Notes under the pieces: generated by a model
What the model saw: the letters and a program-made list of their open reading frames with translations, nothing else
Database searches by the model: none
Told to the model about the DNA's origin: nothing
Shown here: positions 1-60,661 of the stretch, piece after piece
Numbering within the stretch: position 1 is the stretch's first letter
Layout: the number at the start of each line of letters is the position of its first letter
Virus record (IMG/VR): IMGVR_UViG_3300027659_000037
Coordinates: 1-60,661 of that record
Reading direction: 5' to 3' (one strand)
DNA: 60,661 bases
DNA from: a virus
Taxonomy: Duplodnaviria; Caudoviricetes
Made by a program: the position numbers and the translations under genes

Positions 1-679
1 CAAAGGTGTAGTCCCCACCGGAGTTGGGGGCAGGCCAGACGTTGATACAGGGCAGGTTCTGCGCAAAGATTGCCGCACTGGAGGTGTGCGCCGCTGCCGT
101 AGTGTAGTTCTGCCCACGGGTGCAATTTATCAGGTTGTTGCCGTCCACATTGGTGTACCCAATGGTCTCAGAGTCAATCTTGATAAACCCAGTCGTGGTT
201 AGTGCTGATGCGTTGCTGACCGCAACGGTTGTGTCTGTGCTGGTGATTGTGCTGCTTAACGTGACAGATGTTGCATTTGTCTGCGCCGTCTGACGGTTGA
301 TCCACACTTGAATTGGACGACCAGTCGTAAGTTTGTTTGGGATGGTCGAGTAGGTAGGCTCAGAGATACGGGAGATGTTGACGTCTGTCTGATTTGACGC
401 TACACCGTTGCTCTGGCGAATGACGTGGTCAAGCAAGTCAATCGTGTCTTCTGGGAGTGGGTATACCGCTTGTCCGGTAACCATAGTAATTGCGCCTTCT
501 TCCACTGTCCACAGGTTGATGCCACGGTTTGCCCACTCGATGGTGAGCAAGTTCAGCGAACGGCGTGCCGTACGAAACTCATAACCAGTACGAACCTCTA
601 AACCCGCCCGCTCATAGGCTTCCTCGATCATCTCATTGAGATCAAGGTTAAACGAATCGGAAGAGGATACGTAAGCCAT
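1..679 (-). CDS. Head-tail adaptor / tail tubular protein A-like (partial, runs off window)
   Basis: Read by hand from ATG at 679, which overlaps the upstream TAA: MAYVSSSDSFNLDLNEMIEEAYERAG...ARRSLNLLTIEWANRGINLW...YSTIPNKLTTGRPIQVW. This resembles P22 gp4-like adaptors and lies in the virion arm. Confidence 0.65.
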   Translation of the reverse strand, partial: MAYVSSSDSFNLDLNEMIEEAYERAGLEVRTGYEFRTARRSLNLLTIEWANRGINLWTVEEGAITMVTGQAVYPLPEDTIDLLDHVIRQSNGVASNQTDVNISRISEPTYSTIPNKLTTGRPIQVWINRQTAQTNATSVTLSSTITSTDTTVAVSNASALTTTGFIKIDSETIGYTNVDGNNLINCTRGQNYTTAAAHTSSAAIFAQNLPCINVWPAPNSGGDYTF

Positions 680-912
680 TATCTAAACCCTGCTGTTTTC
701 TTTGCTACGCTTTTAGGCTGAGCTACAAACTGCTTACCTGCCGCCTTACCTTTACGCTTGGCTTTGGTTGTAGCAGCATACTCTGCTGAGGACAACGACT
801 TGATAGCTGCTTCAGGTAAGTATCTCTCACCTGTTTTTGACGAAGGCTTCCCCGACTTGGTACGCCATTTCTGGTCGCCCCAATTTTTAAGAGAAGTCTG
901 CGGTGCTTTCAA
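679..912 (-). CDS. Small basic protein, DUF5872-like C-terminal half
   Basis: QTSLKNWGDQKWRTKSG...GERYLPEAA...KQFVAQP motif; translationally coupled to both neighbours. Confidence 0.6.
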   Translation of the reverse strand: MKAPQTSLKNWGDQKWRTKSGKPSSKTGERYLPEAAIKSLSSAEYAATTKAKRKGKAAGKQFVAQPKSVAKKTAGFR

Positions 913-1199
913 TCTCGGTATCCCCCGCCAGCAGCCTTGTACCGTTTAGCCATGACCTGCGCTTTTCTCGCGCTCCATTGCCCTGCGCCCGTACCTACGA
1001 TTGCCGCAGCTTTTACACTGTTGAAAATACGTTTGCGTAAATCAGGCTTGGTGTAGTTACCAGCTTCATTCACTTTGGACTTTGTTTTGCCGCCTTCGGC
1101 GTACATGGCGACTTTGTTCGGATCATCCTTGCGTTTGATCGTCTTGGCCTTTGGCATCTTAGAGGGGTTGACAGCACCCATGCCGCGACTCGACATCAT
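909..1199 (-). CDS. Small basic protein, DUF5872-like N-terminal half, with YAEGG motif
   Basis: NYTKPDLRKRI...GQWSARKAQVMAKRYKAAGGGY motif. Confidence 0.65.
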   Translation of the reverse strand: MMSSRGMGAVNPSKMPKAKTIKRKDDPNKVAMYAEGGKTKSKVNEAGNYTKPDLRKRIFNSVKAAAIVGTGAGQWSARKAQVMAKRYKAAGGGYRD

Positions 1200-1562
1200 T
1201 TAACACACCGTCCCGCGAGTCTTACCACGCTGAGCTATACCATCCGCGCGCGCAGAAGCTGTACCACCTTTGGAGAAGTTCTCAGGATAGGTTTTAGCAG
1301 CGTTGTAGGCCTTGTCTTTTTTGGTCTGCATCTTGGCATCGTCAGCTTCTTGAACCATTTGTTTTTCTTTTTGGTTTTTTTCAGCTTGAGCGGTATCAGC
1401 CCTATTTTGCGCTTTTTCCAGCCCTTTATAAGCGGTTCCAAGTACAGCGCCGGTTATTCCAGCGCCTGCAATTTTAGCGCCTACTCCACTTCCGCCACCG
1501 CCGCCACGACCGCCGCCCTCAAGCGGCTGATCGTCCATCCCGTGCCTTGTATGTCTTCCCAT
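1200..1562 (-). CDS. Tagged small virion-cluster protein (DDQPLEGGG leader and C-terminal RADGIAQRGKTRG tag)
   Basis: Shares terminal motifs with 2793-3221 and 11073-11576. Confidence 0.8.
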   Translation of the reverse strand: MGRHTRHGMDDQPLEGGGRGGGGGSGVGAKIAGAGITGAVLGTAYKGLEKAQNRADTAQAEKNQKEKQMVQEADDAKMQTKKDKAYNAAKTYPENFSKGGTASARADGIAQRGKTRGTVC

Positions 1563-1565
1563 GAT

Positions 1566-2210
1566 TTAGCACATCTTTCCGCGAGTCTTACCGCGCTGAG
1601 CAATACCGTCACCACGACTGGAAGCCATACTGCTAGAAGCCATCTTCTTGACCGCGCCACCATGCTTCATTCCCGTTGCCGTCTGAACTTTGCCGCTTAA
1701 ATCACGGTATGTTTTGCCTTTATTTTCATCCGCTTTACGCATCGCCGGGCTGACGTAAGGTTTATTTGCATAATCCACAATGGCGGTTCCTACATCAGAC
1801 GCAGCTTTTTTTATCATGCGTTCATTTTCTTCACTTTTGCGACCTTGTTCGCCAAGATTAGGCTCTGAAGTTTCTTTGGGGGCAGGCGCGTCGGTTGCTT
1901 TTTTAATGTTACTGCTTAACCCAAACAAATCCGTAATATTTTTTGATCTATACGGTTTGTTTTCAACTTTTTCTTCGACTGCGGCTTTGCCAGCATTAGC
2001 TTCGGCTTTTTCTTCTTCGTCTTGATGAGCTTTTTGATTGGCTAGACCTTTAGCCTCTAAAGCTTTCATATCAACTTTTGAAGATGCTTTACTGGCGGGG
2101 GCAGAATCATCCTTCATTTTGGTGTTGTACTTCTTACCGCCAAATTCAAATTCTGTGTTGCCTGCTTCGCGGGCTGCACGGAATGCTTTACCAAATGCAC
2201 TTGTTGCCAT
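1566..2210 (-). CDS. Tagged virion-cluster protein (C-terminal RGDGIAQRGKTRG tag)
   Basis: AGGAG RBS; N-terminal FGKAFRAAREAG..FEFGGKKYNTK; ends MKHGG...SSRGDGIAQRGKTRGKMC. Confidence 0.8.
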   Translation of the reverse strand: MATSAFGKAFRAAREAGNTEFEFGGKKYNTKMKDDSAPASKASSKVDMKALEAKGLANQKAHQDEEEKAEANAGKAAVEEKVENKPYRSKNITDLFGLSSNIKKATDAPAPKETSEPNLGEQGRKSEENERMIKKAASDVGTAIVDYANKPYVSPAMRKADENKGKTYRDLSGKVQTATGMKHGGAVKKMASSSMASSRGDGIAQRGKTRGKMC

Positions 2211-2219
2211 GATTACTCC

Positions 2220-2615
2220 TTAGCAGGCTTTGCCGCCCATTTTCATCTTAACCATTTTTGCCTTGGTTTTGCCTTTAGAAGCAACGCCGTCAGCCGCTTT
2301 ATGACCAGCAGCCATGCCGCCTTTTTTCATCATGCCCATACCACCAGCAGGAGGGCGGGGGGCAGCGGGGGCAGCGCCCATAGCGCCCATAGCGCCTCTA
2401 CCAGCACCCATACCGCGTTTTTTGGCAGCCATAGCAGCCATCATCTTGGGATCCATTCTTGTAGCCATCTCGCCACCTCTTTTAAAAGTTTTGCCTTTAT
2501 CGGCGTTTGAAAAATCTTTGCCCACAGACTGTGGGACTCCGGCTTTCTTGGCAAACGCTGGATTATGGGCCACCGCTTCCATGAATCTGTGTTGCTTGGC
2601 GCTACTACTCGGCAT
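2220..2615 (-). CDS. Met/Gly/Lys-rich basic protein with a degenerate C-terminal tag
   Basis: MPSSSAKQHRFMEAVAHNP N-terminus; FKRGG, MKKGG, AADGVASKGKTKAKMV, MKMGGKAC. Confidence 0.75.
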   Translation of the reverse strand: MPSSSAKQHRFMEAVAHNPAFAKKAGVPQSVGKDFSNADKGKTFKRGGEMATRMDPKMMAAMAAKKRGMGAGRGAMGAMGAAPAAPRPPAGGMGMMKKGGMAAGHKAADGVASKGKTKAKMVKMKMGGKAC

Positions 2616-2796
2616 CGTCTTTCTTGCGATTCAACAATTTCTTCATAGTCTCGGTTTCGTAGATGCGGATTGCCACCCAAACAATACTGAGCAGTGCTGA
2701 GACAGCGGGTAAGAATTCCACAAGCGTTCCTATGACGGTGATAAGTGATACGCCATCAAGGGCATACTTTAGAGTTTCTTGGTTTTGTTCATTCAT
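2605..2796 (-). CDS. Small membrane protein (holin-like topology)
   Basis: 63 aa, long hydrophobic stretch and charged C-terminal tail; overlaps both neighbours. Confidence 0.6.
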   Translation of the reverse strand: MNEQNQETLKYALDGVSLITVIGTLVEFLPAVSALLSIVWVAIRIYETETMKKLLNRKKDDAE

Positions 2797-3221
2797 ACAA
2801 ACCTACCTTTTGTTTTGCCTTTGACAGCGCAGCCGTCAGCACGGGCTGAAGCCGTTCCCCCTTTAGCCATGCCTTTACCGGAAATGATTTCACCCATTCC
2901 AGCACGAGAAGGAGTTTTATCGTCTTTTTTATCCCCAGAGTCATCACTGACGGCGGTTTTTATACCCGCTGCGGCAGCACCAGCACCTGCTGCACGAACA
3001 CCTGTTCGGGCCGCTGCTCGATCTTGGGCATCTTCAGTCACCTTCTTAGCGCTACCACGTAAGTGTGAGGTGTCTTGATTGATTTTTTTGAGATCGCCCA
3101 TTGTGCTGGAACTACCTCTCAAAGAAGGCATCTTGCTGTACTTGGTTCCGCTGATGCTTGCGCCTGCGCCGCCGCCCTCAAGTATTTGGTCATCGGTTGG
3201 TTTCTTGCCAATTTTTGCCAT
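2793..3221 (-). CDS. Tagged small virion-cluster protein (DDQILEGGG leader and C-terminal RADGCAVKGKTKG tag)
   Basis: GAGG RBS; shared terminal motifs. Confidence 0.8.
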   Translation of the reverse strand: MAKIGKKPTDDQILEGGGAGASISGTKYSKMPSLRGSSSTMGDLKKINQDTSHLRGSAKKVTEDAQDRAAARTGVRAAGAGAAAAGIKTAVSDDSGDKKDDKTPSRAGMGEIISGKGMAKGGTASARADGCAVKGKTKGRFV

Positions 3222-3228
3222 GATTACC

Positions 3229-3483
3229 TCAACACTTCCATCTTGCTAAAGAAGCCGCCTTGCGGGTAGGCTTGCCTTTTTCATCTTTCATCGGGCCGGG
3301 CATACCAGACATACGTGCACAGAAAGAATCCTTGCGCTTGCCGCCTCCGGGCTGTGGAGCCTTCAAGTTGCTTCCTGTTGCTGCGTTGTACTTGGCACGG
3401 CCTTTGGCAGTCAAGCCCGCCCCCTTGGAAGCGGGTAGTTTTTCACCACGACCAATTGCAAGGGAGGGAGTTTTTTTAGCCAT
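3229..3483 (-). CDS. Small basic phage protein (DUF6321-like)
   Basis: GLTAKGRAKYN...NLKAPQP...SFCARMSG...LARWKC motif. Confidence 0.6.
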   Translation of the reverse strand: MAKKTPSLAIGRGEKLPASKGAGLTAKGRAKYNAATGSNLKAPQPGGGKRKDSFCARMSGMPGPMKDEKGKPTRKAASLARWKC

Positions 3484-3778
3484 AGAACACCGAGAGGCTG
3501 GTTAACGAGCCAACGCTCAGCGTCAAATACAAACCTGTACTTGCCAAAATACCTTCGCCGGGGACGAGGACATACGTAGAGTTGGCTACGGTTTGACTTG
3601 TAATGTCCATTGTGAACAAAACCTCGCCCGAGGCGCTACCGTCACGAATTTCAAATGTGCACGCGGTACTTATAGCAGGTGTAACAACAAAACCTTTGAG
3701 TCGTGTACGACCTGCGTAATACGACCCAGCGGTACTGCGGTGCGCTGACTTAACGTCTGTTTGCATTGCCATAATCAA
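3476..3778 (-). CDS. Putative virion structural protein
   Basis: Beta-rich, 100 aa; AGGAG RBS suggests the start is Met3 (about 3772); downstream of MCP. Confidence 0.55.
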   Translation of the reverse strand: MIMAMQTDVKSAHRSTAGSYYAGRTRLKGFVVTPAISTACTFEIRDGSASGEVLFTMDITSQTVANSTYVLVPGEGILASTGLYLTLSVGSLTSLSVFYG

Positions 3779-3815
3779 TCTCCTTTAGAACAGGGGCCAA
3801 AGCCCCTTAGATCAA

Positions 3816-4307
3816 TTATTGTTGAGTGGCGGTTGGGTTTGCAGAACCGTCAGAGTCTTTGACGACATACGTCAAGGTCAATATGCCAGCACCAGATGTG
3901 GCGGTGACGTTGGCCTGTGTAAACGTGATGATTGCGTCTGACGTACCTACGTTGTTACACAGCACAGCGGCGGCGGCAGAGTTATTGCCCAGCAAAATAT
4001 TTACGATGCCAGTGTTTGTAAATACGCTTCCGTTTGCGGCTGTATTAATTGCAACAGCATTAGCGAAGAGTGCGTATGTAGGAGTTGTTGTTGCATATGC
4101 AACAGTGGTGTTAAACGCCGCAGAAAGAATCTGTGAGCCTGCGGGAATCGTGAAGGCAACCGTAGCTGCTGTAATGTCCGTGTACAAAATGTCTTTAGAC
4201 TGCGATACGACTGTCGCGCCCAAATTGCGGATAGTGCCAGCGGTAGAGCCGGTGGTGTTTTTAACAGTGCCCAACAACCAAGGGCCAAGGTGAGTTGCGA
4301 ATCCCAT
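3816..4307 (-). CDS. Putative capsid-associated structural protein
   Basis: Thr/Ala-rich beta protein directly after MCP; GGAG RBS. Confidence 0.55.
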   Translation of the reverse strand: MGFATHLGPWLLGTVKNTTGSTAGTIRNLGATVVSQSKDILYTDITAATVAFTIPAGSQILSAAFNTTVAYATTTPTYALFANAVAINTAANGSVFTNTGIVNILLGNNSAAAAVLCNNVGTSDAIITFTQANVTATSGAGILTLTYVVKDSDGSANPTATQQ

Positions 4308-4315
4308 AAGAATAT

Positions 4316-4386
4316 CTCCATGCGTTATAGCGTATCAATCTTGCATGTCAGTCAGCCGGGACTGTTTGATACGCCGGGTTTCCCGG
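4316..4386 (-). ncRNA. Candidate structured leader RNA with a pseudoknot onto the RBS
   Basis: 9-bp stem 4330-4338/4366-4374, inner 5-bp stem 4349-4353/4360-4364, hairpin 4374-4386; CAUGC (4347-4343) is complementary to GCAUG (4323-4319), which abuts GGAG. Confidence 0.4.
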
Positions 4387-4405
4387 AATGTCTTCAATAT
4401 ACATC

Positions 4406-4436
4406 AAAAGAAAAGGAGGCACAAGGCCTCCTTTTC
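4406..4436 (-). terminator. Rho-independent terminator after MCP
   Basis: 11-bp stem GAAAAGGAGGC/GCCTCCTTTTC followed by a T run on the minus strand. Confidence 0.75.
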
Positions 4437-4443
4437 AGTCTTT

Positions 4444-5355
4444 TTAGGACGAACCGGGGGAACCAAACATTCCCAACGGATCAGACCAGCCGAACGAATA
4501 ACGCTCGCGGGACTTGTAACGCACGTTACCGGTGTCAAAGTCGCCGTCCATGCTGTTAGACAGCGGAGTACGGACAAAGTGCTTCATACCGTTAGGCACG
4601 TCAGTAGTCAGATACCAACCATTGTTGTCGGTCAAGAAGTGGTTCTGTGTGTATCCCTCAGGGATAGAACCGTTATTCTTCAGAGCATTGATATCGTTGT
4701 CGGTAGTGCCAACACGCAGGCTGGTTTCCAACAGGCGGGTAGCCACGAATTGCAATGCAGGGGGAATAATTAACTTCTTAGGCTTAGCAGCGATCAACAG
4801 GCCACGCTCGTCTGTCCAAGCAGCGATCTGAATAACAGCGTTTTCCAACGAAGTTTCATTCAAGTCAGCAGCAGTAGCAGGACGGTTGGAGTTAGTGCCA
4901 CCGTTAATCAGCGGGTGAGCAGTGCTGAACAGAGCAACGCCATCACCACCGGTATAAGCGGCAGAGAAACCATTGTTCAAAACAGCAGCAGATTTAACCT
5001 GCTTGGTGTAGGACATAGCGCGAGCCAGACCTTTGGTGTAGCGAGCAGACAAGCTGTCGTACAAGTTGTCCTCAATGGCCTCTTCGGTCAATGAGAAACC
5101 CAAAGCAATGGTTTCGTGGTTATATCGAGCAGTCCATGCTTCCTGTGCATTGTCGTAAGCGATGGCGGAGCCTTCACTCTTAACAGGAGCAGCAGAGAAA
5201 CCAGACAGTTTAGTCTCTTCTTCAAAAGAACGCTCTGAAGTTTCGGTTTCATAAATTTCTTTATGCTCCTCGCCGTAGCGAGAATATTCCAAACCAAACA
5301 AAGCATTCAAACCGGGAAGGAGTTCCTTCAGTAGTTGCGCGCGTGAAATAGCCAT
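4444..5355 (-). CDS. Major capsid protein
   Basis: MAISRAQLLKELLPGLNALFG...GDFDTGNVRYKSRERYSFGWSDP, a recognisable phage MCP family; AAGGAG RBS; follows the scaffold. Confidence 0.9.
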   Translation of the reverse strand: MAISRAQLLKELLPGLNALFGLEYSRYGEEHKEIYETETSERSFEEETKLSGFSAAPVKSEGSAIAYDNAQEAWTARYNHETIALGFSLTEEAIEDNLYDSLSARYTKGLARAMSYTKQVKSAAVLNNGFSAAYTGGDGVALFSTAHPLINGGTNSNRPATAADLNETSLENAVIQIAAWTDERGLLIAAKPKKLIIPPALQFVATRLLETSLRVGTTDNDINALKNNGSIPEGYTQNHFLTDNNGWYLTTDVPNGMKHFVRTPLSNSMDGDFDTGNVRYKSRERYSFGWSDPLGMFGSPGSS

Positions 5356-5366
5356 GATTTAGCTCC

Positions 5367-6209
5367 TTATGCACCAGTGGCAGAGTAGTAACCGTGCAGT
5401 GCTTGGTTAAATTTAACCAATACTTCAGGAAACTGGGTGAACACAATAGTGGATGAGCTAGGAATAGCTGTAACACTGCCGGGGACTGCAATCGCAGCGT
5501 TAATCGTAACTGATGTCGCAGCGGCTGACGCAGCGGCGGTTACAAAAGAACCTGTTTGAATGATTTGCCCATTTGCTGCAACGTAGGATACATCTGTTCC
5601 AATAGGGATTGCGCTAGGCAAGCCAGAACCTGTTAAGGTAATTGTTGTAGAAGATGAAGAGCCGGTTGCAGTCGTAGTAATAGCAGACTCATGTATCAAG
5701 CCAACCAAACGCAAAGGTAAGGTGGTTGTTACTGGAGTTGCCGTAGGAGCTAAAACTGCGTTAGCAGAATTACCAGTGGTTGTGCTACCTGTATTGTTAA
5801 TGGCGGACAGGTTGGTACCAATCATAGCCATAGCAGCGGAAGCAATAACAGTAGTGGCGGAACATACAGCAGCCTTAAACACAGCATCAGGATCGTCCAA
5901 CACATAGGCTTCACAGTCACCTGCAAGAGTTCCTGAAGGCCAGTATTGGTTGAATTGCTTTTGCTTAGTTAAAGGATTGGTGAAAGTACAACCCAAGAAA
6001 ATACCAACCGTTTGGTTTAAACCAGTGCCAGTAGAAACTGAGGCACGAGTTACAGAACCACGCGATAGTACGACGAAATCACCGTAAAAGATGTCGGTCG
6101 CATAACCGTACTGGATGGGGTACATACGGGTAGAACCCGCAAATACTTGACCACCAATTAGGTTCTGCGGCAACAGCCCGTACGGAGCTGATACAGCGGG
6201 ATAAGCCAT
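5367..6209 (-). CDS. Capsid decoration/minor capsid protein
   Basis: APYGLLP...IFYGDFV...VGIFLGC...VLDDPDAVF motif typical of the gene preceding this MCP type. Confidence 0.6.
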   Translation of the reverse strand: MAYPAVSAPYGLLPQNLIGGQVFAGSTRMYPIQYGYATDIFYGDFVVLSRGSVTRASVSTGTGLNQTVGIFLGCTFTNPLTKQKQFNQYWPSGTLAGDCEAYVLDDPDAVFKAAVCSATTVIASAAMAMIGTNLSAINNTGSTTTGNSANAVLAPTATPVTTTLPLRLVGLIHESAITTTATGSSSSTTITLTGSGLPSAIPIGTDVSYVAANGQIIQTGSFVTAAASAAATSVTINAAIAVPGSVTAIPSSSTIVFTQFPEVLVKFNQALHGYYSATGA

Positions 6210-6228
6210 TTAAGGACTCCTTGAAAAT

Positions 6229-6696
6229 TTAAGTACCTTTGCCAAAGCTTGTCGAAGACTTGTTCTCTCTAAAGAGCGGCATCCTCGGATCACTTTGACG
6301 CATTAGGCTATTGTCTACAGCTTCCGCTTGAGCTTTTGTGAACTTCGTAACGTAATCCTCACGTTGCTCCATAAACTCAGACGGGCACTTGCAAAGCAAC
6401 AGCCCACCAATTTCGATATTATTTTTAAATCGACTATCGGGGTCGATTAAGAACTGGAACTTGGGTTGTTCTTCAATTGCGACTGGCTCCCAACCTTCCC
6501 GGAACTTGCCGGAAATGTTTCGTTGGTCTACCTTGTCCAAAGTAGAAACCCTTACCCATCTGTACGCATATCCCGGCTGTTTATCAGGCTCAGGAAGGAG
6601 ATCCGCTTGCTGCCACTGTTTAGGGCGCTCTTGCGTAGCTCTGCTCTGCATTTCACGCGACAATCTGTTTTCTGCTACTTTTACGTCTGTTGCCAT
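6229..6696 (-). CDS. Conserved head-module hypothetical protein
   Basis: PGYAYRWVRVS...REGWEPV...IGGLLLCK; lies between scaffold and capsid genes. Confidence 0.6.
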   Translation of the reverse strand: MATDVKVAENRLSREMQSRATQERPKQWQQADLLPEPDKQPGYAYRWVRVSTLDKVDQRNISGKFREGWEPVAIEEQPKFQFLIDPDSRFKNNIEIGGLLLCKCPSEFMEQREDYVTKFTKAQAEAVDNSLMRQSDPRMPLFRENKSSTSFGKGT

Positions 6697-6697
6697 C

Positions 6698-7672
6698 TTA
6701 GGCCTCCAATTTCATCATTTCACGGGCGTACTGCTCGTTGGTTAATCTGAGTTTTTTAGCCAAGGCAACTTGTGTCTTTGTTAGCACGACCTGTTTGGGG
6801 GCGGTACTACGTTTAGCAGGTGCAACAACTGTGCTTGGTTTTGTACGTTGAGGTTTTTCCTCATCGTTGTTTGTAGTCGCCGCGAATTCTTCTGGGAATC
6901 TACGTCTGACTTCTTTGTCAATACTGCCGTAGTATTCGTCAGTACCTATATATCCACGTCCGTACCGTTCTGAAAGCTCTTCGTGGAATCCTTCAGCAAA
7001 TTTGCGCATCGCTAATTTGTTACGGTCTACAAACCATGGGTTGTTCGAGACCCAGTTAGCGACCTTAGGATCCATCTGCTGAGTTGCAGGCTGGTTAGTT
7101 TGGGTAGTTTGTACACGATTTTCATCAGTTTGTACAGTGGGCCTGAAATTCTTTGCTTTATCAAGCTTCATTTCTGCTCGAACTAACTCTTTCTGCGCAG
7201 CCAAAACTTTATCAGAATCTCCAGAGTCATAAGCCTCTTTGTAATTCCGTTCAGCTTTGTCAATTTCCATTTCAGCAGAACTTTGATACGTAGAAATTAA
7301 TTCTTTCTCGCCTGTTTGAATCATAGACTTGAGTCTTTTATTCTCGTCTAGAATTCGTTCAGCGACTGTCAGCGCCTCTTGTTGTTCACGCAGGGCTGAT
7401 TCTTTTGCACGCCGCTCGTCATGCCAAGCCTTTTTATATTGCTTAAACTTGACTTTTACGTTCTTTGTGTACTCTTCAGACTCATCAGCATTTTCAAGTT
7501 CTTGCTGTGTGTTTTCGTCCAAAGGGGGCGCTACAAATCTATCTTCTTGGGGTGTGTCGTCAACGATCTTTACCTCGACTTCATCCTCCTCAATAGTGAT
7601 ATTTACCTCTTGGGCATTCTTTTCTTCCTCGAGTTCATCGGGAAATCTGTATGGATCACCAAATCTTGACAT
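6698..7672 (-). CDS. Capsid scaffolding protein
   Basis: Acidic N-terminus, coiled-coil, WVSNNPWF, C-terminal LTKTQVALAKKLRLTNEQYA; position before the capsid genes. Confidence 0.7.
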   Translation of the reverse strand: MSRFGDPYRFPDELEEEKNAQEVNITIEEDEVEVKIVDDTPQEDRFVAPPLDENTQQELENADESEEYTKNVKVKFKQYKKAWHDERRAKESALREQQEALTVAERILDENKRLKSMIQTGEKELISTYQSSAEMEIDKAERNYKEAYDSGDSDKVLAAQKELVRAEMKLDKAKNFRPTVQTDENRVQTTQTNQPATQQMDPKVANWVSNNPWFVDRNKLAMRKFAEGFHEELSERYGRGYIGTDEYYGSIDKEVRRRFPEEFAATTNNDEEKPQRTKPSTVVAPAKRSTAPKQVVLTKTQVALAKKLRLTNEQYAREMMKLEA

Positions 7673-7681
7673 GTACGCTCC

Positions 7682-8092
7682 TTATTTGCGTTTGATGCCA
7701 CGGGGGTCTTCTACAACACCTTCGACTGAGTCGTCGTTGATGATGCGGAATTCGCGTCCGTGGATGAGTAGGCGTGAGCCTGCGTTGGGTCGAGTCAACA
7801 CAAAATCACCTTTTTGACACCAAGGCCCAGTCGGAAACTTTGCCTTGTCTGCGTAGCAGTCTGGGCCAAGATCGACAACGAACAAAACTGTAGTGAGCAG
7901 CTCGTCGTATCGCAGGGTCTCGTCTGCTTTGATAATCCCAATATCGCCTTCATACTCCTTCTCCTGCTCGGGGATCGCGCACAGGATTTTGTAGCCCGCA
8001 GGCTTTGGTAGTTGAGTCGCCTTCTCTTCATCTTTCTTGTGCATGATCGCTTCGAGGTTTAGCGCCAGCCCAAGATCTAAAGTTTCACTCAT
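7682..8092 (-). CDS. GroES-like co-chaperonin
   Basis: PAGYKIL...GII...VVDLGPDCY...GDFVL...AGSRLLIHGREFRIINDDSVEGVV follows the GroES pattern. Confidence 0.8.
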   Translation of the reverse strand: MSETLDLGLALNLEAIMHKKDEEKATQLPKPAGYKILCAIPEQEKEYEGDIGIIKADETLRYDELLTTVLFVVDLGPDCYADKAKFPTGPWCQKGDFVLTRPNAGSRLLIHGREFRIINDDSVEGVVEDPRGIKRK

Positions 8093-8291
8093 CTAATTTC
8101 TCCAAGTTTTTCGTCAGGTCTGTGATGTATCTACGAGCGGTGAGCAGACCTGTAATTTCCCCACACATCCCGCAGTACTCGTCGTACGACCTAGCAGCTC
8201 GCGCTCCCAAGGCATCTTCGAGTTGTTTGACTTTCTCGTCAATTTGTTTCGCTGTGAACTCCAGCGCTTGTCTTATTTCGTAGGACATCAT
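8085..8291 (-). CDS. Hypothetical protein
   Basis: 68-aa helical ORF coupled to portal and GroES. Confidence 0.6.
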   Translation of the reverse strand: MMSYEIRQALEFTAKQIDEKVKQLEDALGARAARSYDEYCGMCGEITGLLTARRYITDLTKNLEKLDE

Positions 8292-10816
8292 TCATCCTTC
8301 TTTACTGGTGTTTTTTGTGGTTGGTTTCGCATCTGTCTATCCTGCTGTTTGCCTTGATGAGACAACTGCTCCCGTTGTCTGACCATGTCCATGCCTGTAC
8401 GGAAGCCATCAGCCTCTTGTTGATGCGCGCGCTGTGCTTCATTGTTCTGGTGTTGCATTGCAATCCTGGCTCCTTCAGTCTCTTGGTTGGCCTCAATACG
8501 CTTGAGTTCAACTTGAATCTGAGCCATCTTGGCCTGCATATCAGCCATGTCTTTCTGGGCCTTACGCTGCAAGTCTTGTTGCTTGATCTGCAACTCTTGT
8601 TGCTGCAACTGGATAAGCGGATCTTGAGCTTGCTGTTGGTTCTTCTGCTGTTGAGCTTCTTGCTGGTTTTGCTGGAGAAGTTGCTGAGATGCTTGCGCTG
8701 CCATCTTAGAAACTTGAACTTCCATCTCAGGAGACATTTGTTCTTCGTCCTTCTCCTCCTCGTATGGGGGTAAGGTCTGATCCATAGTCATCTCAACTTG
8801 CTTACGGTACTCCATACCTAAATGCTCGAATACGTGAGCCATCATTGCAGCTTGTAATTGCTGAGCCATCTGAGGATTCATACCCACGATGCTTTGTATT
8901 TTTGGATCCTGCATTGCTGTCATATGAACTGCAATATGGGCTTGATGATCCTGATACAAGAAAGCCTTGACCGGCTTATTAGAAAGGATGTTCATGTTCT
9001 CTGTGACTGGGTCACGCGGCTTCATGTCCTCTGCAACTGGTATCAATTTTTGGTAGTTCTTAATACCAATCACGTCTAACATCTGTCTATGAAGCTGGGG
9101 TAGGTCATACAGTTGTGGCGCAGTCTGGGCTAATTGAAGAGCCGCCTGATACTGAACAACTTTCTGAGCCATCGTTGCTGCATTAGGATCACTTACTGGA
9201 ATCACTTCCACGTAGTCATAGTCACTCTGCTTAGCGTGACGACCGCCTTCTTCTGGCTCGTAGCTGTACTCTGTAGGAGTGTAGTCGCGGATGATATCTT
9301 TGAGTAGCTTAAACTCCTGCCTCATCGAATAATGGACACGGGCCTGAATTGCACTCATAGTTTTGAGTTGACGCTCAAGAATAGCCAGCGTTGTACCAAC
9401 CGGGGACTGGGCCGACATGTCAGCCACTTGCAGGTCAACAGTGCCAGCAAACTTACGGCCTTCATCAATGATTGTCTGGAGGAGAGCAGCCAGAACCTGA
9501 CTTGGTTCTTTGTATGGCAGCGGCATTATGTTGTCGCGTAGGTTGCCACTTGGGACGTCCATGTCACGGAACTCTCCGGGACTTATCGGTGTGTCGTCTC
9601 CTTTGGATCGAAGCCCCCGTGTTTTAAAGCCCCCGGGTAGATTCGCCAGAGTACCAGCATCCACCAACTGACGCAGGATAGAAGTGCCAGACTTGGCAAA
9701 AGCACCAATAAGATGAATAAGGCCGAAACAGTAAAATCCAAAGCCCGGGATATAGCCGTAATGCACAAAGTGAGTACGTTTAATACATTGCTCATCTTCT
9801 GGTCTCCAGTTTCTACGTATCGCTAACACGTCACCTGAACTCTTCTCAATAGTGACGATGTAAGGCAGGGCAATCCCAGTCTCATTCCCATCGTCGTCCG
9901 TATGCTCATAACCGGGCAAGTCCATCTCGACCTGCATCTCCAAGAGCTTGAAACGGTCATCCTCAGACGCCCTAAAGCCAAGCTTCTCAGCGATCTTCTT
10001 CTCTACCTCGTCCATGACATTGATCGGATCACCCAAGTCAATATCTCGGTAAAAACCTTCATGCTGCAATTTCTTAAGCTCGTTCGCAGTTTTGCGCATC
10101 ACGTGGGTCACACGTTCTGCTGAGTCCAAACTTGAAGCACCGTAGGGCACAACCACGTCCTCGGCTGGCACATACATAGAGACCTGACGATTCAAGCTGG
10201 GATCAAAGTACACCTTCTTGAACGCGTTACCCGCCAGACCCAAGCCCCACAACATGCGCTCATGCTCGGGGCGAAACTCCTTCATCACGTCCGTCAGTTG
10301 GTAGTTCATATCTACCTGTACGCGCTCAGCCGCTTTCTTCTTCTCAGGAGTCTCTTTGCCGATGATCTGAGTCTTAACTGGGCCTGCTGCTGGGAACGTA
10401 GACATCATGGTCTCAGCTTGAAACTTAACGACGGACTCACTCAATATTGGGTGAAACACACCACATGCTCCGGGCCAAGGCTCCATACGTTCTTCAAGCT
10501 TCATACCAAGCAACTCAAGACCATCTACATATGTCTGAATATAATCTTTGCGACTAGAGACATCTGCCTCATACTCACCAACAAGATCCCCAGATAAGCG
10601 CGTCAAGTCGTCATCGCTCATATCTTCAGCTAAGTTCTTGCTAAACTCGTCTTCGTCCTCAGACTTCTCCATCTCAATCTCAAAGCCCGGGCCTCTGATA
10701 CTTACAGCTTCTGGGTCTTCGATCGTGATCTCAATCGGCTCATCTTCCTCACCAAGTTGCTCTATGCCCTGAGGTGCGTCTGTATAGACTGATTTGTCCA
10801 TGTTTGTTGCCATCAT
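8288..10816 (-). CDS. Portal protein
   Basis: 842 aa after TerL; PWPGACGVFHPILSESVVKFQA, LRQLVDAGTLANLP; Gln-rich C-terminal barrel as in P22-type portals. Confidence 0.88.
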   Translation of the reverse strand: MMATNMDKSVYTDAPQGIEQLGEEDEPIEITIEDPEAVSIRGPGFEIEMEKSEDEDEFSKNLAEDMSDDDLTRLSGDLVGEYEADVSSRKDYIQTYVDGLELLGMKLEERMEPWPGACGVFHPILSESVVKFQAETMMSTFPAAGPVKTQIIGKETPEKKKAAERVQVDMNYQLTDVMKEFRPEHERMLWGLGLAGNAFKKVYFDPSLNRQVSMYVPAEDVVVPYGASSLDSAERVTHVMRKTANELKKLQHEGFYRDIDLGDPINVMDEVEKKIAEKLGFRASEDDRFKLLEMQVEMDLPGYEHTDDDGNETGIALPYIVTIEKSSGDVLAIRRNWRPEDEQCIKRTHFVHYGYIPGFGFYCFGLIHLIGAFAKSGTSILRQLVDAGTLANLPGGFKTRGLRSKGDDTPISPGEFRDMDVPSGNLRDNIMPLPYKEPSQVLAALLQTIIDEGRKFAGTVDLQVADMSAQSPVGTTLAILERQLKTMSAIQARVHYSMRQEFKLLKDIIRDYTPTEYSYEPEEGGRHAKQSDYDYVEVIPVSDPNAATMAQKVVQYQAALQLAQTAPQLYDLPQLHRQMLDVIGIKNYQKLIPVAEDMKPRDPVTENMNILSNKPVKAFLYQDHQAHIAVHMTAMQDPKIQSIVGMNPQMAQQLQAAMMAHVFEHLGMEYRKQVEMTMDQTLPPYEEEKDEEQMSPEMEVQVSKMAAQASQQLLQQNQQEAQQQKNQQQAQDPLIQLQQQELQIKQQDLQRKAQKDMADMQAKMAQIQVELKRIEANQETEGARIAMQHQNNEAQRAHQQEADGFRTGMDMVRQREQLSHQGKQQDRQMRNQPQKTPVKKDE

Positions 10817-11076
10817 CTACCCTTTAGAGTTGCCCGGTTTGTACGAGCTGAATACGTAAAATCTTTTGCGGGGTGACCTGTGCTTTTCACTGCACGATCC
10901 TTTGCCCGTTCTTCAGCAGTCATCATGTTGCGTTTCTGTCCTGCTGCTGTCAGTGACCCGTCTTCCTTCATATGCCCACGCTGTTTGAGTATGGCAATCG
11001 CCGTGTCCTTGTTACCGACCTGTGCTGCAAGCCGATCAACCAACTGATTGCGTCCCATAAACTTCTGTGTAGTCAC
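10813..11076 (-). CDS. Hypothetical basic protein
   Basis: 87-aa ORF coupled by 4-nt overlaps on both sides. Confidence 0.6.
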   Translation of the reverse strand: MTTQKFMGRNQLVDRLAAQVGNKDTAIAILKQRGHMKEDGSLTAAGQKRNMMTAEERAKDRAVKSTGHPAKDFTYSARTNRATLKGR

Positions 11077-11576
11077 TTGACCATTCTCCCTCTAGTCTTG
11101 CCACGGGAAGCTATGCCATCTGCGCGGGAAGAAGCGGTAACCTTGCCCCCCTTTTTAAGAGGTTCAAAACCCCCGCTGTCTGGGTTGTATCTCTCCACAT
11201 CTTTCCTGCTTACCGCCCTGTTTTTGGGAACTTTTTCAATTGGTACGCGAAGCACGGAGGAGCCTTCAGAAACATTGGTCGGCACATTGTCAGACTGGGT
11301 GAAGTATTTTTGTTTTTTACCGCCTTCTTTAGGAAGCATATACCCAGATTCTTTAATTGCCTCAAGTTCTTCTGGCCCTCTTACGTTTCGACCAGCATAT
11401 TTACCAGAAGCTGGCAAACCGTCTGTTTCTGAATAAACTGAGTTTTTAACTCTTGGGCGCATGAAAACTTCGGCTTTGTCTTTGATTTTCCCCATCAAAG
11501 AACTAAACCCGCCTCCGCTCCCGCCGCCTTCAAGCAATTGTTCGTCTAGTCCGCGTTTTGAATTGTTTTTAGCCAT
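11073..11576 (-). CDS. Tagged protein with a putative ADP-ribosyltransferase-like core
   Basis: DEQLLEGGG leader; core GRNVRGPEELEAIKESG...KYFT; C-terminal LKKGG..SSRADGIASRGKTRGRMV. Confidence 0.6.
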   Translation of the reverse strand: MAKNNSKRGLDEQLLEGGGSGGGFSSLMGKIKDKAEVFMRPRVKNSVYSETDGLPASGKYAGRNVRGPEELEAIKESGYMLPKEGGKKQKYFTQSDNVPTNVSEGSSVLRVPIEKVPKNRAVSRKDVERYNPDSGGFEPLKKGGKVTASSRADGIASRGKTRGRMVK

Positions 11577-11584
11577 GTGAGTCC

Positions 11585-13111
11585 TTAATAATATGCCGCT
11601 TTTTTGCGGAACATCTTCTTGACGAAAGTGTCTTCTGGCTCATCGGTATCCAAGCGGATAAAGCCACCCTGCCGAAATCTCAACAGAGCCAATGTTGTGG
11701 AGTCTACCAAGTCATCGTTCGCTCCGCTAGGGAAGTCGTTGCATTCTTCTATGACTTCCTTTGCCCATCGTCTGTCCGGCGCATAGACCACGCCCCCTTG
11801 GAACAGACTGGAAACTGCGTTGACACGGGCAATCTTGTCCTGCCCCTTGCCCGGGGTGAACTCACCCACCGGTATGCCCATGCGCCTGAACTCTTGGTAC
11901 AGCGCCGCTCCGTTGGACTTCTTCTCCACCATGAACGCGTCTGGCTGCCACTCTTTGTACTCGTCAATGATCAAGGCTTTCAACTCGGGAAACTCGAGAC
12001 GTTTCTTGATTGAGTTTAAGAGAATGATCGCGTAATTGTTCGTCTCCTCATTGAAGAAGACTCCCCACGTCGTCAAAGCGTTGTAATCTGACCGATTTGT
12101 GGCTTCCTGCGCCGCATCCAGACTCATGATGGTGAACTCGCACGGGGGTGGCTCCTCTTTGTCCCAGATCTTCCACCACTCCCTCTTAATAAGAGCGCCT
12201 TCCTCGGACACGGGGTTCTGCATGTATTGGGCATTCCAATACCGCACGTCCAGCGCAGCTTTCTTGGCGTAAAGCTCTTCTACAGGCCAAAACTCGGGCC
12301 AAAGTGCCTCGCCATCGTCTGTGATTGCTGGAAACTCGACCACTTCCCACTGATCGACACCCTCTTCGCGGTTCATCTGGTTGACAATCATCCCTGTCAA
12401 GTCCAGCTTCGACCACCGAGTCATCACAACAATGATTGCACCGCCCGGCATAAGTCGCTGGAGAGGGCCAGACTGAAACCACTCCCAAGCAGGAAGAAAA
12501 ACATCAGCTCGCCCAGTCTTAGCGTCTTGTTCCGAATGAGGATCATCAATAATAAACAGATCAGCACCTCGACCAGCAAGAGCGCCACCCACACCGATTG
12601 CGAAATATTCCCCATGGAAGTTTGTACCCCATCTTGATGCCGACTTCGAGTCAGCTTGCAGCTCAACTTGCGGAAAAATGTCCTTGTAGTTGTCCATTCC
12701 CACCAAATTTCGCACTCTACGACCAAAATTCACTGCCAAATCAGCAGTGTGCGAGGCCATGATGATCTTTTTCTGTGGGTGCTTGCCCAAAAACCATGCT
12801 GGAGCAAGGTATGAAATCAATTCTGACTTACCGTGACGGGGTGCGATGTTTACAATCACCCTTTTCTTCTTGCCGTTGGCAATATCCTCGAAGATTTGGG
12901 CCAATTTCAGGTGGTGAGGGCCAACTTTGTACCCCGGATAGACGTGTTTGACGAAGTCAAGGAACGATTCCTTGCTCAAATCCTGCGTCATCTGGGCATC
13001 GTAGGTCTTAAGTAGCTCAAGAGTGCGTCTCTTTTGCTTCTCGGGCATTGTCGGCAGGGCTTGCCGTAGTTTAAATAGCTGTTCTGGAGAGAGTTGTGGA
13101 AGTGCTGTCAT
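11585..13111 (-). CDS. terL: Terminase large subunit
   Basis: Walker A IAPRHGKS, Walker B FIIDDPH, coupling motif MTRW, nuclease SLDAA...DDLVDS. Confidence 0.95.
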   Translation of the reverse strand: MTALPQLSPEQLFKLRQALPTMPEKQKRRTLELLKTYDAQMTQDLSKESFLDFVKHVYPGYKVGPHHLKLAQIFEDIANGKKKRVIVNIAPRHGKSELISYLAPAWFLGKHPQKKIIMASHTADLAVNFGRRVRNLVGMDNYKDIFPQVELQADSKSASRWGTNFHGEYFAIGVGGALAGRGADLFIIDDPHSEQDAKTGRADVFLPAWEWFQSGPLQRLMPGGAIIVVMTRWSKLDLTGMIVNQMNREEGVDQWEVVEFPAITDDGEALWPEFWPVEELYAKKAALDVRYWNAQYMQNPVSEEGALIKREWWKIWDKEEPPPCEFTIMSLDAAQEATNRSDYNALTTWGVFFNEETNNYAIILLNSIKKRLEFPELKALIIDEYKEWQPDAFMVEKKSNGAALYQEFRRMGIPVGEFTPGKGQDKIARVNAVSSLFQGGVVYAPDRRWAKEVIEECNDFPSGANDDLVDSTTLALLRFRQGGFIRLDTDEPEDTFVKKMFRKKAAYY

Positions 13112-13707
13112 TCGTCTTGTTCAGTGTCTCTTCGCAGAGGGCTTTCGCTACGCACAATCTCGCGGGCCTCGACGTCTATCGCTTTGTCTTCGAGTTTAGT
13201 CAGGGTGTCCAAGAGTTCCTTTTCGACTTCCTCGATCGACATGATCTTATGCGTCACTTCACTGCGCTTCTTGAAAGCGTCTACGCCATCAACCTCACCT
13301 AATTTAGATAGGGCAGTGATACGAGCCTTGGCATCCTTGGCACTTTCAATCTCTGCCACCAGCTTGTTGACCACATACATCTTTAAGTCAGACAACTCTT
13401 CAACGATGGACACGTTCATCTGAGCCACCATACCGGCAAGCATGGCAAGGGTCTCGTTGGGGTACTTAGAGAAGTCAGGTCTGAGCGTCGGGTCTGAGAT
13501 CATTTGCCGAGCAAGTGCCTTGGCTTGGTCAGCGTTTTCTTGTGTTGGAGCAAGGGGGTTGCCCGTCAGATCTGACATCAGCTTCACCACGTTGGCCCTC
13601 ATGGTGAGTTCTTCAGACGGAGACAGATCTGGGAACGCATCTGAGGCGTTCTTGGGTAGAGGGATGTTCTCCTCTATATAAGGCATGATCTGTTCCATGT
13701 CGGGCAT
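13108..13707 (-). CDS. Putative terminase small subunit
   Basis: 199-aa helical protein overlapping the TerL start; first gene of the late arm. Confidence 0.55.
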   Translation of the reverse strand: MPDMEQIMPYIEENIPLPKNASDAFPDLSPSEELTMRANVVKLMSDLTGNPLAPTQENADQAKALARQMISDPTLRPDFSKYPNETLAMLAGMVAQMNVSIVEELSDLKMYVVNKLVAEIESAKDAKARITALSKLGEVDGVDAFKKRSEVTHKIMSIEEVEKELLDTLTKLEDKAIDVEAREIVRSESPLRRDTEQDE

Positions 13708-13932
13708 AGGCTCCGTTTTGTAGCTGAGGTGTTAGCGCAGGGAGTTCTAAGTTGTACCAACAAGCAAGGAGCAATGTTTACTCAGGTGCTATGCGCTAAC
13801 GACCCGAATGTATCATAAAAATATATCTTTGCACAAGCAGGAGGTAAGGAATCCTACCCGGGGGGTCATTTCGTTTTTCCAAGTTGCTACGGGGTGTGTA
13901 ATTCGCATGGGGGGGTGGTGCTACAGGAGTAA

Positions 13933-14020
13933 GTACGTCTTGGCGGGTACGTCTCGGCGGGTACGTCTCGGCGGGTACGTCTCGGTGGGTACGTCTCGGT
14001 GGGTACGTCTCGGTGGGTAC
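13933..14020. repeat. Tandem repeat, 6.3 x 14 bp (GTACGTCTCGGYGG)
   Basis: Units start at 13933, 13947, 13961, 13975, 13989 and 14003. Confidence 0.95.
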
Positions 14021-14113
14021 TTCAGATCCGGCAATAAGTAGCGGCTTGCTGCCGCACCTTTTAGGCAAAAAACTCAATGGTGGCAGGGAGTTAGGTGCTA
14101 GATCCGGCGGTGG

Positions 14114-14189
14114 TGTGTAATTGGGGAACTTGACATATATGAGTCTATGGATAAGGGACTCTGTGTAATTCGCGGTAACTTGACATATA
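14114..14189 (+). repeat. Direct repeat TGTGTAATT-N4/5-AACTTGACATATA (2 copies)
   Basis: Copies start at 14114 and 14162; each contains TTGACA (14130, 14180). Confidence 0.7.
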
Positions 14190-14306
14190 ACTGGGGCGGA
14201 TTTTTGAAAAATATGTAATCGTTTGTGTGGTTCAGAGGGGGGTGGCATGGGGGGAGAGGCTCATTGTGGTTTAGGGGGGTAGGGGTCGGTGTGGGCTTAT
14301 TTAGCG

Positions 14307-14356
14307 TTCCGTCTCCTGCCGGAATGATTGACTATTCACTCTACATCATCTATTAT
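14307..14356 (+). promoter_or_regulatory. Palindromic site plus sigma70-type promoter
   Basis: TTCCGTC-tcct-GCCGGAA at 14307-14324; TTGACT (14328), 17-bp spacer, TATTAT (14351). Confidence 0.75.
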
Positions 14357-14417
14357 TCTTTTATCGGAAGCAATTCGGCAACCGATAACCCTGTAAACCC
14401 TTTATAAGGAAATGAAA

Positions 14418-15086
14418 ATGGCTAAAGCAAAAACCCTGACTGCCCAAGCAGTCGCAGTGCAGTTCACTTCAGTGACAGACATCGCAGTGCAACATGGTCA
14501 AGCAGAGAATAAGATCTCTGCCTGTGCTGAGTACGCACTGGACATAATCAAAGGCTTTCCAGTACTGAAAGAAGTCTCAGAAGAAAACGTCAAAGCCCTG
14601 CGAGACGGTTATTCTTTGCATCATCGCAGTGTCTATAAGCCTAAGACATATGCAGTCATCAGTGGACAATACTTTGAGGCAACCCCAGATCATCTGGCAA
14701 ACGACAAAGTCGAAAAGATCAACGCAACGATCGACTGGGCAATGGTCTGGACACCCAATGAGATGGCGACTGAATTCAAAGATCGTCCAGAATTAAAAAA
14801 GATCGTCGAAAAAGTACGCAAAGCACATTTAACTTATGTGTCTGACACACTGGGTAAATTGGTACGCAAAGCAGAGGCGATTTTAAAAGATCGTGCGGGT
14901 ATCAAAGCAGAACGTAGAATAGTTCTGTTTGTGAATACAGTCGGAGACTTCTTTGCAGCACAGGAAAAGTCAGTGAAAGTTAAGCAGACTCGAAGTGGCG
15001 ATGCTACTGCTAACCCTGAGAAGTTTAAGGAGGCAGTCAAAGCCTTTTGGTTAGCATATGGTCAGAGACCTACTCAGTCTAAGTAA
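14418..15086 (+). CDS. Early hypothetical protein, paralog A
   Basis: AAGGA RBS; colinear with 15319-15972 over its whole length. Confidence 0.85.
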   Translation: MAKAKTLTAQAVAVQFTSVTDIAVQHGQAENKISACAEYALDIIKGFPVLKEVSEENVKALRDGYSLHHRSVYKPKTYAVISGQYFEATPDHLANDKVEKINATIDWAMVWTPNEMATEFKDRPELKKIVEKVRKAHLTYVSDTLGKLVRKAEAILKDRAGIKAERRIVLFVNTVGDFFAAQEKSVKVKQTRSGDATANPEKFKEAVKAFWLAYGQRPTQSK

Positions 15087-15095
15087 TTAGACTCT

Positions 15096-15135
15096 AAGCC
15101 CAGACCGGATTAATTTCCGGTCTGGGCTTTTTTTT
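15096..15135 (+). terminator. Rho-independent terminator
   Basis: 14-bp stem AAGCCCAGACCGGA/TCCGGTCTGGGCTT plus T run. Confidence 0.9.
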
Positions 15136-15145
15136 GTCCCGCTAT

Positions 15146-15172
15146 TTGAGACCAGTTATGTAAGGGCGCGCG
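15146..15172 (+). repeat. 27-bp box TTGAGACCAGTTATGTAAGGGCGCGCG, copy 1
   Basis: Identical to 16025-16051. Confidence 0.9.
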
Positions 15173-15215
15173 TGAGATCGAGCGAGGATGTCGAGCGCGA
15201 AACTATTAAATAGTG

Positions 15216-15265
15216 TTCCGTCACCTGACGGATTGATTGACATTCTATATGGTCTCAGCTATTAT
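15216..15265 (+). promoter_or_regulatory. Palindromic site plus sigma70-type promoter
   Basis: TTCCGTC-acct-GACGGAT at 15216-15233; TTGACA (15237), 17-bp spacer, TATTAT (15260). Confidence 0.8.
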
Positions 15266-15318
15266 TCTTTTACCTGATGCAAATCAGGTATTTCAATCAA
15301 CCCTTAAAAGGAAATGTA

Positions 15319-15972
15319 ATGTCAAATCGTAAAACCCCGATAGCTCAAGCTATCAACCCCGTGGCTTTTGTCTCAATTACTGACATTGGTTTACAGCATG
15401 GCAAGGCTGAGAATCGTATTGATTCATGCGCTGAATCAGCCCTTGACCATATCGTAGGTTTCCCCATTCTCAAGGATGTCTCAACTGAGGATATCAAATC
15501 CTTGCGTGACGGCTATTCATTGGCTCACAAGGAAATCTACAAGGCTGTCACCTATGCTGTTATCAATGGACAGTATTTTCCCGCCACGCCAGAACACCTT
15601 GAAAACAAGAAGGTTGAGAAAATCGAAGCCACGATAGATTACGTCATGAGTTTCACGGCTAATCAAATGGGTACGGATTTCAAGGACAACCCCAACCTCA
15701 AGGCTGTCGTTGAGAAGGTTCGCAAGGCTCACCTCACTTATATATCTGATAAGTTAGGCAAGTTGGTGGACAAGGCTGAGAAGATTCTTAGAATACGCTC
15801 AGGTATCAAGGTTGAGCGCCAAGTGGTGTTATTCATTGATACCATGAAGAAGATATTTGAAGCACAAGGGAAATCTGTCAAGGTGAAACAATCTCAGCGT
15901 GGTGACGCCACGGCTAATCCTGAGAAATACAAAAAGGCTGTTGAAGCTTTTTGGCAAGCGTACAAAGCGTAA
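15319..15972 (+). CDS. Early hypothetical protein, paralog B
   Basis: AAGGA RBS before ATG 15319; paralog of 14418-15086. Confidence 0.85.
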   Translation: MSNRKTPIAQAINPVAFVSITDIGLQHGKAENRIDSCAESALDHIVGFPILKDVSTEDIKSLRDGYSLAHKEIYKAVTYAVINGQYFPATPEHLENKKVEKIEATIDYVMSFTANQMGTDFKDNPNLKAVVEKVRKAHLTYISDKLGKLVDKAEKILRIRSGIKVERQVVLFIDTMKKIFEAQGKSVKVKQSQRGDATANPEKYKKAVEAFWQAYKA

Positions 15973-15983
15973 CGCTTGAGCCG

Positions 15984-16015
15984 AACCCCGAGCCGCAAGG
16001 TTCGGGGTTTTTTTT
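15984..16015 (+). terminator. Rho-independent terminator
   Basis: AACCCCGAGCC-GCAA-GGTTCGGGGTT plus T run. Confidence 0.9.
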
Positions 16016-16024
16016 CGCCCTTAA

Positions 16025-16051
16025 TTGAGACCAGTTATGTAAGGGCGCGCG
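16025..16051 (+). repeat. 27-bp box, copy 2
   Basis: Identical to 15146-15172. Confidence 0.9.
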
Positions 16052-16090
16052 CGTGATTAGCGTGTGCGTGGTTTATGAGCTTAATTAGCG

Positions 16091-16108
16091 TTCCGTCTGG
16101 TGACGGAA
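16091..16108. promoter_or_regulatory. Palindromic site TTCCGTC-N4-GACGGAA
   Basis: Perfect match to the recurrent motif. Confidence 0.75.
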
Positions 16109-16120
16109 TGGGATCATCGC

Positions 16121-16214
16121 CTACCGTTCTCAGAACTCACACTACCAAAAACACGTCTACATCATCTACCGTTCTCAGAACTGATGATCTACATCGCCTA
16201 CCGTTCTCAGAACT
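16121..16214. repeat. Three copies of CTACCGTTCTCAGAACT
   Basis: 16121-16137, 16166-16182, 16198-16214; internal palindrome GTTCT-C-AGAAC. Confidence 0.9.
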
Positions 16215-16259
16215 GATAGATTTGAACGCACAAAGCATACTAACTTTACATGTTCCAAA

Positions 16260-16625
16260 AAAAGAGTAGAACAAATGGGGTCGAGTAGAACAGAAAAACC
16301 CTCGTAAGTCCTTGTCAGCATTGAAGAAAAAGTTTTTGTTCTAATGTTCTACGATTTTGAGCATAGGGGTCAGGATTTTGCAGTTTTTCTCAATCGCAAG
16401 ACTTACCTGCTGAGTGCAAAGTTGCAGTCGAAAAAATCGAAATAAAACCGTATCCCCCCTAAAAACCGTAGAACATTAGAACAAGTTTCTTTTCTTTCTT
16501 TCTTTTTTATAAAATAATAATACTTCTCCTTACAAAAAACACAGAAAACCTACTTCAAGTAATACTCGTTTTTGTTCTAACTTTACATAGAAAAATAGAA
16601 CAAGTGGTAGAACATTAGAACAAAC
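16260..16625. other. Putative replication origin (TAGAACA iterons around an AT-rich core)
   Basis: TAGAACATTAGAACAA at 16469 and 16608, inverted at 16336; single copies at 16267, 16286, 16572 (inverted) and 16596; no ORFs; AT-rich stretch 16485-16570. Confidence 0.5.
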
Positions 16626-16652
16626 GCCTTGAATAACTATCTTACCGTATCA

Positions 16653-16758
16653 CTTGTGTTAAATGTATAGTTGTGGTATACTTATATCTGAGTCGAGGAT
16701 GAAACGCTTGCAGGTCGCAAGCACCACGGCTTGTTTAGTGTTCCGTCATCAGACGGAA
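16653..16758 (+). promoter_or_regulatory. Sigma70-type promoter (copy 1) plus downstream palindromic site
   Basis: TTGTGT, 17-bp spacer, TATACT (16677) with extended -10 TG; palindrome at 16741-16758. Confidence 0.75.
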
Positions 16759-16789
16759 CGGATCAATGTCAGACCTTTAGGAGAGAGTC

Positions 16790-17083
16790 ATGAAAATGTT
16801 TTTTGTTGCCCCGATGCTTCCTGCATCCATTGCACGCCCCATCATTCGTTTGCACAAGCCCCGCGTTGCTTACAACCATGCGCAGACAGATCTCACCGAG
16901 ACCATGCGCCGTGATGCGTTGCGCACCGATACGTACTTCAATCAGAATTTAGAGTTCTTGGACAGAGACTACGATTTCGACGAGTTCCAAGACATTGACA
17001 ACGAGCATGAGGGCTTGACCATAACCGAGCCAATGTCCGAGGTCGAGTTGTTCCAGTTCTGCACTGGCTACGACACCATCTAA
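16790..17083 (+). CDS. Hypothetical protein with acidic C-terminus
   Basis: AGGAG RBS. Confidence 0.7.
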   Translation: MKMFFVAPMLPASIARPIIRLHKPRVAYNHAQTDLTETMRRDALRTDTYFNQNLEFLDRDYDFDEFQDIDNEHEGLTITEPMSEVELFQFCTGYDTI

Positions 17084-17094
17084 TTTATTCAGCG

Positions 17095-17112
17095 TTCCGT
17101 CTACGGACGGAA
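17095..17112. promoter_or_regulatory. Palindromic site TTCCGTC-N4-GACGGAA
   Basis: Perfect match, intergenic. Confidence 0.75.
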
Positions 17113-17138
17113 TCAATTCCCTCATCAAGGAGAATCAC

Positions 17139-17504
17139 ATGGGACGTTTCAAAGATATTGCCATCGGCATGGTGGAAGACCACGAACAAGTACAGGGTGA
17201 CTTGTTCATCGACGATGAACTGCGCACGTTGATGCAGAACTTCAAGCCAACAGCAGAGGAACTTCAAGCTGAACTAGATGAACTGCAAGCTCATGCGATG
17301 AGCTTACCAAGTCTTTGTGTTCAGCCTGAGGTGAAAGTTTATTTGCTGATGAAGAACGGTTTCCCTCAGCGCTCATACACGGACAGGGCGTTGGCGTTCT
17401 ACGAGTGCTGGATTTGCACCGAGGGAGACATGCACGCCGAGACACCCGACGACTACTACGTTGTCGAGATCATGCACGACACATCCACTTACACAGGGGA
17501 ATGA
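17139..17504 (+). CDS. Hypothetical protein
   Basis: AAGGAG RBS. Confidence 0.7.
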   Translation: MGRFKDIAIGMVEDHEQVQGDLFIDDELRTLMQNFKPTAEELQAELDELQAHAMSLPSLCVQPEVKVYLLMKNGFPQRSYTDRALAFYECWICTEGDMHAETPDDYYVVEIMHDTSTYTGE

Positions 17505-17505
17505 C

Positions 17506-17718
17506 ATGAAAGTAAGACAGATACGCCGAAGGGCGAAGACCAAGTATGTAACGGAGGCGGGCTTTGCTTTCTTGCGTGGATGCTTTGCCAAGCGATGCCG
17601 TACCTATGAGGCGGGATGTCCCACTTGTGATGAGTGGCGCTTTCGTGACGAGCATGGGCGGTTCGTCTACAACTGGGATGAGTTGCGTAAGTACATGGAC
17701 ACAACGGAGGAAGTATGA
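17506..17718 (+). CDS. Hypothetical Cys-rich protein
   Basis: MKVRQIRRR...KRCRTYEAGCPTCDEW; GGGGA RBS. Confidence 0.6.
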   Translation: MKVRQIRRRAKTKYVTEAGFAFLRGCFAKRCRTYEAGCPTCDEWRFRDEHGRFVYNWDELRKYMDTTEEV

Positions 17719-17963
17719 ATGATTTCTTTTGGAACTACCGCATCGTCAACACAAAGACTGCTAACGGAGGGGAGGATTGGTACTGCATCCAAGAGGTGAT
17801 ATACAACGAGGACGGCAAACCCGAGAGTTATGGCGAGCCTTGCCTTGGGTCAGAGGATATGGAATCCTTTGGCGATGTGTGGCACATGATGCAGGAAGCG
17901 ATGACCTTGCCCCCATTGCAGGAAGAAGATTTTGTCCAACCAACACAGGAGTATTTCGCATGA
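17715..17963 (+). CDS. Hypothetical protein
   Basis: WNYRIV...IQEVIYNEDGKP; GGAGG RBS. Confidence 0.7.
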   Translation: MNDFFWNYRIVNTKTANGGEDWYCIQEVIYNEDGKPESYGEPCLGSEDMESFGDVWHMMQEAMTLPPLQEEDFVQPTQEYFA

Positions 17964-18118
17964 ATCCAATCTATTACATATGCACTGCCGTCATATCTTG
18001 CGGGTTCATCGTGGTGGGGTGGGGTGGCGAGGGCTATCTGCACTACCTGTGCCTGATCTTGGGCGGCGTGGGGTTCGGTGCAACTGTCACCGATGCGTTG
18101 AATTACACAGGAGAGTGA
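17960..18118 (+). CDS. Small two-TM membrane protein
   Basis: AGGAG RBS; two hydrophobic segments. Confidence 0.55.
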   Translation: MNPIYYICTAVISCGFIVVGWGGEGYLHYLCLILGGVGFGATVTDALNYTGE

Positions 18119-18121
18119 GTA

Positions 18122-18301
18122 ATGAATATCACAGTCGAGATCAGGGAGGTCTATGGTCAGTCCAAGATCTACCCAGTGTGTGACAAGGCGCAGACGTTTG
18201 CGCATATCGCAGGGACAACCACGCTACTGCCCCGAGACATCCAACGCATACAGATGTTGGGGTTCGAGGTCTTGGTAAAACAGAAGGAGTTGAAGTTATG
18301 A
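18122..18301 (+). CDS. Hypothetical protein (59 aa, below ORF-track cutoff)
   Basis: MNITVEIREVYGQSKIYPVCDKAQTFAHIAGTTTL...; AGGAG upstream. Confidence 0.65.
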   Translation: MNITVEIREVYGQSKIYPVCDKAQTFAHIAGTTTLLPRDIQRIQMLGFEVLVKQKELKL

Positions 18302-18516
18302 GCAATGACATTCACGAACCAGAGTGCAGGCAATGCGGTGATGAGTATTCCGTCAACAGGTGGAAGCTTGGTTACAAGTTCTGCTTACCATGCGGCGAGC
18401 GTATCGCACAGAAGATCGTGCGCACTGTCGTGCCCATGCACAAGTCCAACTACGTGATGCTGACTGACATGGCTGACTTGAAAGGCATCAACAACAAGGG
18501 AGGGTTTCACAGATGA
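18298..18516 (+). CDS. C4 zinc-finger protein
   Basis: CRQCG-x13-CLPCG (DksA/TraR-like spacing). Confidence 0.65.
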   Translation: MSNDIHEPECRQCGDEYSVNRWKLGYKFCLPCGERIAQKIVRTVVPMHKSNYVMLTDMADLKGINNKGGFHR

Positions 18517-18764
18517 ACCACACACTAACAGATGAGTATCTATCCATTGCAATGACGGAATCAACGATGCGGAGGGCACACATGATTAGCACAGCGAATG
18601 GGGAAACCCTTGAGTCAGAAGCAGAGGAGGCGTTCTATGCCTACCTGACCGAGTTGCAACAGCAAGTAAAGATGCTTGTCGCTGAGGACAGGAAAATCAG
18701 TGCGACCTTGCGTGATGTGTTTCTTGCGGGATACCGCGCGTCAGAAGAAAGGAGATTCAGATGA
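18513..18764 (+). CDS. Hypothetical protein
   Basis: Coupled ORF with GGAGG RBS. Confidence 0.6.
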   Translation: MNHTLTDEYLSIAMTESTMRRAHMISTANGETLESEAEEAFYAYLTELQQQVKMLVAEDRKISATLRDVFLAGYRASEERRFR

Positions 18765-19087
18765 TGTACGGAGATGACATGAGCCACATGGTGTCGGTGT
18801 TCGTGCCGGTGGGCAGGGACAAGCCATGCCTACCATACGATGAATTCATAACTGAGGGAGGGTTTCATCCAAGCTCGTTCGCTGAAAGTTCTGAGTATGG
18901 TCGCCACTTCTATACCAAGTACGAGTTCCCGAACGGCAAGAAGGTGAGCGTGATCTGTGGGGCAATGTTCTATTCACGGACAGATGCCCCATACGAGGTG
19001 ATGTTTGAGGACGAGGACGAACCGTATGGGTATCAGACCGACGAGGAGTTGATGATTCTTTTAGCCAAAGCAATAGGAGATGCGTAA
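18761..19087 (+). CDS. Hypothetical protein
   Basis: YEFPNGKKVSVICG..YS..PYEV motif; AGGAG RBS. Confidence 0.65.
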   Translation: MMYGDDMSHMVSVFVPVGRDKPCLPYDEFITEGGFHPSSFAESSEYGRHFYTKYEFPNGKKVSVICGAMFYSRTDAPYEVMFEDEDEPYGYQTDEELMILLAKAIGDA

Positions 19088-19506
19088 TGGGATATAGATC
19101 AGAGGTGGCATACACCATCAGATTCACAAGCGACGACGAGCGAGCCAAGCAATCGTTTTATACATTCATAGCCGAAGCTAAGGCTAAGGCTGCCACAGCC
19201 CCATGTTTCACTGAGGAACAAAAGAACTGGAATGGAGGTAATGGGTTCATCGTGGACGAGGGACGATTCCGTATTAATTTCTCTGCTGACGATGTGAAGT
19301 GGTATCCCGACTACGACGATGTGAAGTGCCATGAAGCGTTGATAGAGCTTGCCGACGAGTGGGCGAACGACGAGGACAACCATTCCGAGATCGCCTATGT
19401 ATTCGTGCGTATCGGTGAGGAGAACGACGACATTGAGGAGAGGTTAGGCGGAGACTACGACTTTGAATGGGTGCAGGTCAATCGCTCGATCAGTCGAGAC
19501 TGGTAA
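19087..19506 (+). CDS. Hypothetical protein
   Basis: MGYRSEV...DVKWY...FVRIGEENDDIEE motif. Confidence 0.7.
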   Translation: MGYRSEVAYTIRFTSDDERAKQSFYTFIAEAKAKAATAPCFTEEQKNWNGGNGFIVDEGRFRINFSADDVKWYPDYDDVKCHEALIELADEWANDEDNHSEIAYVFVRIGEENDDIEERLGGDYDFEWVQVNRSISRDW

Positions 19507-19546
19507 ATAACTGGCATCTTCTTACGCAACTACTTTGCGTGAGGGT

Positions 19547-19639
19547 CTTGTGTTATATGTATAGTTGTGGTATACTTATAACTGAGTCGGGAATGAAAAT
19601 CATCGACGACTCGAAACAGCGTTCCGTCACCAGACGGAA
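19547..19639 (+). promoter_or_regulatory. Sigma70-type promoter (copy 2) plus downstream palindromic site
   Basis: About 52 bp nearly identical to 16653-16704; palindrome at 19622-19639. Confidence 0.75.
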
Positions 19640-19666
19640 TGAATCATCAATCGAAAAGGAGTTCTC

Positions 19667-20596
19667 ATGAACACAGAGTTATCAAAGCCCAAGCATCTCA
19701 TCAGCTTGGCATCAAGTGCTGTCCTCGTCAGCGTGGATGCGAATGTATGGTCAGCGACCAAGCAAGACCGTGGCATCAGCAATGATGTTGCTGACTCAAA
19801 GCACGCCGATCGCAAGGCGGGCAAGTACGTTAAGAATCTGTTGGCAGATCATCCAAAGCACAAGGCGTTGGTCAACTATCGCCAGACGATTTACAACTGG
19901 GTCAAGCGTCGCACCTATCGTTGGAACAACTCACAGGACTTGTTGCCGAGCATCGACGTGCCTAAGTTCAAGCAGGAGTTCGGCGAGCATAAAGCGTCGT
20001 TCGAGAAACTTCTTGCAGATTTCATTCTGTCCTATGACGGAATCGTAAGTGACATGGCGTTCAAGGCAGGGGGCATGGGCGATATGTTCGATCGGTTGGA
20101 CTATCCTCCCAAGGAAGCATTGGCGGCTAAGTTCGGCGTTGAGCTTTATGTGTCCGAGGTTCCGATGAGTGACTTCCGTTGTGGCATTGCGAATGACATC
20201 GCTGATGATTTGTTTAGTACATACAGCAAGCAAGCCGAGGACATCGTGTCATCCATCGTCAACGAGCAGAAGACAAGGTTCATCGAGGTGATGCAGTCGA
20301 TCAGTCATTGTTGTGGCGTGGACGAGATCGGAGTGGACGACAACACAGGCGAGACCAAGACTCGCAAGCGCAAGATCTACGACACCACAATCCAGAAAGC
20401 GTTGGAGATGTGCGAGACCTTTAAGGGTTTCAACCTAAGCGACGATCCCGAGCTGGAGGTAGCCCGAGCATCGCTTGAGAGAGCATTGGCAGACGTAGAT
20501 GCCAAGAGTATCCGCGAGTCGGACGCAGTGCGTTCAAGTGTGAAGGAGGATGTAGACAGCATCCTCAGTAAGTTCAGTTCTTTTCAGTGTGTTTAA
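19667..20596 (+). CDS. DUF3150-like protein of the AAA+/vWA module
   Basis: LASSAVLVSVDANVWSATKQD...AGKYVKNLL...DYPPKE; sits upstream of the AAA+ ATPase. Confidence 0.55.
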   Translation: MNTELSKPKHLISLASSAVLVSVDANVWSATKQDRGISNDVADSKHADRKAGKYVKNLLADHPKHKALVNYRQTIYNWVKRRTYRWNNSQDLLPSIDVPKFKQEFGEHKASFEKLLADFILSYDGIVSDMAFKAGGMGDMFDRLDYPPKEALAAKFGVELYVSEVPMSDFRCGIANDIADDLFSTYSKQAEDIVSSIVNEQKTRFIEVMQSISHCCGVDEIGVDDNTGETKTRKRKIYDTTIQKALEMCETFKGFNLSDDPELEVARASLERALADVDAKSIRESDAVRSSVKEDVDSILSKFSSFQCV

Positions 20597-20622
20597 TTCA
20601 GTAATCAATCAGGAGTTCCAAA

Positions 20623-21741
20623 ATGAGCAAAGTTTCTTTCGTCAATACCGTGACCATCAACGAACTACGGAAAATAATTCCGCTAATAGCTTCAGATCTG
20701 ACAGTGGTCGTACAGTCAGAACCTGGGTGTGGCAAGACCTCGCTGTTATCCATGATGGCGGTTGACAACGGTGACAAGTGGCGCAGTCCCAAGGATGGCA
20801 CAAACATCGAGGGTGACAAGTACGACTACATCTACGTTGACTGTCCGGTCAAGGACATGAGCGACATAGGTATGACTATCCCCAACCATGCGACCAAGCA
20901 GTTGGAGTACTACGTCGCTGAGTTGTTCAATATGAAAAGCAACAAGCCCAAGGTCATCTTGCTCGACGAGTTGATGAAGTCTCCCAAGCTGATGCAGATC
21001 ATCTATACCCGCCTGATGTTGGAGAGAATGTTAGGTGATGATCCGTTGCCAGACGGAAGCCAAATCATTGCGACGTCGAACAATGCAAGCGATGGCGTGG
21101 GCGATGCGATGTTGGCTCATGCGGCAAACCGTGTGTGTATTGTGCGCATGGCTAAGCCCACAGCTGATGAGTGGTTGCAGTGGGCAACAGCCAATGGAAT
21201 CTCTCGTGTTGTTCGTGCGTTCGTGGCGATGTTCCCGAGGGTGATGGCATCGTATACCGAGGGCGATATGCAGAAAGATAACCCTTACATCTTCAAGCCA
21301 AGCTCAGGTGCGTTGTCGTTCTGTTCCCCTCGTTCGTTGGCGAAGTGCGATGTGATCGTGAAGCATCGTGATGCGATAGGCGAGAACGCAACTATGGTTG
21401 CATTGGCAGGAACGATTGGTGCGTCAGCGGCAGGGGACATGGCGGCATTCATGTCGTTGGAGAAATCATTGACAGATGTCAAGGACATCGTGAAGAACCC
21501 GTTGGGTGTGACCATGCCGAGAGACATATCAGCCCAGTTGATGATTATGTTTCAAGCAGTAGATACATTGGCGACGCAGGATGAGTTGACAGCGTTCATG
21601 GAGTTCGTCGGTCGTATCGACTCAAGCGAAGTGCAAGCAGTGTTCTTCACCATGATGATGCGTAGTCCCAAAGCAGTGCGTCTTGCTCGCAACAATGCAA
21701 AGATCGCTGAGTGGGCTAAGAACAACCACGAATTGTTTTGA
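20623..21741 (+). CDS. MoxR-like AAA+ ATPase
   Basis: Walker A SEPGCGKT, Walker B ILLDE, ATSN sensor, ANR, SPRS. Confidence 0.85.
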   Translation: MSKVSFVNTVTINELRKIIPLIASDLTVVVQSEPGCGKTSLLSMMAVDNGDKWRSPKDGTNIEGDKYDYIYVDCPVKDMSDIGMTIPNHATKQLEYYVAELFNMKSNKPKVILLDELMKSPKLMQIIYTRLMLERMLGDDPLPDGSQIIATSNNASDGVGDAMLAHAANRVCIVRMAKPTADEWLQWATANGISRVVRAFVAMFPRVMASYTEGDMQKDNPYIFKPSSGALSFCSPRSLAKCDVIVKHRDAIGENATMVALAGTIGASAAGDMAAFMSLEKSLTDVKDIVKNPLGVTMPRDISAQLMIMFQAVDTLATQDELTAFMEFVGRIDSSEVQAVFFTMMMRSPKAVRLARNNAKIAEWAKNNHELF

Positions 21742-21753
21742 TAGGGGGGCAAT

Positions 21754-21930
21754 ATGAAACGATGGAAAGGAACACTTGTCGTGTCATACACACAAGATTT
21801 GGAAGTCGAAGCCGAGACGCAAGCCGAGGCTGAAGAATTGATGCGAGAAGCATTTGACCCAACACGATGCCATAACACCGCCGAGTGCCAAGCATACGAT
21901 GTTGAAGAAATAACAATGAGGGTTGAATGA
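21754..21930 (+). CDS. Hypothetical protein (58 aa)
   Basis: MKRWKGTLVVSYTQDLEVEAETQAEAEE..., read by hand. Confidence 0.55.
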   Translation: MKRWKGTLVVSYTQDLEVEAETQAEAEELMREAFDPTRCHNTAECQAYDVEEITMRVE

Positions 21931-22124
21931 TGATAACTTTTACTGAGTTGGAGTTGGTGTTGCTGATTGCGTTTGGTGTGATGACGTTCTATTTTTTCAG
22001 ACTCAAGGCTGAGTTGTATATGCACAGGCGTGTAGTAGCAGAGATGTTCATGCGTATTGCCAAGGGCAATGTGAAGGTTACCCAGACTGATGATGGCTTT
22101 GACTTTGAGGACATCAAGTCATGA
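21927..22124 (+). CDS. Small membrane-anchored protein
   Basis: N-terminal TM segment. Confidence 0.6.
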   Translation: MMITFTELELVLLIAFGVMTFYFFRLKAELYMHRRVVAEMFMRIAKGNVKVTQTDDGFDFEDIKS

Positions 22125-22207
22125 GTGAAACAAAGTGGTTGACCGTCGTCTATGTGTTGGCGATGGTTGTTCTTGTGTTAGATATATTTTATTGGAGAGC
22201 GATATGA
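22121..22207 (+). CDS. 28-aa single-TM peptide
   Basis: MSETKWLTVVYVLAMVVLVLDIFYWRAI; ATGA overlaps at both ends. Confidence 0.5.
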   Translation: MSETKWLTVVYVLAMVVLVLDIFYWRAI

Positions 22208-23484
22208 GCAAGCAAGAAACGCGTGTTAAGAAGGCGCACATTGCGCTGATGAAACACCCAGAGACAGCGTTGTACTCAGGCGTGATGTTGATGGGGTACA
22301 GCAAGGTCGTGGATGAAGGATGTCCTACGGCATACACCGATGGTATCAACAAGGTATACGGTCGCAAGTTCTTGGAGGGTGTCGATACCGAGCCGAAGGT
22401 GCGTGGCTTGATACTGCATGAGAACCTGCATGTGGCGTTGAAGCAATTACCAAGAGGTAAGGATATGTTTGACGAGAACCAAAAGATGGCGAACATTGCC
22501 GCTGACTTTGTGGTGAACGGCATCATTGAGAACATCAAAGGCACAGTCAATGGGTCGAGTGAGCGTATCGTGGACTTGCCTGATGGTGGTGTGTTTGACC
22601 CCATGTTCGACAACTGGTCAATGCGTGAGGTATACAACTACCTCAAGAAGAACTGCAAAGGCGGTGGCAAGGGCAACGGTCAAGGTGGCAAGGGAGGTGG
22701 TCAAGGTAACGTTCCGTCAGGGGGCGGAAACGAAGATGGCGATGGAGACACTATCACCATCAATGGCAAGACCTATGATCTTTCTAACTCAGACCAACAT
22801 GATCTCGGCAACCTGAAAGATCTTACGCATGAGCAGGTCAAAGAGATCAACGATTCAATTGATCGTGCGTTGCGTGAGGGCGGGATGTTAGCAGGTCGTA
22901 TGGGTGCGAAAGTACCCCGAGCTATCTCTGACTTACTCGAACCCAAGATTGATTGGCGTGATGCGTTGAGAGACTTTGTAGCGAGTGCCATCAAGGGCAA
23001 GGATGAGTTCACATGGCGCAAGCTGAACAAGCGTCACATGGCTAATGACATCTACTTACCAAGCATGGAGAACGAGACGATCGGCGAGGTGGTCGTCGCC
23101 ATTGACACATCAGGGTCGATCGGCAGTGCGCAGATTACCGAGTTTGCGACAGAACTGGTCTCTATTTGCGATCTTTGTTCACCTGACAAAGTGCGTGTTC
23201 TGTGGTGGGACACCGATGTGCATGGTGAGCAAGTGTTCGAGGGTGACTACAAAGGCATTGCTCAGATGCTTAAGCCAATGGGTGGGGGTGGTACTCATGT
23301 GTCATGCGTCAACGATTACATCAACGAGCAAAAGATCAATGCCGAGTGCGTGATCGTGTTCACTGATGGCTACGTCGAGAATGACATCACGTGGAACATT
23401 CATAGTCCAACCCTGTGGATGGTGACACAGTGCAAATCGTTCGAGCCGCCTGTTGGCAAGTTGGTGAAGTTCGGTGAAGACTGA
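22204..23484 (+). CDS. vWA-domain metallopeptidase-like protein (DUF2201-like)
   Basis: PTAYTDG, HENLH (HExxH), NIAADFVVN, MIDAS DTSGS, GGGGT, FTDGY. Confidence 0.85.
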   Translation: MSKQETRVKKAHIALMKHPETALYSGVMLMGYSKVVDEGCPTAYTDGINKVYGRKFLEGVDTEPKVRGLILHENLHVALKQLPRGKDMFDENQKMANIAADFVVNGIIENIKGTVNGSSERIVDLPDGGVFDPMFDNWSMREVYNYLKKNCKGGGKGNGQGGKGGGQGNVPSGGGNEDGDGDTITINGKTYDLSNSDQHDLGNLKDLTHEQVKEINDSIDRALREGGMLAGRMGAKVPRAISDLLEPKIDWRDALRDFVASAIKGKDEFTWRKLNKRHMANDIYLPSMENETIGEVVVAIDTSGSIGSAQITEFATELVSICDLCSPDKVRVLWWDTDVHGEQVFEGDYKGIAQMLKPMGGGGTHVSCVNDYINEQKINAECVIVFTDGYVENDITWNIHSPTLWMVTQCKSFEPPVGKLVKFGED

Positions 23485-23821
23485 AGACCTATTCAAAGAT
23501 TACTCTTGGAAAAGGGTAACTTACTACAACGGTGTAGAAGACGTGACGTTGGTGTTCACCCATAAGCTTGAATCGCTTATCTTTCAAGCAAACAGAGCAC
23601 CGAAGTTGAATAGCGCCTATGGTAGAGGAGAGGAGGTGATTGTGCGTCATCGTATGTCCAAGGAGATAGCAGAGGAACTCTTGATTGACATGGGGGATTC
23701 TGCTTTCGTCTACTGTTTGGAGAGGATAGAGAACAACGCACAGAATTCACGACTGTGGCGGGATGTGTTGTTATGGCTAGGTGAAGAATCAACTAAAGGA
23801 GAAAGCAATGAGAGGATTTGA
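23474..23821 (+). CDS. Hypothetical protein
   Basis: ORF filling the gap with overlaps. Confidence 0.5.
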   Translation: MKTEDLFKDYSWKRVTYYNGVEDVTLVFTHKLESLIFQANRAPKLNSAYGRGEEVIVRHRMSKEIAEELLIDMGDSAFVYCLERIENNAQNSRLWRDVLLWLGEESTKGESNERI

Positions 23822-24788
23822 TTACAAGCGTTTAGAGCAGATCACGAAGATAGAGAAGCCGTTTCGTGGTACGACCAATCGGTTTCCAATCGGGAGTCGT
23901 AGGCGTAATCTTCAGAATTTCTACGTCAGGGAAGAGAATGGCGTAAAAGTATTTGACATAACGTGTGGGACTCGTTGGAACACAGTTGAGCTTACTAAGG
24001 AAGAATACGATGCGGGAATCGCAAGGTGCGAGAAGAACCTACATGAGTACACATACGACGCGAGTGCGGGTACTAAGTACGTCAGGTATGAGCATCCTAT
24101 CCATGTCTTAGGTACTGTGTACCCCGAGTACTTTCAATTCACTGCCGAGGGCAACTACCCCTATGGGCAAGGCGAGAAGAAGTTCCTTAGCGATGCCACT
24201 AGCGGATGGTTTAAGAACGACTCACGCAGGGGTGGGATGGTGTGGTCGATTGGGCGCAGTGATGCTTGGCGCGTGATGCCGATCTTCAAGAACATGAGAG
24301 TAACAACCGATCAGGCTATGCGCTCGCTTGATGAGTATTCCGTCATCGGGCGGAAAGTCAATCGCAAAGTGGGTAAAGAGGTTCTTGCAGGATACGAACA
24401 CTTCTACAAGGTAAGCGAGACCATGTGCAAGGCGATGGACAGAGAAGCGTTCTTGCGTACAGCTAAGGAAGTTCTTGAAGAACATAGGGACGATACCGAC
24501 TTTGAAGTAGCTGACGAATTGCGAGATCAAGCACCACTTGATGCAATGATTCTTTATGCGTCAGCGTTGGGTGTCGGAAGGATTCAAGATCAGATCGTCC
24601 ACCCTAACTGGCATCGGTCTGAACCGCATGAAATCTTTGAGAATCTTAAGCGACACATGAACAACAGAATCTACAAAGAACATCCCGAAGTGTTCAAGCT
24701 TGTGCGGTATGGGACGGATGAGAAGTATCCGCCGAGCGTGTGGGGGTACGAAGTCGAGGTCAATGGCGAGATTGTTCAGCAGTATTAA
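23808..24788 (+). CDS. Hypothetical protein
   Basis: Long ORF; AAGGAG RBS before ATG 23808. Confidence 0.75.
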   Translation: MRGFDYKRLEQITKIEKPFRGTTNRFPIGSRRRNLQNFYVREENGVKVFDITCGTRWNTVELTKEEYDAGIARCEKNLHEYTYDASAGTKYVRYEHPIHVLGTVYPEYFQFTAEGNYPYGQGEKKFLSDATSGWFKNDSRRGGMVWSIGRSDAWRVMPIFKNMRVTTDQAMRSLDEYSVIGRKVNRKVGKEVLAGYEHFYKVSETMCKAMDREAFLRTAKEVLEEHRDDTDFEVADELRDQAPLDAMILYASALGVGRIQDQIVHPNWHRSEPHEIFENLKRHMNNRIYKEHPEVFKLVRYGTDEKYPPSVWGYEVEVNGEIVQQY

Positions 24789-24809
24789 TCAACGAAAGGG
24801 AGAGAGATC

Positions 24810-25724
24810 ATGAGTAAATATATTCTTGCAGGATTCGAGAGCGAAGAACTTGAGCAAAAGATTAAAGAGCATCAAGCGTTCGCGCTGATGCGTGAGTTGT
24901 GTTTCAAGTATAACTTAAAAGTCATGTGTACGACCGAGTATCACCACGGTACGGCGTTTCAGATGTGCCACACCAATGGCATGGCGGTGGGCAAAGTGTT
25001 TGCTCAAACCATAGAGGATGGCAAGCTGGAGTATTGCTATCGCACACCATACTACAAGAAAGAGCGTGGCAGTAGTGAGGAGGACAAGGAGACACTACGT
25101 AGCGTCAAAGTATCTTCATTGATGTCTAGCATCAAGCGAGTCAAAGCAATCATTGATATACCTAAATTACTCGACAAGAAGATGGGCAAGCTTAGCGATG
25201 CGAAAGACATCATGGAGAAAGCGATGGGCACTAGCTACAAGTCCAGTAGTGAATTTGCAGCTAACGAGATACAAGCGTTGCTCTGTGCGTTTCTAGGGGA
25301 AACTCCTAATGGAAATCACCTGACAATCGACACACTTAAATGTAAAAAGGTACTTGACAAATACAATGAAGCTGATAGAGTAGCGAGCAAGAAGTTAGAA
25401 GAACTTGATCGGTTTTTTAGCAATCCTTTCTACATGATAGGTGCAGATAGTTTCGGTCATTTCATAGTTGGCAAAGTCAAAATCACAGGGGGAAAACAGT
25501 ATGAAATCGTTGAGCAGTTTAAGCGTTATGCAGACATCACCGAGCGTGATGATCTTATCCCTGTGATGACCATGACCAAGCTTGCGCATGAGGGTAAGGG
25601 ACATCGTTCGCAAAACGGTTACATCCCTGTGATTGATACGTATGACGAGAATCTTGACGCAGTGTTCTTCTATCATAACCAAGCCACACATTACGACTAC
25701 GTATGGATGGCAACCCCATGCTGA
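24810..25724 (+). CDS. Hypothetical protein
   Basis: 304-aa ORF; GGGGAG RBS. Confidence 0.75.
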   Translation: MSKYILAGFESEELEQKIKEHQAFALMRELCFKYNLKVMCTTEYHHGTAFQMCHTNGMAVGKVFAQTIEDGKLEYCYRTPYYKKERGSSEEDKETLRSVKVSSLMSSIKRVKAIIDIPKLLDKKMGKLSDAKDIMEKAMGTSYKSSSEFAANEIQALLCAFLGETPNGNHLTIDTLKCKKVLDKYNEADRVASKKLEELDRFFSNPFYMIGADSFGHFIVGKVKITGGKQYEIVEQFKRYADITERDDLIPVMTMTKLAHEGKGHRSQNGYIPVIDTYDENLDAVFFYHNQATHYDYVWMATPC

Positions 25725-26068
25725 ATGAGAACTTTGCCCCAGTGACGCATAGTTGGAATCTAAATCTGGTACGTCTTCCGATGCGCCGTATTGACGATCA
25801 CTTCATTGTGTATGTCGCTGATGGGTATCACCGTAGGTATGACAAGGACACATTGCCCGATGACTTGAAGACCAAGTTGACAATGATTCTTGCAGTTGAA
25901 CACACAGTCATACCTGACCACAAGCTTTCAAAATTAGAGTTGTATAGCAACACTCAATGTCTTGAGCTTGACGAGATTGGATGGAGAGCGTCCGAGTCGT
26001 ACTACTGCATGGTGGTGACGTATGAGTCAATGATGGCTATGAGAGGAGAGAGCGATGGGGAAACTTAA
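25718..26068 (+). CDS. Hypothetical protein
   Basis: Coupled ORF. Confidence 0.65.
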   Translation: MLNENFAPVTHSWNLNLVRLPMRRIDDHFIVYVADGYHRRYDKDTLPDDLKTKLTMILAVEHTVIPDHKLSKLELYSNTQCLELDEIGWRASESYYCMVVTYESMMAMRGESDGET

Positions 26069-26333
26069 AGATTTGTTGGATTCGTGGAACGATGACGACT
26101 ATGTAAAAGTCTCTGATCCTCTTCCCGAAAACCTAGCCAAGTATTGGCAAAGCACGCAAGGGTTTGTGTTGATCGAGACGATGGACTTCCAACACCTTGA
26201 GAACGTCGTCAATTACTTTTCTCAGGAAGGTACGGTGGTTTATCCGAAGATGCAACCGTCATTCGAGAATGTGATGCTGACCTACTTGCGTAAGCAAGCA
26301 CAGATCAATGATGTCCACAAAGAGATTCTGTAA
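26055..26333 (+). CDS. Hypothetical protein
   Basis: WQSTQG..IETMDFQHLENVV motif; AGGAG RBS. Confidence 0.65.
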   Translation: MGKLKDLLDSWNDDDYVKVSDPLPENLAKYWQSTQGFVLIETMDFQHLENVVNYFSQEGTVVYPKMQPSFENVMLTYLRKQAQINDVHKEIL

Positions 26334-26344
26334 GGAGAACAAGC

Positions 26345-26638
26345 ATGGCTAACACACCCGAAGGCAAGGTTAAAACCAAGATTAGAAAGACCCTTAGCGC
26401 ACACGACTGCTATGTCACGATGCCGATTGGCACAGGGTTCGGTTGTGCGGGTGTGCCTGACTATCTTGTATGTATCAACGGACACTTTCTTGGTATTGAA
26501 GCGAAGGCGGGTAAGAACAAACCCACTGCTCTACAAGATCAACACATGACCAACATTCGTAGGTTCGGGGGCTACACCATAGTCGTGAACGAAGATAACT
26601 TTGATGAACTAGAGAAGCTGTTGAAGGATTTGTCATGA
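26345..26638 (+). CDS. VRR-NUC domain nuclease
   Basis: TPEGKVK...GVPD...GIEAKAG.NKPTALQ. Confidence 0.85.
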   Translation: MANTPEGKVKTKIRKTLSAHDCYVTMPIGTGFGCAGVPDYLVCINGHFLGIEAKAGKNKPTALQDQHMTNIRRFGGYTIVVNEDNFDELEKLLKDLS

Positions 26639-26745
26639 AAGTATTCTGGTGGACAGTCTTTGCACTGAATATGTTGACAGTCATCGTGACTGGGTTGGTT
26701 GTACTGGGCTGGTGGTTAGCGTCAGCATTACCAAGGAGTTTTTAA
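26635..26745 (+). CDS. 36-aa membrane peptide
   Basis: MKVFWWTVFALNMLTVIVTGLVVLGWWLASALPRSF; ATGA overlap. Confidence 0.45.
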   Translation: MKVFWWTVFALNMLTVIVTGLVVLGWWLASALPRSF

Positions 26746-26949
26746 ATGGATGAACAAGACAAAAGTAATTTGCGTGATCTACACGCAGGATTTGCAATGA
26801 TAGGTTTAATCATGAAAGGAGAAGCACCGCACGACATACCAATGAAGGCATATCTGTATGCCGATGAAATGCAAGAAGCCCGAGACCTGCATGGGGCAGG
26901 AATCGTATCAGTGAAACGCCGAACCAAGAAGGAGAAGGCAGATGAATAA
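26746..26949 (+). CDS. Hypothetical protein
   Basis: LRDLHAGFAMIGL...AYLYADEMQEAR motif, common in phages. Confidence 0.7.
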   Translation: MDEQDKSNLRDLHAGFAMIGLIMKGEAPHDIPMKAYLYADEMQEARDLHGAGIVSVKRRTKKEKADE

Positions 26950-27478
26950 ATCAGCGAAAGTAAGGATGCTGTTGCGTAGGAATCCAAACACCAAAGCAGG
27001 GGCAGTCGTCGAGACACTTGACTGCACCATGCAACAAGCCTATGTCATGTTAAACACACAGAGGAAGGCAATGGGGATTTACAAAAGCGCAGACGGCACA
27101 TTTAAAAATCCGCCCTCAAACGGAACACTAAATAAAAATTCAATCCTTGCACAGGGTGTATCTTTAGGACGCGCTATTCAAAGAGGAATGGACGACGGGT
27201 CGCTACAGAAACGTGCAGACGAAAACTTTGTACCCTTTACTGGTGAGATCACGATGGAGGAGCCGCCCACAACCAATCCTGACCCAGTGAATCATCCCTA
27301 TCATTACAAGGTGGGTGGCATCGAGACTATCGACTTCATCGAGGGAAAGAATCTTGGCTATAACCTTGGCAATGCGGTGAAGTACATCAGCAGAGCAGAC
27401 CACAAGGGCAACAGACTGCAAGACTTACAGAAGGCTCAGTGGTATCTCAACAGAGAGATCAACAAAGCACAGGCTTGA
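26942..27478 (+). CDS. DUF3310 (SaV / T7 gp1.7-like) domain protein
   Basis: DPVNHPYHY..GGIETIDFI...GNAVKYISRA.HKG...DLQKAQWYL. Confidence 0.85.
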   Translation: MNKSAKVRMLLRRNPNTKAGAVVETLDCTMQQAYVMLNTQRKAMGIYKSADGTFKNPPSNGTLNKNSILAQGVSLGRAIQRGMDDGSLQKRADENFVPFTGEITMEEPPTTNPDPVNHPYHYKVGGIETIDFIEGKNLGYNLGNAVKYISRADHKGNRLQDLQKAQWYLNREINKAQA

Positions 27479-27483
27479 TTCGT

Positions 27484-27509
27484 AGGCATGGTTCGCCATG
27501 CCTTTTTTT
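27484..27509 (+). terminator. Rho-independent terminator
   Basis: AGGCATGG-TTCG-CCATGCCT plus T run. Confidence 0.9.
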
Positions 27510-27558
27510 GACACTTTTGAAAACGTTATTTGATGCCAGTTATTTAAGGAGAGCAACG

Positions 27559-28023
27559 ATGCTGACAGGATTAGATATTTTGCTCGCACGAATGAAGACC
27601 CACCCCGAGGAGTTCCTACATACAAGCAAAGCTGTTCCCTATGAGGGAGAATTGTTTGGCGGGAAGTGGTCAGACCTACTTGACTACGTTTGGCGTGTTG
27701 CAACTGAGGAAGAACGAAAGGCTCTCGATGATGCCCGCAGGGAGTTCTACCGTGATGACTTTAACGAGCGAGTCATGAAGCGACTTGCAGGTGAAGAAGT
27801 GAAACAAGTAGAACAACCAAGTCCGTTTATCGTCAAACAACAAAGTGGTGGTTTTGCTGTTAGTGCTGGTGGTACTGGCGGTAGTGGTAGTGCTAAGTCA
27901 ATGTTGAGTCAACAGGGGGCGCAACAAGCAAGGGCAAGCTTAGCGCAGACAGGTGCGACTATTAGCACTGACTCAAGTTTTTGGAATGGCGTTATTACAT
28001 CAGGCAAGGGGCAGCTGTGGTGA
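27559..28023 (+). CDS. Hypothetical protein
   Basis: AAGGAG RBS before ATG 27559; GLDILLARMKTHPEEF. Confidence 0.7.
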   Translation: MLTGLDILLARMKTHPEEFLHTSKAVPYEGELFGGKWSDLLDYVWRVATEEERKALDDARREFYRDDFNERVMKRLAGEEVKQVEQPSPFIVKQQSGGFAVSAGGTGGSGSAKSMLSQQGAQQARASLAQTGATISTDSSFWNGVITSGKGQLW

Positions 28024-28256
28024 CGCCTAATAGTTTCGACATTGACACTTGCAAGGAAGTTGTAGGCGATGAGCGTATGCGAGTCATCGAAGCCAAGGCA
28101 CGGCAAGATGCTGACAACGGCATCATGGAGAAGTTTCAACCAGCAGAGGCTTATTGGGACAAGGTGAAGTCGATCATGGAACACGTTATATATACGACCG
28201 CACACAAGAAGCGGATGGAGCGTGTTGCAAGAATGAAGGAAAAGAATAATGCTTGA
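28020..28256 (+). CDS. Hypothetical protein
   Basis: GTGA overlap; start uncertain. Confidence 0.55.
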   Translation: MTPNSFDIDTCKEVVGDERMRVIEAKARQDADNGIMEKFQPAEAYWDKVKSIMEHVIYTTAHKKRMERVARMKEKNNA

Positions 28257-28431
28257 AGTCCACAACATCAACGGCAGGCTCACGACACGCGACGTTTGGT
28301 ACACAACCGATGACTACGGCACGTTATGGCGATTCGTTGTAACAGAAGGCGGTGTCAGATTTTGGTGGGATGCAATCCATGAGACAGCGATGATGAAGAT
28401 TCTTGGATACACAGATTGGAGTAGGACATGA
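28249..28431 (+). CDS. Hypothetical protein
   Basis: Coupled 60-aa ORF. Confidence 0.55.
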   Translation: MLEVHNINGRLTTRDVWYTTDDYGTLWRFVVTEGGVRFWWDAIHETAMMKILGYTDWSRT

Positions 28432-28589
28432 TGGATGAAAAGGCAATTCAAAAAGCGTGGAACATGATGTCCATGCACAACAGCGAACTGTTGCTTGAGA
28501 ACGAGCAGTTAAAGAAACAGCTTATGCGTCGGAGCTTGTGGTACGCAATCAAGCGAGCGATCAACATCTGGAGGGGTAAAGATGATTGA
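28428..28589 (+). CDS. Hypothetical protein (53 aa)
   Basis: MMDEKAIQKAWNMMSMHNSELLLENEQLKKQL..., read by hand. Confidence 0.5.
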   Translation: MMDEKAIQKAWNMMSMHNSELLLENEQLKKQLMRRSLWYAIKRAINIWRGKDD

Positions 28590-28755
28590 AGCAATCAGAA
28601 CATTCTTTGGCAAGCTACGTGGTGAGCGTGGTGAGCGCAGGACTGTCATCGCAGAAGGGATGCTCTACCGATGCACCAAGTGCCATCTAATTTTTACAAC
28701 CAAATCCGCAGGGGAACAGCATGACTGTAAAGAAACATGGCGGGGCGAGAGCTAA
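28582..28755 (+). CDS. Small zinc-finger protein (57 aa)
   Basis: YRCTKCHLIFTTKSAGEQHDC, read by hand. Confidence 0.5.
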   Translation: MIEAIRTFFGKLRGERGERRTVIAEGMLYRCTKCHLIFTTKSAGEQHDCKETWRGES

Positions 28756-28930
28756 CTCAGGTAGGAAACTACCTGCTGTTGATGAGCGTAGGGCTTTCAG
28801 TTTGTATGCGCAGGGTGTACCCAAAAAAGTAATTGCGGATAGGTTTGGGATTGCGTACAAGTCGATGTTGACAATATTCAGAAAAGCAGGAAAGCTTATA
28901 AGAAAGGGAAAAAATGAAAACGATCGTTGA
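28721..28930 (+). CDS. Small HTH DNA-binding protein
   Basis: HGGARANSGRK followed by LYAQGVPKKVIADRFGIAYKSM. Confidence 0.65.
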   Translation: MTVKKHGGARANSGRKLPAVDERRAFSLYAQGVPKKVIADRFGIAYKSMLTIFRKAGKLIRKGKNENDR

Positions 28931-30056
28931 ATGGTTTAAATCATTATGGGCTAGGCTTACCAAACCAAAAGCAGTCGAGGTTAAGGCTGAGGTAGAAAGC
29001 TCACCAGTCAAGCCTGTTGCAAGTGCGCCCAAGCGAGCCTACAACAAGAACAAATCCAAGACGCTGTCGGAGTTGTTGGACAATCTCGACTACTCGTTTG
29101 ATGCGATGCGTATTGACTACGAAGACATGTCATTTTTACCCAAGCGAGAGGTAGACGGACTCAAGAAATTTGGTGTGTCTGTCATGCCCAGTTTCGCACG
29201 ACAAGCGTTAGAAAAAGATATAGAAAACTACACCGACAAAGTTAACAAAGAAGCTGGGTTACCCGCAATTTTATTTATTGCTGACAACATGGGTGAGAAG
29301 CATTCAGAAGATAAAGATGGTATGTACCCTGATTTTTTCTTTGCCATCAAGCAGAAGAAGTGTCCGTGGTTTGTGGCTAAGAAAAAGGGAACAGCATATC
29401 AATGTGGGTTTGGGTATCGCTCAAGGGAAAGAAAAAAAATTTATTGGGTGTATTTTTTTGTGACCATAGATGCCAACGGAACAGTTAACACAACACACCA
29501 GCTACATCATAAGCCCGTAAAAACACCGAGTGGCGCATACACCCGCAAGCAGTGGCAGATGTCAAGCTGGGACGAAGATAACAAGGACATCACAGACAAA
29601 GCAGTATGTTTTTGGGTTACCGAACACTTTAATTTTTGGGGCGAGAGGCGCAACATGTGGTCAACGACTGTCAAGAAAGATGGGCATAGAGCAGTCTTTT
29701 ACATTGACCCCAAAGACACCAAAGATTATTTTAAAAACCGTGACAAGGTAGTCACCGTGAACGGTGCGTCCAAGCGAATCATTCATCTTGTAGAAGAACA
29801 TGAGCGCAACTATTCAAACGGCAAGAGAACAAAGATACGAGAACACATCAGAGGTCTTAGTGTCTTCAGTTGGAATAATTATTCCTGTTATGTAACTGCC
29901 CCTGAGTACCATACGGACATCCGCACCTACACCACCCCTTCAGAAGAAATTGAAGACGACACACCCTACAGAGATCAGTATCTTGATTTACCTCAGTTAG
30001 CAGACAGACTACACAACATTGCTGGAAAGAAAGCAAATGAGCTTAATCACGCTTGA
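28914..30056 (+). CDS. Hypothetical protein
   Basis: 380 aa; C-terminal HLVEEHER...IREHIRG His-rich motif. Confidence 0.75.
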   Translation: MKTIVEWFKSLWARLTKPKAVEVKAEVESSPVKPVASAPKRAYNKNKSKTLSELLDNLDYSFDAMRIDYEDMSFLPKREVDGLKKFGVSVMPSFARQALEKDIENYTDKVNKEAGLPAILFIADNMGEKHSEDKDGMYPDFFFAIKQKKCPWFVAKKKGTAYQCGFGYRSRERKKIYWVYFFVTIDANGTVNTTHQLHHKPVKTPSGAYTRKQWQMSSWDEDNKDITDKAVCFWVTEHFNFWGERRNMWSTTVKKDGHRAVFYIDPKDTKDYFKNRDKVVTVNGASKRIIHLVEEHERNYSNGKRTKIREHIRGLSVFSWNNYSCYVTAPEYHTDIRTYTTPSEEIEDDTPYRDQYLDLPQLADRLHNIAGKKANELNHA

Positions 30057-31914
30057 CTTTGAATCCTATTACACCAAGGGCTTGGGCTTCAGAACCCAAA
30101 CCACTGAGGAGTATGTACGTGATCGTCGCTTCGAGGTCATCGGCGTAGGTGTGAAGATTGACGACCAACCGACGACATGGTTCTCAGGAACACATGCTGA
30201 GATAAAAGAACATCTAAAGAAGATCGACTGGAGTGAGGCGGCCCTGCTTGCGCACAACACGCTCTTCGATGGATGTATTCTTTCTTGGCACTTCGACTGT
30301 CACCCTGCCTACCTATTCGATACCTTGTGCATGGCGAGGGCGATACACGGCGTTGATGCAGGGGGTTCGCTTAAGGCATTGGCTCTGCGTTACGAGCTAG
30401 GCGTTAAGGGCGATGAGGTAATACACGCTGAGGGTAAGAAACGGCTCGACTTCACTGAAGAAGAACTCTACCGATATGGTGAGTATTGCAAGAACGACGT
30501 GGAACTTACGCTAAGCCTTTTCCAAGTTCTTGCGAGCGCGTTTCCGCAGAATGAATTAAATCTGATTGACATGACATTGAAGATGTTCACTGAACCTGTA
30601 TTCCATGTGGACGATGTGTTGCTCCAAGACCGACTGATTGAACTCAGAGAAGAGAAGATGGCGTTGCTTCAGACATTGATGGAACAACTCAAATGCAAGG
30701 ACGAGGAAGCAGTTCGCAAGAAGCTGGCAAGTGGCAAGCAGTTCGCTGCTATCTTGACTGAACACAACATCGAAGTACCGATGAAACCAAGTAAGGGTAA
30801 GAAATCCAAAGGGGAGATGACTTATGCGTTGGCTAAAAATGATGAAGGTTTTCTGGCGTTGGCTGAAAGCGATGACGAGTTCATTCAACAACTCTGCGCT
30901 GTCCGACTCGGCACAATGTCCACCCTCGAAGAATCCCGCATTCAACGTTTCATCGACACGGGCAAACGTAACAAGGGACGACTTCCCATTCCTCTCAAGT
31001 ATTATGGCGCTCACACTGGCAGATGGGCTGGCTCTGATAAGGTCAATTTCCAGAATCTCCCAAGTCGAGATAAGAAAAAGAAAACCCTCAAGAACGCAGT
31101 TATCCCACCTGACGACTATGTTGTCATCAACTGCGACTCGTCCCAGATTGAAGCTCGTATCCTCGTTTGGTTGGCAGGGCAGGAAGATGTCGTCGAGCAG
31201 TTTCGCAAAGGAGAGGACGTCTACTCCGTCTTTGCCACCAAGATATATGACCGTCCGATCTCAAAGGCAGATCCTGTGGAACGGTTCGTTGGTAAAACCT
31301 GTATTTTGGGTTTAGGCTATGGGACTGGTGCGTTAAAACTTCAGCACACGCTAAAGACAAGTCCTCCCGGGGCAATCGTCACTGAGGTAGAAGCTAAAAG
31401 TTATGTTGATACATACCGAGAAACCAACGACAAAGTGATTGAGCTTTGGCGTGAGGGTGACAGGGTCATCAAGACCTTGGTTGACTGGCCTGAGGGCAAG
31501 AAGCCGTTCTACTACGGCAAGAACAAATGCTTGGAAGTGCATCCTGAGGGAATCAAACTGCCCAACGGCCTAATGATTCGTTACCCCGAGCTTCACCTCA
31601 ACACTGAAGAATCTAAAAGCCAATACGTGTACAAGTCACGTAAGGGGCCAGTGTCATTGTGGGGCGGCTCGTTGGTGGAAAACGTAGTTCAAGCGTTGGC
31701 AAGGATTGTCGTTGGCGAGCAGATGCTTGAAATACAGAAGCGCCACCGCGTTGCTTTAACAGTTCATGATGCGGCTGTCATCTTAGTTCCTGAGTCAGAG
31801 AAGGACGAGGCGATGAAGTATGTGATCGAGTGCATGTCTGTACCACCCGAATGGGCTAGGGGTTTACCCGTGGCCTGTGAGGCGAAGTATGGACATAGCT
31901 ACGGGGAGTGTTAA
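30037..31914 (+). CDS. polA: DNA polymerase family A with 3'-5' exonuclease
   Basis: Exo DFES, AHNTLFD, YCKNDV; HTGRWAG..NFQNLP; motif A DSSQIEAR; motif B KTCILGLGYG; motif C TVHD. Confidence 0.92.
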   Translation: MSLITLDFESYYTKGLGFRTQTTEEYVRDRRFEVIGVGVKIDDQPTTWFSGTHAEIKEHLKKIDWSEAALLAHNTLFDGCILSWHFDCHPAYLFDTLCMARAIHGVDAGGSLKALALRYELGVKGDEVIHAEGKKRLDFTEEELYRYGEYCKNDVELTLSLFQVLASAFPQNELNLIDMTLKMFTEPVFHVDDVLLQDRLIELREEKMALLQTLMEQLKCKDEEAVRKKLASGKQFAAILTEHNIEVPMKPSKGKKSKGEMTYALAKNDEGFLALAESDDEFIQQLCAVRLGTMSTLEESRIQRFIDTGKRNKGRLPIPLKYYGAHTGRWAGSDKVNFQNLPSRDKKKKTLKNAVIPPDDYVVINCDSSQIEARILVWLAGQEDVVEQFRKGEDVYSVFATKIYDRPISKADPVERFVGKTCILGLGYGTGALKLQHTLKTSPPGAIVTEVEAKSYVDTYRETNDKVIELWREGDRVIKTLVDWPEGKKPFYYGKNKCLEVHPEGIKLPNGLMIRYPELHLNTEESKSQYVYKSRKGPVSLWGGSLVENVVQALARIVVGEQMLEIQKRHRVALTVHDAAVILVPESEKDEAMKYVIECMSVPPEWARGLPVACEAKYGHSYGEC

Positions 31915-31917
31915 GAT

Positions 31918-32112
31918 ATGTCAAGTGTACAAAGACTTATGATTGAGCGGGTTGAGGGTGGGTGGAGGTTGTCTTTCGAGGGGCATAGCCCCTATCCTGA
32001 GAATCCGTACGAAGTATGGTGGCCTGCTTTGCGCAAACATCCTGATGGGACAACATGGGGTAGCACCTTAACCAAAGAAGAAGTGTTGGCACGACTGGAG
32101 AAAGAACTATGA
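31918..32112 (+). CDS. Hypothetical protein
   Basis: GGGGAG RBS. Confidence 0.55.
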   Translation: MSSVQRLMIERVEGGWRLSFEGHSPYPENPYEVWWPALRKHPDGTTWGSTLTKEEVLARLEKEL

Positions 32113-32507
32113 ACGAAACATGGAAACATGAAATAGACAAGGTCTATATGTCTGACGTAATTTGCTTGGAAAAAGAAACTGTTGAGAAAATAGAAGATGG
32201 ACACAGGATGGGCGCTATCTTTAGCAGAAACCCTAGTGAAGGTTCAGTGGTGTTTCATTCCGAGAGTGTTGTTAAAGATTTGAAGTGGGAAGTGACGCAA
32301 AAGGATACGGAAATATACAGACTCAAAGCAGAGCAAGATGAGATTTATGGGTTGCTTGGGTCAGCACATCTTGAACTGCGACAGAACCTTGAGTACGGAT
32401 TCAACCGCAACACAATCAAGTCAACGCTTATCAGCATAGGTCGATACGCACCCAAGCTGAAAGCAAAGATGGATGAGTTGCAAGCCAAGATGGGGGACAA
32501 GCTATGA
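32109..32507 (+). CDS. Hypothetical protein
   Basis: Coupled ORF with coiled-coil. Confidence 0.6.
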   Translation: MNETWKHEIDKVYMSDVICLEKETVEKIEDGHRMGAIFSRNPSEGSVVFHSESVVKDLKWEVTQKDTEIYRLKAEQDEIYGLLGSAHLELRQNLEYGFNRNTIKSTLISIGRYAPKLKAKMDELQAKMGDKL

Positions 32508-32965
32508 CTGAGTTCAACGACACCGAGCGTATGAGTAGCGTCAAGCAAGAAGCGGTGAGGGCGGCAGTAAACATAAAAGAAGAGTTGACCAAGCTCATTG
32601 CCGACAGCTATGACCAAGGGGTTAAAGACGCATTGGAAGTAGCTCGCAATGCAGCCATCGAAGAAGTGGCACAGCACATTGAAAAGATGCGAGTCTTTGG
32701 CAATGACACGATCAGTAGTTTTGCAATCTATATAAGGGAAATGAAGAAATGCCCTGAGCATGAGCAATCAATTTTGAATTTGGAGTTGAGCGCCCGCGCA
32801 ACAAATGTTTTGAGAGCAGAAAATATTCAAACGATTGGGCAACTGATTGGGCGTTTAAAAGACTGTGACTACTATCTTTCTAAACTGTGTAACTGCGGCA
32901 AAGTCACTGAACACGAGATCAAAAACGCTCTTAAAGAACGTGGACTTTCATGGGGACAGACATGA
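32504..32965 (+). CDS. RNA polymerase alpha-subunit CTD-like domain protein
   Basis: SILNLELSARATNVLRAENIQTIGQL...LSKLCNCGKVTEHEIKNALKERGL matches the RpoA CTD pattern. Confidence 0.8.
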   Translation: MTEFNDTERMSSVKQEAVRAAVNIKEELTKLIADSYDQGVKDALEVARNAAIEEVAQHIEKMRVFGNDTISSFAIYIREMKKCPEHEQSILNLELSARATNVLRAENIQTIGQLIGRLKDCDYYLSKLCNCGKVTEHEIKNALKERGLSWGQT

Positions 32966-33615
32966 GTTATACATGGTCGTTTTCATCATACAAGCAGTAC
33001 GTCAACTGCCCCAAGCAGTACCAAGAAATCAAGGTGCTGAAGCGTTTCTTTGTGAAGCCGACGCAGGAGATGACCTACGGCAACGAGGTACACAAAGCGC
33101 TTGAGCATTACGTCAAGGACGGCACTCCCCTTGCCAAGAACTACGAACGATTCAAAGCGCTGATGGACACACTGATGGAGATTGATGGTGAGAAACATCC
33201 AGAACTGAGGATGGCTCTTGACCGTGACGGCAACGCTAGCGAGTACGGCAAAGGATACTGGGTGCGGGGTATCGTGGACTTGCTCATTTTGGACGACGAC
33301 CTTGCGCACATCCTTGACTACAAGACAGGCAGTAGCAAGTACCCTGATACAAAACAGTTAAAGCTGATGGCACTGATGACCTTTGCTAAGTTTCCTCAGA
33401 TCATGCGAGTCAAGGCTGGCTTGCTGTTCGTGATGCACGATGGGTTCGTCACTGAGGAGTACACCCGAGATCAGATTCCTGCACTGTGGGATGCGTTCAA
33501 GTCTGATCTTGCACGGATGGATGGTTCATACGAAAATGATGTCTGGAACCCAAACCCTACACCCCTGTGCGGCTGGTGTCCTGTGACAACCTGTGACTTT
33601 CATAAAGGACGCTGA
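32962..33615 (+). CDS. PD-(D/E)XK Cas4/RecB-like exonuclease
   Basis: WSFSS..CPKQY, GNEVH, RGIVD, DYKTG, QLKL, CGWCP..C. Confidence 0.85.
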   Translation: MSYTWSFSSYKQYVNCPKQYQEIKVLKRFFVKPTQEMTYGNEVHKALEHYVKDGTPLAKNYERFKALMDTLMEIDGEKHPELRMALDRDGNASEYGKGYWVRGIVDLLILDDDLAHILDYKTGSSKYPDTKQLKLMALMTFAKFPQIMRVKAGLLFVMHDGFVTEEYTRDQIPALWDAFKSDLARMDGSYENDVWNPNPTPLCGWCPVTTCDFHKGR

Positions 33616-33617
33616 CC

Positions 33618-33872
33618 ATGCCGTACGAGAACAAACCAAGACCATACAAAAAAGAATATGAACAACAAAAAGACAGAGGCGAGTTACCTAACCGGATGGA
33701 GCGCCAACGCGCCCGAAGAAAACTTGATGCTGAGGGTGTTAGCCGCAAGGGAAAAGATGTTGCGCACGTCAAGGCTTTATCTAAAGGTGGATCAAACAAA
33801 GACGGAGTCCGACTTGAAGCACCAAGCAAGAACCGATCGTTTAAGAGAAAGTCAGACGGTTCAATGAAGTAA
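33618..33872 (+). CDS. Small HNH-like protein
   Basis: GKDVAHVKALSKGGSN...NRS. Confidence 0.65.
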   Translation: MPYENKPRPYKKEYEQQKDRGELPNRMERQRARRKLDAEGVSRKGKDVAHVKALSKGGSNKDGVRLEAPSKNRSFKRKSDGSMK

Positions 33873-33874
33873 TA

Positions 33875-34013
33875 GTCATCGCGTTAAGGCATGAGTGTGC
33901 GGTGACGGGGGTTTAGTTAACCCCCTCTTAACCATGTCAGTCAAGCGGTGTTTTCGAGGTCTCTCTCTCCTTTCGCACGTCGGGCTTGACCGATTGACCC
34001 CCGTAAGGGGTCA
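33875..34013 (+). ncRNA. Candidate structured ncRNA (four stems, two pseudoknot pairings)
   Basis: Fully intergenic; see the matching finding for pairings. Confidence 0.5.
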
Positions 34014-34037
34014 CAGTTTCATTCAGTAAAGGGTAGT

Positions 34038-35594
34038 ATGCAAGTCATTGATAACACGGCGGTACACATGAAAATACCGTCAAACGAACTTGGTCACTTG
34101 GTCGGGCACATTGAAAGGTGCGAAGTACTAAGAGACGACGGCAAGTTTGCTGAAGTAATGGTGTATTGGGGCATTAAAGAGATGCAACGCCTCATCAAAG
34201 TCTATGGTGATGCGCCGTCCCCAATGTTCAACGAATACGACTGGCCTGGGATGTATACGCCATTCGTCCACCAGAAAACTACTGCCTCATACCTTGCCTT
34301 ACGACAACGGGCCTTTTGCTTTAATGAAGCAGGCACAGGCAAGACATCGTCCGTCATCTGGGCGGCAGACTACCTGATAAATCAAGGACTGGTCAAACGG
34401 ATACTGGTCATCTGCCCACTGTCAATTATGTACTCCGCATGGCAGGCCGACATCTTTAAAACAGCAATGCACCGCACTGTCGGCGTGGCGTACGGCGATG
34501 CGAACAGACGCAAGAAAATCATCAACGGGGAGTACGAATTCGTCATCATTAACTTCGATGGAGTGGGAACAGTTTCCGAAGAAATAGGTAAAGTAGGGTT
34601 TGACCTAATTGTGATTGACGAAGCGAACGCATATAAAACGGTAACTACAAAACGTTGGAAGACCTTGGCAAAACTAATCACTCCCGCAACCCGTCTTTGG
34701 ATGATGACAGGCACACCCGCCTCACAGTCTCCGATGGATGCGTTTGGCTTGGCGAAGCTGGTTAACCCTATCGGTGTGCCCAAGTACATGACATCGTGGC
34801 GCGACAAAGTAATGCACCAAGTAACGCCGTTCAAGTGGGTTCCCAAGGCGACTTCACAGCAGGATGTGTTCAACGCATTGCAACCTGCCATCCGGTTTGA
34901 GAAGGCTCAGTGTCTTGACTTGCCTATGGTCATGTATCAGACCAGAGAGATACCGTTGTCCCCGCAAGCCGCCAAGTATTACAAAGTGCTGAGAGATCAA
35001 CTGCTCATCGAGGCAGTGGGGGAAACAGTCAGTGCTGTCAATGCGGCGGCGAAGCTCACCAAGCTGTTGCAGATTGCTGGTGGCGCTGTCTACACAGACG
35101 ACAGAGAAGTCATTGAGTTTGATGTATCCCCAAGGCTTAACGCCTTGATGGAGGTGATTGATGAGACCAATAACAAGGTCATTGTGTTCGTACCGTACAC
35201 CCACACCATCAAGTTGGTGGCACGGCATTTAAATCAACAAGGAGTAATAAATGAAATCATAGAAGGAAGCGTCAGTGCAAAACTGCGGTCTGACATTATC
35301 AACAAGTTTCAAACCGCAAAGGATCCACGTGTTCTGGTCATTCAGCCACAAGCCGCCTCGCACGGGGTAACGCTGACTGCCGCTGACACAGTGGTGTTTT
35401 GGTCGCCTGTCATGAGCGTAGAAACGTACATACAGTGCATTGCCCGTATCGACCGAGTTGGGCAGGTCAACAGTATGACGGTGGTACATCTACAGGGCGC
35501 GGAGGTTGAGCGCAGGGTGTACCAGATGCTTCAAGGTAAGGTGGATTCACATGAGAAGTTGGTCGATCTTTACAAACAGGAGTTAGGGATATGA
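34038..35594 (+). CDS. SNF2-family (SF2) helicase
   Basis: EAGTGKT, IVIDEA, MTGTP, HGVTLT, QCIARIDRVGQ. Confidence 0.9.
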   Translation: MQVIDNTAVHMKIPSNELGHLVGHIERCEVLRDDGKFAEVMVYWGIKEMQRLIKVYGDAPSPMFNEYDWPGMYTPFVHQKTTASYLALRQRAFCFNEAGTGKTSSVIWAADYLINQGLVKRILVICPLSIMYSAWQADIFKTAMHRTVGVAYGDANRRKKIINGEYEFVIINFDGVGTVSEEIGKVGFDLIVIDEANAYKTVTTKRWKTLAKLITPATRLWMMTGTPASQSPMDAFGLAKLVNPIGVPKYMTSWRDKVMHQVTPFKWVPKATSQQDVFNALQPAIRFEKAQCLDLPMVMYQTREIPLSPQAAKYYKVLRDQLLIEAVGETVSAVNAAAKLTKLLQIAGGAVYTDDREVIEFDVSPRLNALMEVIDETNNKVIVFVPYTHTIKLVARHLNQQGVINEIIEGSVSAKLRSDIINKFQTAKDPRVLVIQPQAASHGVTLTAADTVVFWSPVMSVETYIQCIARIDRVGQVNSMTVVHLQGAEVERRVYQMLQGKVDSHEKLVDLYKQELGI

Positions 35595-36010
35595 GTGCAG
35601 TCGAAGAAATTGAAGACACAAAACTGGATGAATTAGTCAAGGTATACTTGACAATACGTTCAGCACGTGAGAAGATGAAAGCTGAGTGGGAAGGTGAAGA
35701 TAGGGCACTTGAGGATGAGATGAAAGTCCTTGAGCAAAATTTCATGGTGACCTGCAATGAGAGTAATGCCAAAAGCATCCGCACAAACAACGGCACAGTG
35801 ATTCGCAAATTGAACGAACGCTTTACCGTAGCTGATGGCGAAAGCTTCAGAAAGTTTGTGTTGGAGAACGAGGCGGTTGATCTGTTGGAAGCACGTATCC
35901 ATCAGGGCAACTTCAAGGAATTCATAAAGGATCGCGCAGCCGATGGCTTGCCGCCCGGAGTGAATGTAATGAGGGAATTCACGATCACCGTGCGTAAACC
36001 CTCGAATTAA
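35591..36010 (+). CDS. Conserved replication-module hypothetical protein
   Basis: LVKVYLTIR...SIRTNNGTV...LLEARIHQGN...PPGVN. Confidence 0.7.
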   Translation: MSAVEEIEDTKLDELVKVYLTIRSAREKMKAEWEGEDRALEDEMKVLEQNFMVTCNESNAKSIRTNNGTVIRKLNERFTVADGESFRKFVLENEAVDLLEARIHQGNFKEFIKDRAADGLPPGVNVMREFTITVRKPSN

Positions 36011-36040
36011 TCAGTCAGTTTAGTAAACAAGGAAAATCAA

Positions 36041-36877
36041 ATGAGTACAGATCTCGCAACAATGTTCAGTGGTGCAATGGTTCCCGTTGAGGGCTTGGAT
36101 GAAGACACACTTGCCGTAGCAGGCGGTGCGCGTTCCAACAAACGCATCTCAATTAAAGGCGGCGTGTTCCGCAAATATTCTGGTGGCAAGGAAATCGGTG
36201 CAATCGAAGACCGCCACATGAACGTCATCTTTGTGAAGATGGCACACAAAGCATCCCGTATGTTCTACGAGGGTGTGTATCAAGAAGGCCAGAAGATCAG
36301 CCCGAACTGCTGGTCAACAGATTCTGAGACCCCTGACGCTGATGTCAAGGCTCCCGTAGCAAGCAAGTGCGCAGACTGCGATAAGGCCGTCAAAGGTTCT
36401 GGTCAAGGTGGTTCTGGTACAGCTTGCCGCCTGTCTTGGCGCACTGCCGTGGTGTTGCCTAATGATCCGGCTGGTGATGTGATGCAGTTGGTTCTCCCCG
36501 CTACATCTGCCTTCGGTAAAGAAGACAACGGTCGTTTCCCATTCCGTCCTTACATCCAGCACCTTGCGTCGCACAACGTAAGCGCTGGCCGGGTGATTAC
36601 TAAGATGGCCTTCGATACGAAATCTCCTACGCCAAAGGTTTTGTTCAGCCCCGCTGGCAAAGTGGAAGATGACGATTTGCAAACTATCGCACGTCAGGCA
36701 AAAAGCCCTGCTGCTGAAGCCGCTGTCAAGATGAACGTCTATCAGGTGGATGTGGCTGGTGAGGTGGAAGTCGCTCAACCAGAATCTGTTCCAGAACCAA
36801 CGAAGGTTGCCTCTGATAAACCCGTCGCTGATGATAAAAATATCTCAGACGTTGTTAAAAAATGGTCTAAGAAGTAA
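36041..36877 (+). CDS. Putative ssDNA-binding protein
   Basis: RISIKGGVFR, CWS.D...C..C..C, beta-rich core and acidic tail; position in the replication module. Confidence 0.55.
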   Translation: MSTDLATMFSGAMVPVEGLDEDTLAVAGGARSNKRISIKGGVFRKYSGGKEIGAIEDRHMNVIFVKMAHKASRMFYEGVYQEGQKISPNCWSTDSETPDADVKAPVASKCADCDKAVKGSGQGGSGTACRLSWRTAVVLPNDPAGDVMQLVLPATSAFGKEDNGRFPFRPYIQHLASHNVSAGRVITKMAFDTKSPTPKVLFSPAGKVEDDDLQTIARQAKSPAAEAAVKMNVYQVDVAGEVEVAQPESVPEPTKVASDKPVADDKNISDVVKKWSKK

Positions 36878-36886
36878 GGAGTAAGG

Positions 36887-37207
36887 ATGTCACGGACATA
36901 CAGTAAACCGTTTCTTGATGAGTTGGAGAAGGCAAACCCGAATAGAGTAGGGATTGCCCTAGCTAATGCTTGCGTGAAGGCAAACCTGCCTGCAAAGTAT
37001 GTAGCATATGCGTTAGAGGTGACTCGGATGACGGTCTACAGTTGGTTCCGTGGCAGTCATGTCCGGCATAAAAATATGCTGAAGCTTGAAGCTATTACAA
37101 ACCTCATTGAGAGCGATACCGCAAAGGGTATTCTTCCAGCGACAAGCAATGCACAGGCAAAAGCCTATCTTGAAGACATGGTCGGGAGGTCATTCGACAA
37201 GAACTAA
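36887..37207 (+). CDS. HTH DNA-binding protein
   Basis: YVAYALEVTRMTVYSWFRG. Confidence 0.7.
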   Translation: MSRTYSKPFLDELEKANPNRVGIALANACVKANLPAKYVAYALEVTRMTVYSWFRGSHVRHKNMLKLEAITNLIESDTAKGILPATSNAQAKAYLEDMVGRSFDKN

Positions 37208-37234
37208 ACGGAGGTAACTCCGACATCATCAACC

Positions 37235-37259
37235 AGAGCGAGCATAGCCTCGCTCTTTT
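37235..37259 (+). terminator. Terminator/attenuator-like hairpin
   Basis: AGAGCGAG-catagc-CTCGCTCT plus TTT. Confidence 0.5.
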
Positions 37260-37274
37260 CAACTCTGGCGAGAC

Positions 37275-40112
37275 ATGTTAAAACAATTCTACGAGAAAGC
37301 ATTGCCAAGTCAGGGTGTCTACTGTGTCAGTGGTTTGTCCAACGGGAGAATGGCAAACCGATTCGCGGAGACACTCGACGGCGTATTGGAAGAAATTGAA
37401 AAGCTTAATAAAAAGGGGGCAGATGTATTTGTAGCACTGGGGACGTTTGAAGGGTACAGCCGTAAGGCAGATGACTGTTTATTCGTCAGGTCGTTCTTCA
37501 TTGATCTGGATGTAGGTGAAGGCAAGAAGTGCGCAACAAAAGAGGATGCCCATGCAGAGATAGAAAGCATCCTAAACCAGACAGGACTACCGGAACCCGT
37601 GCGGATTGATTCAGGCGGTGGCATACACGCTTACTGGATCATGGACACAGACATCCCCAAGGATGAATGGAAGCCAGCCGCAGAGGTATTCAAATCGCTT
37701 TGCCTACAGTATGGCGCTATTGATCCCGTAGTTACAGCAGATGCTGCACGAATCATGCGGTGTCCTGAGACATTCAATCACAAGACAGGGACTCCACGCC
37801 CTACATCAATCATCAGCAATGAGATTCCTGTATATGAATGGAAAGAGTTCAAAGCGTTTTTGTTGGGTGAAGAAGGCGAGGTTGTAGCGGTAGAGCCTAG
37901 GTCGCCTGAGATGGAGGATATTCTTGCAAGCATACCCAAAGGCTTGGATGAAGATACCAAGGCGCTGTTAAAGCTGGATAACTTCCCGAGGACGTATGAA
38001 GCTCTCATAAATAAATCAAAAGATGGTGGGGGGTGTAATCAAGTTAAGTATGCCTACGATCATGCTCATGAATTAGAAGAACCAATGTGGCACGCGATCA
38101 TAGCAATCGCAAAGTTCTGTGATGACGGCGCAGATGCCATACACGGATTATCTCAACCTGACCCAAGATATTCACATGCAGAAACCGAAGAAGTTGCAGG
38201 TCGCGCGCCTGCTCCACGCACCTGTGAGTGGTTCATCAAAGACTATCCCGAACGATGCGATGGATGTCAACACAGAGGCAAGATCGTCAGTCCCATCACT
38301 CTTGCCAGAGAGTTCACCCCCGCCCCGAAAACAAATAAGGAGAAACCAGTATGGGAGGTATCGGATACCAAAGCGATTTCTGATTTCCCAGAATTTCTGA
38401 TGCCCTACGTGCGGGGACAGCACGGCGGTATTTACTTTGTTCCAGCACCTAAAGTTGACAAGAAAGGCGTAAAGCACCAAGACGATCCTATCCTTATCCT
38501 TGCAAACAACCTTTACCCCGTCGTTCGTATGGTCAGCCCACACGAAGGCGAATGCTTACAGATGCGTCTTGAACTCCCCAAAGACGGAAATCGTGAGTTT
38601 TTACTTCCAATGAAGCATGTCTATGCCAAGGAAGCCTTCAAGGCCATCATGTCGAGCAATGGCGTTTTCTTCAACTCAGCACATGACCAACATCTTATGA
38701 ACTACATCGTTAAATGGGGACAATTCATGCAAACAACCGACAAAGCACTTTTGATGCGTATGCAAATGGGATGGACGCAAGAGCGTACAGATCCAGATTG
38801 GGACAAGCGGAGCTTCGTCATCGGCAAGAAAGAGATCACGCACACAGGCGAGATCATTGATGCGCCCTCTTCTCCTTTTGTCAAAGGGCTTGCCAAGCAC
38901 CTGACACAGCACGGCACGTTAGAGCGCTGGCGTGAGTCGATAGATTTCTTGAACAACCCAGAGTTTGAACTTCATGCGTTTGCTGCTATGAGTGGGTTTG
39001 GTTCCCCATTGATGCCCTTTACGTCAACTTCCGGCGTGGTTATGAGCCTTACTGGCAAGTCAGGCAATGCCAAGACAGGCGCAATGTACGGTGGCCTGAG
39101 CGTGTTTGGGCATCCCAAGGATCTGAGTGTGGTCAAGGCAACTGATAACGGATTGACAGGACGTTACCTCGGTCTGCACAACCTGATGTTTGGGTTAGAT
39201 GAAGTGGGCGACAAGAAGGCTGAGGAGTTGGGTAGTTTGATCCACGGTATCTCTCATGGTAAAGCCAAGATCAGGATGCAGAGTTCAGTCAACGCTGAAC
39301 GAGAGTATGAGATGTCTGCCTCATTGATTGCTGTGCTTACATCGAACCATGGGCTTTACGGCATATTGGAATCTAAGAAGATGAGCCTTGATGGGGAAGC
39401 AGCTCGACTGATTGAGCTGGCTATCAGGAAGCCCCGTATGCTCGAGTTGGACGGCACACTCGGGCCAAAGATCTTTGACGCATTCCGGTTTAACTACGGA
39501 CACGCTGGCCCCCTATTTATGCGCCACGTCATGATGGAAGGTGACCAATACATACTCGATCAGATCAAGTACTGGGAAGATAGATTCTTGAAAGACTTTG
39601 GTAACTACAGCGAGTACCGTTTCTATCAAAACCTTGTAGCAGCAAACTTCACAGGGGCATCAATCGCCAACGAGACCAAGCTGACAGGCTACGACATTGA
39701 GCGCATCTACCCCAGAGTCATCCAAGAGATGATTAGCATCAGAGAGACCGTGGTGCGGGTCAACTTCACAGACTATCAATCCCTGCTTGGTGACTTCATC
39801 AACAAGAATATGGCGAACATCCTTGTGCTTAAAGATGGCAAGACCACAATGGAACCCCGGGGCCAGATCGTTGCGCGTATTGTCAGTGATGAGAATCTTT
39901 TGCAAGTCTCCAAGTCTGAGTTCAAGAAGTATCTGTCAGAGCGCATGATTGGGGCGCGGGAGTTTGAGGCAGACATGCGGGAACGCAAGGTGCTGTTTGA
40001 TGATAAGAAGGGGCGGCTGACCACAGGTTGGAAGAGCGCTATCAGTACTGATCCGGCATACTTGTATTGGTTCAGAACAGAGATCCCAAGCGAACTGCTC
40101 AATGGTTTCTGA
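37275..40112 (+). CDS. Primase-helicase (AEP/RepB-like N-terminus, DUF927-like ATPase)
   Basis: FIDLD, SGGGIHAYW, DAARIMRCPETFNHK; C..C..C Zn motif; GKSGNAKT and LDEV. Confidence 0.85.
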   Translation: MLKQFYEKALPSQGVYCVSGLSNGRMANRFAETLDGVLEEIEKLNKKGADVFVALGTFEGYSRKADDCLFVRSFFIDLDVGEGKKCATKEDAHAEIESILNQTGLPEPVRIDSGGGIHAYWIMDTDIPKDEWKPAAEVFKSLCLQYGAIDPVVTADAARIMRCPETFNHKTGTPRPTSIISNEIPVYEWKEFKAFLLGEEGEVVAVEPRSPEMEDILASIPKGLDEDTKALLKLDNFPRTYEALINKSKDGGGCNQVKYAYDHAHELEEPMWHAIIAIAKFCDDGADAIHGLSQPDPRYSHAETEEVAGRAPAPRTCEWFIKDYPERCDGCQHRGKIVSPITLAREFTPAPKTNKEKPVWEVSDTKAISDFPEFLMPYVRGQHGGIYFVPAPKVDKKGVKHQDDPILILANNLYPVVRMVSPHEGECLQMRLELPKDGNREFLLPMKHVYAKEAFKAIMSSNGVFFNSAHDQHLMNYIVKWGQFMQTTDKALLMRMQMGWTQERTDPDWDKRSFVIGKKEITHTGEIIDAPSSPFVKGLAKHLTQHGTLERWRESIDFLNNPEFELHAFAAMSGFGSPLMPFTSTSGVVMSLTGKSGNAKTGAMYGGLSVFGHPKDLSVVKATDNGLTGRYLGLHNLMFGLDEVGDKKAEELGSLIHGISHGKAKIRMQSSVNAEREYEMSASLIAVLTSNHGLYGILESKKMSLDGEAARLIELAIRKPRMLELDGTLGPKIFDAFRFNYGHAGPLFMRHVMMEGDQYILDQIKYWEDRFLKDFGNYSEYRFYQNLVAANFTGASIANETKLTGYDIERIYPRVIQEMISIRETVVRVNFTDYQSLLGDFINKNMANILVLKDGKTTMEPRGQIVARIVSDENLLQVSKSEFKKYLSERMIGAREFEADMRERKVLFDDKKGRLTTGWKSAISTDPAYLYWFRTEIPSELLNGF

Positions 40113-40296
40113 ACCAGATTGGGTATTTCCGTTTGAAGTTATGGAGGTAGGGGACAGTTTCTTTGTCCCCACCCTTCGCTTTGCTGAGATGATCTACTCG
40201 ATTGACAGCGGTGCAAAACGTGCCGGTATTAGGGTCAAGTCCTACATCGTCGTCAAAGAAGATCACATCGGAGTGCGCACGTGGCGCATCCGTTAA
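40102..40296 (+). CDS. Small putative DNA-binding protein
   Basis: FPFEVMEVGDSFFVP...GVRTWRI motif. Confidence 0.7.
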   Translation: MVSEPDWVFPFEVMEVGDSFFVPTLRFAEMIYSIDSGAKRAGIRVKSYIVVKEDHIGVRTWRIR

Positions 40297-43200
40297 GGCT
40301 TGACTCCATACGCTTTAAACATTGCGATCATTTCATGTTTAATCATGTTCTCTTGCAGGATAGTCACTTTCAACATTTTATCTCGTATCTTAGGGCTTAG
40401 ACTTCCATCTAAACGGATCTGATTTGCCTCAGCCCTGAGTCTATTAAGTTCAACAACCTGTTGTTTGTAGATTTCTACAATATCCCTGTGCATGGGATTT
40501 TGCATGTCGTACTTTATTCCTGCAACTGGCGCGGCGGTATCAAATGTATTTAATTTTTGTTGGATTTCTTTTATTTGTTTTTCAACTGAACTAAATTCTC
40601 GAGAGTCCACATTGGACTTTGACCCAAAGAAAGATCCAATCAAAGGTAAATCAGTTTTAGGGTTGAACTCTTTTGCACCTTTGCTTAAATTAAACATACC
40701 GTAGATTAACTCGCCAACCTTGCCAAGACCGTCAAGATAGCTGTTTGTAAAAAAGTACAGCGTGTTAGGGCTAACATCAACTCCACCCACGCCAAGTCCC
40801 GGCACGTCTGATTTAAACAATTCTTTGGCAACGGTCTTGTATATCTCAGGAATCTTGTCCCCGCCTGTGTACGCATCGCCCATGCGTCGCGCTGTTGCGC
40901 TGTTGATATCTTGCCCAATGCCGTTTTTGTTCATTAGAAATTCGGTCAGGGGTCGAATCACAGTAGGCATCAATGAGTCAACGGCAAAAGCCAAAGGTGC
41001 TTCAGATGCGGGAATCTTAGAAATAGGAAGCGGCACAAACGAGTCTGCCATGATGGACATCACAATACTACTCATGCCATCTTTAAGGGAAGTCTGCCCA
41101 CGAGTCATGCCAGCAACTTGTGCACCCATCGCTGCAAATGCTCCCAAACCAAATCCCCACGGCACTTGAAAGATTACACCTCTGCCCAAGCCTAGACTCT
41201 CTGAAACACTGTCAGGAATATGAAACCGAGCGTTGCGAGTCCATTGCTGCATGTTGTCAGTCTTGACTGTGTTGCGCCCAAACTCATCGTCAGGAGCCAT
41301 CATCTCTGCCATCATGTACAAAAGGTACCCCATGCCAGACAAGGCAGTAATCATGATCCGTGCATTGCGTTGCTTCTCCGCGTAGGCGGTACGGAACTTA
41401 GCCACAGCCTCAGGGTCACTTTGAATGTTGGCAGGCAAACCAGCCACCACGTCATCAATGTTACGGAACGCAGGCGCAACGGCTTCAATGGAGCGTTTGG
41501 CACTGATTGCTGAGGGGCGGATAAACATGTACAACGCACCCATGCCACGGCTGTACGTACCCTTCTGCTCAAAGTTGGTCATCTCTTTTGCATAGGTCGC
41601 CGCTTGAACTGCCGCCGCTTTTTCAGCCGCAGACATCTGACCGTTGGGGCCGGGCGTTGTTGAGAGGCCGTTCGCTATTTGTTCTTTTAGGGCACGTTCT
41701 TTCTCTTGAGCGTACACCGCTGCGCGGCTGGTAAATTCAAACATGTTGTTCCATGTATCTACCAGCAGGTTGAACTGATCTAGTTTGGTGATCGTACGTG
41801 ATTTGCCAGTAGATTCAGCCAGCTTTTCCATATTGGTTTTCAAAGAGAAGCTTTGTATGTAAGTAGTCTTTGCACCGTTTTCAAGGTACTCAACCATATT
41901 CTTTACGTACGCATCCTCTTTCACCATCTTAGCAAGCAGTGCTTTGCTTTCGGGATCGCTTCGATCATGTAAGGAAGCAACTTTCCACGCCTTGGCTATA
42001 CCGTTATTGGCAACAATGTTTGCCGCCATTGATGTAGCGTACTGAAGTGCGGCAGCAGGGCCACGATCTGCACCAATGTTGAATGAATTAAACAACGCGT
42101 CGCGTATAAAGTTCATCGGCGCAAAGTTGTAGTTGTACCGTGTATGCAGCGAGCCAAAGAAGCCAGTTACTCGATTGGCAGTGTCAAGCAATGTATTGGT
42201 ATCTTGGTAGGTATACCGCAAAGAGTTCAGCAGCTTCTGATTGGTGATCTTGAGAATATCTAGTGAGCCATCTTTGTTGTAGTGAAAGATGTAATCCTCA
42301 CCCTTGTACTTCTTCATGTCGATGTTGTTGCGTTCCAAAAACTCAAAGTGCTTGATGTCCCCCGGAATAATGCCAGCTTCCATTGCATTCTTGATCGACT
42401 GTGTATAGTGTTTACGCCCCGCACGCCCCGCCGCGCGGATAGCATCGGACAAGCTCTGCAAAATTGGGTTATCGGAGACACTGAACCGACCGTCCATAGC
42501 AGCTTGGTATTCCTGCAACTCACGTCCGTTGCGGCGGCTATCAAAATCAAAACTGTCGTCAGCTTGTTTCTTGCCACGATCTTTGCCTTTGAACGGCATG
42601 TAGTTTTTAAACCCGTACAACCCAACAAGGTTTGATACAGGTGTAGACCAATAGTTGCCTTCTCTATTCAGTTCTGTCGTAGTCTTATGCAACTCACGCA
42701 TGGTCGTATAAATTGCTTGAATAGCGTTGTACTCGGCAGGGTTGTTCTGCTGCATATCAGCCAACTGCTGCTCCCGCAAGGCAACTTCAGACTGCTCAAG
42801 TCCCAACACATTGAATGCGCCGTCGTTGATATCTATGGGCATACCTTGCTTAGCTTTGCCGGGAGGCGCGGGTCTATTAAGACGTTCACGCACCTTGTCA
42901 GAAACGCGAGGGCCGTCTCCGTACGCATCAGCGTAGGTATTGGCAAGGTTGGTCAACTCAGTTCGCAAAGCTTTAAGTTGGACTTGAGTCAGTTCTGTTT
43001 TGTGGATCAAACCCGGCTTGTTGGTACGCTCGTCCCCAACAATCTGCACGCGACGTTCAGCAGGGCTGATCTGCACATTATTTTGAGTAAGCAGTTTTTG
43101 TTGACTCAAGGGCACAGTCAGTATAAATTTAACGAGCCGACGCTCAGGCTCGTGCATAGCCTCAGCAATTCTGTGCAGGCGGTTTAGCGCGGGTTTCAGG

Positions 43201-46200
43201 TCTTGCCCAATCAGCGCTGCATATTCTGTTACTTGGCTTTGCAGTTTGTTTTCTGTATCTTGCACACGGTTGATGTACTCGTTCTCACCAAGCGCTGCGC
43301 TGGTGACCGCCCACTCATAGAAGTTGGTGAATTTACCGTTTAAGTCCCGTGAAATCTTACCTGCAAGGTTGTATGTATCGAACAAGTATTTTGCTTCAGT
43401 GCGTCTGTCCACAAGCCATGTGGCAATCCGTCTCCAGCCTTCAGCTGTTGTAAACAACTTCTTTACAAAGTTTTTGCCATCCGGCGCGTCATTGCGATCG
43501 GGGTTGTAAGCAGAGTTGTCACCGTCAATACCATTAGCTGGCCCACTAGCTGGCAACGGTTTCATACTGATCGTACCTTTTTCAGGTACAGCCAGTATGT
43601 CTTCAAATGCAGCTTCAATTTCCAGCCGGTAATTGATGGGAGCTTCCATATCAAGCTTGCCACGCTTGAACAATTCTTTTGTGACGCCAAGCAGTTCAGC
43701 CACCTTCAGCTTAAACTCAGACCACATGGACTTCTTCTCAGGCAAAATTGTTTCTGTCTCTCCTACACCTTGCCGCAACTTAGCCAACTCCAATTGGAAA
43801 GACTTGTTGGTCATAGAGTAGCTGACAAACTCATACAAGTTTTTGTATGCCTCAGGAAACTTCTTGGCAAAAAACTGTCTACTGTCGTCCATTATGCTTT
43901 GCAGTTGTTCCGCTGCTTCAAGCTGCGCCATTGTTAACCCGACACCGTTCTTAGTTAAGAATATATTTAATACCTTAATAGTGGCGGCGTGTACAAGCTC
44001 GTGCATCAACACAGCTTCAGTCGCGCCAAATGGGGTTACAAAGATCGTGTCCGAAGCTGGGTCATAGATTGCAACGTCCTTGCCGGGCAGCTTGTCAACC
44101 ATTTGAATCTGGGTGTTCAGCTTCATGCTGAAAATTGCTTGGGCAATGTTTCGGAAGAACTTATTGTTTGCAGAAGTGCGCAGGAACTGCAACACGCCTT
44201 GGATGTTGTTACCCTTTATATGGGCAAGTACAGCATCAGGCACAAGCCCCTGAGTAGAAGTTCGCTGGCTGGCTTGATTGAGCTTGTCGTACTTCTCTTT
44301 GTTCTGTTTATGTTCTTGCTCAATCTTGTTCTGCACTTCAGCAATACGCAACGCAACGTTACGTTTCTGGTCATTGGTCATCCGTCTTTCTTTTTGAAGC
44401 AGATGAACTCCAAGATTCGCAAAACCTACGTCCTGCTGTAGCCCAGCATTACTAATAATTTGTTGCAGGTATACCTGCTTGTCACCGTCATTAAGTTCGC
44501 CCCATGCAGGAAACTCCACCCCAAACAACTTGCTGCTGACGGCGCGGTTCTGCTCATAGGCGTTTACAAAGCGTTGCTGCTCTGTAGTGAGATTTAATTT
44601 ATCAGCGCTTTTCTTTTTGCGATACGCATCAAGTGCCGCCGCCGCATTGTTGTGTTCTTCAATCGTGTTTTGCCTGATGTTGTCAAAGTAGACATCTTTC
44701 TCGTCAGGCCTTAAATCATTCCACGCAGGGATGAGAACACCTTCCTCACGTTTGGCATCACGGGTTAGGTCATACTCCTCACGCATCTCAGCCGTGATTT
44801 CATATCTACCTTCCTTAGACTCTTCACCTTCTTTTAGAACTTCATATCTTGGTATGGTTCTTGGTTTGCCTTCTTCGTCTACCTTAGACTCAGCCAAATT
44901 CTTCTGGTAATCTTCGTCTGCTGTCTGTTCATACTTGTCAGCCAACTCCATTGCAGCTTGGAGGTTTACCTCGCTACTTTGTTCAGTAGCTACATAACCC
45001 GGAGTTGTGTCAATGCGTTCAGGCTTGCTTGTTGTAACTAATGGAGCGGGCTGTATTGCCTTTCCTGCACCAGTGTCTGTAGCAGGTGTTCCAGTATCAA
45101 CCACTCTGTCTGATTGAGTTGTAGTAGTTCCTCCGGGGGTGACGACAGCACCGGGTTTGCCAGCCACAGTAGCGCCTGCTCCACCTGCACTTGCGATAGG
45201 TTCATTAACATTTTGACCCTTTTCTTTATCTATTTCTTTCCCTGTATGCAAAAACCATAGGGCTTGTTTTACTCCGCCTATTTCTTTTTCTAATTCTTCA
45301 ATTGCTGCTACTGCGTCCCTAACTTTTTGTGAACTGTTACGGCGCAACGTTGGCGCAAAGCCTAAAGCCTCGCGTTTCTTTTCAAGTTCTTCTAATTGAG
45401 CAGTTCTTTCTTGGATGAGCCGATCAACAGTTTCTTCTCTACTCTCAGTAGGAGGCGCAGTCTCATCCGGTTTGACCTCTGTCGTTGCAGGAGTAGTCTC
45501 AATCGGTTTGGTTGCCTGCCCAATAGGCACAGCGGGGCTGAGCATTGCCTCAGTTTCTGCATCAACCTTGGGCGCAGTTCCCGTAGTTTCAGTTTTAGTT
45601 TGGGTCTGCTGAATCTGCTGCTGTTCTTTAAGCGCTTCTGCTTTTTCTTTTTCAAACCTAGCGGTGTAGCCTTCACGCCCACCGATCGCTGCGCCCATAC
45701 CAGCACCAGCTAAACCTTCTAAAGTGCCTTGACTGACAACACCACGAAATGTGGGTACATCAAAGCCTTCACGTTGCAACGCCAAATTTTGTGCGAGTTG
45801 TTCTTGCCCGCCCTGTGGAAACTCGGTTGCAAGCTCTTTACCTGCTGTAATTGCGCCTTGTTTAATAGCCCCGCGTTCAGCAGCTTTTTTGGTCTCTTGT
45901 TCCGCTACCGCTTTAACCGCAGCTCTGGTGGCTTCCTTGCCTGCTGTCTGTGTGGCGGCGGTAGTGGCAGCTTGTTCTGCTGTGGTTCGCCCAATAATAT
46001 CTTTTGCCAACTGCCGAGCAAGGATAGGCTCTGCACCTGTTCTGGCCCCAACTGCGCCAATACCTGCGCCAAGTAGGATCTGATCTAAGTTCTTACCGTC
46101 GTATTCTTGCGCCTTAACCGCAACAGCTTCAATCTGCTCAGGCGTCATCTTGGTTTTTTCAGTCAATACCTGTTTGGTAGCGTCATATATTGCACCCTTA

Positions 46201-46799
46201 ACAGTGCCCGCGCCCATGATTGCGCCTGTACCCAGCGTTAAACCTGCACCTACCAACGGCGCACCACCAGTAAATAAAGTAACCAAGCCAGCGGCAATAG
46301 CAGGAGCCGCAGTTCCAAGCGAATTGGAAATAAGATCAACAGGCGCAACAGACATTGCCTTAACACCCGCCGCTACTTGATCCAGAATACCTTTGTCCTC
46401 CGCCTCTTGCATGATGCGGGCAATTTCTTTGCTGTCGTTTTTGGACTGGGCACTGTACAAAGCAGCTATTTCGTTTTCTACACCACGAAGGCTTTTAGAC
46501 ACAGCATTGTTTGCGCCAAACGCATCAGCAATCATGCGCACACCTGTAACAACGCCAGCCCCCACCTTAAGCGGCACATCGGCAACCTGACGGAAAACGC
46601 TTTGGTCTTGTGGTGTTGCTTCAGGTGGTTTAACAGGTGCAGCAGCTTTAATAGTTAAAGGCATCCACTCGTTTTTTATCAGTCCAAACTTTTCACCTGT
46701 ATCAGGATTGCTCGCTGTTTTAGAAAAAGAAACCCACTCGTTGTTAACTAACGCAAAGCGTTCTCCAGTATCAGGATTGGTGGCGGTTTGGAGTGCCAT
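40293..46799 (-). CDS. Large polyvalent internal virion (ejection) protein with zincin motif and LPD38-like C-terminus
   Basis: 2168 aa; N-terminal NPDTGE repeats, Gly-zipper hydrophobic helices, MHELVHAAT (HExxH), C-terminal VPWGFG...RPLTEFLMNKN..G...DVSPNTL. Confidence 0.7.
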   Translation of the reverse strand: MALQTATNPDTGERFALVNNEWVSFSKTASNPDTGEKFGLIKNEWMPLTIKAAAPVKPPEATPQDQSVFRQVADVPLKVGAGVVTGVRMIADAFGANNAVSKSLRGVENEIAALYSAQSKNDSKEIARIMQEAEDKGILDQVAAGVKAMSVAPVDLISNSLGTAAPAIAAGLVTLFTGGAPLVGAGLTLGTGAIMGAGTVKGAIYDATKQVLTEKTKMTPEQIEAVAVKAQEYDGKNLDQILLGAGIGAVGARTGAEPILARQLAKDIIGRTTAEQAATTAATQTAGKEATRAAVKAVAEQETKKAAERGAIKQGAITAGKELATEFPQGGQEQLAQNLALQREGFDVPTFRGVVSQGTLEGLAGAGMGAAIGGREGYTARFEKEKAEALKEQQQIQQTQTKTETTGTAPKVDAETEAMLSPAVPIGQATKPIETTPATTEVKPDETAPPTESREETVDRLIQERTAQLEELEKKREALGFAPTLRRNSSQKVRDAVAAIEELEKEIGGVKQALWFLHTGKEIDKEKGQNVNEPIASAGGAGATVAGKPGAVVTPGGTTTTQSDRVVDTGTPATDTGAGKAIQPAPLVTTSKPERIDTTPGYVATEQSSEVNLQAAMELADKYEQTADEDYQKNLAESKVDEEGKPRTIPRYEVLKEGEESKEGRYEITAEMREEYDLTRDAKREEGVLIPAWNDLRPDEKDVYFDNIRQNTIEEHNNAAAALDAYRKKKSADKLNLTTEQQRFVNAYEQNRAVSSKLFGVEFPAWGELNDGDKQVYLQQIISNAGLQQDVGFANLGVHLLQKERRMTNDQKRNVALRIAEVQNKIEQEHKQNKEKYDKLNQASQRTSTQGLVPDAVLAHIKGNNIQGVLQFLRTSANNKFFRNIAQAIFSMKLNTQIQMVDKLPGKDVAIYDPASDTIFVTPFGATEAVLMHELVHAATIKVLNIFLTKNGVGLTMAQLEAAEQLQSIMDDSRQFFAKKFPEAYKNLYEFVSYSMTNKSFQLELAKLRQGVGETETILPEKKSMWSEFKLKVAELLGVTKELFKRGKLDMEAPINYRLEIEAAFEDILAVPEKGTISMKPLPASGPANGIDGDNSAYNPDRNDAPDGKNFVKKLFTTAEGWRRIATWLVDRRTEAKYLFDTYNLAGKISRDLNGKFTNFYEWAVTSAALGENEYINRVQDTENKLQSQVTEYAALIGQDLKPALNRLHRIAEAMHEPERRLVKFILTVPLSQQKLLTQNNVQISPAERRVQIVGDERTNKPGLIHKTELTQVQLKALRTELTNLANTYADAYGDGPRVSDKVRERLNRPAPPGKAKQGMPIDINDGAFNVLGLEQSEVALREQQLADMQQNNPAEYNAIQAIYTTMRELHKTTTELNREGNYWSTPVSNLVGLYGFKNYMPFKGKDRGKKQADDSFDFDSRRNGRELQEYQAAMDGRFSVSDNPILQSLSDAIRAAGRAGRKHYTQSIKNAMEAGIIPGDIKHFEFLERNNIDMKKYKGEDYIFHYNKDGSLDILKITNQKLLNSLRYTYQDTNTLLDTANRVTGFFGSLHTRYNYNFAPMNFIRDALFNSFNIGADRGPAAALQYATSMAANIVANNGIAKAWKVASLHDRSDPESKALLAKMVKEDAYVKNMVEYLENGAKTTYIQSFSLKTNMEKLAESTGKSRTITKLDQFNLLVDTWNNMFEFTSRAAVYAQEKERALKEQIANGLSTTPGPNGQMSAAEKAAAVQAATYAKEMTNFEQKGTYSRGMGALYMFIRPSAISAKRSIEAVAPAFRNIDDVVAGLPANIQSDPEAVAKFRTAYAEKQRNARIMITALSGMGYLLYMMAEMMAPDDEFGRNTVKTDNMQQWTRNARFHIPDSVSESLGLGRGVIFQVPWGFGLGAFAAMGAQVAGMTRGQTSLKDGMSSIVMSIMADSFVPLPISKIPASEAPLAFAVDSLMPTVIRPLTEFLMNKNGIGQDINSATARRMGDAYTGGDKIPEIYKTVAKELFKSDVPGLGVGGVDVSPNTLYFFTNSYLDGLGKVGELIYGMFNLSKGAKEFNPKTDLPLIGSFFGSKSNVDSREFSSVEKQIKEIQQKLNTFDTAAPVAGIKYDMQNPMHRDIVEIYKQQVVELNRLRAEANQIRLDGSLSPKIRDKMLKVTILQENMIKHEMIAMFKAYGVKP

Positions 46800-46801
46800 G
46801 T

Positions 46802-49762
46802 TTAATCCACTTTAGCGCCGGGTGGAGGGGGTGGAGCGTCGCCGCCAGTATTAGTTGGTTTTGGTTTCATGCCTGCTTTTTCCCTGACAAAATTAACTGT
46901 ATCCTGCGCATCTTTACGCATACGGTCAAAATTTCTTTCTCTTATCGCTAACTGTTCTTTGGCAGCTTTTATAAGCGGTAGAGTATCTGGAGTTTCCGCC
47001 ATGCCAGCCCGATTAACGAGCGTAGCATATGCCGGTTTTGACATTTCTACTTCGATTGTTTTTTCTACGTTGGCTTGTAATTGTGCAGCAGCATTTAGCC
47101 GCGCTATCATGTTAGTTTCATTTCTTCCTTCTTTGTCTTCTTTTGCAGCCGCCGCACGTATTCTTTCTCCTGCTAACTGAGTCTCATTGACAGAATTTTG
47201 AAGCTCTCTACGCATTTTCTCAATAGAGATATCGTGTTCTCTTGCCCGCGTTGACCTAACTTCTTCTACTTTGAGCGCCTTCGTTTCAGCAGCATTTTCT
47301 TTTTGGGTCTGCATCTGGTATTCAGACAGCTTTAAGAAAAGCGTTTGCATCTTTTCAGCGTCTTTTTCTTTGACTGCCGCAGCGGCGTCAATTTCGCCTA
47401 TTGTCTCGAGACGAGTTGCTTCATCAAGACTGGCAATAGACTTGTTAATTTCCATGCGAACCTTCTTGGCTTCTTTTTCGCCCTCGACAATCTCAGGTAT
47501 TCGCTCCCTGACTGCAATCAAACCAGCAGTCAATGTTTCGCCGGGAGTAGAACCCCAACGTGCAAAGAACGCAGCAGCTTGCAAATACCTATTGCGCCTT
47601 GCCTCATCTTCAGCATTAGCGCGTTCTTTCATCAGATTGGCGCGCGCCTCTGGGTCGCGTTGTGCTACGCCCGCTGCCTCATAAGCAGCTTGTTTTTCTC
47701 TCATAATGTCCGGTATAGAACGATCCGCCCTAGTCTGTATATCGGAAATTTGTGACTTCAATACATCAGGTATGTTGGGGTCAGCCTGCGTTGCTTCTAA
47801 TGCAGTAAGCGGGGCTTTTAGAACAGGAGGAGGCGCAACTGCTGGCGCAGCTTGAGCAATGCCCAATGGCACATTGCTTACATCTTTAGTAACTTCACCT
47901 GTCATTGAACGTCGATGCAATATTTCTGAAGGGGTAAGCTCTGGTTTTTCTTTAACAACACTTTGATTGTTTTCGTCAGTTGAGCTTGCAAACGCAATGA
48001 TGCCACCGCCAGCTAATCTAGGTTGTTGAGGTTGTTTCTCCAATTGACGTTCACGCAGAATGCGTTGCGCCATACGTTTGATTGATGGGCTAGATGATTC
48101 TTTAAGTTGTTTTTGTAGACTCGACTCATCCATGTTGTAGAGGTCGCTCTCAACTTCGCCGCCTACGTTGTAAGACATGATGCCGCCTTTAGCGTATTCC
48201 TTGATGACGCCACCTTTTGCTTTGAACGCGTTGTACAGAGAAGCACCTGCACCTGCCGCGCCAATGGCTTGAGTGATTGGGTTGGGAGCCGCCACGTACT
48301 GCTGTGTGGTTTGAGCTTGCATGGGCAAGCCACGGATCATGTTGGACATTGTGCCCAACTGCATGAGTGGGTACTGCTGCGCGTTAGAGTAATCTTGAAT
48401 AGCCTGATTAACCTTCTGCTGCTCCAAGGCTTGTTGTTGTGCGCCAGTTGTATTCTGAAGACTGTAGATGCCTTGTTGTGCCGCAAGCTGTTGTTGACCC
48501 AAATTGGCTAATTGATTAGCCGCGCCCAAGGCAGCTTGATTTGCTTGCATACCATACCCAGCGCCAAATTGACGGGATTGTTCTTCAGCAGCTTGTGCGG
48601 CCTGCCCGTACTGTGCGCCAAGACTAGCGGCCTGTAATCCTTGTCCAGCGCCATATTGACGGGACTGCTCTGCGGCTTGTTGTGCTTGCTGAAAGGCCTG
48701 CTGATTAGCCAACTGCGACTGCATGTTTTGGCCTGCGCCAAGTTGTTGTATACCAAGCAACGCAGAAAGATTCTGTGTCCCGGTCTGAATGCCAGCCTGT
48801 TGATTGGCTTGTTGTGCCTGCAAACGAGCTTGCTGCTCAGCATTGAATTGTTGTTGGGCTTGACCATAAGCAGCTTGTTGTCCCGTGGCTTGGATGTCAC
48901 CCATTTGCTGACCGAGATTTCGTTCACGTTCCGCACGCACGATGGCATCACGACTACCGCCAAAAGCACCTGCGCCTACAGCTTGAGCTTGCTGCTGTGT
49001 GCCTTGAATGCCAGATTGGCGTTGCGCCTCACGTTTTTGGATGTCCACCACGTTCTGCATGTAGGGCGACATATACGCTTCTGCGGAACCGGGCTGCGCA
49101 AAACTTTGAGTACGTACTCTTTCAGCTGGCCCCATTTGATAGTTTTGTAAGTCTGGTGCTTGCGCTTGCATCATTGAAAACTGACCGGGCTGGTATGTGC
49201 CGGGGTTTTGAAATTGATTACCAAAATTACCAGCTTGATAGTTGGCATTTTGTAAATTCTGCATTGATTGTTGAGTAGCATCAGTTGCCTGACCATACTG
49301 ACCCGGTAATTGCATGTTGGCAATACCTTGTTGCGCACCGGTCTGCATCGGTTGAAAGCCAGCTATGGATTTACCGGGATCGTAGGAAGTCTGGTTACCC
49401 TGTGCATCGTATGTTCCACCATAAGATCTGTATGGTTGGAAGCCAGTTATGTTGAAAGTATCCGAGCCAGGTATTAATCTTCGTTCGGTTCCAGTTTGTA
49501 CTTGTTGTGTGCCACCACCCCTGCCGCCTGTGCTTTGCGTTGAATAGACAGGAACATCTTCATACTGAGGATTTGAACTTCCCTGAAACAATTGTTTCTG
49601 GGTTGCGCCCAGCATTGTCTCAACGTAAGGTTTTGCGTACTCAGGAATATTCGTTGAATACGTAGTGTTGGTGCTTTGTTGTGAACCGCCGCCGCCACCG
49701 CCGCCCATACCCATATACCCACTCAACGGAAGGAGTTTTCTTTTTGCATCGAGTAAATTCAT
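46802..49762 (-). CDS. Internal virion / DNA ejection protein
   Basis: GGGGGGGSQQSTNTT N-terminus, YMSPYMQNVVD, GAFGGSR, Gln-rich; coiled-coil C-terminal half. Confidence 0.7.
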   Translation of the reverse strand: MNLLDAKRKLLPLSGYMGMGGGGGGGSQQSTNTTYSTNIPEYAKPYVETMLGATQKQLFQGSSNPQYEDVPVYSTQSTGGRGGGTQQVQTGTERRLIPGSDTFNITGFQPYRSYGGTYDAQGNQTSYDPGKSIAGFQPMQTGAQQGIANMQLPGQYGQATDATQQSMQNLQNANYQAGNFGNQFQNPGTYQPGQFSMMQAQAPDLQNYQMGPAERVRTQSFAQPGSAEAYMSPYMQNVVDIQKREAQRQSGIQGTQQQAQAVGAGAFGGSRDAIVRAERERNLGQQMGDIQATGQQAAYGQAQQQFNAEQQARLQAQQANQQAGIQTGTQNLSALLGIQQLGAGQNMQSQLANQQAFQQAQQAAEQSRQYGAGQGLQAASLGAQYGQAAQAAEEQSRQFGAGYGMQANQAALGAANQLANLGQQQLAAQQGIYSLQNTTGAQQQALEQQKVNQAIQDYSNAQQYPLMQLGTMSNMIRGLPMQAQTTQQYVAAPNPITQAIGAAGAGASLYNAFKAKGGVIKEYAKGGIMSYNVGGEVESDLYNMDESSLQKQLKESSSPSIKRMAQRILRERQLEKQPQQPRLAGGGIIAFASSTDENNQSVVKEKPELTPSEILHRRSMTGEVTKDVSNVPLGIAQAAPAVAPPPVLKAPLTALEATQADPNIPDVLKSQISDIQTRADRSIPDIMREKQAAYEAAGVAQRDPEARANLMKERANAEDEARRNRYLQAAAFFARWGSTPGETLTAGLIAVRERIPEIVEGEKEAKKVRMEINKSIASLDEATRLETIGEIDAAAAVKEKDAEKMQTLFLKLSEYQMQTQKENAAETKALKVEEVRSTRAREHDISIEKMRRELQNSVNETQLAGERIRAAAAKEDKEGRNETNMIARLNAAAQLQANVEKTIEVEMSKPAYATLVNRAGMAETPDTLPLIKAAKEQLAIRERNFDRMRKDAQDTVNFVREKAGMKPKPTNTGGDAPPPPPGAKVD

Positions 49763-50166
49763 AATTTAATCCTCATCACTTGGTGGGTATTTTCTAGACC
49801 CATTTTCTCGTACATCTGCACCAATGAGCCTCTTGCCCAGCACTGCGCTTTGGTTGCACCGAATCTACGCATCCACTCTTTGGCTTCTTCAAAGACATGA
49901 TGTCTGACAATTCCTTTGCCACCCATCAAATTGACATGCGCTATACGCTCTCTTGGGTAGTCCATAAACTCAACTGTTACTGCGCCTGTAATGCCCTCAT
50001 CAGGTTCTTCCCACACCAAAAGAAATATCCGACCTGTGCGCACTGAATATTCCACCTGCTCAATGGTCAATGCTTCCGGTTCAAGATCAATTGCTTTTTG
50101 CAACAACGGTGCAGCAACAGGCCACATCTGTGGCAGTTGGCTTGGATGGACTTGATGGAGTGGCAT
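49759..50166 (-). CDS. GNAT-fold-like virion morphogenesis protein
   Basis: GAVTVEFMDYP...LMGG...EWMRRFGATK...QMYEKMGL; position resembles T7 gp13-type genes. Confidence 0.55.
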   Translation of the reverse strand: MPLHQVHPSQLPQMWPVAAPLLQKAIDLEPEALTIEQVEYSVRTGRIFLLVWEEPDEGITGAVTVEFMDYPRERIAHVNLMGGKGIVRHHVFEEAKEWMRRFGATKAQCWARGSLVQMYEKMGLENTHQVMRIKL

Positions 50167-51695
50167 TATGTTGGCACAAATTTGCGGGGATTAATCTGTT
50201 TACCTTGCTTAGAGTTGCCGGTGCGTTCTTTACGCACTTTGGTCATCATTGTGTGCAGAATTTTTGCCCCCGCTTCAGTTGAACCATTGCCAAGGTGAGA
50301 CACCACATCAGCAGGAATTACAAACTCACCGTCAGCCAGCCGAGCAGGTTGCTTACCTGCAATCGTAGCGGGAATGTTGTCCGACATGCCGTCACCCGGG
50401 CCTCTGAGTAGCCTAGGGTTTCCACCAGCAGCATAGCCACCAAGACTGGATTGCATAATCCCACCACGCGCGGCATCGACTGATGCGCTGCTCTCTTCGG
50501 CTTTTGCACCGGGCGGAGAAAGATTGATCTGCCCTAATCTTGTAGGACGTTTCATGTTCTGTGCTTGGATATTGGATCGCTTATTGATCTTTGCCATGCG
50601 TATTTGCGCAGCGGATACTGGATCAAGAGATCGAGTGTCTGGATCAGTGTCATAAATAATACCCGGGTCGCTTTTTGTAGGCGGCATGTTCCGAGCTTGT
50701 TCGCTCAGCATAGACTCGTAGTAATCACCTGCTATTTTGCTGCCGCCTGTTGGATCAAAATCAACCTTACTACCCGACTTAAATGAAGCAATACCGCCTT
50801 CAGCATATACCTTGGGTGTGTATTGATAATCTTGTGGGTTTGCATAACGCCCTTGAAAGTTAGGCGACATCTTGTAGCGTTTCAATATGCCGTTGTACTC
50901 CTCAGGTTTTTCTTCTTCTTCGGACGGCTTAAGTAAATTCCTAGCCGTGTACGCCATAGACGCAGCAGAGAACGGGTTTTCTTTGACGTAGTTAAGTGCT
51001 TTTTCAAACCCGGCTTGCAGACCAGTAGGTTGTTGAAGTGGCATAAAACGGTTGTCATACCCTTCAAGTCCGTATGCTCCTTCTGTGTTACCAAATAAAG
51101 CTTGACGTTCTGCGGATGATCCTAGCGGGTGCTGGGTAACCTGCTCAATGCCCGCTTTGGGAGACATAGTTTGATTTGTCAACTCTTGTGTAGCATTTCG
51201 AGCAGCTTCTTGTTCTGCTACACCCCCCGGCCCTTCAGCAAATTGACCTAAGTTTTGGGCATTCTGCGCCATATCTTGACCCCGCTGCATAGCTTCAAGT
51301 TCAGCTTGGGAGAACCCAGAATTAACAGCTTGCATTTGATCTGCGGTGACCATCGCTTGGTTGATACCCGCTTCACCCATACCAAGGCCACCTGTGGTAA
51401 CACCTTGGGCAACACCTTCAGCCAATGCAGGTACGGCAGCGCCAGAGCCAGCGCCTATGGCGTTTAATATTGAAGCATTTGTACCAGCCTCCGCCAATAG
51501 ACCCGCAGTGCCGAACTCTGCGCCAAGGGCTGATAGACCCCCAAGGCCTTCCAGCGCACCAAGGCCAACACCCGCCTCTACTGCCCCCGCTGCAAGGGGA
51601 GCCAACTCGACTGCTGTAAACATCGTCGGCGCTGCTACGGCAAACGATTCCGCCATTATTGCTTCTGCCGCTAACGGCGCTGCTGCTGCTCCCAT
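50166..51695 (-). CDS. Internal virion / pilot protein
   Basis: Hydrophobic Ala/Gly N-terminus; C-terminal GPGDGMSDNIPA...RLADGEFVIPADVVSHLGNGS domain. Confidence 0.7.
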   Translation of the reverse strand: MGAAAAPLAAEAIMAESFAVAAPTMFTAVELAPLAAGAVEAGVGLGALEGLGGLSALGAEFGTAGLLAEAGTNASILNAIGAGSGAAVPALAEGVAQGVTTGGLGMGEAGINQAMVTADQMQAVNSGFSQAELEAMQRGQDMAQNAQNLGQFAEGPGGVAEQEAARNATQELTNQTMSPKAGIEQVTQHPLGSSAERQALFGNTEGAYGLEGYDNRFMPLQQPTGLQAGFEKALNYVKENPFSAASMAYTARNLLKPSEEEEKPEEYNGILKRYKMSPNFQGRYANPQDYQYTPKVYAEGGIASFKSGSKVDFDPTGGSKIAGDYYESMLSEQARNMPPTKSDPGIIYDTDPDTRSLDPVSAAQIRMAKINKRSNIQAQNMKRPTRLGQINLSPPGAKAEESSASVDAARGGIMQSSLGGYAAGGNPRLLRGPGDGMSDNIPATIAGKQPARLADGEFVIPADVVSHLGNGSTEAGAKILHTMMTKVRKERTGNSKQGKQINPRKFVPT

Positions 51696-51696
51696 A

Positions 51697-52005
51697 TTAA
51701 ACCTCGCGTTTCATTAAAACAAAGCCGCGTCTGCGGTCAAATTCTTTAAACCCAAACATGGCAATTAACTTCTGCGCTTTTACATCATTTTCAAAAGGTA
51801 GAGCATACACTTCCGTGTAGCTTTTGTCTCTGAAATCTGACATAAAACCAGCAAAAATATGCTTATACCGCCTGACCTTTGAAGGAGTCCACGCCCCCTC
51901 GTTAAAGTTTAGATGCAATGAGATCTTTGTTCGGTCAAACAAGTAATCGCACAGGACTTCTCCATTATCGTCTTCGTACAGTTTTTCTCTTACTGGCGGC
52001 ATCAT
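51697..52005 (-). CDS. GNAT-like protein
   Basis: EVYALPFENDVKAQKLIAMFGFKE resembles GNAT motif B. Confidence 0.5.
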   Translation of the reverse strand: MMPPVREKLYEDDNGEVLCDYLFDRTKISLHLNFNEGAWTPSKVRRYKHIFAGFMSDFRDKSYTEVYALPFENDVKAQKLIAMFGFKEFDRRRGFVLMKREV

Positions 52006-52316
52006 GTTTTTATCTTTAGCACGTTTGAAGCCGTTGTGTCGTAGTAGATGTCCCCAGCGCGAAGATTGGCAAGATCGGCTTGAGTTGGTAGGCTAACTTG
52101 GGATGCGCCGGATGTAGTTGGATTGGGTTGCGCAAAAGACATGGCGGTAACCACATCTGTAGTACCCACATTCTGTGAAGCAAATATAGCTGGTGCTGCG
52201 CTGTTTAAAAAGTTGAAATACAAACGCAGTACGTTGGTTAACTGCTCCATGTACTGGGCATCATATTCAGCCGGAGCAGCCGGTAGTCGTGGCGGGGTGT
52301 TACCTTTTAATCCCAT
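52002..52316 (-). CDS. Small tail-associated protein
   Basis: PRLPAAPAEYD...LRLYFN; follows the nozzle gene. Confidence 0.55.
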   Translation of the reverse strand: MGLKGNTPPRLPAAPAEYDAQYMEQLTNVLRLYFNFLNSAAPAIFASQNVGTTDVVTAMSFAQPNPTTSGASQVSLPTQADLANLRAGDIYYDTTASNVLKIKT

Positions 52317-52318
52317 GC

Positions 52319-54559
52319 TTATCTCCTGCCGTCAGGACGAATGTCAATTCGCGGAATGCCCAACTGCCACTGCACCCCCAGCGTATTCGAGCTAACTTGG
52401 AACGCCATCTGACGACCACGAATCCTGACATACACCTGCTGTGTAAACTGCTGAATAGCATAGGTTCTCTGGTTCTGATAGTTCTGCGTACTGATAACAG
52501 CCGGGTCATTAGATGAGCCGTAGGCTGCGCCGGGGAAAGTGCGTGGCAATACAGTGAAGCTGGCCTGCGGCAGGTTCACGCTTGAGCCATCAAACGATAA
52601 GTCAGGTATTAACCTCCAGACAAAACCAAAGTTATGCCCGTCCCCAATGTCAAAGTCAGATGAAGTTAGTGTTGAGGAGATGGGAACTGAAGGGTTTACT
52701 GTGCCATCATCTACACCGTTCTCATGGTAAACAAGCAAAGTATTTGCACTGCCGCCAGCCACGCCATAGGTTGCCGCCATTGGGTATTCTCTAAGTGCGC
52801 TGTCCAGCCATGCTGTACGTCCTTGGTTGTTACCTACGTAGTTGTCCCAGTCACCGTAGTACCAAATATTATCAAGATGGTTGTAGATTACATATCGGTC
52901 AATTACGGTCGAGCCAGCAGAACAATACTGCCACCAGACCTCGTTGTAACCCTCGTTTGTTCCAGCCATAAACTGATATGACTGGGTAAGGTTGATGTCG
53001 TTGTAGACGTACTGACGCAAAGTGCACGGCAAAGTCTGCACTCGGCCTGAATACATATAGAACTTGTCTGTACCCATCCAGTAGGTGATGTTGTTGGCAG
53101 TTGCTATTGCATTTGGCCCAGCAATTGATATGTTGTCACCCATGATCTGAAAGCCCCAGACATACGGTGGGCCAAGGTATTGCATGGAGTAGATAGCTGA
53201 ATCAGTCAGCACCAAAATCTCTTGACGGGTCTGAATGGCGGTCACAATCTGTGAGCCGTGGCTCAATCGGTAGCTACCCGCTTGGTTTGTAACAGCCGGA
53301 TACCACACCGTAAAGCTTTCTTGGTTCGACCAGTAAATTAGCAGCGGGTCTTGAACTAAGCTGCTGGCTACGGAGTCGTTGCACCCAAACGCAATAACAA
53401 AGCGCGAAGCATCGGACACCATAACAAAGTTGGCTACTGTCGGGCAGTAAGCATCCGTCGTGACTGTTCCTGCTTTGGTAACTATAGAGGCGCTTGGGCC
53501 AAGTAACTGACCCCGGTTGAATGTGCTGGCTGACGCAGAGTTTGCCCAGTAGTACAAAGCACCACCACGGGGGTTGAAGATCAAATCTTCGCCAAAGTTT
53601 GACTGACTCCATAAGCGAAGCTGCACGCCAACACCTACAGTAGCAGGCGAACCCCAGCCTGTAAATGTGGTGGACTGCGTTACTATTGCGTTGTCGGCAT
53701 GGGAGGCGGCTGCGCCTGAGCCTGTGCCACTTAATCCACGGGTACACCCCAAGAATTGAGTTGAATTTTTACTTGTATAAGAGATGTTCTCTGAGTCAAT
53801 CAGAATGTTTCCGGCTGCTGAAAACGCAGTTGTACTATCCACCGTGATTGTGGTGACGGAATTGTTTATAGCCCCATCAAGTTGATTTGTTGCCGTACCG
53901 GGAATAATGCCGCCCCAAGTACCTGCGCCCCAACCAACGTTTTGAGAGTAAACATCTTGGCCTGTTGTAATCTGGTATGCCCCTACAACAGATGCGCCGC
54001 CAGTACCTGTATCGCTTGCGTTAGCTGCAACCGAAGAAGTTATGGTGTAAGAGTTACTTGACACATAGGTGATCTGAAACTCTGCGTTAAGTATGGTGGC
54101 TGTAATAACTCCGCCCAAGGAAACAGCGCCGCTGAAAGTCACAAAGTCGCCGGTCTGTGCGCCGTGGCCTACATCGGTTACTGTGATTGTGGTGGAGCCG
54201 TTGGTTGCAGCAAAGGTAACTTCACCTGCGGCAGTAGTTGTACGCAAAGGCGTAACGTCGTAGAACGCGCCGTTTGTGCCGTTCTGTATGTAGTACTTGA
54301 GGTTTGTACCTATAGCCAGCAAGTTATAGCCAGTCAGGTTAAGCCAATTCCACATGCCTCGGGCAACGCCCCACAGCGTGCCGGTTGTTGGCTTTAGCGT
54401 AGAGTTGTTTAAACCGGTGTCGGCTGTCCAGCCCCCAACTTTTTCTGGTTGCCCAGAACGAAAGCGGATTTTGTTGGACGCATAGTACCCACCCTCATTG
54501 GTGTAAGTGGTGCTTTCTCTGTTTACACCGGGGCGAAGGGCGAGTTTCTGTAATGGCAT
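52319..54559 (-). CDS. Tail tubular B / DNA-stabilisation (nozzle) protein
   Basis: RPGVNRE...IRFRSGQPEKVGGW, beta-propeller repeats, C-terminal RIRGRQ...LGIPRIDIRPDGRR. Confidence 0.75.
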   Translation of the reverse strand: MPLQKLALRPGVNRESTTYTNEGGYYASNKIRFRSGQPEKVGGWTADTGLNNSTLKPTTGTLWGVARGMWNWLNLTGYNLLAIGTNLKYYIQNGTNGAFYDVTPLRTTTAAGEVTFAATNGSTTITVTDVGHGAQTGDFVTFSGAVSLGGVITATILNAEFQITYVSSNSYTITSSVAANASDTGTGGASVVGAYQITTGQDVYSQNVGWGAGTWGGIIPGTATNQLDGAINNSVTTITVDSTTAFSAAGNILIDSENISYTSKNSTQFLGCTRGLSGTGSGAAASHADNAIVTQSTTFTGWGSPATVGVGVQLRLWSQSNFGEDLIFNPRGGALYYWANSASASTFNRGQLLGPSASIVTKAGTVTTDAYCPTVANFVMVSDASRFVIAFGCNDSVASSLVQDPLLIYWSNQESFTVWYPAVTNQAGSYRLSHGSQIVTAIQTRQEILVLTDSAIYSMQYLGPPYVWGFQIMGDNISIAGPNAIATANNITYWMGTDKFYMYSGRVQTLPCTLRQYVYNDINLTQSYQFMAGTNEGYNEVWWQYCSAGSTVIDRYVIYNHLDNIWYYGDWDNYVGNNQGRTAWLDSALREYPMAATYGVAGGSANTLLVYHENGVDDGTVNPSVPISSTLTSSDFDIGDGHNFGFVWRLIPDLSFDGSSVNLPQASFTVLPRTFPGAAYGSSNDPAVISTQNYQNQRTYAIQQFTQQVYVRIRGRQMAFQVSSNTLGVQWQLGIPRIDIRPDGRR

Positions 54560-54561
54560 TT

Positions 54562-54903
54562 TTAACCCACGTTACGCTCAAAATGAGGGCAGTCCACAAG
54601 ATTGGAAAAGTTCCCGCCCCAGCGGTTTTTGATGTTCAATGACTCCCAGTATGCGCCCAGCGGAGCAATGGTCGCCTTGTCCCAGATTATCTTCCCATCC
54701 TTGAAGAAGTTCAAGTCTATGGCGCACCGCTTCAGGTGGATAGACTTCATGGTCTTGGAACGACCCGTCTTGACATAGATAGCTTGCTGCTCTGGGGTGC
54801 GGGCAAGCTCGCCGCCAGTAATTTTAAAGCCTTGCTCTGTGGCGTAGGTAATGAGTTTGCAGGCATCCAGCAGGAATGCGGCTTGTTCGTCAGATAAACT
54901 CAT
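54562..54903 (-). CDS. Endolysin, peptidase M15 family
   Basis: RTPEQQ, SIHLKRCAID, WGGNF..DCPHFE. Confidence 0.88.
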   Translation of the reverse strand: MSLSDEQAAFLLDACKLITYATEQGFKITGGELARTPEQQAIYVKTGRSKTMKSIHLKRCAIDLNFFKDGKIIWDKATIAPLGAYWESLNIKNRWGGNFSNLVDCPHFERNVG

Positions 54904-55412
54904 TTTTTGCCTTTCATTTCAGCCAGCTTTTCAATGGTTCTGCCACCAAAGTATGCGCCCATTATCAACATTCCCCACTGCCCAAGCAAGGAAACGTAGG
55001 ACTCATTGGCGTTTAAACCAAAGGCCGACATCATGGCAAACAGGAAATACCCCAGAAAAATGGCAATCAAGGACATGGGCCGGATGTTTTTTGATAGCCA
55101 AGAGTCACTGGACATGTCTGCCTCCCAGCGATCTGTGACATTGTCGGCATCACTTTGTGCAGCCTTGGCAAACATCTCCATCTCAGCCAACTCCAGCTTG
55201 GCCTTTTCAATGCCCAGTTCAAGGAGCTTTTCTTCGTGGTCGAACTGAAGTTGGCGCAGCTTGGAGACGTCTTCTGCGGTTGGGTTGTCAGGAATCTTCA
55301 CGCCAAGCGTGTTCTCAACAACCTCTTTGCCTTTGGCTTGTATAGCAGACGACAGCAGACCAAGCCCGTTTTGAGCCAAGCTACCTAGTAATGATGCAAG
55401 TATTGGTAACAT
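54900..55412 (-). CDS. Holin (3TM holin-like)
   Basis: SWLSKNIRP, TM segments, GAYFGGRTIEK; adjacent to endolysin. Confidence 0.7.
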   Translation of the reverse strand: MLPILASLLGSLAQNGLGLLSSAIQAKGKEVVENTLGVKIPDNPTAEDVSKLRQLQFDHEEKLLELGIEKAKLELAEMEMFAKAAQSDADNVTDRWEADMSSDSWLSKNIRPMSLIAIFLGYFLFAMMSAFGLNANESYVSLLGQWGMLIMGAYFGGRTIEKLAEMKGKK

Positions 55413-55693
55413 TATTTATTCCGTTCTTTCTGTTCAAGCTCACGCCTGAGTTTTTCTACCTTCTCCACCTGCGCTTTGACCTCATGCTTGGCTTCCAGTA
55501 TGTCCAGATACAACATACCCAGCAGTGGCAGCATCAGCCCAACCAGAATCAAAGCAGCAACCCAGCCCACTACGTCTTCTCCCAGCGACTTAACAGGAGG
55601 AGCCACAACCAAAGGTAAAGGAGGAAGATAGCTGTTACTACTAGATACACCGACTTTGCTTGGAAGTTTCTTTTTGCCTCCTGCCGTTGCCAT
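55412..55693 (-). CDS. Membrane protein with coiled-coil (lysis accessory?)
   Basis: Single TM followed by coiled-coil; in the lysis cluster. Confidence 0.5.
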   Translation of the reverse strand: MATAGGKKKLPSKVGVSSSNSYLPPLPLVVAPPVKSLGEDVVGWVAALILVGLMLPLLGMLYLDILEAKHEVKAQVEKVEKLRRELEQKERNK

Positions 55694-56277
55694 TGCTTGT
55701 ACCTCTGCTGTGCTTCCTGTTTCAGCCTTGCCTGCTCCTGCTCCTGACCAATGACCTCACGCATCTCAAACACTTTGCTGTACAACGCGCCCATCTCAGG
55801 CGGGGATTGGTACACCATCGTTTCCCTGACCGTTACTATCAGTTCAGCCATCTGCTGCTGTGCCATTACTCGCTGCAATGCAGCTTCCATCAAGTTGGCA
55901 TCTGGGTCATAGACGTTTCTGGACTTCTCTTCTGCCTCCCGGATGTGCGTTGCTAACTGTTCTTCAAGTCTGAACAGCTTGGTAAGCTGCCCAACAATGT
56001 CTGCCATGACTTGGGTTTCGTCAACGGCAACGTAGGCTTCTTTCTTTTTCGCCACAGGCTGGAGCGATTTTCCCTGTGGGATAGGTGCAACACTTGCACC
56101 AAACATCTCTGCCAATTTTCCCCAGAAACCCCTAACCTCTTTTGCGATTCCAACGACTTCGTTAACAGTGCTTTTGACTTCCATGAAGGTAGTCTTAGCT
56201 TGCTTATACAGCTTGCAGCCTTCCTTGATGGCAGTGACGCAAGCATTGGCGGCAAAGAGAATGCTGAGCGGATCAAT
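55570..56277 (-). CDS. Coiled-coil membrane protein, probable ATT start
   Basis: Frame stays open 31 codons upstream of ATG 56184 (IDPLSILFAANACVTAIKEG...); GGAG lies 7 nt before ATT 56277. Confidence 0.6.
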   Translation of the reverse strand: MDPLSILFAANACVTAIKEGCKLYKQAKTTFMEVKSTVNEVVGIAKEVRGFWGKLAEMFGASVAPIPQGKSLQPVAKKKEAYVAVDETQVMADIVGQLTKLFRLEEQLATHIREAEEKSRNVYDPDANLMEAALQRVMAQQQMAELIVTVRETMVYQSPPEMGALYSKVFEMREVIGQEQEQARLKQEAQQRYKQWQRQEAKRNFQAKSVYLVVTAIFLLYLWLWLLLLSRWEKT

Positions 56278-56289
56278 TTCATCTCTCCG

Positions 56290-57381
56290 TTAGGCCGTGC
56301 GATTCCACATGTAAACCACAACGTAGGGTTGCACGTTTGCACCTGTTGGACTTACACCTGCCGCTGTAATTGTTGTTGTTGTGCCAACAGTGATGCCTGT
56401 GGTTGCGGTGGCTGTCTGCGGGTTCGCCCAAGATGCCCCGTCTGCGTGTCCGGGGGCTTGTGGGCTGCTACCTGCACCATCCCGTAGGTTCATTGTGTGT
56501 GAGTGAGCAGGATCGGTAACTGTCGAGGTTGATGTTGCCGTGTGAGTGTGCGTCGGCACAATCGCGTCATAACTGCCGCCCGTAGTACCCGCAAGGTATG
56601 AGGCATTGCCAGAACCCATCATCACCTGACCCGCGCCGAAGGCAACCCAAGTACCAAATCCCAATAGCGTTCCGGGGTTGGTGGAAACAGTGCTGGAATA
56701 GATAGAGCCAACCGGATAGAACAAACTACCAAGTGCGGCAAGAGTTGTGACCCCAGTACCACCATTGGCAATAGGTAAGGTTCCTGTAACGTCAGTGGTC
56801 AGTACAACTTGGGACAGCGTAGCGTTTGTGCCGTCTGAGCGAAGCACTCGGTTGTTTGTCTGCGCACCAGTCAAGGCATTGATGGCTAACTGCTGGGTTA
56901 TCTGGCCTGTACCGCCTTTGGCGATTGCCAGCGTGCCGGTCAAGTTCTGCGCCTGCAAGTCAAACACGTTTGTGGCATCAGACCACACCATGATCTTGTC
57001 ACCGTTGACAACAGAGATACCTGTACCAGCAGCCGTGGTGTTACCAATGACCGTAGAGTTATAGATCGTTATGGTGTAGCCGCTGTTGTTGCGAACAATG
57101 TACTGTTTGGACGCAGGCGGGATGTAAACGTTGGTTGCCGCAGATGCTCCGGTAAAGCTCAGCATGGCGTACACGGACTGATTTAATGCTGCGCTGGATG
57201 TTGGCCCGTTGACGTAAGTCAGTGCTTGGTTGGTAGAAGTGATCGGTACAACCTGATAGCCCGCAACGGCTGTGTCCAGAATGTAGGCCAGATTGCTGTC
57301 TGTGGTTGCGCCCCACGCACCGGCTTGGTCGCCAGAGCCGATCAGTTCGATCCGCAGGCTTGATGAATATGTACTGCTCAT
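56290..57381 (-). CDS. Tail fibre/baseplate-like protein
   Basis: GDQAGAWG N-terminus, LAIAKGGTG repeats, YPVGSIY...PGTLLGFGTW...QPYVVVYMWNRTA. Confidence 0.75.
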   Translation of the reverse strand: MSSTYSSSLRIELIGSGDQAGAWGATTDSNLAYILDTAVAGYQVVPITSTNQALTYVNGPTSSAALNQSVYAMLSFTGASAATNVYIPPASKQYIVRNNSGYTITIYNSTVIGNTTAAGTGISVVNGDKIMVWSDATNVFDLQAQNLTGTLAIAKGGTGQITQQLAINALTGAQTNNRVLRSDGTNATLSQVVLTTDVTGTLPIANGGTGVTTLAALGSLFYPVGSIYSSTVSTNPGTLLGFGTWVAFGAGQVMMGSGNASYLAGTTGGSYDAIVPTHTHTATSTSTVTDPAHSHTMNLRDGAGSSPQAPGHADGASWANPQTATATTGITVGTTTTITAAGVSPTGANVQPYVVVYMWNRTA

Positions 57382-57851
57382 TATGTTTCTCCTTGTTCGG
57401 TTTTGGCGGTTATTGGATCAGTCGGCCAAACCACAGACTCTACCCGTGGGTCAATATCTTGGGAAGTAATATCTCTGAGAGCTTGTCTGTAAGCCGCCCA
57501 CTCTGCCTTGTCTGGGGTGTTAACGTCGGGTATTTGAGTCCAATCAGTCTTGGCAATAAGTTCGTTCCTTGTGGTTCGTGTGTTTGACCACGCTGAATTT
57601 TTCCACGCAGTAATCTCTTCTTCCGTTAAGGTAACCACACGGACGATATAAACCCAATCGCCTTCTTCATAAGGCTCGCATTCTTGGAGTTTTTCAGTTA
57701 AATAACTATGCTCTTTGTGCATATTAACTGGTTTGGCGTTATTGGCGGAAAGAAATTCTGTGGTTGGGATACCATCTGGAAACGATGTATTTGGGAACAA
57801 CTCCCAAGAAAATCCAACAGTGATGGGGTTTGACAAAATTGCAATTTTCAT
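57381..57851 (-). CDS. Tail fibre assembly chaperone-like protein
   Basis: RNELIAKTDWTQIPD...WAAYRQALRDI...WPTDP. Confidence 0.8.
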   Translation of the reverse strand: MKIAILSNPITVGFSWELFPNTSFPDGIPTTEFLSANNAKPVNMHKEHSYLTEKLQECEPYEEGDWVYIVRVVTLTEEEITAWKNSAWSNTRTTRNELIAKTDWTQIPDVNTPDKAEWAAYRQALRDITSQDIDPRVESVVWPTDPITAKTEQGET

Positions 57852-57866
57852 ACGTTTCTTTCAAAT

Positions 57867-60044
57867 TTATAGATCGGGGAACGCTGCGGTTGGAGGTGTA
57901 AAATTTGATGTGTACACAGCATATTTTGAAATACGGAATTCATCTAAATAACCGGTAAATGTCCTTGCGGTGGTATTATATCCGCCCATCGTTAAATAGG
58001 CTGAAGGATAGTTATAACTATCCGTAACAATCAAAGCAGAATCAGCTACGCCGTCAATATAAACTGTTAAATTGCTTGCGCCTGTGCCATATCTAACCAC
58101 GGCAAAATGAATCCAAGCTGCGGTTGTTACGGTACTTGCAGTTCCAGTAGCCGCGCTTGCGGCTCCATAGAAAAGTCTTAAATTGTTACTTGTGTAATAC
58201 GCCAAGGCTAAACCTGTTTGAGCGCCAAACCCCGCTGCCGTAAACGCTATTTGAAAAATTCCTTTATCTGAAGTAGCTGCATCCGCATAAAACCAACCCT
58301 CTACAGTGAAATCCCCTGAACCCAATAATATGGCCTGATTGTCGTTATTTATAAAGTTTTGAGTGGTTATATAATTGGTTATTCCGCCCGGAAAACGTAT
58401 AGAGCTACCACCAAATTTTGACTGAGTTGTACTCAAGACAACACCAGTACCTTGTGGGATCAACATTTGGTTCATTGAACTGTCGTACATCCCGGCGGTT
58501 GAAAAATTAAGTAAAAGTGTAGTATTGGTCACCTGCGTTACAGGCGAAGTCGGCGGCGTAAAAGCAGCCGTATAAATTGCTGTTCCTTTTACAACTCTGT
58601 ATCCCGCAGCATACCCAACAACAGTTTGATCTACTCCCAGTTGCCAAGGTACGTTTGCGGCACTAAGATTATAATTTGTTGTGGCAGTTCCTACTGATAC
58701 ACCATTAACATACAAAGTTGTAAGAGTAGTGCTAGTTCTAACTAAAGCTATATGAGACCATGTTCCTGCAACATGAAATGCAGTTATAAGCGAAGTAATT
58801 ATACCGTTTGGTACGGCGGCGTTTTGAAACACGCTTAATCTACCACTTGTGGTAGAATCGAAAAAAAGTGCTAAACGATTACCACCTTCAAAGTTAAAAA
58901 GATCGTTCCGCGTGGTAACAGTATTAACAATATAAAACCAACCTTCAAGTGTATAGTTTGAAGTACCAAATACAAACTGCGAAACGGCGCTGCTTGCAAT
59001 TAACTCAATAGTAGAACTAGCTACGGTATTTGCATAACTCCCACTAAAAGATGCTGAAGTGTAGCCAACAGCAGTTGTAGGCGCGGAAATAGTTGCGTTT
59101 GGTATTGGGATTTGTGAAACAAACCACGGGTAATAAGACGTAGAAGCAGCCGCAGCCCCTCTGTACATCGTTAAAGTATTCGCGCTTATATTTACAATAT
59201 ATGGCCTAACAAAAGTAAGCAGACTTGTATTTGTCCCTGTAATAGCCGCAGTGTTTGAGCCGCCGTATGGATTAGCTGATTGTGTTGAGGTCAGTACGCT
59301 GGTTGGAACTGTAAATGTACCTGTGTAAACAGCAACCGCTTTAACAATACGTAGTTGGCTAATTAACCCGTCAAAATAATTGGCTGGAGTCGCTGTTCCG
59401 GTTGTTCCCGCATCACAGCAAAGATGCACGTTGCCAACTGTATTGGTAAAACTTGTTGCGCTTGTGCCTGTAGTCGCATCTGCAACTCCGTTAATGTAAA
59501 CCACTACTTGCCCAGAACCCGTACCACTTCTAACAACGGCTATGTGCGACCATACGTTTAAAGTTAGTGTTCCCGTTGTGGTTACAATGTTTGTTGCCAA
59601 AGCCGCGCCGCCCGCAAGTTGAACAGCGCCTGTTGTAGTTAATCTAAGGGCCATTCTTCCGGCAGAATTACTATCGTATATATCAACAATCCCCCTTATC
59701 GTTCCGTAAGAGTATGGGTACACCCAACACTCCATAGTAAAAGTTCCTGTACCCATTGCGAATACAGTATTAAAAGGGATTGTAAATATTGGAGTCTGCG
59801 CAGGTCTGCAATCTACTGAATAAGCACTTTTATACGGGTTAAAAGCTGATTGGCTTTGCTGTGTCCCGATTGTAGTGATAGTTAAAGGCGAGGGTGTGAC
59901 TGAGTCGACATAAGAATAATTATTTTGCCCGTTTGTGCCGTCCCCATGAACAAGGGTTGTTACATAATTAAACGGTGGGTTTGTTGCAGGAGGGGTGGGG
60001 CTTGCGGCAGCCGCTTTACCAGATTTAATTGCTCCACTAAACAT
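57867..60044 (-). CDS. LamG/concanavalin A-like repeat protein (receptor-binding)
   Basis: Three repeats of FT.E.W.Y...W.HIAVVR...YINGV...G.I...RI.K. Confidence 0.8.
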   Translation of the reverse strand: MFSGAIKSGKAAAASPTPPATNPPFNYVTTLVHGDGTNGQNNYSYVDSVTPSPLTITTIGTQQSQSAFNPYKSAYSVDCRPAQTPIFTIPFNTVFAMGTGTFTMECWVYPYSYGTIRGIVDIYDSNSAGRMALRLTTTGAVQLAGGAALATNIVTTTGTLTLNVWSHIAVVRSGTGSGQVVVYINGVADATTGTSATSFTNTVGNVHLCCDAGTTGTATPANYFDGLISQLRIVKAVAVYTGTFTVPTSVLTSTQSANPYGGSNTAAITGTNTSLLTFVRPYIVNISANTLTMYRGAAAASTSYYPWFVSQIPIPNATISAPTTAVGYTSASFSGSYANTVASSTIELIASSAVSQFVFGTSNYTLEGWFYIVNTVTTRNDLFNFEGGNRLALFFDSTTSGRLSVFQNAAVPNGIITSLITAFHVAGTWSHIALVRTSTTLTTLYVNGVSVGTATTNYNLSAANVPWQLGVDQTVVGYAAGYRVVKGTAIYTAAFTPPTSPVTQVTNTTLLLNFSTAGMYDSSMNQMLIPQGTGVVLSTTQSKFGGSSIRFPGGITNYITTQNFINNDNQAILLGSGDFTVEGWFYADAATSDKGIFQIAFTAAGFGAQTGLALAYYTSNNLRLFYGAASAATGTASTVTTAAWIHFAVVRYGTGASNLTVYIDGVADSALIVTDSYNYPSAYLTMGGYNTTARTFTGYLDEFRISKYAVYTSNFTPPTAAFPDL

Positions 60045-60055
60045 ACTTAAATCCT

Positions 60056-60661
60056 TTAAGGTGTGTAATTCTGGCCAACAGTTACGCCGTACCAGTTTGT
60101 ACCATCAGAGAAAAAACTTAAAATATCTTGTCTTCCCGCCGTTGCTGTAATTGTTGGCGCAGAACCGCCAGCCCACTTAACTGGGTTGGTGACAGAAGGA
60201 AACGTTACGGTACGACTGCCCGTTCCATCTTGCTTTAAAAACATAATAAATGATTTCCCACTAACTACGGCAGGAAATGTGAATACCGCATTGCCGGTCA
60301 AAGTAATAATTTGTACAGTTCCGTTTACCAAGTCTAAAGTTATAGCTGTGCTTGAGTTAGCGGAAAACGGTGTTTCTACGTAGTTTGTGACCGTTGGGTT
60401 GGTCAGCGTCTTGTTTGCAAATGTCTCAGTACCGCTCAACGTAGCCAAAGTACCTGTGGTTGGTAAAGTGACGGATGTTGCAGCTGAAACCGTCAAGGTT
60501 GTGCCAAACGCACCACTGATTGTGAGCGTACTTGCCGCATTGTTTGCCACCCCTGTACCGCCGTTTCCCGCAGGTAAGGTGCCTGATACATCCGCCGTCA
60601 AAGACACCGCACCAAACGTTGGCGCACCAGAGGCGTTTCCATGCAAAACCTGTGATGATGT
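60056..60661 (-). CDS. Tail fibre-like protein (partial, start outside window)
   Basis: GTLPAGNGGTG, TFANKTLT, LKQDGTGSRTVTF...WAGGSAPTIT...DILSFFSDGTNWYG. Confidence 0.7.
   Translation of the reverse strand, partial: TSSQVLHGNASGAPTFGAVSLTADVSGTLPAGNGGTGVANNAASTLTISGAFGTTLTVSAATSVTLPTTGTLATLSGTETFANKTLTNPTVTNYVETPFSANSSTAITLDLVNGTVQIITLTGNAVFTFPAVVSGKSFIMFLKQDGTGSRTVTFPSVTNPVKWAGGSAPTITATAGRQDILSFFSDGTNWYGVTVGQNYTP

Follow-up and report, generated by a model that had tools for sequence, protein, structure and literature searches.

A portable C-terminal tag on small, hypervariable head-cassette proteins of freshwater podophages: a candidate docking peptide for the phage head

The window, that is, the whole stretch of 60,661 bases analyzed here, is the ~95% complete genome of an uncultured freshwater podophage, a relative of the HTVC023P-type pelagiphages. 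Its head module comprises TerL (11585-13111; phrog_38, E 1.8e-104) and, on the minus strand, the portal (8288-10816; phrog_1216, E 1.8e-20), a scaffold-like protein (6698-7672), and an HK97-like major capsid protein (MCP; 4444-5355). The N-terminal ~90 residues of the portal are strongly acidic and lineage conserved (IEIEIEDPE), with the acidity spanning 30-aa windows from 1 to ~90; the scaffold-like protein likewise has a strongly acidic, lineage-conserved N-terminal arm (FKFPDE ... DDTP.EDR), its acidic 30-aa windows running from 1 to ~70. Mean column identity across the lineage is 50% for the scaffold-like protein, versus 87% for the MCP.

Further along the minus strand lies a cassette of small genes, with a conserved upstream border formed by a DUF6321 protein (3229-3483; 84 aa, net charge +16; 58 of 80 related loci) that matches Pfam PF19846 with 80.9 bits against a gathering cutoff of 28.5 (E 1e-22). 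The conserved downstream border is p909 (909-1199; 96 aa, +16; phrog_17747; 78/80 loci), followed by p679 (679-912; 77 aa, +15; phrog_14910; 58/80 loci) just before an adaptor-like gene (2-679). Between these borders are the tagged genes A to D, which, with gene E, are the five ORFs ending in a common motif. Gene E (minus strand, 11073-11576) lies in the TerL-portal gap together with one more small ORF (10813-11076), exactly as the original prediction had placed one member. The tagged genes abut their neighbors, or nearly so, and the nine small proteins of the set are all strongly basic (+7 to +20).

The tagged proteins differ in their remaining parts. Gene A (1200-1562; 120 aa, +7; motif core at 1215-1244; tail profile E 1.3e-17) carries LEGGG at its N terminus, then a body rich in Gly and Ala, and ends in the tag; it has a weak match to phrog_3112, "virion structural protein" (E 0.0095). 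Gene B (1566-2210; 214 aa, +12; core 1581-1610; E 1.3e-15) begins with a mini-domain, F..AF..AR..G..FEF.GKKY.TK, which is present also in 4 Rhizobium phage records, followed by a long disordered body and the tag. Gene C (2220-2615; 131 aa, +20; core 2262-2291; E 1.9e-6) has a DUF3008-like N-domain (phrog_16759, E 2.7e-20) that occurs, untagged, in 119 phage records, phiKZ included; its tag is degenerate and continues into a 13-aa extension with a terminal Cys. An untagged 63-aa ORF with one hydrophobic helix (2605-2796, minus strand) sits within the cassette and has a homologue in 16 of 80 loci. Gene D (2793-3221; 142 aa, +11; core 2808-2837; E 3.1e-14) has an N-terminal LEGGG motif and a tag of the DGC...RFV form, while gene E encodes 167 aa (+13; core 11091-11120; E 6.7e-19). 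The N-terminal motif, D[DE]Q.LEGGG, is common to A, D, and E, and blastp, run without SEG masking or composition correction, aligns these three end to end (E 2e-12 to 5e-9). As a side observation, N-terminal LLEGGG might be a cleavage site like that of T4, whose consensus is L-x-E; D and E suit this pattern, but A mismatches it with a P at the third position, as do the ELLIGGG variants.

The consensus of the five minus-strand ORF ends is KGG-x(1-3)-[ST]AS-x-R-[AG]-D-G-[IC]-A-x-[RK]-G-K-T-[RK]-G-x-x-x, which reads as a KGG hinge, the segment [ST]AS.R[AG]DG[IC]A.[RK]GKT[RK]G, and three closing residues of which the last is Cys or hydrophobic. The core pattern DG.A.[KR]GKT[KR] matched the six-frame translation of the window at exactly 5 places, all on the minus strand and all 4-13 residues upstream of the stop in the five ORFs that had been named from the sequence, with 0 matches in total in 200 mononucleotide shuffles; the shared motif claimed there is thus borne out. 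A profile of the tail likewise picked out these five sites, and no others at E<=1, across all 60,661 bases; hence, we dropped the idea that the tail copies the end of a conserved head protein. Within the 19-aa core, identical residues are encoded by differing codons at 13 of 15 positions between A and D, 10 of 14 between B and E, and 5 of 15 between A and E. The tag is therefore conserved at the protein level, as had been proposed, and these synonymous differences disfavor a DNA-level signal such as a repeat or ribosome-binding site. The tail has a net charge of about +7 and, modeled alone with AF2, shows a pLDDT of 59 without a stable fold; it is also disordered in the full-length model of E. 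No family in Pfam, PHROGs, or NCBIfam searched with the five tagged proteins covers the tail, the tail profile gave only spurious matches to PDB sequences (a "KGG.V" stretch to designed propeller proteins), and tblastn of the 32-aa tail, a short query run with the low-complexity filter on, found nothing in 50,697 phage records at an E limit of 10.

By its model, E is the sole tagged protein with a confident fold: residues 1-29, bearing the LEGGG motif, are predicted to be disordered, residues ~30-143 to form a folded alpha/beta body, and the tag (144-167) to be disordered. The best Foldseek matches of the body are large, multidomain phage "ParB-like" (nuclease domain) proteins (E 7e-4 to 4e-3). 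Beyond these, there are weak matches to a phage ART (E 0.09), a phage 2'-phosphotransferase (E 0.56), and the ART-fold structures TreTu (7zhl; E 0.25) and Tpt1-like 1wfx (E 1.6). The catalytic motif of ARTs is R / S-T-S / E-x-E. In the E family, strand 60-65 contains the invariant R63, strand 91-95 contains T93-Q94, and strand 136-139 contains E138; these run in the order of an R-S-E triad, with the first position of the "E-x-E" variable. Taking these models and matches together, the body is weakly suggested to be an ART-like domain. None of 40 E-family members matched an ART family in Pfam, the E-family profile retrieved nothing meaningful from PDB sequences, ESM Atlas gave no named family, and tblastn of E (E limit 0.01, low-complexity filter on) had no match in the 50,697 phage records. 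The tag is present in 37 of 45 homologues of E, and in 6 of 45 a different basic tail follows straight after the KGG. There is no homologue of the E body in the 80 cassette loci, and no tagged gene in the TerL-portal slot in any of 80 further relatives (TerL visible in 75).

Beyond this genome, a 40-aa tail profile recovered 8,510 representative clusters (50% identity) at E<=1e-3, almost all of them small and carrying the motif at the very C terminus. In the viral loci examined, the best 80 of at least 436, a single synteny recurs: MCP, decoration genes, DUF6321, 1-5 tagged genes, p909, p679, and adaptor. This arrangement, with co-oriented tagged genes, holds in 80/80 of these loci and in 14/16 MAG loci. 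Carriers of the tag are confined to one phage lineage, taken to be a freshwater clade of HTVC023P-like podophages, plus Pag-Yong1. The only cultured carriers found are the Planktothrix/Synechococcus phages Pag-Yong1, MinM2, and Pra-JY27, whose tagged protein is UMO75986.1 (308 aa); a search of viral contigs with the tagged protein of Pag-Yong1 gave no relatives. The original prediction expected that a profile search would return unrelated bodies always in head modules; the tagged genes do lie there in every examined locus, but in a single phage lineage, so the regularity is confounded by shared descent. Further, two relatives, HTVC027P and DSL-LC04, carry comparable arrays of small basic proteins that lack the tag; the tag is therefore dispensable for whatever such arrays do. 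The literature offered nothing relevant on Pag-Yong1, Pra-JY27, DUF3008, or DUF6321, nor a virion proteome for any tag-bearing phage or a structure for this lineage.

The position of the tag is close to fixed: exactly 4 residues follow the core in 245 of 261 tag-bearing proteins among the best 262 database matches, and in 139 of 202 ORFs of the 80 loci. These 261 proteins have a median length of 111 aa and a maximum of 379; two copies of the tag occur in 8 of the 262. The bodies, by contrast with the tag, are hypervariable: clustering 191 of them gives 66 groups under loose and 110 under strict settings (85 singletons), and the 18-aa core retains a median identity of 72% between bodies that cannot be aligned. 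Three carriers have independent distributions, namely the DUF3008-like N-domain, DUF6321 (untagged in the window and tagged in 7 related loci), and the folded E body. Together, these observations support the view of the tag as a portable protein-level module on many mutually unalignable bodies. The five proteins had been described as having unrelated middles, which the end-to-end alignment of A, D, and E corrects. Most bodies are low-complexity, disordered polyampholytes of ~100 aa (K+R 17.9%, D+E 14.5%) and not distinct folded domains, a second correction to the original prediction. The related notion of interchangeable payloads survives only in part: the tag is portable, but its bearers are small and mostly disordered rather than interchangeable enzymes. 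Recurrence in the 80 loci is uneven (C in 66, A in 3, B in 9, D in 4); gene C, which had been singled out as degenerate, does have a degenerate tag but is a conserved cassette member, the best conserved of the five.

We propose, with a probability of roughly 40%, that the tail serves as a docking peptide, drawing small basic late proteins into the phage head. The proteins to which this disordered C-terminal tail is appended would be small, basic, mostly disordered late products of what looks like a fast-turnover cassette, flanked by the capsid-decoration genes on one side and the adaptor on the other; this genome adds the TerL-portal slot as a second source. Most likely, the tail would bind a conserved head component and thereby bring its bearer to the assembling head; the candidate partners are the acidic N-terminal arms of the scaffold or portal, or the highly conserved MCP. 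From there, the tagged proteins would be enclosed in the capsid together with the DNA and be delivered into the host on infection, in the manner of the T4 internal proteins. Head binding, packaging, and delivery are steps that we infer. We favor such docking because the position of the tag is fixed, the tag is portable, and the head context is constant. The disorder of the tail (pLDDT 59, and likewise in the E model) would suit a peptide that becomes ordered on binding its partner, and the charges fit as well, with small proteins of +7 to +20 facing acidic N-terminal arms on the portal and scaffold. Docking is also supported by the matches of the E body to "ParB-like" phage proteins and its weak ones to ART-fold proteins, since polyvalent phage proteins of this kind have been predicted to undergo packaging and injection (PMC5512222). 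Against it stand the bodies, mostly disordered ~100-aa polyampholytes that are no obvious payloads. Co-folding of a 40-aa tail with the scaffold, the MCP, and portal residues 1-130 gave 0.00 in both runs, a result that, in a comparison made with no controls, speaks neither way.

A different possibility, which we regard as unlikely, is that the tail does the work itself, as a nucleic acid- or phosphate-binding motif, making its bearers small DNA- or RNA-binding factors without any address function; these could serve in charge neutralization or in nucleoid or transcript handling, acting inside infected cells or on the genome once packaged. The tail charge of about +7 and the strong basicity of all small proteins of the set are in line with this, as is the retention of small basic protein arrays in tag-less relatives. 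Moreover, all 289 distinct tails show the Walker A phosphate-loop pattern G-x4-G-K-T, with G2, G7, and T9 invariant and position 8 being K in 288 and R in one, and short P-loop-bearing polypeptides are reported to bind phosphate ligands and ssDNA (bioRxiv 10.1101/2020.07.30.228619; PMC10119929). The proteins with two copies of the tag (8/262) would likewise be as expected for multivalent binding. However, a generic DNA binder needs neither a fixed distance of 4 residues from the C terminus nor conserved D, A, and hydrophobic/Cys positions. The motif also ends 6 residues before the stop, which leaves it without the beta-loop-alpha context of real P-loops, and no such fold appears when the tail is modeled with AF2; with no stable fold and no Pfam P-loop match, the tail does not show the alpha/beta domain with a Walker B motif that characterizes a P-loop NTPase. 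Finally, the bodies are polyampholytes, not polycations.

Common descent offers another account, and a rather improbable one in our estimate: the tagged proteins might be one fast-diverging paralogue family generated by tandem duplication, the shared ends reflecting ancestry rather than an address on unrelated cargo. The tail would then be the only constrained segment, for instance, a degron or an oligomerization or regulatory motif; its basic residues followed by a hydrophobic end resemble the ClpX C-motif 2. That A, D, and E have both termini in common and can be aligned from end to end, that the genes are in tandem with 1 to 5 copies per locus, that disordered bodies would soon lose alignability, and that the whole phenomenon lies within one lineage all agree with this account. 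It fits poorly with the presence of the tag on modules with independent histories (the DUF3008-like domain of 119 untagged records, DUF6321, and the E body) and with the swap of the tail at the KGG hinge in 6/45 E homologues. Least probable, in our view, is that the tail anchors its bearers on the capsid exterior, where they would form decoration "hairs" with the variable, disordered bodies pointing outward into the environment. The genes do follow the MCP and cement- or decoration-like genes, the usual site of decoration genes; the unusual conservation of the MCP relative to the scaffold (87% versus 50%) would suit a conserved docking surface, and hypervariable bodies would suit exposure. But basic small proteins and an enzyme-like folded E are better suited to the interior, DNA-facing side, and 1 to 5 genes of very different lengths are atypical of stoichiometric decoration proteins.

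The docking reading can be extended into a more daring form, which we consider possible but doubtful. Here, the tail would be a C-terminal capsid-cargo address that docks on the acidic arms of scaffold or portal in the procapsid and then passes its bearer to the incoming DNA, with the G-x4-GKT core gripping phosphate at that step. By means of this viral counterpart of encapsulin cargo-loading peptides, the freshwater sister clade of the phage group most abundant in the ocean would load and inject a hypervariable repertoire of small proteins (more than 8,500 sequence clusters), an ART-like enzyme included.

Whatever its function, the motif defines thousands of aquatic-virome proteins that are labeled "hypothetical" (8,510 clusters at 50% identity) and sits at the site in the head module that turns over most rapidly among relatives of the HTVC023P-type group. 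Should it direct loading, it would have no known C-terminal precedent among tailed phages and would provide a simple handle for placing proteins into podovirus capsids; the cassette would then amount to a list of small proteins that are injected, with host defenses as their likely target. Were it a DNA- or phosphate-binding mini-motif, it would be a natural Walker A-like loop at work outside the NTPase fold.

Several parallels are suggested by known head-loading systems. The gp6.7 of T7 is a small basic podovirus head protein, encoded near the portal and released into the cell at infection. It is a single gene, whereas the tagged genes form a family; no motif is known to be shared between the two. 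In T4, the prohead protease cleaves off the capsid targeting sequence (CTS). A search of 10 head-module ORFs against Pfam and PHROGs turned up no family of such proteases in the window, the MCP matching only the capsid part of fused protease-capsid families, so processing of the T4 kind is not indicated. Nevertheless, like the CTS-bearing IPI-III and Alt, the tagged proteins combine a short conserved terminal peptide with diverse, fast-evolving, small basic bodies encoded in the head cluster. The CTS peptide alone suffices to load foreign proteins (PMC3012670). The CTS is N-terminal, while the tag is C-terminal and unrelated in sequence, and its loading role is one that we infer.

Another parallel is provided by the cargo-loading peptides of encapsulins, which are reported to be short, disordered, and usually C-terminal, to address cargo to the interior of a shell of the HK97 fold, and to confer loading on heterologous proteins fused to them (PMC8346489, PMC11866011). 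The tag, too, is a disordered C-terminal peptide. Encapsulins differ in being DNA-free compartments of cells. The consensus of their loading peptides is Gly-rich and hydrophobic where the tag is basic, no sequence similarity between the two was found, and for the tag, binding of the MCP is a candidate interaction only. In phage P1, the Dar system is reported to package anti-restriction proteins into the head in a DarA/Hdf-dependent dependency chain, with co-injection alongside the DNA (PMC12810830); loading there goes via dedicated partner proteins and not via a common terminal peptide. Lastly, the polyvalent and MuF-linked phage effectors, as presented by Iyer et al. 2017 (PMC5512222), have their genes interspersed with those for virion proteins, and packaging followed by injection is predicted for them; it is to large phage proteins with a "ParB-like nuclease domain" that the E body has its best Foldseek matches. 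Those proteins are large and multidomain, with a MuF, portal, or other domain thought to mediate packaging; the tagged proteins, in contrast, are small and single-module, with a 25-aa tail as the candidate for that part.

Five minus-strand ORFs of the window, namely A (1200-1562), B (1566-2210), C (2220-2615), D (2793-3221) and E (11073-11576), close with the same basic peptide of about 25 aa (the tag or tail). The core pattern DG.A.[KR]GKT[KR] matches the six-frame translation five times, in each case at the C-terminus of one of these ORFs, against zero matches in 200 shuffles of the window, and a profile of the tail run against the whole record finds only those five places. The common motif, as well as the location of one member, gene E, between TerL and the portal, thus stands as in the original prediction. 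So does conservation at the protein level: where residues agree, their codons frequently differ (13 of the 15 identical tail positions between A and D), and hence selection acts on the peptide. The contention that the middles are unrelated needs qualification, as A, D and E have an N-terminal D[DE]Q.LEGGG in common and, with filters off, can be aligned over their whole length (E 2e-12 to 5e-9), even though the bodies (proteins minus tail) at large fall into many clusters, some with independent modules. Gene C, earlier taken for a degenerate member, in fact has the conserved body, which recurs in 66 of 80 related loci, versus 9 for B, 4 for D and 3 for A. The signature [DE][EQ].L[EI]GGG.GG, located 10-15 residues in from the N-terminus of A, D and E, is also found in 8 of 195 tagged proteins of related loci and 25 of 45 E-family members; none was seen on untagged ORFs in the 80 loci. 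Purely by analogy, this LEGGG motif might be a cleavage site.

The 60,661-base IMG/VR virus record has an estimated completeness of 95% and encodes a DNA polymerase (30019-31914), a helicase (34038-35594) and a primase/helicase (37275-40112) on the plus strand. On the minus strand, the virion module runs from TerL (11585-13111) through gene E, a small ORF (10813-11076), the portal (8288-10816), another small ORF (8085-8291), GroES-like (7682-8092) and scaffold-like (6698-7672) genes, two ORFs (6229-6696 and 5367-6209), the major capsid protein (MCP; 4444-5355), two further ORFs (3816-4307 and 3476-3778), a stand-alone 84-aa DUF6321 gene (3229-3483), gene D, a 63-aa hydrophobic ORF (2605-2796), genes C, B and A, and the small basic genes p909 (909-1199) and p679 (679-912) to an adaptor-like gene extending past the window start. 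The portal shares 39-43% identity with its counterparts in Pelagibacter phages HTVC027P and HTVC023P, phage DSL-LC04, Planktothrix phage Pag-Yong1, Roseobacter phages CRP-901/902 and Caulobacter phage RW; no nucleotide-level relatives were found among 50,697 phage records. The ORF at 2605-2796, which contains one long hydrophobic helix and shares a few bases with the ends of both C and D, has homologues in 16 of the 80 loci and may be a small membrane protein, perhaps holin-like. Two long minus-strand ORFs of the virion module (40293-46799, 2168 aa; 46802-49762, 986 aa), without PHROG matches at E<=1e-5, are by position candidates for internal or ejection proteins.

In all 80 related loci the order is the same and co-oriented: MCP, homologues of the 3816 and 3476 ORFs, DUF6321, tagged genes, p909, p679 and adaptor. 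The adaptor is seen in 79, p909 in 78 and DUF6321 in 58, neighbors being missing mostly because contigs end; in a few loci an extra tagged gene lies just past the adaptor. Mean column identity across the lineage is 87% for the MCP (18 sequences), 74% for the portal N-terminus and 50% for the scaffold; the MCP is thus far more conserved than the scaffold or the adaptor (median 57%). Given this shared synteny, the tagged genes constitute one hypervariable slot of a strongly conserved head module. The second tagged site of the window is unusual: among 80 further relatives, TerL and portal are directly adjacent in 68 and separated only by a 10813-like ORF in 7, with the portal alone visible in 5.

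A pattern scan of IMG/VR returned at least 599 matches, 436 of them confirmed, of which the best 80 loci were kept. These best 80 of at least 436 loci hold 202 tagged ORFs, with one in 11 loci, two in 29, three in 29, four in 9 and five in 2. The distance from core to stop is exactly 4 residues in 139 of the 202; a C-type variant with an 11-20-residue extension after the core accounts for 49, and the remaining 14 have distances of 1, 5 or >=30 residues. Searching 1.84 billion representative proteins with a profile of 40 positions built from 74 non-redundant tails gave 8,510 matches at E<=1e-3 and 2,099 at E<=1e-10, and the best 150 are 37-266 aa long with the tag at the very end in nearly all. 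The forecast of a tag carried by many unrelated domains in viral head modules holds for abundance and setting within this one phage lineage, every one of the 80 loci examined being in a head module. The bodies, however, are largely disordered: A, K, G, E, S, R, P and D are abundant in them, with W making up 0.1% and C 0.0%. A word-index search passed 7,480 of 8,000 scored candidates, and among the 120 matches listed none had a Pfam domain or a name beyond "hypothetical." Pfam and NCBIfam yielded no match to the tail, and no PHROG family contains it: 72 of the 74 tails lack any match, while the other two hit only DUF6321 families because they are DUF6321 fusions. Neither the libraries nor the papers searched describe the motif family. 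Across 185,579 species genomes the tag occurs at only 16 loci, all in MAGs or uncultured contigs and 14 with phage synteny of the window type; their record titles (Nanopelagicales, Methylopumilus, Cyanobium and a river sample) suggest fresh water. The complete HTVC027P and DSL-LC04 records have no match, and Pag-Yong1 has one tag, closing the 308-aa protein UMO75986.1. In a high-GC actinobacterial MAG contig (L097, 4249-6090, plus strand), the tag ends a 613-aa open frame whose upstream part resembles a multi-pass membrane protein and which has no flanking phage genes; a chimeric contig or a frame extended too far is the probable explanation. The 379-aa database protein P0002 consists of three tagged proteins fused in frame with Q at the expected stops (...GKMC-Q-ENIM...), which suggests a gene call under a stop-as-Gln code, or real readthrough, in some relatives.

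The 191 tail-less bodies form 66 single-linkage clusters at E<=1e-4, or 110 clusters (85 of them singletons) under a stricter rule, and yet the 18-aa core has a median identity of 72% over 14,857 between-cluster pairs. Since disordered sequence diverges fast, such clusters alone are no proof of independent origins; fusions of the tag to modules with their own distributions are better evidence, among them its attachment to the confidently folded body of gene E. The N-terminal domain of gene C (phrog_16759, E 2.7e-20) occurs untagged in 119 phage records, including phiKZ, and also forms the start of PHROG families that carry a virion structural protein annotation. DUF6321, a separate untagged gene in the window and relatives, bears the tag in 7 loci, and the N-terminal mini-domain of gene B is also present in 4 Rhizobium phage records. 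The E family comprises 45 homologues (body identity 61-96%), with the tag on 37; the other eight have a different basic tail directly after the KGG hinge (6), a truncation (1) or an apparent frame-shift (1). DUF6321 itself, always ending in W-[KN]-C, is matched at the very C-terminus of PHROG families 99-928 aa long (e.g., 438-525 of 525 in phrog_10346 and 858-928 of 928 in phrog_3477), and hence recurs as a closing module in larger phage proteins.

Residues 30-143 of gene E are modeled as a conserved, confidently folded alpha/beta domain. Its best PDB matches are insignificant; two among them belong to the ART superfamily, the Rhs toxin TreTu (7zhl, E 0.25) and a Tpt1-like protein (1wfx, E 1.6). 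Among predicted viral structures, the top matches (E 7e-4 to 4e-3) come from mycobacteriophages and uncultured phages and are large proteins of several domains, named "ParB-like nuclease domain"; lower ranks include a phage ART (E 0.09) and, below it, a 2'-phosphotransferase from a phage (E 0.56). R63, T93-Q94 and E138 are invariant and occupy consecutive strands, following the order of the R-S-E triad of ARTs; no Pfam ART family was detected in 40 E-family members. The body is possibly a small enzyme effector; an ART-like one is a lead only, less likely than not.

The small proteins of the set are all strongly basic, with net charges of +16 (DUF6321), +11 (D), +20 (C), +12 (B), +7 (A), +16 (p909), +15 (p679), +13 (E) and +10 (10813 ORF). 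In 30-aa windows, the portal (residues 1 to ~90) and scaffold (1 to ~70) have strongly acidic N-terminal arms with lineage-conserved motifs, IEIEIEDPE and FKFPDE ... DDTP.EDR, respectively. These alternate hydrophobic and acidic residues (in the scaffold, IEIVDDTPEEDR); the scaffold motif is absent from the HTVC027P and Pag-Yong1 scaffolds. The head modules of the tag-less HTVC027P and DSL-LC04 likewise contain runs of small proteins, of net charge +10 to +27, so that arrays of this kind seem general in the phage group; the sharply conserved tail is a speciality of the window's clade. The runs comprise gp44-gp54 of HTVC027P (16286-19057), placed elsewhere, between portal and GroES, and 22225-22830 plus 27391-28828 of DSL-LC04. 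Several of their proteins contain KKGG stretches and have a basic C-terminus with IC or IY as the last residues, a likeness to the tag judged by eye only.

AlphaFold2 gives the tail no stable fold (74-row alignment, pLDDT 59), and in the full-length E model residues 144-167 fall below pLDDT 50, against 70-86 for the body; the tail thus behaves as a short linear motif. Cysteine, absent from bodies, is frequent in the tail: in 289 distinct tails it is only the last residue in 124, only after DG in 61 and at both positions in 4, while 84 tails have no cysteine. The two positions are mutually exclusive (Fisher p = 2e-16, counting tails as independent despite relatedness) and would face each other in a hairpin around K-T.

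Taking together the fixed C-terminal position, disorder, portability, late head-module operon and charge complementarity with the acidic arms, we propose, with a probability of roughly 0.4, that the tail is a docking peptide through which small basic proteins enter the head. KGG, AS, R, D, G, A, G, K, T and G are invariant in the tail or nearly so, and the stretch G-[IC]-A-x-[RK]-G-K-T formally fits Walker A (G-x4-GK[ST]). Direct DNA or phosphate binding by the tail would suit this pattern and its basic character, but the pattern ends 6 residues before the stop and therefore cannot sit in a P-loop fold, and we consider such a motif unlikely. The end-to-end alignment of A, D and E would also agree with a fast-diverging paralogue family whose tail has another role, e.g., as a degron, an explanation that the tagged gene C and DUF6321 modules render rather improbable. 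Least probable of all is an anchor on the outer capsid; gene order after the MCP would fit it, but the basic charge of the small proteins suits an interior location better.

Under the docking proposal, the tail may act in the style of the T4 capsid targeting sequence, the one stretch that is conserved among the diverse internal proteins of T-even phages (PMC3012670). The tag is envisaged as working similarly to that sequence and to the cargo-loading peptide of encapsulins. It is, however, C-terminal and unrelated in sequence, and no prohead protease was detected among 10 head-module ORFs; hence, the tag system belongs with neither the T4 capsid targeting sequences nor the encapsulin peptides.

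Follow-up and report, generated by a model that had tools for sequence, protein, structure and literature searches.

Repeated phage-specific palindromes in an early arm as candidate operators for a phage-encoded dimeric protein

Phage regulators with dispersed operator sets include C1 of P1 and the phiC31 repressor, which binds conserved inverted repeats, and lambdoid immunity modules combine Cro and CI with OR and OL. Lambda nut sites consist of boxA plus boxB, and T4-type phages have promoter/stem-loop cassettes as repeated intergenic units. In the account of phage N4 in PMC4496689, promoters served by an RNA polymerase packaged in the virion are inverted repeats forming a 5-7 bp stem with a conserved 3-nt loop (-11 purine, -10 G, -8 G), and transcription starts ~8 nt after the hairpin. 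We describe a repeated palindrome in the early arm of a phage, and set it against these systems.

The palindrome and its surroundings

The window, the whole 60,661-nt stretch of viral DNA that was analysed (Caudoviricetes; IMG/VR record IMGVR_UViG_3300027659_000037), contains 11 copies of the 18-bp palindrome TTCCGTC-N4-GACGGAA with at most two mismatches, every one within 14307-24355 (Table 1). In dinucleotide-preserving shuffles such copies average 0.12 and never exceed 2. An exact search returns 4 perfect copies (16091, 16741, 17095 and 19622), where 100 shuffles return 0. At 3 mismatches there are just two extra matches, 27108 and 36564, which is the chance level (1.94). The palindrome is absent from both minus-strand (virion) arms. 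Consecutive copies are 354-1671 bp apart, and the half-site TTCCGTC alone is not enriched, 9 of its 10 occurrences being part of full sites. Five copies fall within ORFs and six are intergenic, all six directly preceded by AG[CT]G. The initial annotation had reported this repeat, and its coordinates and mismatch counts are reproduced exactly for all 11 copies. Its spacing of 0.4-1.7 kb, its AG[CT]G prefix, the lack of good copies in the virion arm, and the placement of two copies against -35 boxes, two downstream of promoters and five in coding sequence also stand, and the enrichment is positional, clustered in ~10 kb rather than genome-wide.

Table 1. Features of the early arm, with the ejection protein gene.
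Feature	Position	Strand	Remarks
Site 1, 1 mismatch	14307..14324	+	ends 3 nt before -35 of P1; centre near -47
P1, sigma-70-type promoter TTGACT-17-TATTAT	14328..14356	+	serves gene 14418
First early gene, 222 aa	14418..15086	+	predicted to homodimerise; fold novel, pI 9.4; candidate binder of the sites
Intrinsic terminator after first early gene	15096..15129	+	
Site 2, 1 mismatch	15216..15233	+	ends 3 nt before -35 of P2
P2, sigma-70-type promoter TTGACA-17-TATTAT	15237..15265	+	serves gene 15319
Gene 15319, 217 aa	15319..15972	+	paralogue of 14418, 65% identical
Intrinsic terminator after paralogue 15319	15983..16010	+	
Site 3, perfect	16091..16108	+	left border of non-coding iteron region
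Origin-like non-coding region	16111..16630	.	CTACCGTTCTCAGAACT repeats x3, TAGAACA/TGTTCTA iterons, A+T-rich stretch
P3, TTGTGT-17-TATACT, TG before -10	16654..16682	+	read by eye
Site 4, perfect	16741..16758	+	~+52 to +69 from P3; 32 nt before ATG of 16790
Site 5, perfect, intergenic	17095..17112	+	27 nt before ATG of 17139
Site 6, 2 mismatches	18348..18365	+	inside 72-aa Cys-pair gene
P4, second copy of P3 promoter block	19548..19576	+	read by eye
Site 7, perfect	19622..19639	+	~+40 to +57 from P4; 28 nt before ATG of 19667
Site 8, 1 mismatch	20025..20042	+	inside 309-aa gene
Site 9, 2 mismatches	21041..21058	+	inside AAA ATPase gene
Site 10, 1 mismatch	22712..22729	+	linker of DUF2201/VWA gene
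Site 11, 1 mismatch	24338..24355	+	inside 335-aa gene; probably a chance or recent match
2168-aa internal virion (ejection) protein, HExxH + LPD38	40293..46799	-	similarity tracks word type

Copies adjoin all four host-type early promoters of the window. P1 and P2, the two strongest, have the element against their -35 boxes, and in 11 sources there are 13 places where a sigma-70-type promoter of the first-gene family has a site abutting its -35 box. Sites 16741 and 19622 lie ~40-70 nt downstream of the TTGTGT-17-TATACT promoters P3 and P4, which match only 3/6 positions of the -35 box and are missing from the output of the promoter scan. Promoter-adjacent sites carry 1-2 mismatches, and the sites flanking the non-coding region are usually the best matches. 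That region, bordered by sites 3 and 4 (650 bp apart) and holding many copies of the iterons, looks like an origin from its sequence. Intergenic sites stand at a near-constant 21-27 nt from the next start codon, for several different genes. The sites are not intrinsic terminators: they have no G+C-rich stem followed by a T run, and 0 of the 11 are among the 25 terminator-like matches, the real terminators being at 15096 and 15983. Sites 1-3 are part of a tandem duplicated cassette (gene, terminator, shared 27-nt box, site), and the P3 and P4 blocks are duplicates of each other.

Element shape and phage-specific words

Seen over 274 unique sites from 61 sources, the palindrome forms the centre of a longer, roughly symmetric element of ~36 bp. 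The left and right arms have equal information content, the middle 4-6 bases have none, and TA steps are mirror-placed ~12.5/13.5 and 16.5/17.5 bp either side of the centre. In 245 sites, arm positions 2-6 are nearly always paired and positions 1 and 7 frequently unpaired, giving a conserved core of 5-N6-5, which puts the half-sites about one helical turn apart. Equal half-sites at that distance, with a free spacer of the uncontacted type, are what a generic dimer operator has. Mismatches in the same 245 sites comprise 53 G-T, 45 A-C and 196 others; G-T and A-C counts are similar, and a bias towards G-U wobble is absent. Between the window and its closest relative, changes destroy pairing without a compensating change. 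Of the two flanks, the left (TAAnTAGYG) is clearly the stronger; this asymmetry and the near-constant distance to start codons orient the element along the direction of transcription. Such polarity is not expected of a plain symmetric operator, and we count it against a dimer-operator reading.

Related phages carry the element with arm sequences of their own, which we call words. A source's own arm sequence is present 3-12 times in 61 of 82 related sources (examples are TTCCACG, TCCCACG, ACCCAGC and ATCTGTC). Both arms switch jointly between phages, the sites of one genome change word all together, and the words form a graded series of close variants. In four complete relatives, own-type sites are confined to a single stretch of 10-13 kb. 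Sites often occupy the same places across relatives, including the interiors of conserved genes. The position of site 10 is conserved across all six word types, and of 32 distinct orthologous 18-mers from this DUF2201-linker place 28 match their phage's own core type better than any other; for the ATPase place the figure is 18 of 34. The peptide DPLP of the ATPase is kept, encoded by GAT CCG TTG in the window and by GAC CCA CTG in a relative with a 97% identical ATPase and a different word. The synonymous codons of the ATPase are tuned to each phage's word. Orthologues of the 72-aa Cys-pair gene often carry their own word at the place of site 6, and the exact position of site 8 is specific to the window's own lineage. 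The 24338 copy is probably not a selected site, since 0 of 43 orthologues have an own-type site at that place and a different-word relative keeps W-like sequence there. Own-word codon changes inside genes, joined with genome-wide switching, call for selection by a trans-acting reader. Sequence-specific recognition in trans, with one word per phage, would account for this pattern, and it counts for the reading that we favour.

A candidate reader and the ejection protein

Judging from sequence comparison and structure models, the first early gene pair, 14418/15319, encodes the best candidate for the protein that would read the sites. These proteins are 95/94% identical in the same-word genome G001 and 29/30% in the different-word genome G006, which shares 83-98% identity with the window over most other genes. 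The only large genes that collapse in G006 along with the word are 14418/15319 and the gene of the 2168-aa protein. A small gene at 17777-18118 goes in the same direction as the word, being missing from G006 and partly retained in G001. Among nine genomes, no different-word pair has first-gene proteins more than 50% identical, when in different-word pairs of the same genomes the giant protein reaches 75% and 15 other proteins 84-99%. The first-gene family is basic throughout (pI 8.6-9.4). The structure model of 14418 is confident (pLDDT 91), and a symmetric homodimer is predicted with a score of 0.77, against 0.00 for the best control; this mark is reached by 20 of 30 solved pairs and by 1 of 23 solved single chains. 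Between homodimer runs at least 93% of contacts coincide, and partner pLDDT is at least 83. Foldseek gives no match to the fold at E <= 0.001 (best VIA Z 6.0), and the family has no match in Pfam, PHROGs or a PDB profile search and no recognisable DNA-binding fold. We tried and rejected a phiC31 repressor-c domain (PF25746): 0 of 48 family members match it in Pfam at E <= 5, and an Atlas neighbour of the candidate with this domain scores 0.80, the chance level.

Some evidence counts against the candidate. Gene-level co-variation rests essentially on one natural swap, in common with the giant ejection protein, and two same-word genomes have first-gene proteins only 39% identical. For one locus set, word type changes 6 times on the first-gene tree, 7 on the ATPase tree and 6-8 on others, and by these counts the first-gene tree is no better than the ATPase or other trees at explaining word changes. 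Among the binders listed in the initial annotation, 14418/15319 remain the strongest candidates. The HTH proteins 28721 and 36887, 94% identical in a different-word relative, probably do not determine specificity; one of the virion cargo proteins, the 2168-aa protein, tracks the word.

The 2168-aa protein has 86% identity to its counterpart in the same-word genome and 74% to that of the genome with the nearest word; in the others identity is 36-45%, with 37% in the otherwise near-identical G006. It varies within one word too, with 36% identity between G003 and G010. It matches the solved internal virion protein 9sfn_G (E 2e-6), has an HExxH motif, and carries LPD38 in 9 of 9 relatives. No RNA polymerase family, ParB-type domain, integrase or known repressor family is found in the PHROGs scan of 80 proteins or the Pfam scan of 46, and the 986-aa protein has no match; the phage looks virulent by its gene content. 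Two ideas of the initial annotation fare less well. For parS-like coating or protection we find no evidence, the ParB family being absent from the Pfam scan of 46 proteins, and stepwise control of injection is unsupported, though the ejection protein co-varies with the word.

Interpretation and known systems

Our leading explanation, tentative and with somewhat less than even confidence, is that a dimeric DNA-binding protein encoded by the phage, with the 14418/15319 product as candidate, uses the sites as operators to throttle early transcription. The suggestion of sites for a dimeric protein made in the initial annotation is the best-supported reading of these sequences, on account of the equal arms, free spacer, symmetric flanks, 5-N6-5 core, lack of G-U bias and joint change of the arms, with the putative reader as a candidate only; region-wide early shut-off, also suggested there, fits the promoter-adjacent positions. 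In the mechanism we propose, a near-symmetric duplex element of ~36 bp would be read by a two-fold symmetric (dimeric) phage protein, whose sequence specificity would differ between close relatives. Binding would hold down or shut off transcription by the host RNA polymerase across the first 10 kb of the early arm, by -35 occlusion at P1 and P2 and elsewhere by a block to elongation; looping from site to site may contribute. The first site, imperfect in every case, would allow the first gene to control itself in a graded way. Repression from an operator centred near -47 would be unusual, and this counts against the proposal. A broader idea, which we think quite unlikely, is a lineage-specific address code in which the ~10 dispersed sites, the dimer of the immediate-early product and the giant ejected protein evolve together. 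If true, a virulent phage would recognise incoming DNA as its own or as belonging to close kin; this could amount to heteroimmunity-like exclusion between lytic phages or, alternatively, to genome entry in sequence-gated steps with the ejection protein as reader, and every code switch would force rewriting of the sites even within conserved genes.

Alternatively, the element could work as an RNA hairpin in early transcripts, read by a phage-specific RNA-binding protein or a host RNase, for anti-termination (nut/put-like), processing with 5'-end stabilisation, or translation control of the next gene. The arms are complementary (predicted RNA stems of -3.7 to -10.4 kcal/mol), every site is on the sense strand of one transcribed arm, and the conserved A/U-rich left flank, the constant distance to start codons and the two sites shortly past promoters all suit an RNA element. 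By eye, 6 of 7 mismatches in the window's intragenic copies would be G-U pairs; over the 245 sites, however, there is no such excess. We hold this account to be unlikely, since the closing and outer pairs are often open, leaving a 5-bp stem with a 6-nt loop, and the loop is uninformative with the stem fixed, the reverse of how proteins recognise hairpins such as boxB. The arm's first promoter has site 1 upstream of it, a position kept in relatives, with no evident plus-strand promoter before the site, and the flanking TA steps are mirror-symmetric yet unable to pair.

It is improbable that the element is read on incoming DNA by a virion-delivered factor, either as an N4-like extruded hairpin promoter for an unrecognised injected RNA polymerase or as marks pacing genome entry, read by the 2168-aa ejection protein. 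The identity of that protein tracks the word, the sites are restricted to one end of the early arm, and an inverted repeat with a short RBS distance would fit an N4-like start ~8 nt after the hairpin. The proteins scanned show no polymerase domain, however, though a very divergent enzyme could escape such scans. The giant protein resembles an internal virion protein and differs widely between same-word G003 and G010, and strong host-type promoters already serve the early genes. N4 promoters, as described in PMC4496689, need a conserved 3-nt loop with specific bases, and the spacer here is free. Slightly less probable still is a binding site of a borrowed host transcription factor, different words reflecting different hosts. 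Its appeal is that the word-linked modules (first early gene, ejection protein, tail fibres) are often host-dependent and that 5-N6-5 geometry is typical of many bacterial global regulators; yet words differ between phages otherwise 83-98% identical, and a graded series of close variants looks phage-internal rather than like a host jump. A scan of one genome per prokaryote species gives at least 120 matches, scattered singles among the matches listed. The duplicated cassette with sites 1-3 and the duplicated P3 and P4 blocks would fit intergenic cassettes spread by duplication or recombination without a reader of their own, but this has very little chance of being the explanation, given that intragenic sites in conserved genes show their own word through codon-level changes and that a genome's sites switch word jointly.

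N4 promoters resemble the present set of sites in the short inverted repeats of the early region (5-7 bp stems there; 7-nt arms with a conserved 5-bp core here), the podovirus-like genome and the co-varying giant virion protein. Unlike the N4 loop, the centre here has 4 nt (effectively 6) and is uninformative in 274 sites, and we find no polymerase domain, but host-type promoters and 7-12 sites, some intragenic. Lambda nut sites also place a conserved box and then a phage-specific hairpin-like repeat downstream of early promoters; here it is the stem that is fixed and the loop that varies freely, sites are numerous, 2 of 11 (16741, 19622) have the nut-like position just past early promoters, and one conserved site (14307) is upstream of the first promoter. 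With CRP-type 5-N6-5 sites the element shares two 5-bp half-sites one helical turn apart and flexible flanks, a resemblance of geometry alone, no CRP-family protein being found in the window. The P1 C1 and phiC31 sets have many short operators over kilobases, near early/lytic promoters and between genes, with one phage protein reading the set, for which we have a candidate outside known families. The present phage differs in looking virulent, with no integrase or known repressor family found, in having sites also within conserved genes, and in switching word between near-identical phages. In lambdoid immunity modules, as may be the case here, the first gene after the early promoter encodes a dimer (here predicted) that turns the promoter down, and operator and protein specificities diversify jointly among relatives; lambdoid operators and gene swap as a compact module, whereas here ~10 sites, dispersed across 10 kb among otherwise conserved genes, must each change individually.

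Distribution of the palindrome in the window and its relatives

An exact search finds four perfect copies of TTCCGTC-N4-GACGGAA in the window, and allowing up to two mismatches gives 11 copies, where dinucleotide-preserving shuffles of the window give 0.12. All of them lie within 14307-24355, which bears out the positional enrichment that the initial annotation had proposed checking. The copies it had listed are all recovered at the same coordinates, although one of them, 24338, looks fortuitous to judge by its orthologues, none of which has an own-type site (a palindrome with the arm sequence belonging to the same phage). At three mismatches there are only two further matches, at 27108 and 36564, against a chance level of 1.94. 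The half-site TTCCGTC is not enriched by itself, and nine of its ten occurrences are within full sites.

The window, which comprises all 60,661 bases of an IMG/VR virus record, is estimated to be 95% complete and is organized in three arms (see the table, where genes are named by their start coordinates). By terminase, the closest named phages are at about 49-52% identity: the HTVC023P-type pelagiphages (HTVC023P 48.5%, HTVC027P and 023Pt_psg01 48.6%) and DSL-LC04 (52%), which we set aside as a comparison genome because its gene order differs. The phage collection has no terminase relative at 60% identity or above, and no match to the early region (megablast) or to protein 14418 (tblastn). No promoters are reported in the accessible part of the transcriptome paper on HTVC027P.

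Sites, genes and other features of the window. The last two columns give, for intragenic sites, the orthologues with the full pattern at up to two mismatches, and those whose single best match is to the core type of the phage itself.
Feature	Coordinates	Strand	Description	Full pattern	Own core
Head/terminase arm	1-14248	minus			
Divergent region between terminase and early arms	13933-14020		14-bp unit GTACGTCTCGGCGG, 6.3 copies		
Early/replication arm	14412-40112	plus			
Third arm		minus	large internal virion proteins, tail and lysis genes		
Site	14307		ends 3 nt short of the -35 in TTGACT-17-TATTAT, a strong sigma-70-type promoter		
First early gene	14418-15086				
Tandem first-gene cassette	14418-16108		promoter, gene, terminator, shared box TTGAGACCAGTTATGTAAGGGCGCGCG, site		
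Site	15216		ends 3 nt short of the -35 in TTGACA-17-TATTAT, a strong sigma-70-type promoter		
Paralogue of first gene	15319-15972				
Site	16091		after second terminator; opens a non-coding region of ~520 bp		
Non-coding region	16111-16630		three copies of CTACCGTTCTCAGAACT; A+T-rich stretch; about ten TAGAACA/TGTTCTA iterons in both orientations		
Leader	16690-16740		conserved		
Site	16741		closes the non-coding region, 650 bp beyond 16091		
Site	17095				
Gene	17777-18118				
72-aa protein	18298-18516		two Cys pairs		
Site	18348		intragenic	8/41	12/35
Leader	19585-19621		conserved		
Site	19622				
Site	20025		intragenic	11/54	1/35
AAA ATPase, then DUF2201/VWA protein	20623-23484		MoxR-like by PHROG; metallopeptidase-like		
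Site	21041		intragenic (ATPase)	12/51	18/34
Site	22712		intragenic (DUF2201 linker)	8/49	28/32
Site	24338		intragenic	0/43	
153-aa protein	32504-32965		RNA polymerase alpha subunit C-terminal domain (PF03118, E 1e-10)		

Searches with the early ATPase give 80 related loci, at 66-97% protein identity, and a search with protein 14418 gives one close relative. The window's word is found in none of the 80 loci and nine times in the close relative; other 7-N4-7 palindromes take its place in the relatives. Among the 82 sources (the window and 81 loci), a word recurs in 61, by the criterion of at least three sites and a score no lower than 5. These words have six cores: TCCAC and CCCAC (25 sources each), CCCAG (5), CTCAC (3), TCCGT (2) and TCTGT (1). 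Five more sources pass the filter with unrelated top words, and the other 16, often short loci, have at most two sites or score low; these 21 are left out of later counts. Four complete relatives have their own-type sites in a single 10-13 kb stretch at the start of the early arm and none elsewhere. The contig ends of the complete relatives G002, G003, G005 and G010 are direct repeats, measured at 123-127 bp in the first three. Because this is about an assembler's word length, the repeats probably reflect circular assembly and not physical ends.

In an IMG/VR search for the exact word, the only other related contig with several copies among the matches listed is that of G001, a relative with the same word as the window. 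A 9,726-base contig of an unrelated virus has four perfect copies of TTCCGTCAATTGACGGAA (L155-L158), with a fixed spacer and embedded in a longer repeat of that contig's own. It has no proteins in common with the window, and the match in arm sequence is probably a coincidence.

Position and spelling of the sites

Each of the six intergenic copies has AG[CT]G in front of it, and the other five are within ORFs. The two strong promoters serve the tandem paralogues, each of which is followed by a strong terminator. Two first-gene copies are also present in many relatives, and the history of the paralogues is tangled. Sites 16741 and 19622 are ~40-70 nt downstream of two copies of TTGTGT-17-TATACT with a TG before the -10, promoters that were found by eye and are not among the listed matches of the promoter scan. 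Sites 16741, 17095 and 19622 end 27-32 nt ahead of start codons. The leader between the early promoters P3/P4 and the site is conserved, also at four other loci (L010, L023, L009 and L013). It includes a possible peptide of 8-9 codons, MK-x-I/F-N/D-D-..., whose stop in several relatives is the TAA/TAG of the site's left flank; its translation is doubtful because the spacing to a Shine-Dalgarno-like GAGG is very short. The non-coding region looks like a replication origin or a binding array for a second protein, and the repeat in the divergent region could be a packaging or end-related signal.

The places of the sites recur in relatives. Own-type sites at up to two mismatches are found upstream of 20/22 orthologues of gene 16790 (median 26 nt to the ORF start), 28/53 of gene 19667 (23 nt), 17/46 of the gene after the ATPase (21 nt) and 18/49 members of the first-gene family (91 nt). 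The non-coding region is bracketed in 24 of 36 loci, by a site 101-179 nt after the last first-family gene and a next site 469-900 bp on. Of the remaining 12 loci, five have a spacing of 919-934 bp, one of 2622 bp, and six, of the ACCCACG type, are without the first site.

Within genes, the coding sequence follows the word. The ATPase peptide DPLP is spelled GAT CCG TTG in the window and GAC CCA CTG in a relative with the ACCCAGC word, whose ATPase is 97% identical, so the synonymous-site comparison suggested in the initial annotation gives codons that match each phage's word. Since the peptide is kept while its codons differ, the gene has been recoded to match the word of the phage that carries it, and this calls for a trans-acting reader that recognizes the sequence. 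The ATPase, the DUF2201/VWA protein and the 309-aa protein 19667 are among the most conserved early genes. The 72-aa protein has the phage's own word embedded between its Cys pairs; by eye we take it to resemble the TraR/DksA-type zinc ribbons that bind RNA polymerase, and Pfam gave only a weak YhfH match.

Shape of the element and candidate readers

In a profile of 274 unique pooled sites, both arms are equally informative and the center has no information. The left flank is conserved as T-A-A-t-T-A-G-y-g, with a weaker mirror on the right, y-n-y-T-A-w-w-T-A; the left flank, upstream with respect to transcription, is the stronger. Because the flanks are mirrored and the TA steps are symmetric, about 12.5/13.5 and 16.5/17.5 bp from the center, the whole element is ~36 bp and nearly two-fold symmetric. 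Among 245 unique sites from 53 sources with at least four sites, positions 2-6 pair almost always, while position 1 is non-complementary in 82 and position 7 in 79, so that the conserved core is 5-N6-5. The non-Watson-Crick pairs are 53 G-T, 45 A-C and 196 others.

For the reader of the word, we compared the window with G001 and with G006, a near-twin with the word ACCCAGC. Most window genes match the two genomes equally well (83-98% identity). Those that do not are the first gene 14418 (95% in G001, 29% in G006), its paralogue 15319 (94% and 30%), the 2168-aa internal virion (ejection) protein, here the giant protein (86% and 37%), and gene 17777, partly kept in G001 and absent from G006. In different-word pairs among nine genomes, identity between first-gene proteins never exceeds 50%. 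For the giant protein the maximum is 75%, with the genome whose word, ATCTGTC, is the closest, and 15 other proteins tested peak at 84-99%. This co-variation amounts to roughly one independent swap, and first-gene proteins are only 39% identical between two same-word genomes. On equal locus sets, the first-gene tree needs 6 word changes and other trees 6-8, so tree congruence has no discriminating power and does not single out the first gene. No alignment column in any family predicts the word type at 95% accuracy or above.

Other candidates do not track the word. The HTH proteins 28721 and 36887, put forward in the initial annotation, are 94% identical in G006. Proteins 23781 and 24810 were rejected for the same lack of tracking, and PDB profile searches with these two and with 19667 gave no match. 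The 59-aa protein 18122 was rejected as a specificity factor, with near-identical proteins accompanying three different words.

The first-gene family has 228 homologues, of which the best 120 are all without a name or Pfam domain. Its members are basic (pI 8.6-9.4), with a strongly positive C-terminal half. The model of the first-gene protein has a pLDDT of 91 and no convincing fold match in the PDB (Foldseek, VIA). The protein is predicted to form a symmetric homodimer with a score of 0.77 (best control, 0.00), a mark reached by 20/30 proteins solved as pairs and 1/23 solved as single chains; contacts agree in at least 93% between runs, and the partner pLDDT is at least 83. We take this prediction as support, not proof, and it is silent on DNA. 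An HExxH motif and an LPD38 domain are present in the giant protein in 9/9 relatives; by profile, it matches 9sfn_G (E 2e-6), an internal virion protein of solved structure. The PF03118 protein, which might redirect the host polymerase, has partial homologues (43-46% identity) in G001, G002, G006 and G007 and none in G003, G005, G008 and G010.

Possible roles of the element

Our leading reading, to which we give somewhat less than an even chance, is that the sites are operators on duplex DNA for a phage-encoded dimer that throttles early transcription. It draws on the shape of the element (symmetric, with a free spacer and half-sites one turn apart) and on the missing RNA signal. A conserved site ahead of the first promoter, and sites rewritten in concert down to the codon, fit it too. 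A dimer on operators does not account for three features: why the left flank is stronger, why the distance to start codons is constant, and what sites deep in genes, as in the DUF2201 linker, are for. A role at the RNA level would account for the polarity and for the distance to ribosome-binding sites; we consider it unlikely. It leaves unexplained site 1, a free loop with a fixed stem, and the missing G-U bias. The 245 sites show none of the sense-strand tolerance of G-U pairs that an RNA hairpin would be expected to have; in the window alone, six of the seven mismatches in intragenic copies would be G-U, which the larger sample does not bear out.

The co-variation of the giant protein would be explained if the element were an N4-like hairpin promoter, or if the ejection protein controlled entry, and we find this pair of ideas improbable. 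The conserved loop that N4-like promoters require, according to the available text of PMC4496689, is not there; no polymerase domain is found in the giant protein or elsewhere in the window, and such a promoter would be superfluous given the host-type promoters. That a borrowed host factor reads the element seems slightly more improbable again. A scan of prokaryote genomes for the word, which does not bear on a host regulon either way, gave, among the matches listed, scattered single ones and no host lead. At least five single matches are in Legionella/Legionellaceae assemblies (L278, L280, L292, L309 and L323) and may be one conserved locus.

For operators bound by a phage dimer, the location of sites next to -35 boxes, downstream of promoters, in intergenic stretches and inside genes suggests that promoter occlusion and roadblocks would slow early transcription or bring it to an end. 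Where a site adjoins a promoter of the first-gene family it is never perfect, with one or two mismatches at 13/13 places, and the first gene might thus be silenced last, or control itself.

The early programme of this large group of uncultured aquatic phages, distant kin of the abundant HTVC023P-type pelagiphages (terminase identity about 49%), appears to be run through a code of regulator and site. Between near-identical genomes this code seems to have been rewritten again and again. Such swaps in nature, with the same genes and different words, are a ready experiment; they could bring to light a family of DNA-binding proteins with a new fold, and show in what way a regulon of dispersed sites shifts specificity without breaking. 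The codon-level tuning of intragenic sites is a clear case of regulatory sequence constraining coding sequence. A literature search on conserved inverted repeats of phiC31 and on dispersed intragenic early operators returned nothing usable.

Phages P1 and phiC31 have dispersed sets of operators, and lambdoid phages have repressor/operator pairs that co-diversify. By analogy, the arrangement in the window may work like both. Unlike these systems, the candidate protein is in no known family, the phage is apparently virulent, and the sites are scattered through conserved genes.

Follow-up and report, generated by a model that had tools for sequence, protein, structure and literature searches.

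What occupies the gap in front of the SNF2 helicase gene of this phage, and what might it do there? The window is the whole virus record of 60,661 bases, which is 95% complete, and the gap is a stretch of 165 bases (33873-34037) between a small ORF and the helicase gene (Table 1). The preliminary description, made from the sequence alone, had read the gap as a compact RNA with four hairpins, a possible double pseudoknot and an exposed anti-Shine-Dalgarno-like loop, and had proposed an undescribed ribozyme, a riboswitch-like leader of the helicase operon or an sRNA that pairs with ribosome-binding sites. Every string that it quoted was found at the position that it gave, and RNAfold recovered P1, P2, P3 and P4 on the + strand at -53.7 kcal/mol. 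Taken alone the folding energy was unremarkable (z = -1.98 against shuffles), and the reverse strand folded comparably (z = -3.06).

Encoded on the + strand of the gap is a non-coding RNA about 140 nt long, folded as an H-type pseudoknot in which the loop of P1 pairs with a strand lying 3' of the optional P2 hairpin. The pseudoknot is followed directly by P3, a long hairpin whose apical loop is CU-rich, and then by the GNRA-capped hairpin P4. A leader peptide was considered, with the invariant GUG in the loop of P1 as its start codon, and rejected; the reading frame varied from 1 to 50 codons among relatives with no common stop, and because this frame is not conserved the element was read as non-coding. 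Neither a tRNA nor a tmRNA was detected in the window. A repeated promoter-like motif was likewise rejected, as the 16-mer in question is present once.

Table 1. Parts of the RNA and neighboring features in the window, with the share of alignment cells able to pair in two alignments of relatives (A2 and A3, see text).
Feature	Position	Strand	Description	Basis	Paired, A2	Paired, A3
Upstream ORF	33618-33872	+	small basic 84-aa protein with an arginine-rich stretch	ORF list		
P1 hairpin	33875-33906	+	stem 33875-83/33898-906 including G33883-U33898; 14-nt loop UUAAGGCAUGAGUG at 33884-97	RNAfold, covariation	78.7%; 9/9 pairs changed on both sides	62.5%
Pseudoknot, 5' strand	33888-33893	+	GGCAUG in the P1 loop; partner 33933-38	covariation	100%	96.2%; 4/6 pairs changed on both sides
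P2 hairpin	33907-33925	+	GGGGGUU/AACCCCC, arms 33907-13/33919-25; variable, optional in the family	RNAfold	66.8%	73.7%
Linker	33926-33932	+	UCUUAAC, conserved AAC at its end	alignments; matches 'AAaAAC' of RF03044		
Pseudoknot, 3' strand	33933-33938	+	CAUGUC, followed by conserved AG	covariation	as 5' strand	as 5' strand
P3 hairpin	33940-33990	+	outer helix 33940-46/33984-90, inner helix 33948-50/33976-78	covariation	P3a 94.6%; P3b 77.9%	P3a 98.6%, 7/7 pairs changed on both sides; P3b 75.6%
P3 details	within 33940-33990	+	3'-side bulge GUCGG; apical region with CUCUCUCUCCUUU (33961-73)			
J3/4 and P4 hairpin	33991-34013	+	J3/4 CGAUU; P4 UGACCCC-CGUAA-GGGGUCA, GUAA tetraloop closed by C-G	RNAfold, covariation	P4 86.5%	P4 78.0%
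Spacer and helicase ribosome-binding region	34014-34037	+	UCAGU 34023-27, AAAGGG 34028-33			
SNF2-family helicase gene	34038-35594	+	first gene 3' of the RNA	Pfam SNF2-rel_dom, Helicase_C; phrog_62		

The gene 5' of the RNA had been called an HNH gene. This was not borne out: neither a Pfam nor an NCBIfam family was found for the 84-aa protein, and its sole match was phrog_4590, a family of unknown function. The 139-aa gene 3' of the helicase is a relative of Gp157-like genes.

Relatives of the element were collected in two ways. A protein search of viral contigs with the helicase yielded 80 related loci, and the 200 bases 5' of each helicase start were compared. The same element, with visible compensatory changes, was present in many of these loci. 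An alignment of 32 relatives (A1) was used to build a covariance model, R1, of 151 positions and 30 pairs. R1 matched the 60.7-kb record once, at 33871-34018 (124.4 bits), and found no second copy. Among the 80 helicase-anchored loci there were 33 R1 matches, 32 of them full length and one (L009) covering only the J3/4 and P4 piece. A degenerate pattern of the two core motifs gave at least 120 further viral-contig stretches, of which 80 were kept, and R1 made 77 matches in the 81 sources formed by these loci and the window. Two alignments were then evaluated: A2, with 69 distinct rows from the pattern-found set, and A3, with 32 distinct rows from the helicase-anchored set, which is independent of the pattern.

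The element was kept in more than 90 distinct phage sequences with heavy covariation, and the hairpins of the preliminary description are backed by it. Over the whole structure 81.8% of the cells in A2 were paired, versus 60.6% in column shuffles (0/500 reached the observed value) and 34-42% when the partners were slid. The whole-structure value of A3 was also reached by 0/500 shuffles, so that the check proposed at the outset, covariation across helicase-anchored loci, came out in favor of a genuine structured RNA in front of the helicase operon. Across A2 and A3, 6-7 of the 7 P3a pairs had changed on both sides. Within the pseudoknot one pair switched between CG (36 rows of A2) and UA (33), a second between GC (42) and AU (27), both without a mismatch, and a third was UG in 34 rows, UA in 26 and CG in 9. 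The search pattern had set only purine or pyrimidine at the switching positions, and strict Watson-Crick switching was therefore not built in by selection. One pseudoknot pair was an invariant G-U in 69/69 A2 rows, which places the RNA on the + strand. The outer two pairs of P3 (33937-38/33992-93) reuse pseudoknot bases; they are invariant and hence beyond covariation testing. The double pseudoknot of the preliminary description was thus reduced to a single one: the helix GGCAUG/CAUGUC stands, and the second helix, GUUAAG (33883-88) with CUUAAC (33927-32), was rejected with 46.5% of its A2 cells paired.

The universal core has the order P1, a loop (A/G)UNAGG-YRY-GAGUG, the P1' strand, a linker ending in AAC, CC-RYR-UC, AG, and P3. 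About 20 near-invariant unpaired bases surround the pseudoknot. P2 was missing in many relatives (e.g., L023, L056 and L141). The loop of P4 was CGUAA or CGCAA in 46 of 94 distinct sequences. Since a U-tract lay behind P4 in only 16/94, with 75/94 P4 hairpins lacking one, P4 was rejected as a general terminator, and in most copies it looks like a structural GNRA hairpin. The anti-Shine-Dalgarno-like loop seen in the window proved to be conserved: CUCC occurred inside P3 in 61/94 distinct sequences, versus a mean of 14.0 and a maximum of 25 in 300 shuffles. The CU-rich loop varied in sequence and position, while the invariant bases lay in the pseudoknot core. Candidate pairing partners of this loop are the downstream Shine-Dalgarno sequence and the invariant purine-rich loop bases AAGG and GAG.

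J3/4 (ACUR) could pair with the YAGU that precedes the Shine-Dalgarno sequence in 27/33 sequences versus about 22 expected. This pairing was left out of the structure because it is near chance and because the YAGU-AAGG-AGUAUG pattern is present also in helicase relatives without the RNA. For the latter reason the pattern was counted with the start of the gene rather than with the RNA.

The RNA is not wholly new. In a scan of the window from 33000 to 35000 against Rfam, neither RF03044 (Proteo-phage-1) nor any other family matched the gap even at E<=10, and 11 of 12 AT-rich relatives had no RF03044 match at E<=1. GC-rich loci reached the family below threshold in 6/8 cases (39.9, 36.5, 30.4, 29.4, 26.7 and 24.0 bits). 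RF03044 is typed 'Gene; sRNA' in Rfam, with function unknown, a model of 82 positions and a gathering score of 42 bits. In the printed scan alignments of the GC-rich relatives L208 and L238, on which this comparison rests, the second hairpin of RF03044, 'cGcgG-AUaAGCCGGuuAGUG-CcgCg', and its tail 'AAaAACaCCGGCAGCC' align on P1, its loop, the linker, the pseudoknot strand and CAG. The P1 loop consensus AUNAGG-YRY-GAGUG thereby falls on the RF03044 loop AUaAGCCGGuuAGUG. The window itself has UUAAGG-CAUG-AGUG and, further 3', UUAAC-CAUGUC-AGUC where RF03044 has AUaAG-xxxx-uuAGUG, 'AAaAAC' and 'CAGCC'. The 5' hairpin of RF03044 (internal loop, guaa tetraloop) has no counterpart in the window, where the 3' end of the upstream ORF fills the 45 nt preceding P1. 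A DUF2815-RNA match on the P4 and Shine-Dalgarno part of L208 (14.6 bits, E 5.2) was taken as chance.

Using a pattern made from the RF03044 consensus, at least 120 viral-contig stretches were found, 80 of which were kept and 20 scanned against Rfam. The gathering score was passed by 16 of these 20 pattern-selected loci (60-86 bits), and R1 matched 19 of the 80 at E<0.1. Three loci (L285, L274 and L251) are intermediates, with RF03044 scores of 60-72 bits and R1 scores of 24-32 bits in the same or an adjoining place. L285 was matched by both models, by R1 over its full length (27.6 bits) and by RF03044 at 71.7 bits. In L251 and L274 the R1 matches were partial, covering positions 63-145 (P3, J3/4 and P4) directly 3' of the RF03044 match. 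At the extremes there were no reciprocal matches, R1 having none at the RNAs of the cultured Pseudomonas phages phiAH14a and Solano, and the window type is accordingly tied to RF03044 via intermediate sequences only. The window type and RF03044 share the pseudoknot core and a 3' domain beyond the Rfam model, and the window RNA is a divergent, rearranged member of a wider Proteo-phage-1 family. The word 'undescribed' is thus not supported, its core being that of RF03044, although the Rfam model gives the window copy no match.

The two types have in common a hairpin loop AUNAG-[4-6 nt]-(N)AGUG, a linker rich in A with AAC at its end, and a 3' strand that pairs with the loop and is followed by CAG(C/U). 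Behind this core both have a P3 hairpin and a module of 'CGA/GGACA + capped hairpin', which R1 detects after bona fide RF03044 matches, and both occur in phages or prophages at the head of an operon. They differ in that the window type lacks the 5' GNRA-capped hairpin and has its GNRA hairpin, P4, on the 3' side; it also has the optional P2 inserted in the linker. The pseudoknot is GGCAUG/CAUGUC in the window, whereas it is (G)CCGG/CCGG(C) in RF03044. The window type lies before a helicase in the replication modules of freshwater phages, and RF03044 lies before lysis genes in lambdoid phages of the Pseudomonas type.

The surroundings of bona fide RF03044 members were compared at 11 loci. The upstream genes were NinG and genes of families without known function at the place of the lambdoid Q gene (phrog_3412, phrog_3373 and phrog_5086), for which no Pfam or NCBIfam family was found. 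The downstream genes were those for a holin, a spanin, an HslV-like peptidase, terminase and portal. Certified copies were present in phiAH14a (82.1 bits) and Solano (63.8 bits). The phiAH14a copy separates NinG/p54 from the late genes, and an antisense 'hypothetical protein' is annotated over it. The Solano copy has a terminator on either side, and behind the downstream one come an unannotated holin-like ORF, endolysin and terminase. A terminator-like hairpin was located 71-221 nt downstream in 10 of 18 certified copies, and one within 80 nt upstream in 10 of 18.

In the window-type copies the upstream ORF was a homologue of the small basic protein of the window in 58 of 75 related loci. The next ORF was the helicase in 50/75, and elsewhere a Gp157-like gene or small ORFs. 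The next same-strand ORF started within 100 nt in 67/75. Among weaker, GC-rich core-only matches on genome contigs, L236 and L208 lie between the SNF2 helicase and the Gp157-like gene, L238 behind a terminase gene and L206 behind a tape-measure gene. These varied neighbors, the Gp157-like gene among them, indicate that the RNA sits at different junctions of one module. In five copies (L141, L134, L137, L084 and L136) the RNA core is separated from the Shine-Dalgarno sequence of the helicase by a strong terminator hairpin whose loop is CU-rich. The window region had no nucleotide match among the cultured phages searched, and R1 had no credible match in the cultured phages nearest by helicase (Rollin, RHph_TM3_14A, Xp15 and Effie; best 7.8 bits, E 0.245).

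The leader-like position suggested earlier gained support from promoters. A sigma-70-like promoter (9-11 of 12 matches) lay within 50 nt 5' of the RNA in 18 of 94 distinct copies versus 7 of 274 control windows, and its -10 box was often sited for a transcript start at P1. By eye, at least nine loci of helicase relatives without the RNA had a promoter at the same junction, from which it follows that the helicase heads a transcription unit in this phage group. Next to the window RNA a consensus scan found no clear promoter, and the only nearby terminator-like site on the + strand was the weak P4. Metatranscriptome contigs from four runs covered 33300-34700 patchily and came from relatives; they give neither ends nor strand nor level, DNA carry-over is possible, and the uncovered parts are uninformative. 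One contig of 195 nt (X22) spans 33847-34032, the RNA with little else, which is a weak hint of transcription.

Copies were also sought in bacterial genomes. The core pattern hit 41 stretches on genome contigs, about the number expected by chance, and R1 supported 20 of them at E<0.1. The strong R1 matches were in a Methylophilales genome, Polynucleobacter rarus, P. kasalickyi, two Burkholderiaceae MAGs and a Marinoscillum MAG. The four Polynucleobacter/Burkholderiaceae copies are syntenic and stand alone between opposite-strand genes, with compensatory changes among them. They end in P4 and UUUUU with no same-strand gene behind, and look like independent sRNA genes. A scan for RF03044 in 151 sampled genomes of one class gave no match, and as control genomes were equally silent this has no bearing on its absence there.

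What the RNA does can be proposed from its position and conservation. Our best guess, with a probability of roughly 35%, is that it is a cis-acting leader that governs the read-through of terminators. A role in cis at the level of transcription is suggested because the RNA is made first in its unit, because a terminator often lies behind it and has to be passed before the genes, and because the RNA is indifferent to which gene comes next. The RNA would act as the leader of the helicase transcription unit. While nascent, its compact pseudoknot domain would act on the transcription elongation complex, either by itself, in the manner of HK022 put RNA and EAR RNA, or together with a conserved host factor. 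RNA polymerase would then pass terminators into the long downstream operon, and in the lambdoid relatives the same core would do this for the late operon of lysis and packaging genes. The core is kept across phages of several phyla whose neighbor proteins differ, which points to a conserved host partner such as RNA polymerase.

Several observations weigh against read-through. The only candidate for a nearby + strand terminator in the window is the weak P4, and in most window-type copies no clear terminator follows the RNA. A simple scan found none in 8 of the 18 bona fide copies. The RNA has no likeness to put RNA, and the proposed mechanism gives no role to the CU-rich loop, conserved though it is. 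The stand-alone bacterial copies, like the Rfam type, speak for an sRNA.

The sRNA-like features could mean that the element is an independent trans-acting RNA, released from the operon transcript by processing or transcribed from a promoter of its own. It would then use the exposed CU-rich loop to pair with the Shine-Dalgarno regions of mRNAs of phage or host, or its folded core to sequester a host protein. The conservation of that loop, the terminators on both sides of bona fide copies, the four stand-alone bacterial copies with their own terminator, the copy in the Methylophilales genome and, as a weak hint only, the 195-nt contig would agree with this. We consider it unlikely all the same, as 75/94 phage copies have no terminator of their own, most of them lie 9-30 nt before a same-strand start codon, and the invariant bases belong to the pseudoknot core rather than to the CU loop. 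That the RNA is a self-cleaving ribozyme, or another signal for processing or stability by which the polycistronic transcript is cut or protected at a gene junction, is very unlikely. Many copies do lie between cistrons directly behind a stop codon; the core is compact and pseudoknotted with invariant unpaired bases; and the sporadic spread over phage groups and gene junctions resembles the distribution of small ribozymes. Against this, no Rfam ribozyme family (hammerhead, HDV-like, twister, pistol, hatchet and others) matched at E<=10, the helix order, in our reading of the topology, is unlike that of HDV-like and pistol ribozymes, and promoter-proximal copies start at P1 with nothing upstream to cut off. 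To our knowledge, no cleavage activity has been reported for Proteo-phage-1, which has been public since 2017.

A sensing leader, i.e., a riboswitch or a protein-bound operator, would share the cis position with the read-through leader and is a possible if rather doubtful reading. Its pseudoknot domain would bind a small molecule or a protein, for instance the helicase or the basic protein encoded upstream, and binding would set termination versus read-through, or hide or free the ribosome-binding site, perhaps via pairing of the CU-rich loop with the Shine-Dalgarno sequence. The near-invariant unpaired bases around the pseudoknot, together with a GNRA hairpin for docking, are typical of aptamers. 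Pseudoknotted riboswitch aptamers and the autoregulatory leader pseudoknot of T4 gene 32 are known leader pseudoknots, and the RNA resembles them in its leader position, in its H-type pseudoknot with conserved loop bases, and in the terminator or ribosome-binding site behind some copies. The arginine-rich stretch of the upstream protein, the retention of the CUCC motif and the possible pairing of J3/4 with YAGU fit as well. The last of these loses force, however, since relatives without the RNA have the same YAGU and Shine-Dalgarno arrangement. Further, the RNA matches no Rfam riboswitch family, and the genes downstream (helicase, Gp157-like, holin, terminase) share neither a metabolism nor a function, unlike those behind riboswitch aptamers. 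A conserved alternative (antiterminator) pairing was not seen, the first Shine-Dalgarno sequence of bona fide copies lies behind the terminator, far from the CU loop, and the neighbor proteins differ between the subfamilies.

The read-through leader has a partial parallel in the late leader of lambda, in which the promoter PR' is followed by 6S RNA and the terminator tR' and antitermination is by Q. Bona fide RF03044 members similarly lie after the nin region and before holin, lysis and terminase genes, often bracketed by terminators, and would likewise give a short transcript closed by a terminator. The Q protein of lambda acts via a DNA site and a sigma-dependent pause, and we know of no conserved fold in lambda 6S RNA. 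In the Proteo-phage-1 family, in contrast, the fold of the RNA itself is under strong selection, and the genes at the Q position fall in families without known function. The second parallel is HK022 put RNA, which is described in PMC9378689 as about 70 nt of two stem-loops and a short triplex, without a pseudoknot. According to the same text the beta' zinc-binding domain is bound at the bifurcation where the stem-loops meet, and putL and putR are cis-acting antitermination RNAs that bind RNA polymerase and need no dedicated protein. By analogy, the proposed working would be alike: a phage RNA would emerge with the leader of a long operon, ahead of terminators. The two RNAs have no likeness in sequence; the window RNA, with its pseudoknot, P3 and P4, does not fold into two stem-loops of the put type.

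In the literature, the term 'Proteo-phage-1' occurred in no paper of the library searched, and a search for a described antitermination RNA of this kind returned nothing relevant. The main text of PMC5737381 does not discuss Proteo-phage-1, and PMC10690425 lists 8,495 unnamed IMG/VR candidates. The supplements of either paper may already include this motif or a drawing of its consensus.

The window RNA is thus a real, strongly selected variant of a catalogued family of unknown function. New are the demonstration of the pseudoknot by covariation, the 3' domain that the Rfam model does not cover, the reading as an operon head and the large freshwater-phage subfamily missed by the Rfam model. The family is much larger than that model sees, with hundreds of copies on freshwater phage contigs and prophage copies in several phyla. 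Proteo-phage-1 is one of many orphan RNA motifs, catalogued since 2017 without an assigned function, and the present comparison turns it into a hypothesis on how late and replication genes are timed in phages without a recognizable Q or N protein. It is conceivable, though rather unlikely, that the extended Proteo-phage-1 family, the window RNA included, forms a widespread new class of self-sufficient antitermination RNAs. If so, a pseudoknotted leader would bind the host elongation complex and license read-through into long phage operons, those of the late genes in lambdoid phages and of the replication genes in the window phage. It would be a second RNA solution to antitermination beside HK022 put, structurally unrelated to it and used by phages of several bacterial phyla, and the cultured Pseudomonas phages phiAH14a and Solano are accessible carriers in which the hypothesis may be tested.

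The type II tails subgroup, consisting of L092, L104, L121 and about 18 more loci, carries an extra hairpin of 8-11 bp located 3' of P4, the GNRA-capped 3' hairpin of the RNA, together with a conserved ribosome-binding region, (C)AUUGGAGAA. In about half of these loci the next ORF encodes a small protein of 62-89 aa, not the helicase. In L009, a helicase relative, the J3/4 joining stretch and P4 were all that was left (CGACUAGCCCCCGUAAGGGGC), immediately 3' of the stop codon; this piece looks like a remnant of the RNA after deletion.

L222, L207, L219 and L203 are stand-alone bacterial copies scoring 59-74 bits; they come from two Polynucleobacter species, P. rarus and P. kasalickyi, and from two Burkholderiaceae/betaproteobacterial MAGs. 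The chromosomal site of these four copies was syntenic, with an esterase-like gene on one flank and, on the other, a K+ channel gene together with a 105-aa ORF resembling an integrase N-terminus. All flanking genes lay on the strand opposite the RNA, and the terminator role was filled by P4.

Certified copies, those passing the gathering score of the Rfam Proteo-phage-1 model (RF03044), occur at L259 and in the cultured Pseudomonas phages phiAH14a and Solano. At L259, two tRNA genes immediately 3' of the certified RNA replaced its usual 3' part and terminator. In cultured Pseudomonas phage phiAH14a, the certified RNA (3499-3576 plus its 3' domain) was overlapped antisense by AH14a_p55, which is probably a mis-called gene. 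In phage Solano, a holin-like ORF started about 35 nt 3' of the RNA's terminator and ended at the endolysin gene.

Features of the window and of related loci
Feature	Record	Position	Strand
Intrinsic terminator, AGGCATGG-TTCG-CCATGCCT then T7	window	27484-27510	+
153-aa phage protein, two genes upstream	window	32504-32965	+
ORF, 2168 aa	window	40293-46799	-
ORF, 986 aa	window	46802-49762	-
J3/4+P4 piece	L009	2572-2593	
Two tRNA genes	L259	2862-3008	
AH14a_p55, annotated "hypothetical protein"	L371, Pseudomonas phage phiAH14a, KU708004.1	3263-3793	-
Unannotated ORF, holin-like hydrophobic sequence	L372, Pseudomonas phage Solano, OR683411.1	about 3707-4040	+

Within the window, a PHROG search (E<=1e-5) returned no family for the 2168-aa and 986-aa ORFs. 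The 21-41 kb block contained a single strong + strand intrinsic terminator, which directly abuts TTGACA and is likely the boundary of two transcription units. The 153-aa protein contains a bacterial RNA polymerase alpha subunit C-terminal domain (PF03118; E 1e-10, 41.6 bits, cut-off 23.8). A phage-encoded alpha-CTD-like protein close to an RNA with a putative role in transcription control may be of interest.
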